From contig JBDTIR010000783.1 in assembly GCA_039936275.1 (NCBI GenBank), positions 1 to 28,325 on the forward strand: a stretch of DNA of 28,325 nucleotides, written 5' to 3'. The stretch comes from Isosphaeraceae bacterium. GTDB taxonomy: Bacteria; Planctomycetota; Planctomycetia; Isosphaerales; Isosphaeraceae. The translations under genes were made by a program, and so were the position numbers. Within the stretch, counting starts at the first letter, position 1. Every line of letters starts with the position of its first letter. The notes under the pieces are model-generated. The model was not told the origin of the DNA and ran no database searches. It worked only from the letters and a program-made list of their open reading frames with translations. Positions 1-28,325 of the stretch are shown one piece after another.

Positions 1-2
1 TC

Positions 3-296
3 CCCGGCGATTACGACGGCGACGGCAAGGCCGATTACGCGGTCTACCAGCCCAGTTCCGGCAAGCTCTTTGTCCTGCCCTCGAACGGTTCGAGCGCCTA
101 CATTCTCCAGTTCGGCCCGACCAACAACGTCCCATATCTGGGCCCCATTAAGGCCCCGGCTAGCGTTAACGCACTCCGGATCGCGAGTTTCGCCAGGCCC
201 ACCAACCTGACCGATGTGGTCATCGACACCATCGCTGGCGACGCGACGACGTCGTTCCTCTCCTTACCGACCGACGCACGCCGCAAGAGAGCGTGA
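3..296 (+). CDS. 3' end (5'-truncated) of an FG-GAP/VCBS-repeat extracellular protein
   Basis: Frame 3 is open from the window edge: PGDYDGDGKADYAVYQPSSGKLFVLPSNG...TDVVIDTIAGD...DARRKRA, stop TGA at 294-296. GDYDGDGKADYAVY is an FG-GAP-type Ca-binding repeat. Absent from the ORF track because it has no start codon. Confidence 0.8.
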   Translation, partial: PGDYDGDGKADYAVYQPSSGKLFVLPSNGSSAYILQFGPTNNVPYLGPIKAPASVNALRIASFARPTNLTDVVIDTIAGDATTSFLSLPTDARRKRA

Positions 297-318
297 TCCG
301 AAATAAACAACGACAATC

Positions 319-361
319 GATCTTATCGGCCCTTAACGATCACCAAAGGGCCGATAAGATC
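319..361. terminator. Perfect 16-bp hairpin between convergent genes; likely intrinsic terminator, best supported for the minus-strand transcript
   Basis: GATCTTATCGGCCCTT (319-334), 11-nt loop, AAGGGCCGATAAGATC (346-361). On the minus strand it is followed by U-rich GATTGTCGTTGTTTATTT. Confidence 0.7.
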
Positions 362-382
362 AACTCAATCGGTAGCGTCCGG

Positions 383-1636
383 TCATTTGCTGTTGATTGC
401 AGCGAGGTGCGGATTGCGCTCGCGGAACTTACGGGCGCGGTCTTCACGGGCAAATGCTTCGGGCAGGAAGGCGATCGCCTGGTCGATCCGTTCATCAGGC
501 TCGGCGCAACTGAACCGGAGGAACCCTCTCCCAGCCTCGCCGAAGCACTCGCCCCCCAGGCAGGCGACCCCAAAATCGTCGTCGGCCCCCTCAAGCAGGT
601 AGAGTGCCAGGCCATGCGAAGTCAGGCCCAGGCGTTGGCAGATGGCCCGGACGTCGGGGAAGACGTAAAAGGTTCCCGCCGGTGGAACGACAGTGATCCC
701 CTCAATCTTCGCCAACCCCGTGGTCAGACGCTCGACCTTGACCCGGAACTGATGCATGTAGTCGTCTCGGGTCGCCGAGTCGGACTCCAGGGCGGCCTGT
801 GCTGCGCGCTGGACGAACGGCGGGCTGCATGAGGCTGAGGTATTGATGAGGGCGCCGATCGACTCGACCACGGTTGGGTGGCCTACTGCGAAGCCGATCC
901 GCCAGCCGCTCATGCTGTACGACTTGCTGAATGTGTAAGCGGCCACGACGTGATCGAGCATTCCGGGCTGAGCCATGATGGTCTCGTGCCGGCCGTTCCA
1001 GACCATGTGGCAGTACGGTTCGTCAGAAAAGACGACCAGATCGGTGCCGCGCACCACGTCGGCGATGGCCGCCAGGTCGTCGCGGGTGGCTACGCCGCCG
1101 GTCGGGTTGTGCGGTGAATTCAGGAACAAGGCACGGGGACGCGGGTCGGTCGCCAGGAACCTGGCCACGTCGGCTGCTTGAGGCCGGAAGCCGTGCTCGG
1201 CTCGCAAGGCGACTTGCACCACCCTCGCCCCTCGGCGCTGAAGGTTGGGAATGTAGGTCGGGAAGTGCGGGCTGAAGATCAAGACCCCGTCACCAGGGTC
1301 AAGCAGCGCTTCGGCGAAATACTGTTCAAACGGCTTCGCGCCTGAGGCCGCCACGATCTGGTCGGCCGACACATCCAGGCCAAGTTCGTTGTTGACGTGT
1401 CGAGCGGCGGCGGCCCGGAAATCGGCCAGGCCCAGGCTGGGCCCATAGCCGGTTTCATTCCGCTCGATCGCCTGAATTCCAGCAGCCTTAGCATGCGGAG
1501 TCGTAGGGAACGGGCTGTCGCCGATCTCGAGTTCCACGACATCCTTGCCCCGTGCCTTCAGGCCACGCGCCAGGGCCAACACGGTGAACGCGGTCTCGGC
1601 CGTCAGACCTCGGGCAAGAGCACTAAGTCTCGGCAT
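383..1636 (-). CDS. PLP-dependent aminotransferase class I/II (aspartate aminotransferase-like)
   Basis: Motifs LEIGDSPF, GYGPSLGL, NSPHNPTG, DEPY and the PLP-lysine motif SKSYSMSGWRIG; 417 aa. Confidence 0.92.
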   Translation of the reverse strand: MPRLSALARGLTAETAFTVLALARGLKARGKDVVELEIGDSPFPTTPHAKAAGIQAIERNETGYGPSLGLADFRAAAARHVNNELGLDVSADQIVAASGAKPFEQYFAEALLDPGDGVLIFSPHFPTYIPNLQRRGARVVQVALRAEHGFRPQAADVARFLATDPRPRALFLNSPHNPTGGVATRDDLAAIADVVRGTDLVVFSDEPYCHMVWNGRHETIMAQPGMLDHVVAAYTFSKSYSMSGWRIGFAVGHPTVVESIGALINTSASCSPPFVQRAAQAALESDSATRDDYMHQFRVKVERLTTGLAKIEGITVVPPAGTFYVFPDVRAICQRLGLTSHGLALYLLEGADDDFGVACLGGECFGEAGRGFLRFSCAEPDERIDQAIAFLPEAFAREDRARKFRERNPHLAAINSK

Positions 1637-1761
1637 GGTTGGCTCGTCAGGAACGTCATGGAAGACGTCGAAAGAGGATTGATTTGAGCGATCATCAACG
1701 GTTGGGAATCGCGGGCGATCCGTTCATTGCTTTGAGGTTGTTCGTGAGTTCGAATCCCAAA

Positions 1762-2505
1762 CTACTTGGATGCGATGGCCTGCGCCAGGGGGCGGATGAT
1801 TCGAGGGATGATCCTCGACTCGACGATTTCCTCACCGACCTCGCGCTGACGGCGGAATGAGTCGAGGAACGACCGTTCCGGCCCCGCGCCCCAGTATTGC
1901 CTGACGGTGAAGTAGACACTGATCTGCTCGTCTGGGAATTCGCCTGTGCGGATCTGGTAGACATTCGTGCGCGTTTCGATCGACAGGCGGCACTGCAAGC
2001 GGCACGACTCGTCCAGTGCTAAAGTCACTGAGGGCTCATAATTGATCACCCGGCTCCCCGGCGCTTCGAGCAACCCCTCAAGCGACGGGCCAAGGCCCAG
2101 GGCCTCGGCGACCAGTTCGTCGTGGTTGCCGTGATAGGTGAAATCAAAGCCGAACATCACGTCCAGGGCCTCGCAGTCGAGCACGCTGACCGAGAGCAGG
2201 TGCGGCGCCATGTCGAGCACCATCTCGTGCTGCTGATAGGCCGCTTCAAGCGACTCCGGATTGACGTACCCCGAGCAGAGCCGCCGCTCTTCGATCGCCA
2301 ACCAGCGGTAATGCCCCTGTTCCTTGTCTCCTTCCAGGACCAGGTCGCCGCTTTCGCGCGTGTAGAAGTTGCACAGCTCCGGAAAGCCTTTCTTCATTTG
2401 TTCGAAGTAGTGCAAGACGGTGTCGCGCGCGGTCGGCAACTCCATCTCGGTGTTGAGATTCATATTCACATAAAAATCGTCGGCGTCAGACGAATAGAGG
2501 TTCAT
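1762..2505 (-). CDS. Hypothetical cytoplasmic protein (247 aa from MNLYSSDADDFYVNMNL), planctomycete-type
   Basis: Clean globular-looking ORF with host-like codon usage. Start moved to ATG 2505, preceded by GGAGGAGG; the upstream ORF extension is low-complexity. No domain recognised. Confidence 0.75.
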   Translation of the reverse strand: MNLYSSDADDFYVNMNLNTEMELPTARDTVLHYFEQMKKGFPELCNFYTRESGDLVLEGDKEQGHYRWLAIEERRLCSGYVNPESLEAAYQQHEMVLDMAPHLLSVSVLDCEALDVMFGFDFTYHGNHDELVAEALGLGPSLEGLLEAPGSRVINYEPSVTLALDESCRLQCRLSIETRTNVYQIRTGEFPDEQISVYFTVRQYWGAGPERSFLDSFRRQREVGEEIVESRIIPRIIRPLAQAIASK

Positions 2506-2723
2506 CCCAGGCATCCTGAAGGCCCTCCTCCCGTCGCCTTCCGAGGCTCCGGGGGTCGGCAAGAGGTGCGCCGGCCACGCCAACGGGCGATCCAACGGCG
2601 CGGACGCGGTTCATTCCTATCAGGATAACACAGGGGGAGGCCCAGCGGAATGATGAGGCGGCTGAGACGCCAAGCAATCGGTGTCCCAGTCCAGTCCACG
2701 GATTCCGGCACGACGGCGGCCGT

Positions 2724-2737
2724 CCCTTGATCAAGGG
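2724..2737. promoter_or_regulatory. Perfect 14-bp palindrome CCCTTGATCAAGGG in the intergenic region upstream of the hypothetical gene; possible operator
   Basis: Seen directly in the sequence; function inferred from position only. Confidence 0.25.
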
Positions 2738-2899
2738 CGTTGGCAAAAGCTCGACGTTTCAAAAACGGATGCGATTTCGGGTCTGAATGCGTGTTGGGGC
2801 GACCCTTCCAGCCTTGGCTAGCACCTTGGCCGAGATGGACCGCCCCATCGTATTGTTCGCAGACCAAGGGACTACGAACGTCGTGTCAAGCCCGCGACG

Positions 2900-3214
2900 T
2901 CAGGCCGTGACCCGACGACGACGCTCCAAGGCCCGGCGCACCGAACGGCCGACCCGCTTGGCGGCGCGGTCTACAAGGGTGAATGGGTCGTCGCCCGTGC
3001 CTTCGAGCATCACCACTCCTTTGGGAACCAGATTGACGAGGATCCGGCACTGTTTGTCGACCCCGCCGCGAGGGCCGTTGAGGTCGGTGAGACGAACCGT
3101 CACCCGATCGATCCTGGCCGCGAGCCGCCCCAGGGCGAAGTGCAGCCGGCGCTCGATGTGCGCCTTCAGGTCGTCGTTCAAGCCATAATTTACGCCATGA
3201 ATTTCCAGTCGCAT
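2900..3214 (-). CDS. HPF/RaiA-family ribosome-associated (hibernation-type) protein
   Basis: Pattern HIERRLHFALGR...RVTVRLTDLNGPRGGVDKQCRI...AAKRVGRSVRR fits the short HPF/RaiA fold; GGAG SD before the ATG. Confidence 0.85.
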   Translation of the reverse strand: MRLEIHGVNYGLNDDLKAHIERRLHFALGRLAARIDRVTVRLTDLNGPRGGVDKQCRILVNLVPKGVVMLEGTGDDPFTLVDRAAKRVGRSVRRALERRRRVTA

Positions 3215-3435
3215 GCCATGATCTCCAATCGAAATAGGCCCCGTGACACGATAGCCATTGATGAGATTCAGGGGACAATCGACCTCAATCTTCCCGGATT
3301 GATCCGTTTGGGTACTCGATCACGCACTGTCTATTATAACGCGCGATACCTCTGCCCGTGACTTCACGGAGCGGCATCAAAGGACGACGGCGATGCGGGG
3401 TACAGGTTCCTCCGTTTCGAGAATGGAACGATACG

Positions 3436-4149
3436 TTAGACGGCCGATTCGCGCGCTGAGCGCGCGAAGCTGCGCGTGCCGACGAGTTCGCCGTGATGGT
3501 GACGGATAATCGCCCCTTCCTTGAGGTAGACGACTTCCTCGGCGATGTTGGTAGCGTGATCGGCGATCCGCTCCAGATGCCCAGCGGCGGAGAACAGGTG
3601 CAGGCCGGCGTCGAGACGATCGGGACGGACGCGGATCATCGTCTTGATCTTGTCGATCAACTGGCGGTGCTGGTGGTCAACCTCGTCGTCCAGGGCGATG
3701 ACGGCGCGACCGCGGCCGGCGTCAGTCTCAACCAAGGCGTCGAGGCTGCCGCGGACCATTTCCACGACCAAGGCGGTCATAACCTCCATGTCTTCGGGAA
3801 TCGGCACAACCTGGGGATCTTCGTCCAGGGCGAGCAAGCGCTGCGCGATACTGACCGCCAAGTCGGCGATCCGTTCCAGTTCATTGTTGATCTTCAAGAC
3901 GGCGATCACGCGGCGCAGGTCGCTGGCCACCGGATCATGCAAAGCCAGCACACGGAGACAATCTTCCGCGATCCGAACTTCCATTCGGTCAATAATCCGG
4001 TCCCTTCGGATAACTCGCCGCGCCAGGACAGGATCATGATCGCAGAGCGAGCGAACCGAAGCCTGGATCATCTCTTCCACAAGCGCGGCGAGCTTGAGCA
4101 CCGCCGTCGTCAGCCGTTTCATGTCTCGGACGAAGAGACTGGCCATCAT
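3436..4149 (-). CDS. phoU: Phosphate signalling complex protein PhoU (stand-alone)
   Basis: Two PhoU repeats: IDRMEVRIAEDC...PVASDLR...LERIADLA and DDEVD...LERIADHATNIAE. Start at ATG 4149 (MMASLFVRDMKRL); alternative TTG at 4179. Confidence 0.93.
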   Translation of the reverse strand: MMASLFVRDMKRLTTAVLKLAALVEEMIQASVRSLCDHDPVLARRVIRRDRIIDRMEVRIAEDCLRVLALHDPVASDLRRVIAVLKINNELERIADLAVSIAQRLLALDEDPQVVPIPEDMEVMTALVVEMVRGSLDALVETDAGRGRAVIALDDEVDHQHRQLIDKIKTMIRVRPDRLDAGLHLFSAAGHLERIADHATNIAEEVVYLKEGAIIRHHHGELVGTRSFARSARESAV

Positions 4150-4229
4150 TCCCACCACCGGGGCCCTTGGACGCCCCAAATAAGTCCTCTTTGATCTCGT
4201 TCAGCCTTGTGGACACGGAGCGTCAACCT

Positions 4230-4682
4230 TCAAGAATAGTGTTCCTCACGGATGGCTTCGTCCGACCCCGAGAGCACCGCGGCGCGGGAGCCGCGGGGGT
4301 GGACCAGGCTGGCCCTTGACCAGTCAAGATTCCGCAATCGCCGGTCCTGAGCCAGCGCAGGCCAGTCCGCGAAATCGAGCGCCAATTCGATCAAGTGGAC
4401 CTGGACGGGAGAAAGCGGCGACCTGGACACCGGATTGGTCGTGACCAGGTCTCGGACGAACCGGCGCATCCACCCGGGGCTCAACGATTCGTCGGCTTCC
4501 GAGTCGGATCGCTTGGGAACCATTCCCGGGGCGAACCCGGCCAACCAGGCTGCAATCCCGTCCGTCACCTGGTCCCGCACCGCGCTTGCCTCCTGATCAG
4601 GTTTCATCATCAAATCGATCATGTCGTCGTATTCCTTAATGCAGAGATCCGCGGGCGGCTCAAGGTTCGGGTCGCTGTCCAC
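4230..4682 (-). CDS. Hypothetical protein (~150 aa)
   Basis: The ORF fills the gap between neighbours. GTG start at 4682 follows GAGGGA and lies 22 nt after the stop of the upstream small ORF. Helical-looking core; no family recognised. Confidence 0.45.
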   Translation of the reverse strand: MDSDPNLEPPADLCIKEYDDMIDLMMKPDQEASAVRDQVTDGIAAWLAGFAPGMVPKRSDSEADESLSPGWMRRFVRDLVTTNPVSRSPLSPVQVHLIELALDFADWPALAQDRRLRNLDWSRASLVHPRGSRAAVLSGSDEAIREEHYS

Positions 4683-4704
4683 CTTGCGTCCCTCTGATGC
4701 GTGA

Positions 4705-5010
4705 TCAAGAGAACAGAGGCTGCTCGCCAGCGGCCTTGCTGTCACGGCGTCGCGGTTGTTGCCGGAGCCGAACCGCCCAAGCGGCCTTGATGTCGGCAAG
4801 GGCCTGTTCAATCTCGGCGCGCTCCTCAGGACAGTGAGCAAAATCGAGAGCACCGGTCAGTCGACGCAGCAAGTGGCTGGCCGCGTCCCGAGGTGTCGGC
4901 CCTTCCCCTCGGATTTCCGGATAATTGCGGTGGTACATCTGGGAATATCGAATGTGAAGCCAATGCCCATGCGTAACAACAATACAGTTATTTAAAATGT
5001 ATGCCATCAT
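4705..5010 (-). CDS. Small hypothetical protein (101 aa), resembling a recurrent Isosphaeraceae small-protein family
   Basis: Strong SD GAGGAGG before the ATG. Core YHRNYPEIRGEGPTP...HL...LTGALD...IEQALADIKA resembles small planctomycete proteins (from recall, not a search). Confidence 0.65.
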   Translation of the reverse strand: MMAYILNNCIVVTHGHWLHIRYSQMYHRNYPEIRGEGPTPRDAASHLLRRLTGALDFAHCPEERAEIEQALADIKAAWAVRLRQQPRRRDSKAAGEQPLFS

Positions 5011-5086
5011 GATCCCTCCTCAAGATGCAGTGCATTCCGTCCGTTTTCCTCGGATCAAATCATCAGCCAAGTCAGCGCCAGCCGAG

Positions 5087-5413
5087 TCAGGCGTGGACTA
5101 AGGCCCTACGAACCGGGCGGGACGATCCGGCCAGGCCAAGTTCGTCGTAGCTCTCGTCCAGGGTCGCTCGAGCCGGTTCGGGCGAGAATTCCTCGCACGG
5201 CCACTCATGATACCGCTGCCTTGCCCCCAGAGCGCCCGTCCAGTCGTATCCTCTGTACGACAACCTTTTGAGCGTTTCGGCCTCAATGTCACGACTGGTA
5301 AGACACAAGCAACGATCCGTCCGGCCTGTCCGCGTTCCAGGGGTGTTGATCCGGCCTTGAAGCCGGTTGTTGGTTGCGCTGGTCGAAGCGCGAACGATGG
5401 TTTCCATAGTCAC
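5087..5413 (-). CDS. Possible small hypothetical protein (108 aa) overlapping the previous ORF in another frame
   Basis: The C-terminal half (RYHEWPCEEF...LDESYDELGLAG) looks protein-like and fills otherwise empty space. Weak start and a 125-nt overlap lower confidence. Confidence 0.3.
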   Translation of the reverse strand: MTMETIVRASTSATNNRLQGRINTPGTRTGRTDRCLCLTSRDIEAETLKRLSYRGYDWTGALGARQRYHEWPCEEFSPEPARATLDESYDELGLAGSSRPVRRALVHA

Positions 5414-5546
5414 GTCTGAAGTCCTTTAAAGGCGAGGGCGATGGAGGTGTGCTACCCTCGTCATCCTCCCAACGAAGCAGGCAATAGTCGTAGTGGCTGC
5501 CGACCGTGCGGCGTTGATCGGAATCCGTCCAGGTGTTAGTCAACAT
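5289..5546 (-). CDS. Small hypothetical protein (85 aa) with a RWEDDEG motif
   Basis: Strong SD GGAGGA 6 nt before the ATG. RWEDDEG resembles the RWE(D/N)EGG motif seen in small bacterial proteins. Confidence 0.5.
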   Translation of the reverse strand: MLTNTWTDSDQRRTVGSHYDYCLLRWEDDEGSTPPSPSPLKDFRRDYGNHRSRFDQRNQQPASRPDQHPWNADRPDGSLLVSYQS

Positions 5547-5623
5547 GGTGATTCCTCCGTGTGCATTCGAATGCTTGTTGAGCCGACCCGAGGGCGAGGC
5601 GGGCCGGCCCGACGGCCGGTTGG

Positions 5624-6622
5624 TCAGGCGGCCGTTCCCCGGCCCAGCGCCTGGTCCACGTCCCAGATCCGCACGGTGCCGTCGAGGCTCCCCGAGGCCA
5701 AGAGCGTGCCGTCTGGCGAGAAGGCCACGGTGTAGACGTTGCCGGTGTGACCCAGCAAGGTCGTCAATTCCTGGCCCGTCACTGTGTCCCAGAGCTTGAT
5801 CGATTGATCGTGGGAGCCGCTTGCAAGGATCGCGCCATCGGGCGAGAAAGCGACGGCGGCGACCCAGCCTTCGTGCCCGCTCAAAGTCGCGCGCTCCCGC
5901 TCTTTGGCAACGTCCCAGAGCTTCACGACCCGGTCAAAGCCGCCAGAGGCCAGGGTCGCGCCGTCGGGCGAGAAATCGACCGAGATGATCCCAAAGTCGT
6001 GTCCTGAGAGATTCGCCCGCACTTTGGGAGTTGGGCCGGAGAGATCCCAGAGGCGGACCTCACCGTGGCGGATGTTCTCCATCGGGCCGGCCACAGCGGG
6101 GACCATTCCCGAGGCTGCGGCCAGCAAGCCGCCGCTTGGAGCGTAGGCGACCGACCAGATCGGCCCTTGGTGGTCTTGCAGGCAGGCCCGCTCGCGCCCC
6201 TTGGCCACGTCCCAGAGCGTCACTGATCGGCAGTCGCCGCTGGCGGTGGCCAGCATCAGGCTGTCCGGGGAGAAGGCGATCGCGTCTAACTTGCCGCTCT
6301 CACGGACCAAGGCGCGGCCACGCCCGGACTCAGAGCCCCACAACGTCACGGCGCCGAACGGGGCATCGTCGAAGCCGGTGCCCAGACCCGCGATCGACTT
6401 GCCGTCAGGCGTGAACGCGACAGCCTCGACCTCGTCCCACTCACCCCGCAGGGTTCGCTTCAGCTTGAGTTTCGCGCCGCTGAGTTCCCAGAGCTTAATC
6501 GTGCCGTCCCAGCTTCCGCTCGCGAGGCTTTGGCCGTCAGGCGCAAAGGCCACCGACGTTACGACGTTGCTATGGCTGGCCTGGCGGCTAGTCCGCGCCT
6601 TGGTTTCGATGGAAGTCGCCAT
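5624..6622 (-). CDS. Stand-alone 7-bladed WD40 beta-propeller protein
   Basis: Seven repeats of the type H..V..VAFSPDG..LASGS.D..I.LWD counted in 332 aa; SD AAGGA; no signal peptide or catalytic domain. Confidence 0.93.
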   Translation of the reverse strand: MATSIETKARTSRQASHSNVVTSVAFAPDGQSLASGSWDGTIKLWELSGAKLKLKRTLRGEWDEVEAVAFTPDGKSIAGLGTGFDDAPFGAVTLWGSESGRGRALVRESGKLDAIAFSPDSLMLATASGDCRSVTLWDVAKGRERACLQDHQGPIWSVAYAPSGGLLAAASGMVPAVAGPMENIRHGEVRLWDLSGPTPKVRANLSGHDFGIISVDFSPDGATLASGGFDRVVKLWDVAKERERATLSGHEGWVAAVAFSPDGAILASGSHDQSIKLWDTVTGQELTTLLGHTGNVYTVAFSPDGTLLASGSLDGTVRIWDVDQALGRGTAA

Positions 6623-6839
6623 TGGTTTTCAGTTCCTTTGAGAACGTGAGGATCAATTCCGTTGGTGTCGTTCCATTGGCGCGCAGTGGAACTCGTGGTT
6701 CGGTTCCAGCCCGATGCTCATTCCAAAGACACTGGCGAGCACCACTGCAACGGATCAAAACGACTTGAAAAAGACAGCGATGACCCGCGATTCTTTGGAG
6801 GGTCGTTAGAAGTGCGCTGTCAGACGTAAGACTCTATAC

Positions 6840-6854
6840 GCGATTATGGTGCCA
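6840..6854 (-). promoter_or_regulatory. Sigma54 (-24/-12) promoter upstream of the WD40 gene
   Basis: Minus strand reads TGGCAC-CATAA-TCGC against consensus TGGCAC-N5-TTGC (one mismatch, GG-N10-GC spacing exact). It lies directly downstream of a sigma54 activator gene. Confidence 0.7.
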
Positions 6855-6894
6855 ACAACGGAAGGAATTCAGGTCTACCACGAATTATCTTCGC

Positions 6895-6922
6895 TTAAAT
6901 CACTATTAATTAAGGGATTATA
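6895..6922. promoter_or_regulatory. AT-rich tract, possible IHF/DNA-bending site of the sigma54 promoter
   Basis: TTAAATCACTATTAATTAAGGGATTATA in a GC-rich background, 40-70 bp upstream of the -24 element; only a partial match to the IHF consensus. Confidence 0.35.
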
Positions 6923-6995
6923 GCGACGATTGTCGAGAGGAGGTGACGTGGTCGAACCAGACCGGTAAGGTCAGAGGACAGGACGAACTGACCGC

Positions 6996-8441
6996 CTAAC
7001 GACCTGGCTGGTCGTCGGCCGACCAGACGGCCTTGCCAATCTGGAGGCCGAGCGTGCGGATCTTGGTTCGTAAGCTGCCCCGAGTGATTCCCAGGAGCTT
7101 TGCCGCTTGTAATTGGTTTCCTCGGGTGTGTCGAAGCACCCCCGTCACGAGCGACCGCTCCATGACCGCCAACGCCTCGGCGTACAGGTCGTGCGAGCCT
7201 GACCGCAGGCGGTCCTCCAGGAATCCCTCCCAGTCAATCGGCGCGGTTGATGGTCCTTCCGGCTCCTCGCCCCCTCGCACCGAAGTCGGCAGAAAGTCGG
7301 CGACCAGGACGGGCCCCTGCGCTCGCAAGAGCGCCTGCTTCACGACGCTTTGCAGCTCGCGGACGTTGCCCGGCCAGGAGTGGCGGCGGAGCACCTCCAG
7401 GGCGTCCGGGGCGATCCGATCCACCTCTTTGCCCAGCTCGGGGCTGAACCGTCTCACGAAATGCTCAACGAGCATCGGTACGTCTTCGGGCCGATCGCGC
7501 AAGGGCGGCAAACGGATCGTGACGATGCCGAGCCGGTAATATAGGTCGCCTCGGAATTCGCCGGCAGCGACCATCTGCGCCAGATCTCGATTGGTTGCGG
7601 CGATCACCCGAACGTCGGTCTGGACCGTTTCGTTGCCGCCAACCCGCTCGATTCGGCCATCCTGAAGCACCCGAAGCACCTTCGCCTGGGTCAAAGGGGT
7701 CATGTCGCCGATCTCATCCAGGAAGAGCGTGCCCCCCGAACATTGCTCAAACTTACCGATCCGTTGGCGGTCGGCCCCGGTAAACGCCCCTTTCTCGTGG
7801 CCGAACAACTCACTCTCCAGCAAAGGCTCGGGGATCGCGGCGCAGTTGATTGCCAGAAACGGCCCAGCGGCCCGCCTGCTGTGCTGGTAGACGGCGCGAG
7901 CCACCAACTCCTTCCCTGTGCCGCTTTCACCCAGGATGAGCACGGCAAGGTCTTGAGGCGCGACTAAGCCGATCGCCTTATAAACCTCCTGCATGGCGAG
8001 TGATCGACCAACAAGGACGTCGGTCGACCCTGGCCGCGCCTGGATCTCGTCGGGGACCAGGGCGGGAACCCGCGTCAGCCTGCTGACTTCCGCGGCACGT
8101 TCGACCAAATCGCGCACCTTGGCGACGTCGAGAGGTTTGAGCAGGTAGTCGAAGGCCCCTTGTTTCATGGCCTCGATCGCCGTCTCGGTCGTGCCATGCC
8201 CCGTAATGAAGATGACCGGAATCCGGGCGTCGATCCTTCGGATTTCGTGGAAGACCTCCATGCCGGAGCGGTCGGGCAAATTCAGGTCCAGAACCACCAC
8301 GTCGGGCCGCGTCCTGGAGACGGTCTCTAAACCCTCCGCCCCGTCGGAGGCCGTCAAGAGGGTATCGTCCGGATCGGCGAACGCCCTGCGGAACGCATGC
8401 AGAATCGAAGGCTCGTCGTCAATAATCAGGATGTTTGCCAT
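6996..8441 (-). CDS. NtrC-family sigma54-dependent response regulator (REC-AAA+-HTH)
   Basis: Receiver IIDDE...VVVLDLNLP; Walker A GESGTGKE; intact GAFTGA; Walker B LFLDEIGD; WPGNVRELQ; Fis-type HTH NQLQAAKLLGITRGSLR. Start at ATG 8441 after GAGGGGG. Confidence 0.95.
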   Translation of the reverse strand: MANILIIDDEPSILHAFRRAFADPDDTLLTASDGAEGLETVSRTRPDVVVLDLNLPDRSGMEVFHEIRRIDARIPVIFITGHGTTETAIEAMKQGAFDYLLKPLDVAKVRDLVERAAEVSRLTRVPALVPDEIQARPGSTDVLVGRSLAMQEVYKAIGLVAPQDLAVLILGESGTGKELVARAVYQHSRRAAGPFLAINCAAIPEPLLESELFGHEKGAFTGADRQRIGKFEQCSGGTLFLDEIGDMTPLTQAKVLRVLQDGRIERVGGNETVQTDVRVIAATNRDLAQMVAAGEFRGDLYYRLGIVTIRLPPLRDRPEDVPMLVEHFVRRFSPELGKEVDRIAPDALEVLRRHSWPGNVRELQSVVKQALLRAQGPVLVADFLPTSVRGGEEPEGPSTAPIDWEGFLEDRLRSGSHDLYAEALAVMERSLVTGVLRHTRGNQLQAAKLLGITRGSLRTKIRTLGLQIGKAVWSADDQPGR

Positions 8442-8559
8442 TTTGGCTCGTTCCCCCTCAAACACGTCATCGATTCGACTTGTTCCGGCCCGATCGATAG
8501 ATTGATGGGCAACGAGTCACGTCCAGCCCAGAACCAGATTCTGATTGTTCTTGATCGAT

Positions 8560-9831
8560 TCAAGAGTCCGCCGCTTGCGCTGTGGGAAGTCGAAGGATGA
8601 AACAGGCCCCGCCCTGGGGCCGGTTCAAGGCGCGGAGGCTACCGCCGTGGTCTCGTGCGATCCGTTGCGAGACGGCCAGGCCCAGCCCAAGCCCTGTCTC
8701 CTTGCTGGTGAAGAACGGCTCGTAGAGCCGGGCGAGGTGCCGGGGGGCGATCCCGGGCCCTGTGTCGAGTACCGCCAACTCGGCGAAGGTCTCTCCCTGG
8801 GGCCGGAGCTCGATCTCCAGAATACCGCCCCTGGGCATGACGTCGAGCGCGTTCAGGGCCAGGTTAACCAGCAATTGGCGGACTTGCTCGCCATCGGCCT
8901 CGACCACGACCGGGGCCAAGGGGGGAGCGAAGACTAGCCGGACCCGCTGTTTGCGAGCGCGTCCGCCGATCAGGGCAAGCGTTTGGTCCACCACCGTGGC
9001 CAGGTCAATCCGCCGACGCTCCGGCTTGGGCGGTTTGGCGAAGTCAATGAACACGTTCAACCGGCCCTCCATGCGGAGGATCTCCTGTGCGATGACGTGA
9101 AGATCCTCGACAGGCAGGCCGCGCGCCTCGGCTTCCTCGCGGTTGGTCTGGACCAGCATCTTGATCGCGGTCAAGGGGTTCCTGAGTTCGTGGGCCATGC
9201 CGGCGGCGATCTGGCCGACTTCGGCCAGTTCTTCGGCGCGCAAGACGGCCCGTTCCAGACCTCTGGCCACGCCATATCCCATCAACAGGCCGGCGAGCGA
9301 ACCGATCGACCCGACCCCCGCCAAGCCCCAGGCCATCCACGAAACGGTTCGATGGAGCGTTGCTTCGGAATGCTCGATCTGCTCGGCGTTGAACCGCTCA
9401 AGTTCTCGGCAAGCCGGGATCACTTCTCTGGTCAAGACCCGAAGGGCCTGATTGTCCGCGTCCCCAAGGTCCGAAGTCGGCGTCGAGCAGAGCCGGAGGT
9501 AGCGGTCAACGCGGCTCTCCAGCCAACCCACGAGCCGGCCTTCTTCGCGCTTGTCGGAACGCTGCTTGGCCTGGGACAGCAACGGCCTGATCCGTTCGCG
9601 CAAGGTCTCCGCCTCCGCCCGGCGGTCTCCAGGCAAGACCGCCAGTTCGTCCATCACTTTCAGGAGTTCCGCGGCGATTCGCCGGCTGTTGATGTTTTCA
9701 TCAAGAACCCGCACCGAGGCGGATTGTTGCTGATGCAAATAGACCGCCGCCGTGATGCACGAACCAAGAAAGAGCAAGCTCACGAACACGGTCGGACCCG
9801 CGATCCGAAACAACAGGCCGCGCGTCAGCAT
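8560..9831 (-). CDS. Membrane sensor histidine kinase (2 TM, HisKA + HATPase_c)
   Basis: H-box AHELRNPL, N-box QLLVNLALNA, G1 DTGPGI, F-box LYEPFFTSK, G2 GLGLGL; two hydrophobic helices flank a helical extracytoplasmic domain. Confidence 0.93.
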   Translation of the reverse strand: MLTRGLLFRIAGPTVFVSLLFLGSCITAAVYLHQQQSASVRVLDENINSRRIAAELLKVMDELAVLPGDRRAEAETLRERIRPLLSQAKQRSDKREEGRLVGWLESRVDRYLRLCSTPTSDLGDADNQALRVLTREVIPACRELERFNAEQIEHSEATLHRTVSWMAWGLAGVGSIGSLAGLLMGYGVARGLERAVLRAEELAEVGQIAAGMAHELRNPLTAIKMLVQTNREEAEARGLPVEDLHVIAQEILRMEGRLNVFIDFAKPPKPERRRIDLATVVDQTLALIGGRARKQRVRLVFAPPLAPVVVEADGEQVRQLLVNLALNALDVMPRGGILEIELRPQGETFAELAVLDTGPGIAPRHLARLYEPFFTSKETGLGLGLAVSQRIARDHGGSLRALNRPQGGACFILRLPTAQAADS

Positions 9832-9997
9832 AGGCCCGTCCCAACCAACCAATGAGAGCGTAAATATGTTGAACACGCTTGCCTGATAAAACAGATCGAC
9901 CGAAGGGATTGATCAAGATCCCGCCGAAGAAGACGGTTTCTTCAGCGTCAACCAACGGCCTCGTCCCGATGGGACTACCGCGCGCGAATGACCAAGG

Positions 9998-10303
9998 CTA
10001 CTCGGTCTCGAGGATCTCTCCGGTCAACGAGACGCGGGCCTCGCGAACCTTGCCGTTGGAGGTCTTGCCGCGAATTTCGTAAGACATGAGTTCGCCCTTG
10101 GGATCGAGGTTCTTCCAGGCTTCCTCGAACTTCACTTGCGGCAACTCTTTGCGGGCGGAGTCCATGATCTCGGCCGGCACCGCGTCAATCTTGATGGTCT
10201 GGCGACCGAACGGGCGGACCTCGTCGCGCTCCCCACAGCCGACGCCCAGCATGATCAAGAGGAGCCAAGGGGCGAGCCGCTGACGACGTGTCTCAGTAAT
10301 CAT
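9998..10303 (-). CDS. Small PepSY-like lipoprotein
   Basis: Basic N-terminus, hydrophobic stretch and lipobox-like LGVGC; PepSY-like tail [27 protein letters not shown]; start overlaps the DUF1559 3' end by 11 nt. Confidence 0.65.
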
Positions 10304-11303
10304 CGGAAATCACCTCTCCCGACGCCCGAGTGCTCAGGGCCTTGTAGGTTGTGTAATTCATGCCGCCCCGGAGGAACTGAACGTGGCCGTCGCAGTAGAG
10401 AAAGTGGCTGCCCCGGCCGTGCTGGCTGAGGAACTGATTCACGTCGCAGTTGGGGTCTCCAGGCCCGTTGCCTTCACCGGTGTGGCCGAGGATCATTCCC
10501 GCCCCTTCCTCTTTCCGACAGGTACCGCCGTCAGGATCGTAGGGGCTGGGAGCGCAGGTCCAGAGTAATGAGCCGGGGACCGCGCCCACCCAGGTCGCGT
10601 GCCCCTGGCCGACGTTGTGGGTCGGGGTGCCGAGCACGACCGCTTCGGGGAAACCGGCCTTGAGGTTGACGCTGCGCTCGCCGACGGCCAGGGTCTGGCT
10701 GAGACCGTCGCGGATCTCTTGCGGGGTCACGAAGCTGTTGCGAAAAAAGACGCCGTCGCCGTCCACGCCGGGCTCGCCAATGCCGAAGACACCGACGTAG
10801 TTCGCCCCCGCGACGTCGCAGATCGGGATTTGTGAGAGGTAAAGGATATTGGCGTAGATCCAGGCCGCTCCGCTGGTGGTCGTCCAGGAGTGAGGCATTC
10901 TGTCCGATGGACAGAGATAGGTCGAGATCCTCCGGAGCCGGACGGTCGCGTTGACCGGGTCCTGGATGTTGAGGTCAAACTGGATCTCGTTGGCGACGGC
11001 CGACTGTTCAAGGTCCGCCAGGATCTTGGTGGCCCAGCCCCAGCCCGGCCCGGTCTCGATCTCAAGCCGCGGGTCCCACTTCGAGACATAACCGGGAGGA
11101 AGGCCCCCATGCCGATCGACGTAGCCGGCCAGGGCCAGACCGATCTGCTTCAAGTTATTACTGCATTGCAGGCGACGGGCGTTCTCGCGCGTGAGCTGGA
11201 TCGCCGGCAGCATGAGGCCGACCAGGACGCCAATGATGGCGATGACGACCAAGAGCTCAATCAGCGTGAAGCCCCGGCGCAGTGGGCGCGGCGTGGACAT
11301 CAA
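10293..11303 (-). CDS. DUF1559 prepilin-type N-terminal cleavage/methylation protein
   Basis: [19 protein letters not shown]...[19 protein letters not shown] and C-terminal H-X9-DG ([16 protein letters not shown]). Start is TTG 11303 or ATG 11300. Confidence 0.93.
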
Positions 11304-11537
11304 GGGGAAGGTCTCCTCTTCTGCCCGTTGGACACCTGTGCGGAACCGTTCCCTTTAACATAACCCGTCCAATCGAGAAGGTCCAGAATTTTTATTGGAC
11401 GCATGAGGGCTTCAATGCTAGAAATATCCAGTGGCAATCCCGTTGAGGCGAGCCTGACGCCGTCATCCGGGGTGGCTTTTTGAACATGTTTGCGCCGGGC
11501 GATCGTCTGCTCCTCCTCCATCGAAAGGCAACCGCAC

Positions 11538-12575
11538 GTGAGCGACAGGACAACCCCTCGAGGCTTCACCCTGATTGAGCTCTTGGTCGTCATCGCCATT
11601 ATTGGCGTCTTGATCGCCCTGCTCTTGCCGGCTGTTCAAGCGGCGCGCGAAGCCGCACGCCGCGCCCAGTGTACCAACAATCTCAAACAAATGGGCCTCG
11701 GTCTGCACAACTATGAAAGCGTCGCCGGCGCATTCCCGCCGTCGAACGCCCTCTCGGGGACGGGCAATACCGTCGCCTGGACCAACGGGTTCAGCGTCCA
11801 CTGCCGCATTCTGCCGTTCATGGAACAAGGGGTCGCGTTCAATGCGCTCAACTTCAACTTCAATCACCTGAGCGCCACCAACGTCACCGTCGTCGGCATG
11901 GCGGTGAACAGCTTCGTCTGTCCGAGCGACGTCAACAAAGATAAACGCTCTCCATTCCCTCCGTTCACAGGCCTGACCGCCTCGGGAAGCGTCACCAGTT
12001 ATGGCTTCTCCGCGGGCGATTGGTTTGTCTGGAACGGCTTCAACCCGCCCGAAAATCGTGGGGCGTTCGGACCAAACCGCAGCCGCTCTCTGGCCGAATT
12101 CCAGGATGGAACCAGCCAGACCTTACTGGCCAGCGACGTCAAGGTTTACCAGCCCTACCGCCGTTGCAGTGCTCAACTGGCGAACATCAGCAACCCCAAC
12201 TCGGTCCCTTCGCCCATGGAGAATCCATTCACCGTCGCCCCGGAATACGGCAGTTCCAGTTGCAAGCTGGGCACGGATCACTCGCTCTGGGCCGACGGCA
12301 ACACGCACGAAACCGGCATGACTACCGCCTGGCCGCCTAATAAAGCCATCATCGGCCCCAACGGTGAGGGAGACCTCGACCTGGAGACGATCCTGGTTGC
12401 CTCGGGAGGGCCGAACTTTGCCGCCATTACGGCCAGAAGCTACCACTCCGGCGGCGTCAATACCCTGATGGCCGACGGCAGCGTCCGGTTCGTCAAGAGC
12501 ACCATCGCAGGCACAACCTGGCGAGCGCTCGGCACCGTGGCGGGGGGAGAGGTCGTCTCGTCCGACTCTTATTGA
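11538..12575 (+). CDS. DUF1559 prepilin-type N-terminal cleavage/methylation protein (divergent from the first)
   Basis: [52 protein letters not shown]9-DG (RSYHSGGVNTLMADGSV). GTG start at 11538 after GAAAGG. Confidence 0.95.
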   Translation: MSDRTTPRGFTLIELLVVIAIIGVLIALLLPAVQAAREAARRAQCTNNLKQMGLGLHNYESVAGAFPPSNALSGTGNTVAWTNGFSVHCRILPFMEQGVAFNALNFNFNHLSATNVTVVGMAVNSFVCPSDVNKDKRSPFPPFTGLTASGSVTSYGFSAGDWFVWNGFNPPENRGAFGPNRSRSLAEFQDGTSQTLLASDVKVYQPYRRCSAQLANISNPNSVPSPMENPFTVAPEYGSSSCKLGTDHSLWADGNTHETGMTTAWPPNKAIIGPNGEGDLDLETILVASGGPNFAAITARSYHSGGVNTLMADGSVRFVKSTIAGTTWRALGTVAGGEVVSSDSY

Positions 12576-12625
12576 ACAGGAAGGCCGGACCTGGTGCGCC
12601 GGAACTTCCGAAAAGGTGGGAGGGG

Positions 12626-12654
12626 CTGACATTCCCGCGCGGAGTGTGTATAAC
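12626..12654 (+). promoter_or_regulatory. Sigma70-type promoter of the oxidoreductase operon
   Basis: CTGACA (12626-31), 17-nt spacer, TATAAC (12649-54); 50 nt upstream of the first ATG. Confidence 0.6.
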
Positions 12655-12704
12655 CCTATCATTCAGGAGTGCGAGCCGCCGCGAGACCGGGAGACGATCC
12701 AAAA

Positions 12705-13815
12705 ATGCGATCCGAGCCGTCGCTCATGATGCCAGAACGGGATGCCGTCGTCTCGATCCTCTGGGGCCTTGCGGCGGCGGTCCTGCTGATGGTCGGAATT
12801 TATTTCGGCAGCCGCCGGTTCAAAGACTTCGATCCGGCCCTGGTCTCTTACGCGGGCGCGAGCGTGTTCGCGGTCTTCGGCCTTGGCTACCGCTACAGCA
12901 TGTGGCTGCGCCGGCCGCCCACGCAGCTTTACTGGTTCCGTGGCTGGCAGCTTTTCTGGTCGCCGAAGCGGCTCGCGGGCAACCTGGTTCACCTGGTCCG
13001 GCTCTTCTGGGACAATTTTGTCCGCCAGACCTTCATCGACCGTAGGTCGCACGCCCGTTGGGCTGCGCACTGGCTGATCGCCTGGGGATGCATCCTCGCG
13101 GCGGCGGTCACATTCCCCTTGTCGTTCGGTTGGGTCCGGTTCGAGACCCCCCGCGGCACCCAGGACGTCTACAACGCCTATGCGTTTGGCATTCACCTCT
13201 CGAGTTTTCGGCTCGATAGCTGGCTCGCCCCCCTTGACGTTCAACATCCTGGTCATCTCGTCGGCCATGGTGACTGCCGGGGTGGTTTTGGCGCTCTGGC
13301 GACGCGCCTTTGACGGCGGAGTGATCGCCGTGCAGCAGTTCGTCACGGATCTTTTACCCTTGATCCTGCTCTTCGCCGTGTCGGTAACAGGGGTCTTGCT
13401 CTCGGTCTCGTCCCGATGGTTGCACGGGTATCACTACGGATTTCTCTCGCAATTCCACGCCGTGACCGTGATCTTGACCCTGATTTACCTGCCGTTCGGG
13501 AAGTTCTTTCACATCTTTCAGCGACCGGCGCAGCTTGGCGTGGATTTCTACCGCCGCCAAGGCGTTGAGTCCGGCCAGGCGACCTGCGTCCGCTGCGGCC
13601 AAGGGTTCGGCTCCCGATTGCACGTCGCTGACCTCAAGGCCGTCGAGGCGAAATTGGGGATCGACTTCCGGCTTGGCGCCCAAGGTCATTACCAGGACGT
13701 CTGCCCCCCTTGTCGCCGCAAAAACCTTGGCCTGGTTCAAGATAGTCTCTGGCAACATGGGCCACGGCTCGACGCCAATGAGGAGGTCCATACCAGTGGC
13801 GCAGCAACCCGTTGA
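12705..13815 (+). pseudogene. NarI-like (cytochrome b type) polytopic membrane protein with C-terminal CxxC-x35-CxxC, split by one extra C in a C6 run (13228-13233); pseudogene or sequencing error
   Basis: Two overlapping hydrophobic ORFs (12669-13313, 13180-13815) join as ...WLAP/LTFNILV... if one C is removed, giving 369 aa. His residues in TM context ([23 protein letters not shown]) resemble NarI heme ligands. Confidence 0.75.
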
Positions 13816-16006
13816 CGCTGAGACGCTGATCGAACGGTTTGGACCTCATCCCAAGAACACGCCGCCGGGCGGCTGGTCGGCCGCTCTGGGATATGACCGC
13901 ATGGTGAAGACGCATTGCTGCTTTTGCGGCCAGCAGTGCGGCATCCAGCTCAAGGTGCGTGACAACAAGGTGGTCGGCTTCGAACCCTGGGAAGACTTTC
14001 CGTTTAATCGCGGCAAGCTCTGTCCCAAAGGGGTCAAACGGTACATGCAGGATGAGCATCCCGACCGCCTGACCAGCCCGCTTCAGCGCAAGGACGGCGT
14101 CGGCTTCGAGCCGATCTCCTGGGAAGCCGCACTGGACCGCACAGCTTCGGAAATCCGGAGGATTCAGGAGCGATACGGCCCCGACTCGTTCGCAATCCTC
14201 GGCGGCGCGTCCTTGACCAACGAGAAAGCGTACTTGATGGGCAAGTTCGCCAGGGTCGCCCTCCGCACGGCCAACATTGACTACAACGGCCGGCTGTGCA
14301 TGGTCTCGGCCGGCGCGGCCTGCAAGAAAGTCTTCGGCGTCGATCGCAACGCCAACCCTTGGAGCGATATCCCGCTTGCCGAGGCCATCCTCGTGGCCGG
14401 GGCCAACATCGCCGAGTGCGCCCCGATCACGACCGATTACCTCTGGCAGGCTCGCGAGCGTGGGGCCAAGATCATCGTCACCGACCCCCGAATGACCCCG
14501 ATCGCCAGAACGGTCGACCTGTTCATTCCGGTCAAGCCCGGCGGCGACATCGGCGTCTTCAACGGCATGCTCCATGTGATGATCGAGCGCGGCTGGATCA
14601 ACCGCGAGTTCCTCGCCAACCACACAACCGGCTGGGACGAGGTCGAGGAATCGGTACGAAAGTTCACACCCGAATACGCCTCGAAGATCGCCGGCGTGCC
14701 CGCCTCAATGATCGTCAAGGCCGCCGAAATCTGGGGGCCCGCCCGGACCAGCTTCCTGATGCACTCCCGAGGGATCGAACAGCACACCAAAGGGGTACAG
14801 AACGTCCTCGCCGCGCTCAATCTGGTGCTAGCCACCGGCCGGATCGGCCGTCCAGGCTGCGGCTACGCCATGATTACCGGCCAGGGGAACGGTCAAGGAG
14901 GGCGCGAGCAAGGCCAGAAGTGCGACCAGCTCCCCGGCTACCGAGACATCGAGAACCCCGAGCATCGCGCCTACATCGCCGAAGTCTGGGGCGTCCCCGA
15001 AGAGTCGATCCCCCACAAAGGGCTCTCCGCGGTGCCGATCCTCGAAGCCATCCATGAAGGCAAGATCAAGGGTCTGTTCTCGATCAGCTTCAACCCGATG
15101 GTCTCCTTGCCCGACCACCGTTACATCGCCGAGGCCCTCGGCAAGCTCGAATTCTTCGCCACGTGCGACTTCTTCCTGTCCGAGACCGCCTACCACGCCG
15201 ACGTCGTACTTCCCGGGTCATTGATCGAGGAGGACGACGGCACGACCACCAATACCGAAGGCCGGGTGATTCGCCATAAAAAGGTGGTTGATCCACCCCA
15301 AGGGGCTCGGGTGGACTGGCAAATCGTTTGCGAGATCGCGGCCCGCCTCGGCCACGCCGACAAGTTCCGCTACAATTCCCCTCGCGAGATTTTCGAAGAG
15401 CTGCGGGTCGCCTCCAAAGGGGGCGTATCTGACTATTCCGGCATCACCTGGGAGAAAATCGATGCGAACATGGGCGTCTTCTGGCCCTGCCCGAGCCTCG
15501 AACATCCCGGCACCCCCAGGCTCTACGAAGGGAATCGGTTCAACCACCCCGACGGCAAGGCGCACCTCCAGGTGGTTGACTGGCGGCCCTCGGCCGACGA
15601 GGTGGACGACGAGTACCCGATCATCCTGACCACCGGCAGGGTCGTGGCCCACTACCTCTCCGGCAACCAGACCAGGCGGATCGGCGGCCTCGTGGACCAG
15701 ACCCCCGAACCGTTCTGCGAAATCCACCCGAGGCTCGCCGAGCGGCTCGGCCTGGTGGAGGGCGACTTCGTAACGGTCGAGAGCCGCCGGGGTTCGATCA
15801 CGGTCCTCGCGAAAATCGTCAAGACGATTCGCCCGGACACCGTGTTCATCCCCTATCACTGGCCACTCAACCGCTCGGTGAACCACTGCACGCAACGGGC
15901 GATCGACCCGATCTCCAACATCCCTGAATTCAAGTATAGCGCCGTGCGCGTCACCAAGGCCGCGCCTTCCGATAATCCAATGGCCACAAGGGGGGCGTCG
16001 CGATGA
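13796..16006 (+). CDS. Mo-bisPGD oxidoreductase catalytic subunit, NasA/NapA nitrate-reductase-like
   Basis: N-terminal [4Fe-4S] motif [11 protein letters not shown]...GKLCPKG; Mo-ligand motif [10 protein letters not shown]; TNTEGR; [20 protein letters not shown] start at 13796 after AGGAGG; no signal peptide. The substrate is inferred. Confidence 0.88.
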
Positions 16007-16638
16007 GCGAGATGGTCTTCTACATGGACTACTCGCGGTGCATCGGCTGTCAGGCGTGCGTTCAGGCCTGCGCCGAATGCGACACGCACCGTGGACGGTC
16101 GATGATTCACCTTGAGACCATCCAGCGTCGTGAGAGCGTGCAGACCGCGCCCCAGGTCTGCATGCACTGCGAAGACCCGATCTGCGCCCGCGTTTGCCCG
16201 GCCGACGCGATCAAGCAGACCCCCGACGGCGTCACCCAAAGTTCGCTCACGCCGCGCTGCATCGGGTGCTCGAACTGCGTGCTGGCCTGCCCGTTCGGCG
16301 TGCCGAATTATTATGCCGAACTCGATCAGATGATGAAGTGCGACTATTGTTATGACCGGACGTCCGTCGGCAAGCGTCCGATGTGCGCGACGGTCTGCCC
16401 CTCAGGGGCCTTGGCGTTCATGACCCCCGAAGATTTCGCACAAACCCGGCGCGGGCACGCGATCAACGAGTGGACGTTCGGCAACGAGACGGTGCGAACC
16501 AAGGTCCGCGTGGTCGTCCCGCCTCAGGTCGAGCGAGTTCGGGTTGATCTTGTGCAGATCGGCGGGCTCGCGCCCCAAGCGGCTTCGACGGCGATCGTCG
16601 ATCCCGAAGACGTGGCCGCGATGCTTGAGGAGGTCTGA
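16003..16638 (+). CDS. Four-cluster 4Fe-4S dicluster electron-transfer subunit (DmsB/NrfC-like)
   Basis: [42 protein letters not shown]...CATVCP; ATGA overlap with the catalytic gene. Confidence 0.93.
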
Positions 16639-16643
16639 GCCAA

Positions 16644-17189
16644 ATGTCCATCGACGCCAAAAGCGAACCCGCCGCAGAACCCGTCGTCGGGCCAGAACCG
16701 GCCCGATGCCCGTTCCACCGCTGGGCTGAGGACTTCCCGATCGAGTGGGAGGCCGACCACTACGTCACCCGCCGCGAGTTGACGAAGTTCCTGACCCTGG
16801 GCTCGGGCCTACTCGTCGGAACGACCGCGGCGGTCGCCGTCGTCGGCCTGGTCGCCAAGCCCAGATCGTTTCCAGAGCGGAAGGTCGCTTCCGCGTCGGC
16901 CGTCGCCCCGGGGGGTTCATTGCTGTTCCGTTACCCGACCGACGAAGATCCGTGCATCCTGCTCAGAGATGCCGAAGGGGAGCTTCACGCATATTCCCAG
17001 GTCTGCACCCATCTCTCGTGCGCGGTGGTGCATCGACCCGATGATCAGGTCTTGTTCTGCCCATGCCATCATGGGTTCTTCTCGGATCGAGAGGGAACGG
17101 TGGTTGCCGGCCCTCCAACCCGTCGCTTGCCCAGGATCACGCTCGAGTTGCGAGGTGACGACGTTTTCGCCAAGGGTGTGGAGGTCTAA
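16644..17189 (+). CDS. Membrane-anchored Rieske [2Fe-2S] protein with a Tat-like twin-arginine motif
   Basis: CTHLSC and CPCH boxes; TRRELTKFL followed by a hydrophobic helix. Confidence 0.92.
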   Translation: MSIDAKSEPAAEPVVGPEPARCPFHRWAEDFPIEWEADHYVTRRELTKFLTLGSGLLVGTTAAVAVVGLVAKPRSFPERKVASASAVAPGGSLLFRYPTDEDPCILLRDAEGELHAYSQVCTHLSCAVVHRPDDQVLFCPCHHGFFSDREGTVVAGPPTRRLPRITLELRGDDVFAKGVEV

Positions 17190-17191
17190 CG

Positions 17192-17437
17192 ATGCGCGAT
17201 CGGCACCAAGGCACGATCCTGTTCACAGCCTTCCTCTGGCTCATCGGCATCTCGGTGGTGATCCAGTTGTGGCTGCTCGCCGCGGCGCTCGACGCGCTCT
17301 TGGCCGGTCATCGTGAGGTGCCGGTCTCAGCGGCGATCGCATCGCTGGTCTTGTTTCTCGTCAATGGCGGCTTGCTGATCTTTGTCCTGTCGTTTGACCG
17401 GCGGATTCGGCGCGCCGACGACGCCAAACGGAAGTAA
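17192..17437 (+). CDS. Small 2-TM membrane protein, DUF6755-like
   Basis: Two hydrophobic helices with VIQLWLLAAALDALLAG; 2-nt gap after the Rieske gene. Family assignment is from recall. Confidence 0.65.
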   Translation: MRDRHQGTILFTAFLWLIGISVVIQLWLLAAALDALLAGHREVPVSAAIASLVLFLVNGGLLIFVLSFDRRIRRADDAKRK

Positions 17438-17470
17438 TCCAGGCGTTTTGGCTCTCGGACCTCGACACTC

Positions 17471-18142
17471 TTGGACCTTCCCGCAGACGATTTCGAAATA
17501 AAAGCGAGGTTCCGGGTGCGGTCCGAATTCGTTCAACAAGGCAAGACGCGCTGGTTTCACCTCGCCGGGTTCGAACGTCGATTGGGCAAACGGCCAGCGC
17601 AGGCGTTCTTCGCCTTTGTCAACGGCCTGCTGTCGATCAGTCTGCTGGCCGCGCTCGCCATGTGGCGAGACCAGCCCTTGATCTTCCCATCGTTAGGGCC
17701 GACGGCGTTCTTGCTCTTCTATACCCCCTTGGCACCCGGGGCTTCGCCGCGTAACACCCTGTTTGGCCACCTGATCGCGGTCTTCTGCGGTTACGGCTCG
17801 CTGGTGCTCTTTGGTCTGACCGATGACGGCCCCGCCTTGATGACGGGCATCACCGAGGCGCGCGTGGGAGCGACCGCCCTCTCATTAGCGGCGACGGCGG
17901 GCTTGATGGTCTTGTTCTCGGTCGAGCACCCGCCAGCAGGGGCGACGACCTTGATCGTCTCGCTGGGCATCCTTCGCCACCCTCGCGAACTGGTCTCACT
18001 CATGGCGGCGGTCGTCTTGCTCTGCATCCAGGGGTGGGTCATTAACCGACTCGCCGGCATTCCGTACCCGCTCTGGCGCGCCAGGCCACCGAAGCAGGCC
18101 AATTCAGAGCCGGCTCAGCCGCCTGCCGGGTCCGTTCCTTGA
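17471..18142 (+). CDS. HPP-family membrane protein (putative nitrite transporter)
   Basis: IFPSLGPTAFLLF...ASPRNTLFGH and signature EHPPAGATTL; multiple TM helices; TTG start uncertain. Confidence 0.85.
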   Translation: MDLPADDFEIKARFRVRSEFVQQGKTRWFHLAGFERRLGKRPAQAFFAFVNGLLSISLLAALAMWRDQPLIFPSLGPTAFLLFYTPLAPGASPRNTLFGHLIAVFCGYGSLVLFGLTDDGPALMTGITEARVGATALSLAATAGLMVLFSVEHPPAGATTLIVSLGILRHPRELVSLMAAVVLLCIQGWVINRLAGIPYPLWRARPPKQANSEPAQPPAGSVP

Positions 18143-18170
18143 TCGACCTCTCAAAATCCACGAGTCCTCT

Positions 18171-18200
18171 CCACGATGGCCGCGTTCGCAACCGTCGTGG
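18171..18200 (+). terminator. Hairpin after the HPP gene, possible terminator (no U-tract)
   Basis: CCACGATGG (18171-79) pairs with CCGTCGTGG (18192-200), with one G-U pair. Confidence 0.3.
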
Positions 18201-18216
18201 GGTGGGTCGGCCAGGA

Positions 18217-18245
18217 CCTTTGAAAAAGGCGGCGCGTTTCAAAGG
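18217..18245. repeat. 9-11-9 inverted repeat CCTTTGAAA-N11-TTTCAAAGG, overlapping a 12-bp direct repeat AAAGGCGGCGCG (18225-36, 18241-52)
   Basis: Read directly from the sequence, just upstream of the putative Hsp70 operon promoter. Confidence 0.6.
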
Positions 18246-18261
18246 CGGCGCGAACCACTCT

Positions 18262-18291
18262 CTGCCATACCCTCTTCGCGACCATTACAAT
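18262..18291 (+). promoter_or_regulatory. Putative sigma70 promoter of the Hsp70 operon
   Basis: CTGCCA, 18-nt spacer, TACAAT. Confidence 0.4.
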
Positions 18292-18341
18292 AGAATGTCG
18301 GTTCGAGTGAATAACCGGATCGGGACGGTGGCAAGAGGTCT

Positions 18342-18356
18342 GTCCGCCGCGCGGAC
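18342..18356. promoter_or_regulatory. Palindrome GTCCG-N5-CGGAC, copy 1
   Basis: GTCCG CCGCG CGGAC, 47 nt before the Hsp70 start; same arms as the copy at 23163. Confidence 0.35.
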
Positions 18357-18403
18357 GTTCCCCCCACTTTTTTTTCGAAGACGATCGAAAGGGAGCCCAA
18401 GTC

Positions 18404-20071
18404 GTGAGCGACGGCCTGAAGCGCATTTTCGGGATCGACCTGGGGACGACCTATTCGGCGATCGCCTACGTCGATGAACACGGCAAGCCGGTCATCGTCC
18501 CCAACCAGGAAAGCGAGCGGATCACCCCCAGCGTGGTCCTTTTCGACGGCGACAACGTGATCGTCGGCAACACGGCCAAGGAGTCGGCGAAGGTCGAGCC
18601 CGACCGCGTCGTCGGCCGGGTCAAGCAACACATGGGCGACCCGCACTTTGTCTTCGAGCACGACGGCCAGGCGTACAGCCCGGAAGACGTCAGCTCATTC
18701 ATCCTCCGCAAGGTCGTCAGCGACGCCGAGGTCGCGCTCGGCGGCGACCCGATCACCGACGTCGTCATCACCTGCCCGGCTTACTTCGGCACCGACGAAC
18801 GCGAAGCCACCGCCAACGCCGGACGCCTGGCCGGCCTGAACGTGCGCGCCATCCTCAATGAGCCGACCGCCGCCGCGATCGCCTATGGCCTGGAACAGGC
18901 TGACGATCAGACCGTCCTGGTCTACGACCTGGGCGGCGGCACGTTTGACATTACGATGATCGAAATCAAAGACCGCTTGATTCGAGTCATTTGTACAGGC
19001 GGCGACCACCGACTCGGCGGCGCGCTCTGGGACGAGGCGATCGTCATGTACCTCGCCGACCAGTTCCGCCAGCAAACCGGCGTCGAAGCCGACCCGATGG
19101 ACGACCCCGAAGTCCTCAACGACCTGTTCCTCCAGGCCGAACGCGGCAAGAAAACCCTCACCCAGCGCGACAAGGCCCCCTTCCGCGTCACCCACGCCGG
19201 ACAGCAAGCCAGGGTCGAGCTCGACCGGATCAAGTTCGAGGAAATTACTCGACACCTGCTCGACCGCACCATTGAACTGACCCGCGACATGCTCAACGAC
19301 GCCAAGGCGAAAGGGGCCGAACGGTTCGACAAGATCATCCTCGTCGGCGGTGCGACCCGCATGCCCCAGGTCCGCGATCGGCTCGTTAATGACTTCCGTA
19401 TTGAGCCCGAAGTCTACGACCCCGATGAAGCGGTGGCCAAAGGGGCCGCGCTCTTCGGCCTCAAGGAAGCGCTTCAGGATCAGGTCCGAGAGATCATCGC
19501 GCCCAACCATCCTGAGGGCGACGCCGACCACGACGAGATTGACCTGGCGGCCATCAGTGAGGCCGAAATCAGCGAAGCGCTCGACCGGATCGAGCAGACG
19601 ACCGGGTTCACCCTCACCGGTCCTGTGCGCGAGCTGGTCAGTACCCAGATCGTCAACGTGCTCTCAAAAAGCCTCGGCGTCGTGGCGAGGAACGAAGAGG
19701 GCAAGGACGTCGTCGTTTACCTCTTGCCCCGCAACAGCGAGGTGCCGATGGAGCAAACGGCCGACTTCGGCACCGACCAACCCAACCAGGAAGGGGTCGA
19801 GATCCAGGTCATGGCCGGTGAGCGCGACAGCCCAGACCCACTCGACTGCAAGGACGTCGGCACCGCGACGCTCAACCTGCCCCCGGCCTTGCCCGCGCGA
19901 AGCCCGGTGCGCGTGACCTTCGCCATCAGTCGCGACGGCCGCCTCGACGTCTCGGCCGTGGACCTGACCGGCGGCGGCTCGATCCACGTCGAGTTCGAGA
20001 CCGAGGCCGTGATGCGCGCCGACGAGGTCGCCGAACGCTCGACGGCCCTGCGCCTCTTGAACGTGTCTTGA
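18404..20071 (+). CDS. Atypical Hsp70-family protein (555 aa, no helical lid, long linker insertion)
   Basis: [40 protein letters not shown]; SBD-beta-like C-terminus ends shortly after the last strand. Confidence 0.93.
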   Translation: MSDGLKRIFGIDLGTTYSAIAYVDEHGKPVIVPNQESERITPSVVLFDGDNVIVGNTAKESAKVEPDRVVGRVKQHMGDPHFVFEHDGQAYSPEDVSSFILRKVVSDAEVALGGDPITDVVITCPAYFGTDEREATANAGRLAGLNVRAILNEPTAAAIAYGLEQADDQTVLVYDLGGGTFDITMIEIKDRLIRVICTGGDHRLGGALWDEAIVMYLADQFRQQTGVEADPMDDPEVLNDLFLQAERGKKTLTQRDKAPFRVTHAGQQARVELDRIKFEEITRHLLDRTIELTRDMLNDAKAKGAERFDKIILVGGATRMPQVRDRLVNDFRIEPEVYDPDEAVAKGAALFGLKEALQDQVREIIAPNHPEGDADHDEIDLAAISEAEISEALDRIEQTTGFTLTGPVRELVSTQIVNVLSKSLGVVARNEEGKDVVVYLLPRNSEVPMEQTADFGTDQPNQEGVEIQVMAGERDSPDPLDCKDVGTATLNLPPALPARSPVRVTFAISRDGRLDVSAVDLTGGGSIHVEFETEAVMRADEVAERSTALRLLNVS

Positions 20072-20081
20072 GGAATCATTC

Positions 20082-20753
20082 ATGAGCACTGCAATCGGAT
20101 TCCCGGTCAAGCCGGCCGAAGGCGAGCGCCGGTTCGTGCTTCAAGGCGTCGGCTGGGACGGCTACCAGGCGCTCCTGGCCCTCGTCGCGGACCAAGGGGT
20201 CCGTCTGACCTACGACCGGGGGAAGATCGAACTCATGTCGCCACTTTGGATTCACGAGCGATACAAGAAACTTTTCGCGTATATCATTGAGGCAATCACC
20301 GATGAACTTGATCTACCCAGGGTTGCCGCCGGCGCGTCAACGTTTAACAGCCAGGCGCTAGACCGTGGACTGGAGCCCGACGAATGTTATTACCTCGCGA
20401 GCGCCGCGATGCTCCGGCAGACCGATCGGATCGATTTGGCAATCGATCCACCGCCGGACCTGGCCATTGAAATCGAAATCACTCGAAGCGCCCTTGATCG
20501 CCCGGGCATCGATGCGGCCCTGGAGGTCCCCGAAGTCTGGAGATATAACGGTGAGTCGATTCGCGTTCTGCTCCTCGGACCGGATCGAACCTACGCCCTC
20601 TCTGAGACCAGCCGGGCGTTTCCATTCTTGCCGATGGCGGAGATCGAGCGGTTCTTGCATGACCACGACCCGAACAATGATACCCGCTGGGGCCGGGCCT
20701 TCCGCGCCTGGCTCCGCAGGGAGATCGTGCCAAGAGTGAGGGGCGAACGTTGA
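20082..20753 (+). CDS. Uma2-family (DUF820) PD-(D/E)xK endonuclease-like protein, possibly degenerate
   Basis: RLTYDRGKIELMSP...LEPDECYY...PPDLAIEIE...VPEVWRY. Confidence 0.9.
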   Translation: MSTAIGFPVKPAEGERRFVLQGVGWDGYQALLALVADQGVRLTYDRGKIELMSPLWIHERYKKLFAYIIEAITDELDLPRVAAGASTFNSQALDRGLEPDECYYLASAAMLRQTDRIDLAIDPPPDLAIEIEITRSALDRPGIDAALEVPEVWRYNGESIRVLLLGPDRTYALSETSRAFPFLPMAEIERFLHDHDPNNDTRWGRAFRAWLRREIVPRVRGER

Positions 20754-20820
20754 ACCAAGGCAATCTGATTGACCTTGAGCCAGCCTCCAGAACGGGGCGA
20801 CGGCCTGAGAGGACCTGCCG

Positions 20821-23149
20821 ATGAGAATTCGCAAAGGCGTGACGCTCGCTCTCTGGCTCACGTTGGCGCTCGTGGTTGGTGGAACCCTCTTCATTCGATT
20901 AAGAGGGCGGTTACAGCTAGAAACCACCAAGAGCCGATGGTCGAGCGGCCTGGCGAACCTGCACACTCCGAACAAGAACGCTCGGCTAGCCGCGGCGCGG
21001 CAGTTGAACGCCCTGGTCCGGAAGCAGCGAAACGCCATACCCGGGTGGACCTCCTTCGATCCGACGACCCGGGCCGATTTCCAGTACATGGTCGGACTCG
21101 TCGCTGATCCCCTGGTCGACCCGACGACCCGGGAAATCCTGGCCGAGGTTGCCGCGAACCAAGAGTTCAGAGAACTGCCCGAAGAGGTGATGTTCCCCTT
21201 AACATCGGTCCTCATTGATGAGTCGGAGCCAACCCGCTTACGTTGCGCCATCGCTCGCCACGCCGTGCCCGCCGCCCAGAGAGAACCGTTTCGAGATGCG
21301 GTCCTCGCCACCTTGTCAAGCAAGGATGACGCGGTGCGCCATCTGGCGTATCTGACGCTTGCATCACTGCCAATCGATGCGGAAACCCTCGCGCCGCTCC
21401 TGAACCATGGTCTGAGCGACCCCGTTCCCTCAATCCGATTCCAGGCCGCCCAACAGGCTCAAAGTCTGGCGAACCGGGGAGACCGAACCGCCGTTGGGCT
21501 CCTGCTGCGCGCCGCGAAGGACCAGGACGAGAGCGTGCAAAAAATCGCAAGGAGCGCGATCGAACACCTCGGCCCCGTGCCGGCCGAGACCGCCCCCGAC
21601 CTGATCGCGGCCCTCGACGACGCCGGCCCCAGGCTGCGGATCGCCCTGGCGTCCGGACTACTCCAAACGACTGGGCAGGTCGATCTCTATGCTCCGATCT
21701 TGATTGACGGCCTGCGATCAAACGACCTGGAGACCTGGCAGACCGCGTCCATGACGCTCTGGAGAATCGGTCGCCACCCTGAAATGCAGTCGCGAATCCT
21801 TCAAGACTTGACCATCCATGCTGGGCAAGTCCGACGACCAGTTCCGCGACCGGGCCGGACTGACCTTGGCGATGGCGGCCGGAGACTCCGACGCTTACAA
21901 GCCCTACATCGCCAACGGGCTTCGCTCGAACGACCAGGACTTGAGGTCCTGGGCCTTGATGGCGGCGTCCATGACCCAGATGCGAACGCAGTCGGGCCCA
22001 CAAACAGGCCCGACACGTCTGATCGTGCAACGCGGCCTGGTCCTCATCGCCGTGATCTCTGCGCTCGCCATGATCGGTCTCTTCATCCAACTCGCACTCT
22101 CGGCCACGAGGACAAAGACTCGACCGTCCGCCCCCGACCCTGCTCCTGCCCCCACCCCCAAGCGGATCTTTGTCTTGAACTATCCCCGACGCATCCAGCT
22201 CCGGCCGATCGCCGAGCCGACCTGGACCGACCCGACGGCGATCGCCGAGCAGGTCGAAGCGCTCCAGGGGCTCAACTTCTCCGACGTCGGCCCGTTCGAA
22301 ATCGCCGATTTACCGGGGGTCCGACTTTGGGGACTGGTCAACCCGACCAGGGCGATCACCGCGGCCGTTCAAGATCACCCTGAATGGGGAATCTTCCTTG
22401 TCTTGAAGACCGTCTATCAGGACGGAACAACGTATCGCCAGACCAGCACTCACCGCCTCGACCGCCCCGACCAGCGACCGGGGCACGAGTTCGTTTATGT
22501 CGAAGCGACCGACATTCCTGCACGTCTTGCCCGGTTCCTCGCCGAGCGGCCCGATCGGCCGATGCGGCCGGTCGCTTTGAATGAGTTCGCAGCGGACTTC
22601 GAGCGCGACCACGCCGACACCGTTGATTGGCGGTTCGCCCGGGGGACCATGACCGATCGGGAAATCCGCGATCTGAATCAGGTGAAAGGAAACGAAGTCA
22701 CCAATGCGCAGGTCGCCGAACTTCGCCACAAACTTATCCAGAAAGGGAACAGCGAACTCGATAAGAGCCTCCGCGAACGGTTCCTTGACAGTCGCCGATT
22801 AACCGGCGAGGAGCGAGCGAAACTCGGCCCGTCCCTGGTCATCGTCCACGACGCCTTACCGGTTGTTTGGGTCTGGGAATGGTTCCCAACGCTGATCGAT
22901 GACGAATTCCACGCCGAGAACCGGGTCAAGGAGTCGGCCCTTTATGACGAATCGCTCGATGGCGAATCCGCGCCCGACCAAGCTCCATCGTGGCAAACCT
23001 TGCCGCCTCGTCTGTCCTTCGTCGCGCTCAATGAACGGTTAGGCCCGGAAGCCCGCTTCGAGAAACTCGGCGCGCTGGACTGGCCGATCGAGGCCGACGT
23101 CTACATGCCACAGGCGGAATTGGCATCGGTTGAGCACGACGTGACATGA
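20821..23149 (+). pseudogene. Membrane-anchored HEAT-repeat protein with an unknown C-terminal domain, split by a 4-bp CCAT duplication at 21812-21819
   Basis: ORF 20821- carries a TM and HEAT repeats (GLSDPVPSIRFQAA, AAKDQDESVQKIA, GLRSNDLETW). ORF 21818- continues the same repeat type (LGKSDDQFRDRA, GLRSNDQDLR), then a second TM. Removing one CCAT restores ...LTMLGKSDD. Confidence 0.7.
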
Positions 23150-23162
23150 TGGCGCGAACGAC

Positions 23163-23177
23163 GTCCGGGGGTCGGAC
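23163..23177. promoter_or_regulatory. Palindrome GTCCG-N5-CGGAC, copy 2
   Basis: GTCCG GGGGT CGGAC, 29 nt before antitoxin 1. Confidence 0.35.
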
Positions 23178-23206
23178 CGCTTCAAATTCAGGATCGGTGC
23201 GGAACA

Positions 23207-23485
23207 ATGGATACGATGAAGAACGAGGAGGCCACGGCGACGGTTCGGTTCGATGGCGAGACGCTTCATCCATTGACACCGCTCGATCTGGTCCCCGATG
23301 CAATTTACGAAATCACGATCAAGGCGCGACACAAACCGGAATCGGAAGGCACTCTCTGGGAATTGCTCGAGGAATTGGCGGGCACGGTGGACGGACCAAG
23401 CGATTGGACCACGGAGCATGACCACGACTTCCACGGCACTCCCAAACGAGAACAAGGCCCCGACGCAATCATCAAAAGGGGGTAA
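23207..23485 (+). CDS. Antitoxin-like protein 1 (AF2212/DUF104-like)
   Basis: VRFDGETLHPLTPLDL N-terminus and GPSDWTTEHDHDFHGTPK C-terminus; colinear with antitoxin 2. Confidence 0.75.
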   Translation: MDTMKNEEATATVRFDGETLHPLTPLDLVPDAIYEITIKARHKPESEGTLWELLEELAGTVDGPSDWTTEHDHDFHGTPKREQGPDAIIKRG

Positions 23486-23490
23486 TCATC

Positions 23491-23736
23491 ATGAATAAAA
23501 CGTTAACAGTCATCTTCGATGGTGAGGTCTTCCGGCCCCGGGAACCTGTGAATTTGACGCCCAACTCGCAGTGTGTCATCGTAATCCAATCCGTGGCCGC
23601 TCCGACCAAGTCGGCGAACGCCTGGGACGTCCTGGACAAGTATACCGGGTCGATTGAGGGGCCGGGCGATTGGTCCGCCGAACACGACCATTATCTGTAT
23701 GGGACCCCGAAACGGTCCTCGGAGGGGCCGGTGTGA
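23491..23736 (+). CDS. Antitoxin-like protein 2 (AF2212/DUF104-like), cognate of VapC
   Basis: VIFDGEVFRPREPVNL and GPGDWSAEHDHYLYGTPK; GTGA overlap with the toxin start. Confidence 0.82.
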   Translation: MNKTLTVIFDGEVFRPREPVNLTPNSQCVIVIQSVAAPTKSANAWDVLDKYTGSIEGPGDWSAEHDHYLYGTPKRSSEGPV

Positions 23737-24149
23737 GCGGGGGACGCTTGTTCTTGGACACCGCGTTTGTGCAAGCCTTGCTCGATCGCCGCGACCAGTA
23801 TCATGCCAGGGCGCAAGCCATACGGCCACGTCTGGATTCGGCGATCGAAATTTGGATCACGGAGGCGTTGCTGATCGAGATTGGCAACGCTCTGAGCGTC
23901 TTGAACCGCTCGGCCGCCTCGGAATTTATCGAAATGTGTTATGAAACAACGAATATATCCGTCGTCCAGGTCGATACGGCCCTGCTCATACGATCGCTTC
24001 AACTCTATCAATCACGTCTCGACAAGACCTGGGGCCTGACCGATTGTATTTCGTTCGTGATGATGCGCGAGCACGGCCTGACCGAGGCCCTGACTTCCGA
24101 TTCGCATTTTGTTCAGGCGGGATTCCGGGCCTTGATGCTGGAGGAATAG
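23733..24149 (+). CDS. vapC: VapC-type PIN-domain ribonuclease toxin
   Basis: [37 protein letters not shown] carry the acidic PIN catalytic residues; GTG start overlaps the antitoxin stop. Confidence 0.92.
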
Positions 24150-24153
24150 AGGT

Positions 24154-26214
24154 ATGTCCAGGTTCGTCGGGATTGATCTGGGAACGACCAACTCGGTCGT
24201 GGCGTCGCGCAACGCCTACGGTCGGCCCGAGGTCATCCCGAACCGGGACGGGCAGAACGTCACGCCTTCGGTCATTTATTTCGGCACCGAACCCCCCGCG
24301 ATCGGCCAGGAGGCGAAGGAATGGGCGCGGTTGGGCAACGAGGAGGTCGCCAGTTTTTTCAAGCCGCACATGGGCAGTCCGCTTTACCGGCTTCAATTCC
24401 ACGGCCGCGATTATGACGCCACCGGCCTTTCCGCGATGATCCTCGCCAGGCTCAAGGAGGACGCCGAAACCAAGCTGGGCGGGCCAGTCACACAAGCCGT
24501 CATCACTGTGCCGGCCTATTTCGCCGACGCTCAGCGCAAGGCCACCATCGACGCCGGCCGTCTGGCAGGTCTCGACGTCTTGAGGATCATCAATGAGCCG
24601 ACCGCAGCCGCGTTGGCCTACGGACTCCAGCAATCCGGCGTGACCGAGACCGTCTTGATCTACGACCTCGGCGGCGGCACGTTTGACGTCACCGTCGCCA
24701 GGATCAATCCCGACGAGGTCGCCGTGCTCGCCACGGCAGGCGATCACGACCTGGGCGGCAAGAACTGGGACGACCGGATCGCCACCTTCCTCGCCGAGAA
24801 GTTCGCCGCCGAGACCGGCATTGATCCACTTGACGACCCGATCGCGCTTCACGAGGTCCTCGTCCGAAGCGAGCAGGCGAAATGGACCCTCTCGGAACGG
24901 AGTTCAGCCCGCGTCACCTTGCAGCTTGGCACCGAGCGTCGAGGATATGAGTTGACCCGCAACGAGTTTGAAGGGATGACCTTCCCTTTGATGGACCGCA
25001 CCCGCAGACTCACCGAGGAGGCCCTTGAGGAAGCGTCCCTGTCCTGGAAGGACCTTGCCGGCGTCTTGCTGGTGGGCGGATCGACACGGATGCCGATGGT
25101 CCGTCAGTACGTCACCCAGATGGCTGGCCAACCCCCAAGGGCCGGCGTGAACGTGGATGAAGTGGTCGCCCTGGGCGCGGCGATTCAGGCGGCGATGGTG
25201 ACTGGGGAGGTGTTGGGAGACGCCCGCCCCGCGTTCACGCTCGTCGGCGCTCGGCGGATCAAGGACGTGATGTCGCACAGCCTGGGCGCCGTCGCCGTCA
25301 GCCCTGACGGCACGCGCTATGTCAATGACATCGTGATCCGACGCAACCAGGCGATCCCGGCCGAGAACACGACCACATACCTGCACGCCACCCACGGCGG
25401 GGCCAACGACCGGCTCGAAGTTTACTTGACCCAGGGGGAAAGCCCCCAGCCGCTCGATTGCTCAATCTTGGGAAAATACGTCTTCAACGGCATTCAAGCC
25501 ACTGATGCCGACGTGATGATCGACTTGTCGATGTCCTACGACGTCAACGGCGTCGTCCAGGTCCAGGCCGTTCAGCGCGACACGCTCAAGACCTTGCCGA
25601 TGACCGTCGAACCAGTGCCCGACGATCTGTCATGGCTCGGCCTGCCACCGCAATCCTCAACGACCGAAGGCCCGCGCGAGCCGATCCGGGTTTACCTCTT
25701 GATCGACGGCTCATCGAGCATGGCCGGCCCTCCGCTCGACGAGGCGCAAGCCGCCGCTCGCGCTTTTCTGGAAACCTGCGACTTCACCTCGACCGAGGTC
25801 GGCCTGATTTCCTTTTCCGACGAGGTCACGCTTCAGGCCGAGGCGACCGACAACGCCCGCCGAGTGCTGGCCGCCATCGTCAGGCTCACCGCCGACGGCA
25901 CGACCAACCTGGCCGACGCCCTCATCTTGGCCAGGGAAAAGCTGGCCGAGGCCGATCGCGCCCGTTACATTGTCTTGTTGACCGACGGCTACCCGGACGC
26001 CACCGAGGCCGCCGTCTGGGAAGCGGCGCTCTGCCGAGAGAACGGCATCCAGATCGTCGCCATCGGCATCGGCGACGCCGACCGAGACTACCTCAGACGC
26101 CTGGCAAGCACCGAAGCCGGGTCGATCTTTACCAGACAAGGCGAACTGGTCCAGACCTTCGGCCACATCGCCCGCGTCATCGCGCAAGGCGGTAAGGCGT
26201 TACGGATTCAATAA
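24154..26214 (+). CDS. Hsp70 (NBD + SBD-beta) fused to a C-terminal VWA domain
   Basis: [40 protein letters not shown], then VWA with MIDAS DGSSS, GTTN and LLTDG, and VAIGIG. Confidence 0.93.
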
Positions 26215-27120
26215 ATGAACCGTCCAGAGCGCGGAGAGGACGCTAAATTGAAACAGAAACCGATCTCAATTCGTTATCAGAACCTGAGACATGCCTATGG
26301 AATGGCGCTGTCGAGTGCGTTCGGGGCGGTCTGCGGCCTCTATTTGTATGTCGAGCTGGTGAAGGTCAATAATCTCTGGGTCAGGGACGCGGCGGCGGGG
26401 GCCTTGATCGGCGGCTCGATCGGCTTCGTGGTCAATGCGGCTGGCCCGTTTCGCGACGGCGCCTGGCTGAAGCTGGCGAGGGCCGCCACCTGGGGGACCT
26501 TGGCCGGCTCGGCTGGCGGGGCGATCGGGCTCCTGATCGGTGAAGGCGTGCTGGGCGGTTTGAAAGGGGGGACGCTCGGGCGGGCCGTCTCGTGGGCGAT
26601 CCTCGGCCTTGGGATCGGTGCCAGCCAGGGAATTGCCGACCGTTCGATGCAGCGGCTCACGTTCGGCCTGATCGGCGGAGGGCTCGGCGGGTTCCTCGGC
26701 GGGTTCCTGTTCGAGCAGTTGCGCGACCGCCTGGGGAACCGCTATGACGTCAGCCAAGGGGTCGGCATGGTGGTTCTGGGCCTGGGGCTTGGGCTCTGTC
26801 TCGCGTTGGTGGAACAGGCCTTGCGCCGGGCCTGGGTCGTCGTGCTCCAAGGGCGTCAGGAAGGCCGCGCCTACTTGCTGGCCAGGAGGGTCTCCGCCTT
26901 GGGGCTCGATGAGCGCGCCGAGGTCGGACTCTTTGGCGACCCGACCATCGCTCGACGCCACGCCGAGATTGAACAAGCAGGCCCTGGCTACGTTCTGCAC
27001 AATCACGACGCCCAAGGGCGGACTCGCGTCAACGGCGAACTCTTGACCGGCCCGCAACCCTTGCGCGACGGCGACAGGATCGAGCTCGGACAGACCTTGC
27101 TGGTCTTCCGACAGCGCTAG
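26215..27120 (+). CDS. Gly-rich multi-TM membrane protein with a C-terminal degenerate FHA domain
   Basis: About six GxxxG-rich helices, then ARRHAEI...TRVNG...LRDGDRIELG (FHA fold). TAAATG junction with the Hsp70-VWA gene. Confidence 0.85.
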   Translation: MNRPERGEDAKLKQKPISIRYQNLRHAYGMALSSAFGAVCGLYLYVELVKVNNLWVRDAAAGALIGGSIGFVVNAAGPFRDGAWLKLARAATWGTLAGSAGGAIGLLIGEGVLGGLKGGTLGRAVSWAILGLGIGASQGIADRSMQRLTFGLIGGGLGGFLGGFLFEQLRDRLGNRYDVSQGVGMVVLGLGLGLCLALVEQALRRAWVVVLQGRQEGRAYLLARRVSALGLDERAEVGLFGDPTIARRHAEIEQAGPGYVLHNHDAQGRTRVNGELLTGPQPLRDGDRIELGQTLLVFRQR

Positions 27121-27147
27121 CGCAGCCCCAAAGAGGAGTTCCCCTGG

Positions 27148-28325
27148 ATGACGGCAGCGAGGGTGGACGGCTGGTCCCTGGAAGTCGTGCGAGGCAAAGA
27201 CCTCGGGCGCGTCTATGCCTTGAACGGCGAGGCGGTCGTGCTCGGCAACGATCCAGGGCCAGGGCCCGGCATCAACCTGGCCGACCAAGAAGGGAATTCT
27301 CCCAGGCGGATGGCGGCGAACCAGGCCAGGCTCGACTGCCTCGACGGTGCCTTGGTCGTTCGCGACCTCGACAGCCCTGGCGGCACGTTTATCAACCGTC
27401 AACGCTTGCTCCCGGACCAAGCTCGCCCTTTGAGCGCCGGGGACGTCATCCAGCTTGGCGGCGTGCAACTGCGGCTCGTCGCCGCTTCGAAATCGCCCCC
27501 TATGTCCGCGCCGCCTTTGCGCCCGCCAACCGTGTCCGCATCGGGTCCGATCAACCTTCGCTTACCTTCGGGCACAACCTGCCGATCCTGGGACGACGTC
27601 CTCGCCATCTCGGCGCAGCGCTGGAATGAGCTGCGCGACGACTTGACCACGGGCCGCCTGGCGGCGTCCTTGATCGCGATCGGCCAAGGGGCCTTGGCCC
27701 CGTCTCCAGAGACGCCGGGCTCACCCGACGAACGGCTCGACGCCTGGATCGCCTCCTTACCGACGACCAGGGCGAGCACGCCTGATCTGGACCTGCACCC
27801 GGCAACCCTGACCGTCAGAGCCACGCCAGGCGGAGCAACGACCAGGCGCAAGGTCCGCGTCGCCAACGTCGGCTATCGCCTGCTCCGAGCCACCGCTCGG
27901 ATTGAGCCGGACGGAACCCCCTGGCTCACCATCGCGCCTGGATTCGCCGGCAAACCGTTCGTGACGGCCGAAGGAATCGACCTGCCGATCGACGTCACCA
28001 GCCCAGAATCCTTCACGGGACCACTCTCGGCCGCCCTGGTCGTCGAAAGCAACGGCGGCACGCGCCGGGTCAAGGTCGTGCTGGAACCCCCTGCCCCGAC
28101 CGGAGAGCCGTTCGAGACCGAGCCGCCAACGAGTCGAGAATCGGACCTCAACGCCCGCTTGGCCCGTCTCTCGGTTCCGACCCGCTTGATCACCGCGAGC
28201 CTGATCGCGGCGGGGCTCCGCCTGGTGATCGCCCTTGTCGCTGGATCGTCGGCCTTGAGCCTTACCCCGATCAGTGTGGTGCTTGCCCTGGTCGGCCTGT
28301 TGGCAGGCGCTCTCGTGGCCTGGCG
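27148..28325 (+). CDS. 3'-truncated protein: degenerate FHA, helical domain, BACON/Ig-like domain, TM helices
   Basis: Open from ATG 27148 (SD AAGAGGAG) to the window end with no stop; hand-translated, absent from the ORF track. FHA: VRDLDSPGGTFIN...LSAGDVIQLG. Ig-like: VRVANVG...PWL...VESNGGTRRV. Hydrophobic helices begin at ~28190. Confidence 0.82.
   Translation, partial: MTAARVDGWSLEVVRGKDLGRVYALNGEAVVLGNDPGPGPGINLADQEGNSPRRMAANQARLDCLDGALVVRDLDSPGGTFINRQRLLPDQARPLSAGDVIQLGGVQLRLVAASKSPPMSAPPLRPPTVSASGPINLRLPSGTTCRSWDDVLAISAQRWNELRDDLTTGRLAASLIAIGQGALAPSPETPGSPDERLDAWIASLPTTRASTPDLDLHPATLTVRATPGGATTRRKVRVANVGYRLLRATARIEPDGTPWLTIAPGFAGKPFVTAEGIDLPIDVTSPESFTGPLSAALVVESNGGTRRVKVVLEPPAPTGEPFETEPPTSRESDLNARLARLSVPTRLITASLIAAGLRLVIALVAGSSALSLTPISVVLALVGLLAGALVAW

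Follow-up and report, generated by a model that had tools for sequence, protein, structure and literature searches.

A widespread membrane-bound complex around a NasC-type molybdenum subunit, most likely a nitrate reductase

A gene cluster of Isosphaeraceae bacterium (Planctomycetota) encodes a widespread and apparently unstudied membrane enzyme of five subunits that is most likely a nitrate reductase. The cluster lies within a stretch of 28,325 nucleotides (assembly GCA_039936275.1, contig JBDTIR010000783.1), here called the window. The best explanation of its gene content is a complex that does the job of NarGHI around a catalytic subunit of the NasC type, and we lean towards menaquinol as the electron donor for a cytoplasmic reduction of nitrate to nitrite. 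The main points of the interpretation given in the initial annotation are supported, and the observation itself is confirmed in part. Since an “assimilatory-type” catalytic subunit is joined here to respiratory-style partners and a nitrite-type transporter, genome surveys probably assign it to the wrong process.

Table 1. Genes of the cluster and the promoter-like element before them, in positions of the window.
Feature	Position	Strand	Product length	Evidence
Promoter-like element	12626..12654	+		read by eye; about 50 nt 5' of the first start codon
Anchor (cytochrome b-like) gene	12705..13815	+		Pfam borderline, fold match
Mo subunit gene	13796..16006	+	736 aa	Pfam Molybdop_Fe4S4, Molybdopterin, Molydop_binding
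Four-cluster FeS gene	16003..16638	+	211 aa	Pfam Fer4_11 and related families
Rieske gene	16644..17189	+	181 aa	Pfam Rieske, 49.5 bits
DUF6755 gene	17192..17437	+	81 aa	Pfam DUF6755, 55.3 bits (cut-off 27)
HPP gene	17471..18142	+	223 aa	Pfam TM_HPP, 93.4 bits (cut-off 27.2)

Six co-directional genes with tight junctions occupy 12705-18142 on the + strand, and each of their domains is confirmed by Pfam and NCBIfam profiles, as the initial annotation had described them. The Mo gene starts with GTG 9 nt 3' of GAGGAGG and overlaps the cytochrome b gene with its stop by 20 nt, the junction of the Mo and FeS genes is an ATGA overlap, and the gaps that follow measure 5 nt (FeS to Rieske), 2 nt (Rieske to DUF6755) and 33 nt (DUF6755 to HPP, which starts with TTG). 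The term “six-gene operon” is right as to the number of genes present, but the HPP gene stands outside the conserved core. The claim that the operon has its own sigma70 promoter is weak: CTGACA (12626-12631) and TATAAC (12649-12654), separated by a 17-nt spacer, agree with the consensus at 10 of 12 positions by eye, but a strict scan, which demands T at position 6 of the -10 element, found no sigma70 promoter 5' of 12705.

Relatives of the anchor gene are found in at least 510 species genomes, and the core is carried mainly by Acidobacteriota, and also by Planctomycetota, Myxococcota, Actinomycetota and megaplasmids of Deinococcus. The order of the five genes is identical in nine other planctomycete genomes, and the same genes stand in the same order at 72–80 of 80 loci from other phyla, where tblastn recovered the Mo subunit at 80, the FeS and Rieske subunits at 74 each, and DUF6755 at 72. 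The junctions in these relatives are mostly overlaps or gaps of a few bases, the partner genes accompany the Mo subunit almost without exception, and the shared gene order is far beyond chance. It is the sixth gene that varies, being NarK-like at 64 of the 80 loci (210–224 bits against the NarK-family porter profile TIGR00886) and HPP at 8, with both together at none. The HPP transporter, recognized from the outset and verified by its Pfam score, occupies the place of the NarK-type porter of most relatives, and at locus L028 it likewise directly follows DUF6755. A role in nitrite transport has been described for the HPP family in cyanobacteria and plastids (PMC7438415). Relatives are annotated only generically, as stated earlier: the RefSeq labels of Deinococcus wulumuqiensis read “MFS transporter”, “molybdopterin oxidoreductase family protein”, “4Fe-4S dicluster domain-containing protein”, “Rieske 2Fe-2S domain-containing protein” and “DUF6755 family protein”, and a Deinococcus neighbour is named “nitrate/nitrite transporter”. 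Full-text literature searches turned up no description of the five-subunit complex, in agreement with the earlier statement that no biochemical characterization was known, and no mention of DUF6755.

The catalytic subunit is of the Mo-bisPGD type and belongs to the NasC clade, with an N-terminal CxxCxxxC...C motif for a [4Fe-4S] cluster and the Cys ligand of Mo in GRLCM (residues 165–169). No signal peptide was found in it, and the RR motif occurs in none of 77 ortholog N-termini. NasC is the best of the NCBIfam models at 829.9 bits (cut-off 1100), followed by Fdh-alpha at 655.3 bits (cut-off 666.25), with narG at 48.8 bits (cut-off 1084); the operon proteins are below the cut-off of all equivalog models. 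These scores bear out the view that the mix of modules is unlike NarGHI, NapAB or NasAC. In the tree, a separate clade with 100/100 support holds the Mo subunits, next to Paenibacillus NasC, outside ordinary NasA and apart from FdhF/FdsA and NapA. The alignment places C-M where Fdh enzymes have C/U-H, and ITGQGN where they have VRGQNN, and this C-M and TGQGN signature is that of Nas/Nap, in keeping with the NasA/NapA-type subunit first proposed. The Fdh His and Arg are absent. The outcome that the initial annotation named as refuting its reading, a Mo subunit that clusters with FdhF or ordinary NasA and lacks co-occurring partner genes, was thus not observed.

The anchor consists of a six-helix, NarI/EtfD-like cytochrome b module and a C-terminal CxxC...H...CxxC knuckle. 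The earlier name “NarI-like cytochrome b” is borderline by Pfam (Nitrate_red_gam, 23.1 bits, cut-off 22.9), and NCBIfam gives weak QmoC and TcuB matches over the last helices, but the name holds by fold at Z 10–12: the AF2 model (pLDDT 72.7) finds its fold matches among dihaem cytochromes b, namely EtfD, NarI and FdnI, reaching Z 11.7 with M. smegmatis EtfD and Z 10.3 with NarI (1q16_C). Residues H122, C129, H251, H269, C294, C297, H328, C333 and C336 are invariant in the family. H251 and H269 are 18 residues apart, which we take to be the spacing of H187 and H205 in NarI (1Q16) as well. Only three membrane His are universally conserved, and H243 is missing from some clades, so that a second, outer haem is left with a single conserved His and the path across the membrane is incomplete on paper. 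Natural fusions of a NarK-like MFS porter to the anchor (797 and 741 aa) place the N-terminus of the anchor in the cytoplasm, and therefore its C-terminal Cys4 tail as well.

The FeS subunit is a ferredoxin of the DmsB/FdhB type without signal peptide, in which 16 invariant Cys form four CxxCxxCxxxC-type groups for four [4Fe-4S] clusters. It matches the NCBIfam models of FDH-beta, DmsB and HybA at 84–91 bits, below every cut-off, and narH at 31.8 bits (cut-off 524); the four Cys groups and the DmsB-like matches agree with the DmsB/NarH-type subunit of the initial annotation. The Rieske subunit, formerly likened to those of AioAB or bc complexes, has the corresponding layout: a conserved acidic N-terminal extension of 36 residues precedes the RR motif of TRRELTKFL, a single TM helix follows, and the CTHLSC and CPCHHG motifs lie in a domain of the bc/AioB type. 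Among the NCBIfam models it comes closest to the small subunit of arsenite oxidase (51 bits, cut-off 95.65); R43, R44, C121, H123, C126, C139, C141 and H142 are invariant, the disulfide Cys pair included. Of 77 orthologs, 75 carry the RR motif, and the helix is followed by a basic flank. DUF6755, with two TM helices, is the small 2-TM protein noted before and the fifth conserved subunit.

For prediction of the complex, anchor P0001 (88% identical) was substituted for the broken gene of the window, and the Mo subunit was left out. The Rieske subunit reached an ipSAE of 0.77 against 0.50 for the best control. Among solved complexes 58 of 80 attain this mark, as do 2 of 110 mismatched pairs, counts that are rough here as our own alignments were used. 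In the model the Rieske chain is predicted to be in contact with the FeS subunit and with the anchor on both of its faces, contacts that come without residue pairs, so that the halves of the chain are not assignable to sides. Both helices of DUF6755 would make contact with the Rieske chain over their length, and the Cys4 tail of the anchor would lie at the predicted interface.

The gene content, the synteny, the cofactor motifs, the active-site signature, the place in the tree, the cytoplasmic N-terminus of the anchor and a predicted Rieske interface above its controls are results of the analysis; the substrate, a quinol as donor, the course of the electrons, the sidedness of the Rieske domain and any energy conservation are inferred from them as follows. 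Menaquinol would be oxidised at the outer face of the haem-b anchor, where the Rieske [2Fe-2S] tip, probably exported via its twin-arginine anchor, would dock on the outer loops. The anchor haem(s) would carry the electrons across the membrane to the inner face, where they would enter the four-cluster ferredoxin, held by the Cys4 tail and the conserved N-terminal peptide of the Rieske subunit, and from there pass by way of the [4Fe-4S] cluster to the Mo-bisPGD centre with its Cys ligand. DUF6755 would pack onto the Rieske helix, and nitrate or nitrite would be moved through the membrane by the sixth gene product, which is HPP in this operon and NarK in most relatives. We know of no solved precedent for a Rieske domain outside combined with a catalytic dimer inside.

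The side of the Rieske domain may be the opposite one, with the N-terminus out and the C-terminus in, such that it would serve in the cytoplasm as an extra redox centre between ferredoxin and anchor, and the topological difficulty of an outward-facing Rieske domain would vanish. We regard this as unlikely, though with a real claim to attention: acidic residues outweigh basic ones in the N-terminal flank with its extension (K+R 4.5, D+E 7.3), the reverse holds for the C-terminal flank (K+R 3.2, D+E 1.0), and the predicted FeS interface residues 59–74 adjoin a cluster-binding motif, as would be expected of a redox contact. However, the invariant twin Arg, the segment of weak hydrophobicity after it and the basic c-region make the classic Tat arrangement, and the invariant disulfide Cys pair is typical of exported bc-type Rieske proteins. 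To our knowledge, cytoplasmic Rieske ferredoxins lack this pair.

The same Tat features, namely the RR motif, the basic flank and the bc-type disulfide Cys, could also mean that the Rieske signal anchor takes the Mo and FeS subunits with it through Tat once all three have assembled in the cytoplasm; nitrate reduction would then be periplasmic, with uptake of the nitrite by HPP or NarK. The resemblance to the arsenite oxidase small subunit fits such an export, since AioA, which lacks a signal peptide, is carried by AioB; AioA is also reported to descend from the Nas lineage (PMC7331816), and HPP proteins are tied to nitrite transport. We nevertheless hold it to be rather improbable, because the NarK-type porter is translationally coupled at 64 of 80 loci and even fused to the anchor, a linkage that marks Nar enzymes facing the cytoplasm. 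The acidic peptide that precedes the RR motif and the predicted Rieske contacts are more in keeping with a tether across the membrane than with a signal that is cleaved or passive, and the Cys4 tail is cytoplasmic and at the predicted interface.

The earlier proposal of a quinol-linked reductase of nitrate or another oxyanion is upheld, with nitrate now favoured because of the linked transporters, the neighbouring genes and the Nas/Nap active-site signature. In the planctomycete G245, a sigma54 activator, nirB (798 bits, above cut-off) and nirD stand in this order directly before the operon, and amtB and glnD lie in the vicinity. Acidobacterial neighbours include ScdA/RIC, NnrS, qNor, Crp/Fnr regulators, NapC/NirT and multihaem cytochromes, and the nitric-oxide stress genes RIC, NnrS or qNor are present at 32 of the 80 loci. 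Chlorate, selenate, tellurite or iodate as the physiological substrate, or the oxidation of nitrite or arsenite, with the nitrate-related neighbours coincidental or secondary, seems to us quite improbable. It would be compatible with the equivalog scores below cut-off, with a Rieske partner that resembles those of arsenite and iodate enzymes, and with the promiscuity possible among Nap/Nas-clade enzymes (PMC12769810). Against it, the active-site segment is Nas/Nap-like with a Cys ligand that AioA lacks (PMC7331816), NarK or HPP is linked at 72 of 80 loci, nirBD and NO-stress genes adjoin as described, and the recurrent neighbour clusters contain no arsenic, selenium or chlorite genes.

In genome G000 (78% complete), no protein other than the operon Mo subunit matches the NasC model at E<=1e-30, and a search for nitrite and nitrate reductases gave one NirA-family protein but no NarG, NirB or NrfA; nitrite in Isosphaeraceae bacterium probably feeds assimilation via the NirA-family enzyme. 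Genome G156 has a canonical nirB and NasA-type pair elsewhere, which argues that the complex is not simply “the” assimilatory enzyme, and in many Acidobacteria the neighbour genes point to dissimilatory use.

The first gene, initially taken as one open frame, is not so in the window: the assembly splits it into two overlapping frames (12654-13313 and 13078-13815) by one extra C in a six-C run at 13228-13233, while in all relatives it is a single ORF of 355–370 aa. Dropping one C restores ...WLAPLTFN..., as in the intact P0001, and gives an anchor of 369 aa. One run covers 95% of the stretch, and its Logan contig is shorter by one C at this site; since this is an independent assembly of the likely source run, the extra C is probably an assembly error. 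That the cluster is a decaying pseudogene cluster, as the split frame might suggest, is very improbable in view of the unbroken frame with five C in the Logan contig, the intact state of the other five genes, the retention of every family-invariant residue across both anchor halves, and the frequency of homopolymer-run errors in assemblies.

Among known systems, NarGHI with NarK (E. coli; PDB 1Q16) shares with this complex a signal-less Mo subunit, a four-cluster ferredoxin, a haem-b anchor and a NarK-type porter, and the anchor model aligns with NarI over 187 residues, including the 18-residue His spacing of NarI helix 5. It differs in that the catalytic subunit here, of 736 aa, is of the Nas/Nap/Fdh clade, both it and the 211-aa ferredoxin score far below the narG and narH cut-offs, the NarJ chaperone gene is absent from the operon, Rieske and DUF6755 are additional, and the anchor has six helices, a Cys4 tail and three of the four expected haem-ligand His conserved. 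Archaeal pNar has an outward-facing NarG-type subunit with a Tat signal and a bc1-type cytochrome b, whereas the Mo subunit here is NasC-type without signal peptide and the cytochrome b is NarI/EtfD-like. What the two share is a nitrate reductase encoded alongside a Rieske protein and a cytochrome b, NarB and NarC in haloarchaea and Methanoperedens (PMC2483277, PMC8301774, PMC4683180).

NasC of Bacillus/Paenibacillus (NCBIfam NF047855; partner NasB/NirB) is the nearest family and the sister clade in the tree, with the [4Fe-4S] motif, NGR(L/F)CM and a further stretch of 11 residues in common. The Mo subunit here stays below its equivalog cut-off, has a conserved N-terminal extension of about 35 residues, and has ferredoxin, cytochrome b, Rieske and DUF6755 as fixed partners instead of a soluble NADH flavoprotein (compare L130). 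According to PMC7331816, members of this clade are never associated with the canonical four-cluster or membrane-anchor subunits. AioAB and IdrAB likewise combine a signal-less MopB catalytic subunit with a small Rieske protein bearing a twin-arginine signal and disulfide pair, and the AioB model is the top match of the Rieske gene, though below cut-off; however, AioA has no amino-acid ligand to Mo where Cys is conserved here, and Aio is periplasmic and soluble, without four-cluster ferredoxin, cytochrome b or DUF6755. M. smegmatis EtfD (9ojn_A) is the best fold match of the anchor (over 203 residues), and like QmoC, TcuB and HdrE/DsrM it joins a membrane haem-b module to a cytoplasmic Cys-containing part, but in the present complex a short knuckle takes the place of the ferredoxin or CCG domain, and the module is partnered with a molybdoenzyme.

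The six co-directional genes that the initial annotation had described at 12705-18142 are indeed present, with junctions that overlap or nearly abut, and the complex that they encode is, on balance, likely to be a menaquinol:nitrate oxidoreductase whose active site would lie in the cytoplasm. The source assembly of the window is that of a planctomycete, in 832 contigs and 78% complete. Immediately upstream on the same strand lies a gene with a DUF1559 domain and an N-terminal methylation motif (11490-12575), of a type typical for planctomycetes, and among the relatives no link of this gene to the operon was found. The downstream genes (18404-28325) begin with a lidless Hsp70-like ATPase, after a gap of 261 nt following HPP. 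Across the 3' end of the HPP gene runs an ORF of 112 amino acids (18139-18477) that matches no family, is Arg-rich with a low-complexity look, and is probably not a gene. A sigma70 promoter had also been proposed for the operon and was not accepted by our strict scan for sigma70 promoters and terminators, which gave neither a promoter before the first gene nor a terminator downstream of HPP; the elements CTGACA and TATAAC, separated by 17 nt (12626-12654), amount to a 10/12 match.

Genes of the operon and their best profile matches
Feature	Coordinates	Strand	Match
Membrane anchor	12705-13815	+	Weak Nitrate_red_gam, QmoC and TcuB matches (Pfam, NCBIfam)
Mo subunit	13796-16006	+	Mo-bisPGD protein; top model NasC, 829.9 bits (cut-off 1100)
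FeS subunit	16003-16638	+	DmsB/FdhB-like ferredoxin
Rieske protein	16644-17189	+	Top model arsenite-oxidase small subunit, 51 bits (cut-off 95.65)
DUF6755	17192-17437	+	Pfam DUF6755 (PF20540), 55.3 bits (gathering cut-off 27)
HPP	17471-18142	+	Pfam TM_HPP (PF04982), 93.4 bits (cut-off 27.2)

The catalytic Mo subunit has an active site of the Nas/Nap kind. In an active-site alignment with nasA, NasC, napA, fdhF and fdsA references it reads NGRLCM and ITGQGNGQ as Nas/Nap do, where the Fdh rows read ARVCH or ARLCH and VRGQNN or FRGQNN, and it thus carries the signature of a Cys ligand followed by Met, together with Thr-Gly-Gln in place of the Arg-Gly-Gln of Fdh. In a maximum-likelihood tree of 37 sequences with annotated references, all operon-linked Mo subunits form one clade (support 100/100) that adjoins Paenibacillus NasC, itself encoded beside nirB, within a 100/99 group including a Deinococcus nasA; the clade is apart from the FdhF/FdsA clade (100/99), NapA and proteobacterial NasA, the deeper order being uncertain with long branches. 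The initial annotation had allowed for a Mo subunit inside FdhF or soluble NasA whose partners do not accompany it elsewhere; it lies in neither, and the partners co-occur. Neither the window's protein nor any of five planctomycete copies scores above the cut-off of the NasC equivalog model NF047855 (1100 bits). A twin-arginine motif is found at the Mo N-terminus in none of 77 orthologs. The top PDB sequence matches are formate dehydrogenases, a reading that is rejected on the active-site residues and the tree; the FdhF-type model TIGR01591 gives 655.3 bits, below its cut-off of 666.25, and the His and Arg of Fdh are Met and Thr in the window's protein.

In the FeS subunit sixteen Cys are invariant and form four groups, as in the four-cluster DmsB/FdhB/NarH superfamily (Pfam Fer4_11, 65.5 bits). 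The Rieske boxes CTHLSC (residues 121-126) and CPCHHG (139-144) supply ligands of the bc/AioB type and the disulfide Cys pair, and C121, H123, C126, C139, C141 and H142 are invariant across 25 orthologs. The sequence TRRELTKFL and one helix precede this domain, R43 and R44 being invariant; in 75 of 77 Rieske orthologs RR is followed by any one residue and then by two hydrophobic ones, and basic residues prevail directly behind the helix (mean K+R 3.2, D+E 1.0). Such an N-terminal region has the features of a Tat signal anchor, and export is predicted from them. Ahead of the arginine pair the orthologs share an acidic stretch, 36 residues long in the median, that contains DFPIEWE.DHYV.

The anchor has six predicted helices and a borderline match to the NarI gamma family (Pfam PF02665, 23.1 bits, cut-off 22.9). 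Its AF2 model (pLDDT 72.7) was matched in a VIA-align wide search to M. smegmatis EtfD (Z 11.7), NarI (1q16_C, Z 10.3) and FdnI (Z 8.2), Z values of 10-12 being modest for helical bundles; a Foldseek search of the model against the PDB returned nothing at E<=0.001 and GPCR-type noise only. Across the family H122, H251, H269, C129 and a C-terminal CxxC...H...CxxC do not vary. The three His are the universally conserved ones of the membrane part; H243 is not conserved, and the fourth NarI-type position, where NarI carries the partner of the outer H251, is an invariant Ala. A bis-His haem appears to be clearly provided for only once, by H122 and H269. Some genomes encode the anchor as part of a natural fusion protein, behind a NarK-like MFS porter (797 and 741 aa in a wider genome search; none among the 80 fetched loci from other phyla, which are mostly acidobacterial). 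MFS C-termini are cytoplasmic, and the fusions accordingly place the N-terminus and the Cys4 tail of the anchor in the cytoplasm. NCBI calls even the free-standing haem-b anchor of 345-370 aa an 'MFS transporter', for example in Deinococcus wulumuqiensis pDrdI (326808-343045, locus L129), a mislabel explained by the NarK-anchor fusions such as that of 797 aa at L136:485-2878, from which it was probably transferred.

We folded the anchor, ferredoxin, DUF6755 and Rieske together with ortholog alignments (n=19-25), scoring the Rieske chain; the Mo subunit was omitted, and the window's broken anchor was replaced by P0001, an intact relative. The predicted complex reached an ipSAE of 0.77 (three runs, 0.74-0.79) against 0.50 for the best control, and on the benchmark the mark is reached by 58/80 solved complexes and 2/110 mismatched pairs, a calibration that is only rough here as own alignments were used. 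The predicted Rieske interface involves the N-terminal peptide, both cluster-binding loops, and the helix packed against DUF6755 and anchor helix 2. The model supports the Rieske protein as a membrane-spanning subunit, and the interface list, having no residue pairs, does not assign either half to a side.

In the preferred reading, the exported Rieske tip would dock on the outside of the anchor, and quinol would be oxidised there; electrons would cross the membrane via the anchor haem(s) and then pass through the ferredoxin to Mo, and anions would be moved by NarK or HPP. The analysis establishes the domains, the gene order, the motifs, the tree position and how the anchor is oriented; from these the substrate, the electron donor, the direction of electron flow, the side of the Rieske domain and energy conservation are inferred. 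The more specific design, in which the Rieske tip and the anchor's outer face form a Qo-like menaquinol-oxidising site feeding a cytoplasmic NasC-type nitrate reductase, is tentative and somewhat short of probable. We know of no solved precedent for an outward Rieske domain combined with an inward catalytic dimer, and the predicted Rieske contacts include the Cys4 tail and ferredoxin residues 59-74 besides anchor loops on both faces; a Rieske domain facing inward, to be set against the predicted Tat signal anchor, is unlikely and still the most serious rival. Export of the whole soluble module by Tat hitchhiking would place catalysis outside; the arginine pair of the Rieske protein would fit it, the Cys4 tail is cytoplasmic, and we hold this to be improbable.

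Genomic company points to nitrate as the substrate of the proposed menaquinol-linked enzyme. The sixth gene varies: a NarK-family porter (TIGR00886, 210-224 bits) occurs at 64 of the 80 loci and HPP at 8, the two together at none. At L024, the locus closest to the window among those on long contigs (Mo 79% identical), an MFS porter stands where the window has HPP, and at another locus (L028) HPP is placed as in the window. For cyanobacteria and plastids, PMC7438415 cites Maeda 2014 for a link between HPP proteins and the transport of nitrite. The window's protein is by its profile match a member of the HPP family, with a predicted role in transport. ORF clustering at the acidobacterial loci gave as recurrent neighbours ScdA/RIC, Crp/Fnr regulators, NnrS, hemerythrins, qNor, NapC/NirT, multihaem cytochromes, CLC channels and MOSC proteins, and RIC, NnrS or qNor is present at 32/80 loci. 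Among the acidobacterial loci L049-L128 the operon often lies within nitrogen-oxide islands, hemerythrin-PAS proteins included; a radical-SAM protein is seen in 10 of them and a MOSC protein in 6.

In one planctomycete (G245) a sigma54 activator, nirB (798 bits, above cut-off) and nirD directly precede the five-gene core, with amtB and glnD near. At this locus (L022, G245:C17:57500-74500) an IS701 transposase directly follows the operon and the DUF6755 match is weak (33 bits). An adjoining nirB was seen in G245 alone and at 0 of the 80 mostly acidobacterial loci, so a purely assimilatory reading is rejected as general. NarG is absent from all five planctomycete carriers examined, and one genome (G156) has an additional, separate pair of nirB and NasA type. 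In the window's own genome the NasC model has no match at E<=1e-30 other than the operon's Mo subunit. The genome encodes one siroheme protein of the NirA family, and neither NirB nor NrfA was found in the assembled 78%. A substrate other than nitrate, to which the sub-threshold NasC score leaves some room, is with the Nas/Nap residues and the NarK company distinctly improbable.

The gene set is widespread and its order conserved. Of 301 Planctomycetota genomes sampled, 10 encode DUF6755, the window's included; 11 loci were fetched from the others, and in 9 of these DUF6755 is accompanied by recognisable anchor, Mo, FeS and Rieske genes, with the gene order kept. All of the 80 loci gave a tblastn match to Mo, 74 to FeS, 74 to Rieske and 72 to DUF6755, the misses lying mostly at contig ends. 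In the protein collection more than 4,000 sequences are related to the anchor at 60-70% identity; they go by the names 'hypothetical', 'nitrate reductase gamma subunit' or, in error, 'MFS transporter'. A scan with one genome per species found the anchor gene in at least 510 species genomes, mostly of Acidobacteriaceae/Terriglobales, with others in Vicinamibacterales, Myxococcota, Actinomycetota, Limnocylindrales and one betaproteobacterial MAG; 56 of 401 sampled Acidobacteriota genomes have it. Carriers include Anaeromyxobacter oryzae Red232 (Myxococcota, complete genome) and the isolate Edaphobacter aggregans DSM 19364, in which there is no NarG, and the gene set is also found on Deinococcus megaplasmids, as in D. 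wulumuqiensis NEB 479, where RefSeq names are wholly generic. Two molybdopterin oxidoreductases that GlnR induces in M. smegmatis, MSMEG_4206 and MSMEG_6816, may belong to the same family. The window's Mo subunit and anchor group with acidobacterial, myxobacterial and actinobacterial copies, apart from five other planctomycete copies, and the anchor is 58-64% identical to the former versus 46-50% to planctomycete copies (L013-L023), which suggests that the Isosphaeraceae operon was acquired laterally.

In a departure from the initial annotation, the first gene of the operon is not one open frame: it is split over two frames by a run of six C (13228-13233). In relatives the anchor gene is a single ORF of 355-370 aa, and a Logan contig, from the probable source run, which holds 95% of the stretch, has five C there, one fewer than the window; removal of one C restores WLAPLTFN, as in the 88%-identical P0001. 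The same contig has A for the window's G at 13001. The frameshift is therewith a probable assembly error, and the window's assembly may contain further homopolymer errors. That the operon is pseudogenised, as a broken anchor gene would have it, is in view of this contig very improbable.

Full-text literature searching, largely outside subscription journals, found no description of the complex. The Nas/Nap/Aio/Fdh clade is stated not to be associated with canonical four-cluster or membrane-anchor subunits (PMC7331816), a generalisation that a quinol-linked complex, if true, would contradict. In surveys of genomes and metagenomes the catalytic gene is counted as an ordinary soluble enzyme of nitrate assimilation (nasA/narB). 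In this complex it is always coupled to electron transfer at the membrane, and many soil Acidobacteria have it in the company of genes for nitric-oxide stress and nitrite reduction, so that estimates of nitrate respirers versus assimilators in soil and peat would need revising if the enzyme is a quinol-linked nitrate reductase. DUF6755 would likewise gain a function, the mutual exclusion of HPP and NarK offers a testable handle on the cargo of bacterial HPP proteins, and cultured carriers make direct testing possible.

The profile models set the complex apart from NarGHI and AioAB. NarG (TIGR01580) is a protein of about 1,240 aa with an Asp ligand, whereas the window's Mo subunit has 736 aa, Cys in GRLCM and 48.8 bits against that model (cut-off 1084.15). 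NarH (TIGR01660) has about 500 aa, and the window's FeS subunit has 211 aa and 31.8 bits (cut-off 524.05). AioA (TIGR02693) has no amino-acid Mo ligand, whereas the Cys ligand is conserved here (162 bits, cut-off 359), and the Rieske protein likewise remains below the cut-off of the AioB model TIGR02694 (51 against 95.65 bits). If the Qo-like design is true, nitrate respiration and assimilation would have a third architecture, an energy-conserving one that is widespread in soil Acidobacteria, and the complex would be a living link from Nas enzymes to the Rieske-bearing arsenite and iodate enzymes.

Follow-up and report, generated by a model that had tools for sequence, protein, structure and literature searches.

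The closest described relatives of the locus reported here are the GAP1-N2 DO-GTPase systems, 'GTPase-centric' systems whose HSP70/GrpE theme is a prediction only (Kaur, Burroughs, Iyer and Aravind 2020, eLife 9:e52696, PMC7159879, section 29); the 'conflict' label given to such DO-GTPase/Hsp70 systems is itself a prediction. In 23 loci from other phyla we found orthologues of the Hsp70 pair discussed below in the arrangement (DO-GTPase)-GrpE-Hsp70-Hsp70vWA-Fn3 protein-DO-GTPase-GAP1-N2, and this canonical context is also seen at loci L058 and L083 and in GCA_016648615. As the arrangement matches that set out in section 29 of Kaur et al. (2020), the Hsp70 pair cannot be regarded as undescribed. 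We did not find the Hsp70-vWA fusion itself set out in the text of that paper, and searches of the full-text literature revealed no paper on the present gene combination beyond surveys from the Aravind and Koonin laboratories. The first-pass annotation, made from the DNA sequence by a model, had proposed an undescribed system, a claim that survives in part: the Hsp70 plus Hsp70-vWA module (with GrpE and DO-GTPase) already belongs to the predicted GAP1-N2 systems and only the FHA/TM/vWA half is new.

The window, by which we mean the whole 28,325-nucleotide stretch analysed, comes from an Isosphaeraceae bacterium (GCA_039936275.1, JBDTIR010000783.1:1-28325) and contains the following features:

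18404..20071, + strand: Hsp70a, a lidless Hsp70 of 555 aa (Pfam HSP70, E 1.9e-109; alignment to DnaK 2v7y)
20082..20753, + strand: Uma2-family PD-(D/E)xK nuclease (Pfam Uma2, 1.1e-16; PADLOC candidate PDC-S17, 6e-32)
20821..23149, + strand: accessory protein, TM plus HEAT repeats, ending in a domain of unknown fold (Pfam HEAT_2, 4e-10; frame comparison)
23207..24149, + strand: inserted toxin-antitoxin cassette, two tandem AF2212-like genes plus PIN/VapC (Pfam AF2212-like, 2.2e-5; PIN, 2.2e-7)
24154..26214, + strand: Hsp70-vWA fusion of 686 aa (Pfam HSP70, 4.8e-122; VWA, 3.2e-21, residues 513-660)
26215..27120, + strand: TM-FHA, glycine-rich and multi-TM, with an FHA fold at its C-terminus (Pfam FHA/Yop-YscD_cpl, residues 210-300; hydropathy)
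27148..28325 (window end), + strand: FHA2, an FHA-helical-Ig-TM protein (Pfam FHA, residues 12-113, on 27148-28323; AF2 model; contig join)

Pfam searches place the four core genes named in the first-pass annotation (Hsp70, Hsp70-VWA, Gly-zipper multi-TM/pseudo-FHA and FHA-helical-Ig-TM) where it had put them. The last three abut, as it had also noted, with 26214 and 26215 contiguous and a gap of 27 nt between 27120 and 27148. The cluster does extend beyond the window: a single contig, C611, overlaps the window end (by 127 bp) and carries the reading frame on, supplying the last 73 codons of FHA2 (465 aa at full length) and, downstream, a membrane-anchored periplasmic vWA protein (vWA2) followed by a TM protein with SH3b-like domains. 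Upstream, the cluster is flanked by a Mo-oxidoreductase operon and downstream by a gene for an HAD hydrolase. Promoter and terminator scans gave results no better than those from shuffled sequences.

Alignment to DnaK 2v7y divides Hsp70a into an NBD (residues 6-353), an acidic insert of ~52 residues and an SBD-beta (406-533), with intact ATPase motifs and no lid. In the fusion protein, NBD and SBD-beta are followed by a conserved P-x-D-L-S-W-L linker and then by a vWA domain where the lid would be. The MIDAS of this domain reads D-G-S-S-S, G-T-T-N and T-D-G, with D, S, S and D invariant across 23 diverse fusions, and the full D-x-S-x-S...T...D pattern predicts a functional site. Neither Hsp70 is a conventional DnaK: their NCBIfam scores of 365 and 405 bits fall far under the DnaK equivalog cut-off of 648, NCBIfam offers no specific family for any of the core genes, and a genuine DnaK is encoded in the same genome on contig C503, one of at least four Hsp70-family loci there. 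Together with the missing lids and the absence of CIRCE from the window, where neither DnaJ nor GrpE is found either, this bears out the view that the cluster is not the housekeeping dnaK locus.

Locus L083 has a canonical GrpE-Hsp70-Hsp70vWA arrangement, and its Hsp70 and fusion protein are each 49% identical to their counterparts here. Hsp70a and its family orthologues form a single clade. In a paralogue-rooted (reciprocal) tree the Isosphaeraceae clade has an SH-aLRT support of 100 in both halves and is nested, with support of 97, within a set that has canonical loci. By identity to both L083 proteins and by this nesting, the Hsp70s would be assigned to the clade specific to these systems. 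In phylogenetic terms, the two lidless paralogues are shown to be an ancient co-inherited pair, and the reconstruction likewise shows the Fn3/GTPase/GAP1 block replaced once, in Isosphaeraceae only, by four envelope proteins. BLAST detected no similarity of FHA2, TM-FHA or the SH3b-like protein to canonical Fn3 or GAP1 proteins, so we make no claim that the old block and the new one are homologous.

No DO-GTPase (PF19993) is encoded in the window or on C611; the DO-GTPase2 orthologue of the same genome lies on contig C367, unlinked to the operon, and in some relatives a Zn-ribbon DO-GTPase2 gene and GrpE lie side by side, upstream of the operon. A dedicated GrpE gene is found within 10 kb in nine of 48 relatives, and in the present genome, which is incomplete, no Singulisphaera-type GrpE turned up. 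Two candidates were set aside, a GrpE-Hsp70 pair on C684 (a separate paralogous set) as the missing GrpE and the DO-GTPase2 on C367 as a GrpE neighbour (an unrelated gene comes next). GAP1-N2 (PF20013) gave no match in genome G000 (78% complete) and is not adjacent to any of the 48 Isosphaeraceae-type loci, and copies occur elsewhere in four of five relatives, megabases from the operon. The canonical Fn3 protein (~1000 aa, Zn-ribbon/Fn3, present in 22 of the 23 canonical loci) matches DnaJ weakly (E 0.008), and its consensus lacks a conserved HPD; among the 48 Isosphaeraceae-type loci, the only match to an FNIII-repeat protein was on the opposite strand.

Between the two Hsp70 genes the content varies. 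The embedded nuclease and VapC reported initially are both real by Pfam (Uma2, 20082-20753; PIN, 23670-24149). Uma2 is a recurrent optional insert: of 48 Isosphaeraceae-type loci, 18 have it in this position, and identities of 46-54% were measured among the mapped loci. The HEAT gene appears as a pair of overlapping ORFs, at 20821-22383 and at 21818-23149, which are probably one gene interrupted by a frameshift close to 21815, and the C-domain of its product recurs between the Hsp70 genes of loci L062 and L065. The toxin-antitoxin cassette, in which AF2212-like antitoxin genes at 23207-23485 and 23491-23736 (the first resembling the second on direct reading of the sequences) precede the PIN/VapC toxin gene at about 23670-24149, is missing from the other mapped loci.

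The new half of the operon is formed by proteins whose membrane topology was read from hydropathy alone. Aligned to GarA, the FHA fold of TM-FHA has replaced the three residues of the phosphothreonine-binding triad (R to L, S to A and N to G), the leucine being invariant in 21 orthologues; in FHA2 the Arg position is occupied by N and the Asn position by G, and both Arg and Asn are lost in 16 orthologues. Neither fold would therefore be expected to bind phosphothreonine as a canonical FHA domain does, and the C-terminal fold of TM-FHA appears to be a cytoplasmic, phospho-independent FHA. FHA2 consists of an FHA fold, a variable Pro-rich linker, a four-helix unit, an ASH/PapD-like beta-sandwich and C-terminal TM helices, and the AF2 model (m2544a4d58f54, pLDDT 84.6) places the FHA at residues 9-112, the four-helix unit at 148-203 and the beta-sandwich at 214-313, ahead of the TM helices. 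Foldseek matched the model to the OdhI/GarA FHA (TM 0.83-0.88) and to the ASH domains of OCRL1, HYDIN and CEP192; matches to DARPin/ankyrin entries in the PDB were rejected as spurious, reflecting a short loop resemblance. vWA2 has a signal peptide, a C-terminal TM anchor and a MIDAS reading D-H-S-G-S, G-A-T and T-D-G. The last gene encodes a TM protein that carries SH3b-like domains in tandem on its periplasmic side; their fold resembles, at a borderline E of 7e-4, that of the domains with which NlpC/P60 enzymes and endolysins bind the cell wall. Atlas look-ups yielded sub-threshold leads only. No cluster protein has a Pfam DnaJ match or, by eye, an HPD motif.

We favour, with a probability of roughly 0.5 for the statement as a whole, the view that the locus derives, in Isosphaeraceae specifically, from the GrpE-Hsp70-Hsp70vWA ATPase module of the GAP1-N2-type systems and serves as a conflict or envelope-stress switch, not in general folding. 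Most likely the operon encodes a switch that is driven by ATP and docks on a complex spanning the envelope. In such a switch, the periplasmic vWA and SH3b-like parts would attach to the cell wall or to a ligand in the envelope, while the two phospho-independent FHA folds would act as cytoplasmic docking platforms, in the manner of YscD and EssC, recruiting the Hsp70-vWA fusion via its MIDAS or via binding of the Pro-rich FHA2 linker by an SBD. ATP cycling by the Hsp70 pair, assisted by the GrpE and Zn-ribbon DO-GTPase encoded upstream in relatives, would then remodel or oligomerise the membrane complex to give a thresholded switch, its likely outputs being permeabilisation by the glycine-zipper membrane protein and, in loci that have it, the Uma2 nuclease. 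The suggestion of a conflict or stress role had already been made at first pass, and the evidence on it divides: homology to predicted conflict systems and the recurrence of Uma2 lend it indirect support, whereas no core protein matches any system model in PADLOC-DB 2.0 (only Uma2 does, as candidate PDC-S17) and the window is no defence island.

How the operon is distributed bears on whether it might instead be a housekeeping envelope machine, that is, a membrane-tethered Hsp70 motor that pulls, inserts or assembles envelope or cell-wall proteins in the way of mitochondrial and ER Hsp70 import motors, with the vWA and SH3b proteins as periplasmic assembly partners. The operon is genuine and is retained within a single planctomycete family. 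The same gene order is found in 19 of 20 fetched family loci and in 48 of the 77 species-level loci recovered by a related-locus search seeded with a four-sequence alignment, so that the core genes do co-occur in other genomes, among them those of cultured strains of Singulisphaera acidiphila (DSM 18658), Paludisphaera soli, Aquisphaera insulae, Tautonia and Tundrisphaera. The 'dedicated membrane-docked Hsp70 machine' of the first-pass annotation thus holds good as to dedication, co-inheritance and membrane docking; on a role as translocation motor the evidence points neither way. The Hsp70s are single-copy and 73-83% identical across genera, which is more like housekeeping constraint than an arms race, and the Hsp70s and TM-FHA together span 58-83%; vertical inheritance as one clade, the trans-envelope topology indicated by hydropathy and the lack of matches to known defence models also fit a housekeeping role. 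TM-FHA orthologues are, however, present in 40 of 60 family genomes only, and an operon missing from about one-third of them is dispensable; four genomes without TM-FHA are 93-99% complete and lack the fusion and FHA2 too, while G350 retains all three tested genes though dispersed. TM-FHA carries stop codons in several genomes, the operon was not found among 300 other Planctomycetota genomes, its ancestors adjoin DO-GTPase/GAP1 genes and in one case TIR, and neither a translocon-like channel nor a J-domain tether turned up. We consider a housekeeping machine unlikely.

Less probable again is a Ser/Thr-phosphorylation signalling module akin to the TerY-P triads or the T6SS Fha/PpkA/PppA proteins, in which FHA would read phosphothreonine made by a kinase encoded elsewhere. 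Two FHA-fold proteins and two vWA domains do recall TerY-P-related neighbourhoods, and a kinase lies near one distant fusion locus, but the Arg, Ser and Asn needed for phosphothreonine binding are lost and their replacements conserved family-wide. The PP2C and Ser/Thr kinase of the TerY-P triad are absent by Pfam from the window and C611, and the mapped family loci have no kinase or PP2C gene either. That two general stress Hsp70s merely lie by chance beside unrelated membrane genes is scarcely credible, for all the dnaK paralogues of planctomycetes (and the several Hsp70-family loci of this genome), given gene order kept in 48 loci with genes overlapping or abutting, all-or-none loss, the exchange of lid for vWA in an ancient fusion family, and the lack of CIRCE and of a J protein.

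A bolder form of the switch proposal, which we regard as doubtful, sees the operon as a chimera of two predicted regulatory/conflict machines forming an Hsp70-powered trans-envelope alarm: vWA and SH3b would sense cell-wall or periplasmic damage, upon which a glycine-zipper pore would open and, in many strains, Uma2 be released. If true, an Hsp70 would here be seen for the first time to serve as an immune or suicide switch at the membrane of a bacterium. Hsp70s with a metal-dependent adhesion domain in the place of the lid are a large family (this architecture is common to more than 70 clusters at 50% identity), and the Isosphaeraceae version, with cultured hosts, few parts and membrane partners of recognisable fold, offers a tractable entry to the DO-GTPase/Hsp70 systems. 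It allows a direct test of an Hsp70 working without a lid, an evident J-protein or the usual hydrophobic interdomain linker. It also shows module swapping between predicted conflict systems, an Fn3/GAP1 block being exchanged for an FHA/vWA block and the TM-FHA module being shared with ubiquitin-like systems.

Several characterised or predicted systems invite comparison. Escherichia coli HscC is a lid-truncated specialised Hsp70 of ~556 aa, near Hsp70a in size, whose partners are the J proteins DjlB and DjlC; neither NCBIfam nor Pfam indicates orthology to HscC. CoCoNuT/McrBC systems, which also have Hsp70-like, HEAT and vWA parts, were rejected as a match since McrB/McrC, HEPN and coiled-coil genes are lacking. 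In pairing an ATP-driven remodeller with a MIDAS-bearing vWA adaptor, the locus resembles the MoxR AAA+/vWA pairs (RavA-ViaA, CoxD-CoxE, NorQ-NorD and the MoxR-vWA ternary systems), but no cluster gene encodes an AAA+ domain and the ATPase is here an Hsp70, covalently fused to its vWA. Cytoplasmic, apparently phospho-independent FHA folds on inner-membrane proteins are shared with YscD of the T3SS, EssC of the T7SS and TagH/Fha of the T6SS, Yop-YscD_cpl being the best Pfam match, whereas the TM parts are unrelated and the operon lacks secretion ATPase, ring and needle genes. Planctomycete E1(ThiF)-JAB-Prok-RING ubiquitin-like operons encode a paralogous glycine-rich TM-FHA (28-38% identity over residues ~120-301) and at one of them, L041, are flanked by vWA2-like proteins; they have no Hsp70, whereas E1, JAB and RING are all missing here. 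The GAP1-N2 DO-GTPase systems share with it the orthologous Hsp70 pair, the GrpE and Zn-ribbon DO-GTPase2 found upstream in Isosphaeraceae relatives, a membrane-proximal setting with cell-wall-binding domains, and an occurrence in bacteria with complex lifestyles, but in place of GAP1-N2, the Fn3/J-like protein and the second DO-GTPase, this locus has a pair of membrane proteins with FHA folds, together with the periplasmic vWA2 and the SH3b-like protein.

The window is an entire contig (C783; 28,325 bp) from a MAG that is 78% complete. Its DUF1559/N-methyl genes, together with best homologues that include those of Tundrisphaera, Singulisphaera and Tautonia, assign it to the planctomycete family Isosphaeraceae. 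Every gene named in the first-pass annotation of its Hsp70 cluster was matched by Pfam on the + strand, the 0- and 27-nt gaps reported among the last three genes are right and, as was also stated there, no GrpE, J-domain (DnaJ) or CIRCE was found in the window. The genes are as follows, all from Pfam matches except the ORF at 23207-23485, which comes from direct reading of the sequence:

18404-20071, + strand, Hsp70 (Hsp70a)
20082-20753, + strand, Uma2 nuclease
from 20821, + strand, HEAT-repeat protein
23207-23485, + strand, AF2212-like antitoxin look-alike ORF
23491-23736, + strand, AF2212-like antitoxin
23670-24149, + strand, PIN/VapC
24154-26214, + strand, Hsp70 + vWA fusion
26215-27120, + strand, C-terminal FHA protein (TM-FHA)
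27148 to contig end, + strand, N-terminal FHA protein (FHA2)

A Mo-oxidoreductase/4Fe-4S/Rieske/HPP operon lies upstream (12705-18142); relatives do not keep it beside the Hsp70 genes, and it is unconnected with the findings described here.

The terminal 127 bp of the window match the end of a single other contig, C611, and the reciprocal also holds; any such overlap is found at only 42 of 1,664 contig ends. The FHA2 reading frame runs on in phase into C611 for 73 more codons, giving a protein of 465 aa with around four C-terminal TM helices, and is followed by three genes. The first, vWA2, whose start overlaps the FHA2 end (ATGA), encodes a MIDAS-intact vWA domain that lies between an N-terminus resembling a signal peptide and a TM anchor at the C-terminus. 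The second encodes a ~300-aa TM protein whose AF2 model (pLDDT 75.5) has as its top match, at borderline significance (E 7e-4, probability 0.99), the tandem SH3b domains that serve in cell-wall binding in NlpC/P60 peptidases and endolysins; an Atlas lead for this protein is consistent with the match. The third, a secreted 713-aa protein encoded after a 365-nt gap, is found near the operon in just two other mapped loci (L062 and L067) and was therefore left out of the system. The kinase, J-domain and GrpE genes for which the first-pass annotation proposed searching the downstream flank are all absent from C611, as is a phosphatase.

Alignment of Hsp70a with DnaK reveals an NBD (residues 6-353) and an SBD-beta (406-533) separated by a ~52-residue acidic insert, with no lid. 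Hsp70a retains intact phosphate-binding, N-E-P-T-A-A-A and adenosine motifs. In the fusion, NBD and SBD-beta are joined through a conserved P-x-D-L-S-W-L linker to the vWA domain, whose MIDAS residues (D-x-S-x-S and T-D-G) are invariant in 23 fusions at only 28-69% identity. TM-FHA combines glycine-rich hydrophobic segments with a cytoplasmic FHA fold in which the pThr-binding Arg, Ser and Asn of GarA are replaced by Leu, Ala and Gly, the Leu being invariant in 21 orthologues. In FHA2, the pThr-site Arg and Asn are replaced by Asn and Gly in 16 orthologues. In the AF2 model of FHA2 (pLDDT 84.6), the FHA fold (TM 0.83-0.88 to OdhI/GarA) leads through a disordered, Pro-rich linker that varies in length into a unit of four helices and a beta-sandwich of ASH/PapD-like type. 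Intact ATPase and MIDAS motifs and the loss of the pThr triads are established features of these proteins, and the labels 'lidless' and 'pseudo-FHA' given in the first-pass annotation are therefore borne out by alignments, motif loss and models.

A TM-FHA orthologue (58-74% identity) is found in 40 of 60 sampled Isosphaeraceae genomes. The order Hsp70a, a variable insert of 0-4 kb, Hsp70-vWA, TM-FHA, FHA2 and vWA2 is shared by 19 of 20 fetched loci, about half of which continue with the SH3b-like gene. A species-level scan, in which each species was represented by one genome, yielded 77 loci, 48 of which have this FHA-type arrangement, all labelled Isosphaeraceae or Planctomycetota; the co-occurrence of the core genes on which the first-pass annotation had made its proposal depend is thus seen across these 48. 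In four family genomes (93-99% complete) that have no TM-FHA, the fusion and FHA2 are missing as well. In the complete Isosphaeraceae genome G350, FHA2, the fusion and TM-FHA are all kept (45-73% identity) at three separate loci (G350:C1 at 0.69, 1.50 and 3.46 Mb; L161, L074). The gene set and its co-inheritance are established, and the combination of linkage, joint loss and persistence at dispersed sites points to a single functional unit. A search of 300 other Planctomycetota genomes yielded no orthologous TM-FHA and no SBD-vWA fusion. Matches to TM-FHA with in-frame stop codons, mostly TGA, occur in seven very large or low-completeness family genomes (G307, G324, G325, G329, G347, G321 and G335) and could be pseudogenes or sequencing errors.

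The site between the two Hsp70 genes is variable. Uma2, which matches PADLOC candidate PDC-S17, occupies it in 18 of the 48 loci (46-54% identity). In the window, the HEAT ORF (20821-22383) overlaps the next ORF (21818-23149), which lies in another frame, and HEAT-like sequence crosses the shift; the two are probably one TM-HEAT-TM-C-domain gene interrupted near 21815 (21780-21830) by a frameshift, either real or an assembly error. The C-terminal domain of this protein recurs at the same site in two other genomes. The tandem antitoxins and VapC (23207-24149) are found in this genome only, among the loci mapped; the antitoxin pair precedes a single PIN/VapC, and 4 nt separate the cassette from the start codon of Hsp70-vWA.

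The Hsp70-vWA architecture itself is widespread: clustering at 50% identity gives over 70 groups (~680-735 aa, matching across SBD and vWA). Outside the family its context, here termed canonical, is stereotyped, with the order (DO-GTPase)-GrpE-Hsp70 (~555 aa)-Hsp70vWA-~1000-aa Zn-ribbon/Fn3 protein-DO-GTPase2-GAP1-N2-(DO-GTPase), with hosts including Entotheonella, many Chloroflexota (Dictyobacter, Anaerolineae, Ardenticatenales), Microcystis, Desulfobacterales, Verrucomicrobium, a Pirellulaceae MAG and Clostridia MAGs. This context accounts for 23 of the 77 species-level loci, none of which has the FHA genes; one canonical-type variant has an added TIR protein. Actinomadura macra has the GrpE-Hsp70-Hsp70vWA-1013-aa part only, with no DO-GTPase or GAP1-N2 called at the locus. 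The canonical context matches the predicted HSP70/GrpE theme of the GAP1-N2 systems described by Kaur et al. in 2020, in which HSP70 and GrpE, in some cases with another HSP70, accompany an FNIII protein that carries a DnaJ or TPR fusion (PMC7159879, section 29). Both the fn3 and the DnaJ matches of the canonical Fn3 protein are weak; along its length it shows a Zn ribbon of four Cys pairs, four Fn3-like repeats and, at the N-terminus, two J-like segments. The HPD motif is not conserved in a consensus of 22 canonical proteins (L127-L157 and L056-L083), so the J-like domains may be unconventional.

Compared with the canonical locus L083 (GCA_964656675.1), identity to the matching protein is 49% for both Hsp70a and the fusion. 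The full seven-gene canonical locus of L083 is nearly identical to that of Candidatus Entotheonella sp. TSY1 (L127), with fusion branch lengths of 0.04-0.05, so the L083 assembly probably belongs to a relative of Entotheonella. In a mutually rooted tree of both paralogues, built by a quick search and with long branches in some rows, the Isosphaeraceae form one clade per half (SH-aLRT 100), and in the fusion half this clade is nested among canonical-context sequences (set supported at 97, canonical lineages deeper). On this sequence evidence, the nesting indicates that the FHA-type operon is a derived variant of single origin, whilst the lack of such an operon in the other Planctomycetota sampled suggests that the ancestor of the family acquired it.

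Traces of the older system persist. Upstream of Hsp70a, at a distance of 3-8 kb, Singulisphaera, Tautonia and other relatives carry genes for a Zn-ribbon DO-GTPase2 (28% identity to the L083 protein) and a GrpE paralogue (38%), often with an opposite-strand VIT-vWA gene in this region; a 10-kb flank takes in GrpE at 9 of the 48 FHA-type loci. GAP1-N2 genes are present in relatives, megabases from the operon. In the window's own genome, a DO-GTPase2 orthologue (60% identity to that of Singulisphaera) lies on contig C367 (8087-10178); the next gene is an unrelated one rather than GrpE, its N-terminus may resemble bacterial Hen1 RNA methyltransferase, and no orthologous Singulisphaera-type GrpE was found in this 78%-complete MAG. 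Evolutionary replacement of the Fn3/GTPase/GAP1 block is established. Separately, on contig C684 of this genome (L055:530-6013), a GrpE paralogue (279 aa) is immediately followed by a third atypical Hsp70 (662 aa), together with an 832-aa protein without a Pfam match; this Hsp70 and GrpE are not orthologous to the window pair or to the Singulisphaera-type GrpE.

Paralogues of TM-FHA (28-38% identity) occur in ~22 of the 300 other Planctomycetota genomes. At L047 (G298:C88), L052 (G285:C2) and L040, where flanks were assigned by Pfam, they sit in ThiF(E1)-JAB-TM-FHA-Prok-RING-Prok-RING(-trypsin) operons, with Prok-RING_1-Prok-RING_1(-RING+trypsin) after TM-FHA. Several more paralogue loci share the gene-size pattern of these three (the loci include L046, L049-L051 and L041, G038:C18), and one has JAB-vWA-TM-FHA-vWA with vWA2-like proteins. 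The TM-FHA module is shared with bacterial ubiquitin-like/RING systems and, because its paralogues sit in ThiF-JAB-RING operons, the membrane module looks like a portable adaptor common to two kinds of predicted regulatory systems.

From hydropathy and folds, we infer a trans-envelope layout with vWA2 and the SH3b-like protein outside and the FHA folds and both Hsp70s inside. The FHA folds would dock the Hsp70-vWA protein, and the Hsp70 pair, cycling with ATP and GrpE, would switch the state of the membrane complex upon an envelope signal, with the glycine-zipper protein, and Uma2 where present, as putative outputs. A role as a conflict or stress system is predicted: ancestry among predicted conflict systems, the patchy distribution, the pseudogenes and the nuclease/TA insertion hot spot favour it, but sequence constraint is high, there is no match to known defence models and the context is not an island.

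No paper describing the Hsp70/Hsp70-vWA/TM-FHA/FHA-TM/vWA combination came up in full-text literature searches. This analysis adds the join to C611, the all-or-none pattern of loss, the scattered genes of G350, a frequency for Uma2, a tree of the two paralogues rooted on each other, the ASH-like and SH3b-like folds and the connection between TM-FHA and ubiquitin-like operons. By membership tests, the operon is neither a housekeeping DnaK locus nor a canonical FHA signalling module, and is not a MoxR-vWA system, TerY-P triad or CoCoNuT. The GAP1-N2 system comes closest: its Hsp70 pair is present here, but its DO-GTPase, GAP1-N2 and Fn3 protein are all three missing at the window's locus. Failing on three defining parts and passing on the Hsp70 pair, the operon is therefore filed as a variant of a known, predicted-only kind of system.

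Follow-up and report, generated by a model that had tools for sequence, protein, structure and literature searches.

A conserved Hsp70 family with a vWA domain in the place of the lid, and its predicted partners in Isosphaeraceae

Introduction

In the MoxR AAA+/vWA pairs RavA-ViaA, CbbQ-CbbO and NorQ-NorD, an NTPase motor is paired with a MIDAS-type vWA protein that is thought to bind the target. Hsp70s, on the other side, are usually regarded as lid-closing and J-protein-driven. The operons closest to those described here are the "GTPase-centric" conflict systems of the GAP1-N2-type DO-GTPases, which are known by computational prediction only (Kaur, Burroughs, Iyer and Aravind, eLife 2020; PMC7159879). 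The HSP70 theme of these systems comprises HSP70 genes together with an FNIII-repeat protein fused to DnaJ or TPR, and HSP70, GrpE and an SBD-less HSP70 are all named in that study (PMC7159879). The same framework reads vWA domains in conflict systems as adaptors for ATPases (PMC7159879), in agreement with the analogy to ATPase-plus-vWA adaptor pairs that a first-pass annotation had drawn for the present locus. A fusion of Hsp70 to a vWA domain is not mentioned in the text of PMC7159879, the string 'HSP70' does not occur in the text of its supplement, and our literature searches found no dedicated description and no experimental study of such a fusion. A regulated complex of an FHA protein, ArnA (ZnF-FHA), with a vWA protein, ArnB, has been described in Sulfolobus (PMC6509490, PMC12852372).

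Here we analyse a window of 28,325 nucleotides, the entire contig JBDTIR010000783.1 of an Isosphaeraceae assembly (GCA_039936275.1, 78% complete; G000 below), which encodes a fusion of Hsp70 and vWA, hereafter Hsp70-vWA, and compare it with related loci across bacterial phyla.

Results

An Hsp70 with a vWA domain in the place of the lid

Hsp70-vWA is encoded by an intact open reading frame of 686 aa on the forward strand (24154-26214), as are all other features given below. The gene starts with ATG, with GGAGGAA located 8 nt upstream, and its TAA directly abuts the ATG of the downstream FHA membrane-protein gene. Residues 5-486 match Pfam HSP70 (PF00012, E = 4.8e-122) from position 2 to position 497 of the 599 positions of the profile, so the lid portion is unmatched, while residues 513-660 match Pfam VWA (E = 3.2e-21) and VWA, VWA_2 and VWA_3 together span residues 512-660. 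The best solved relative is the Geobacillus DnaK 2v7y, of which residues 1-471, comprising the nucleotide-binding domain (NBD) and SBD-beta only, are aligned, and scores against the NCBIfam DnaK and HscA models fall far under the cut-offs (405 versus 648 bits).

Column conservation across the family was counted in an alignment of 77 fusions. The residues checked as the catalytic set (D8, K70, E171, D194, T199 and D201 in DnaK) are all kept in the NBD (residues 1-354; 24154-25215; delimited by Pfam, the 2v7y alignment, conserved columns and the structural model), where they correspond to D8, K70, E148, D171, T176 and D178 and are invariant or at least 90% conserved. The interdomain linker (residues 355-367; 25216-25254), recognised by column counts and by low pLDDT, is remodelled and runs on into R368-I369-K370-D371-V372; its family pattern is F-T-L..G.(R/K)(R/K)(I/V)xDV, versus VLLLDV in DnaK. 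The hydrophobic VLLL linker of canonical DnaK and HscA is thus absent from Hsp70-vWA, and position 369 is the only conserved hydrophobic position across the 77 fusions. The SBD-beta sandwich follows (residues 368-486; 25255-25611), its end being set by the points where the Pfam and PDB alignments stop and by the modelled strands, which span the same residues. With an NBD and an SBD-beta, the protein belongs to the Hsp70 superfamily (PF00012), and the lack of both a helical lid and a VLLL linker sets it apart from the canonical DnaK/HscA type.

Where a lid would be expected, sequence, alignment and model place a hinge and a short variable linker (residues 487-510; 25612-25683). The hinge has the family pattern EPxPxD(L/M)SW..PP, with D491 in 74/77, W494 in 59/77 and P499 in 74/77 sequences, and the 22-residue Pro/Ser linker reported in the first-pass annotation lies at residues 489-510. 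The remainder of the protein is the vWA domain (residues 511-686 and the stop codon; 25684-26214), identified by its Pfam and fold matches. Its MIDAS comprises D518-G-S520-S-S522 (25705-25719), T583/T584 (25900-25905) within ADGTTN and D611 (25984-25986) within LLTDG, so that each element of the complete MIDAS claimed earlier (DGSSS, T, TDG) could be located. D518, S520, S522 and D611 are invariant across the 77 aligned fusions. Position 584, the MIDAS threonine, is G in 40/77 and T in 26/77 sequences; because this residue varies across the family, metal-dependent binding may not be universal.

An AlphaFold2 model of Hsp70-vWA, for which the 77 aligned fusions served as input, has a mean pLDDT of 90.2 and a pTM of 0.71. 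It contains no lid helices: the last SBD-beta strand (483-486) is followed by a four-residue helix (493-496), and the vWA fold begins at residue 511. The low-confidence stretches are the NBD-SBD linker (355-364) and the SBD-vWA linker (502-507), the latter with pLDDT below 50, and on account of this low confidence the vWA domain looks more like an adaptor on a tether than like a structural lid. NBD and SBD-beta of the model can be superposed on the ATP-state docked DnaK 4b9q (3.1 Å over 530 columns), and undocked ADP-state structures misfit the model (rmsd >20 Å); since AlphaFold generally tends towards an ATP-like state for Hsp70s, this docked-state result is weak. In a second model, limited to the SBD-beta-vWA part, the fold matches MIDAS-type vWA and I domains (CMG2, TRAP, vWF A3 and integrin I) with TM-scores normalised to the target of up to 0.85. 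Among solved structures, ArnB from the Sulfolobus ArnA-ArnB complex (8s05_A, E = 3.4e-9) and its paralog 5a8j are nearest to this vWA domain in sequence. With DxSxS...T...D on a vWA fold, the domain is therefore of the MIDAS type, and metal binding is predicted. Pfam, the 2v7y alignment and the AlphaFold2 model agree with the architecture first proposed, an SBD-beta followed by a complete vWA domain with no lid, and they show Hsp70-vWA to be a genuine Hsp70 with an ATPase-competent-looking NBD and an SBD-beta, in which a conserved hinge and a MIDAS-complete vWA domain occupy the place of the lid.

The fusion family is widespread

More than 300 full-length proteins with both Pfam domains are 65-84% identical to Hsp70-vWA and come from Isosphaeraceae metagenome-assembled genomes, Tundrisphaera, Singulisphaera and Tautonia. 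Such high identity within the family is compatible with a housekeeping function and with one in conflict alike. Of 60 Isosphaeraceae genomes sampled, 46 encode an ortholog (a fragmented one in four cases), and searches with Hsp70-vWA as query found none in 8 of 26 high-quality genomes. When the SBD-beta-plus-vWA part was used to search 1.84 billion cluster representatives, 144 clusters reached E ≤ 1e-30. Of the 150 best-scoring clusters (50% identity), at least 69 have the same architecture, with a length of 675-780 aa, an N-terminal DLGTT and DxSxS at about residues 510-540. Clusters from the ESM Atlas with both Hsp70 and VWA derive from Planctomycetota, Bacillota, Actinomycetota and Myxococcota.

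A cross-phylum scan of loci, in which one genome per species was searched with a six-sequence alignment and a match spanning the junction was required, yielded 80 loci, which span about 15 bacterial phyla and also include a single archaeon, Methanoregula. These include Acidobacteriota, Chloroflexota, Actinomycetota, Cyanobacteria and large sulfur bacteria (Thiomargarita, Achromatium), as well as Bacteroidota, Bacillota, Myxococcota, Verrucomicrobiota, Planctomycetota (including Kuenenia), Azospirillum and Longimicrobium, and their fusions are about 40-47% identical to the Isosphaeraceae Hsp70-vWA over the full length. The first-pass annotation had named a fusion unique to this assembly, arising from a missed stop, as the finding that would overturn it; the architecture census instead finds hundreds of independent copies. 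The chance that two genes were fused by a missed stop or an assembly error is negligible, given that nothing spoke in its favour, that the frame is continuous and that the 685-705 aa architecture recurs in hundreds of independent assemblies, complete genomes among them, and we regard this explanation as refuted by the census. No match was obtained for the seven cassette proteins in PADLOC-DB 2.0 at E ≤ 0.001, and no copies of the fusion were found in plasmid and phage collections.

A second lidless Hsp70 accompanies the fusion

A second Hsp70 gene, encoding the 555-aa Hsp70-1 (18404-20071; Pfam HSP70, E = 1.9e-109), lies upstream of Hsp70-vWA in the window. Hsp70-1 also lacks a lid. Its NBD and SBD-beta are separated by a conserved insertion of about 61 aa, and a short helix forms the C-terminus. 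Among the 66 of the 80 cross-phylum loci with enough upstream sequence for adjacency to be counted, 49 carry an Hsp70-1 ortholog (42-50% identical) directly upstream of the fusion and in the same orientation, and in a further 14-15 the ortholog lies at another position of the locus. That this adjacency is kept across phyla strongly supports a functional partnership between the two proteins, as judged from gene order.

Between the two genes, the window has a lineage-specific insert of 4 kb (20082-24149), in which Pfam analysis identified a Uma2 nuclease-like gene (20082-20753), HEAT-repeat and unknown ORFs (20821-23149), an AF2212-like antitoxin (23491-23736) and a PIN toxin (23670-24149). The two Hsp70 genes are adjacent in three of the five Isosphaeraceae loci compared (L019, L020 and L022), and only Uma2 intervenes in L017. 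The 4-kb insert is not part of the conserved module.

The first-pass annotation had put forward the acidic insertion of Hsp70-1 as a candidate ligand of the MIDAS. The insertion is indeed conserved at about 61 aa and carries a net charge of -11 in the source genome. No invariant acidic residue was found in it, however, the best columns being 67-71% acidic, and its median net charge over 58 orthologs is -3. Conserved acidic residues do occur at the C-terminus of Hsp70-1, but in our reading these align with the point where lid helix A begins in DnaK and so need no explanation through the MIDAS.

The Hsp70 pair heads GAP1-N2/DO-GTPase operons outside Isosphaeraceae

A gene for a protein of about 1000 aa lies downstream of the Hsp70 pair in about 58 of the 80 loci. 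In about 35 loci it is followed, in fixed order, by genes for proteins of about 400 aa, about 870 aa and 470-700 aa, which Pfam assigns to DO-GTPase2 (PF19993), to GAP1-N2 (PF20013) plus GAP1-M, and to a second DO-GTPase, respectively. The ~1000-aa partner features a double zinc ribbon (DZR) in 29 of 36 cases, along with TPR and FN3 repeats, and its profile matches J domains at E ~1e-5. On sequence and gene order, the cross-phylum Hsp70 pair heading these operons is the HSP70 theme of the GAP1-N2 conflict systems, which has apparently never been tested experimentally. The first-pass annotation was sound on the architecture of the fusion and on its conservation; it had overlooked the wide spread of the family and its association with DO-GTPase/GAP1-N2 operons.

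A distinct cassette in Isosphaeraceae

Immediately downstream of the fusion, the window encodes a glycine-zipper membrane protein with a C-terminal non-canonical FHA domain (26215-27120; Pfam FHA/Yop-YscD_cpl and hydropathy), whose N-terminal region contains at least four hydrophobic segments and 22% Gly. In 39 of the 46 Isosphaeraceae genomes with an ortholog, it is likewise the next gene after the fusion. The next gene encodes a second FHA-fold protein, FHA2 (27148-28323; Pfam FHA), the 3' end of which is lost at the contig end. FHA2 begins with a non-canonical FHA domain, followed by a conserved helical region (CRTWDDF...), a beta-rich domain and C-terminal TM helices, and its full-length orthologs are 453-468 aa with four TM segments. 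In the Isosphaeraceae loci L017-L020 and L022, the third gene downstream of the pair encodes an exported vWA protein, which has a signal peptide and is anchored at its C-terminus. The phosphothreonine-binding motifs are substituted in both FHA proteins, with GR replaced by GL or GN, SxxH by ARRH or AAxQ, and NG by G (G/R in the glycine-zipper protein), and these substitutions are conserved in six orthologs.

Pfam searches of the window and the Isosphaeraceae loci found no DO-GTPase, J-like, FNIII/DnaJ/TPR or GrpE genes in the cassette; DO-GTPase genes, which the majority of the 80 cross-phylum loci contain, were absent from the window cassette and from L017-L022. GAP1-N2 (PF20013) has no match anywhere in the source assembly G000 (which, as stated, is 78% complete) or in genome G052, and the matches in the Isosphaeraceae genomes G034, G051 and G040 are located elsewhere than the cassette. 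Neither the window cassette nor that of L019 has a Pfam match to a Ser/Thr kinase, a PP2C phosphatase, or an AAA+ or MoxR protein. FHA2 was considered as a reduced homolog of the J-like/FN3 partner, and this was rejected on an hhalign probability of 0.3. In 250 other Planctomycetota, no close ortholog of the glycine-zipper FHA protein was found, only paralogs with 28-37% identity, and none of the five paralogs examined has an Hsp70 within 1.5 kb.

A FastTree phylogeny placed the Isosphaeraceae fusions in one clade, whose sister group, a clade of planctomycetes with Kuenenia among them, retains GAP1-N2, with both clades nested inside the DO-GTPase-linked diversity. Given this nested position, the simplest reading is that the GTPase core was secondarily replaced in Isosphaeraceae by FHA membrane proteins and an exported vWA protein. 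It is this cassette that is new; the wider fusion family is widespread, and its operon type has already been catalogued computationally.

Discussion

Our analysis identifies a lidless Hsp70 bearing a vWA domain within a conserved two-Hsp70 module, and we think it probable that the two Hsp70s form an ATP-driven pair in which the vWA domain is an adaptor that, in Isosphaeraceae, acts on the FHA membrane proteins. Hsp70-1 and Hsp70-vWA would cooperate as an ATP-driven switch or assembly motor, and the vWA domain, by analogy with the MoxR-vWA pairs, would be a metal-dependent adaptor that tethers this motor to a fixed partner. Lid-truncated DnaK has faster peptide kinetics, and the lidless SBD-beta may likewise bind and release a segment of the partner rapidly under nucleotide control. 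The candidate targets in Isosphaeraceae are the FHA-fold domains that the two membrane proteins would expose to the cytoplasm, in which case the effect would be exerted at the membrane, possibly as control of the glycine-zipper protein. Defence against invaders and a response to envelope stress are both candidate roles. A narrower version of the mechanism seems improbable to us: that the pair, detached from the GTPase/GAP1 core and with no J-protein or exchange factor, docks through its MIDAS onto a pseudo-FHA domain and drives the assembly or gating of the glycine-zipper protein.

As originally suggested for this locus, the vWA domain might instead stand in functionally for the lid, with a MIDAS-bound acidic residue clamping clients onto SBD-beta and the Hsp70-1 insertion as the ligand. 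The missing lid, the MIDAS-complete vWA domain after SBD-beta, the presence of Hsp70-1 beside the fusion in nearly all cross-phylum loci the conserved length and pattern of the insertion and its marked acidity in the source genome are all consistent with such a clamp. We nevertheless judge it unlikely, because the insertion has neither an invariant acidic residue nor a strongly negative median charge across the family, the low-confidence SBD-vWA linker does not suggest rigid lid-like closure, the conserved C-terminal acidic residues of Hsp70-1 match the start of a DnaK lid helix, and the MIDAS threonine is not kept family-wide. The proximity of the vWA domain to ArnB in sequence, the regulated FHA-vWA complex of Sulfolobus and the FHA gene that directly follows most Isosphaeraceae fusions also raise the prospect of FHA-vWA signalling of the ArnA-ArnB or TerY-P type, where the vWA domain would be an FHA docking site or phospho-substrate and the Hsp70 an output regulated by Ser/Thr phosphorylation. 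This, too, is doubtful: the canonical phosphothreonine-binding residues are replaced in both FHA domains by conserved substitutions, the cassette encodes no kinase or PP2C phosphatase, and fusions from beyond Isosphaeraceae have no FHA partner. Moreover, contacts in ArnAB are made through the zinc finger and the phosphorylated helical domain, not the MIDAS (PMC6509490, PMC12852372).

A further proposal, an ordinary specialised chaperone pair that folds membrane proteins or controls their quality and takes no part in conflict or signalling, would accommodate the high conservation and broad presence of the fusion within Isosphaeraceae, its intact catalytic and SBD residues, and the lack of PADLOC, plasmid or phage links. 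It is, however, very unlikely in our view, as the cassette contains no J-domain protein or GrpE, both Hsp70s have lost their lids, the wider family resides in DO-GTPase/GAP1-N2 operons with a patchy distribution across phyla and one archaeon, and almost a third of the high-quality Isosphaeraceae genomes (the 8 of 26 above) returned no ortholog.

If the narrower version, with MIDAS docking onto pseudo-FHA domains, is the correct reading, the cassette would encode an Hsp70-powered membrane effector or stress switch of an undescribed kind. Set against the usual lid-closing, J-protein-driven view of Hsp70s, the Hsp70-vWA family is large, conserved, lidless and paired, with a predicted metal-dependent adaptor domain. 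The Isosphaeraceae form amounts to a natural experiment in which the Hsp70 pair survives without the GTPases, GAP1 or the J-like protein, and this persistence argues for an autonomous module with its own activity. The five-gene Isosphaeraceae cassette, which Singulisphaera, Tundrisphaera and Tautonia carry, also offers a smaller system in which to address what a MIDAS does on an Hsp70.

Compared with canonical DnaK and with lid-less Hsp70s, whether engineered or natural, such as Mycoplasma genitalium DnaK without SBD-alpha (5obu), Hsp70-vWA shares the NBD/SBD-beta fold, the catalytic residues and a predicted docked, ATP-like arrangement, but it differs from canonical DnaK in its missing lid, its remodelled interdomain linker, its C-terminal vWA domain and its scores below the NCBIfam cut-offs. 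With ArnA and ArnB of Sulfolobus it has in common a vWA domain encoded beside FHA-domain proteins, ArnB being the closest solved vWA; ArnB, however, has a beta-sandwich and a helical domain where Hsp70-vWA has an Hsp70, and, unlike the ArnA-ArnB and TerY-P (vWA, PP2C, kinase) systems, the Hsp70-vWA cassette is devoid of kinase and phosphatase and its FHA domains of phosphothreonine-binding residues. The two Hsp70s of the window are orthologous to the Hsp70 pair of the GAP1-N2 systems (40-50% identical), with the same pairing and order and a nested position in the tree, whereas the DO-GTPase, GAP1 and FN3/J-like genes are absent from the window and the Isosphaeraceae cassettes, which encode FHA membrane proteins and an exported vWA protein instead. 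Finally, although the cassette has no MoxR gene, Hsp70-vWA appears to share the "motor plus metal-dependent adaptor" logic of the MoxR-vWA pairs, with the differences that its motor is an actin-fold Hsp70 rather than an AAA+ hexamer and that motor and vWA domain are joined in one polypeptide.

Organisation of the Hsp70 cassette and its insertions

The gene directly 5' of Hsp70-1, the lidless Hsp70 that opens the cassette, encodes an HPP-family membrane protein (window 17471-18142; Pfam TM_HPP, E = 1.4e-26) and is part of the upstream nitrate-reductase-like operon, not of the Hsp70 cassette. Downstream, the spacer between Hsp70-1 and the gene for the Hsp70-vWA fusion begins with a Uma2-family nuclease-like gene (20082-20753). 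A Tundrisphaera-like genome also carries a Uma2-family gene between its Hsp70 genes (locus L017, 17661-18344; 51% identity to that of the window), three other genera have none at this position, and the spacer seems to be a site tolerant of insertions.

The central part of the spacer was called as a HEAT-repeat ORF (20821-22383) and a 443-aa ORF (21818-23149). Because these overlap by ∼565 nt and a related Isosphaeraceae locus, L018, has one 962-aa ORF 5' of the fusion, whose C-terminus resembles the 443-aa ORF, the region 20821-23149 may be a single gene that has been frameshifted or mis-split. Immediately 5' of the Hsp70-vWA gene lies a VapBC-like toxin-antitoxin pair (23491-24149). Its first ORF (23491-23736) encodes an AF2212-like antitoxin (Pfam E = 2.2e-5) and runs into the beginning of the second (23670-24149), which encodes a PIN-domain protein. 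A second small ORF of similar type, at 23207-23485, has no Pfam match.

Variation across Isosphaeraceae and distant relatives

The high-quality Isosphaeraceae genome G018 carries an FHA-TM gene, encoding the FHA membrane protein (63% identical), with a vWA match close by (C13:37087-41533), and a search with the Hsp70-vWA protein of the window found no ortholog there; the membrane part of the cassette may occur without the fusion. In several very large Isosphaeraceae assemblies of low completeness (G007, G011, G024, G029, G047 and G054), the fusion and FHA-TM genes are broken into pieces, with in-frame TGA/TAG stops; either the cassette is decaying in these genomes or they are poorly assembled. 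The exported vWA protein of the cassette features, in some genera, an additional N-terminal squalene-hopene-cyclase-like repeat region (as in locus L020, 7424-9523; Pfam SQHop_cyclase_N, E = 8e-7).

Further afield, the DO-GTPase genes of a Planctomycetota MAG are preceded by three consecutive Hsp70 genes (L087, 2707-8863), the first of which appears to be split by a frameshift. A MAG of the archaeal methanogen Methanoregula sp. encodes a complete bacterial-type operon (L098, 7193-17944) comprising Hsp70-1, Hsp70-vWA, a partner of ∼1000 aa, a DO-GTPase and GAP1-N2, which suggests transfer of the operon between domains.
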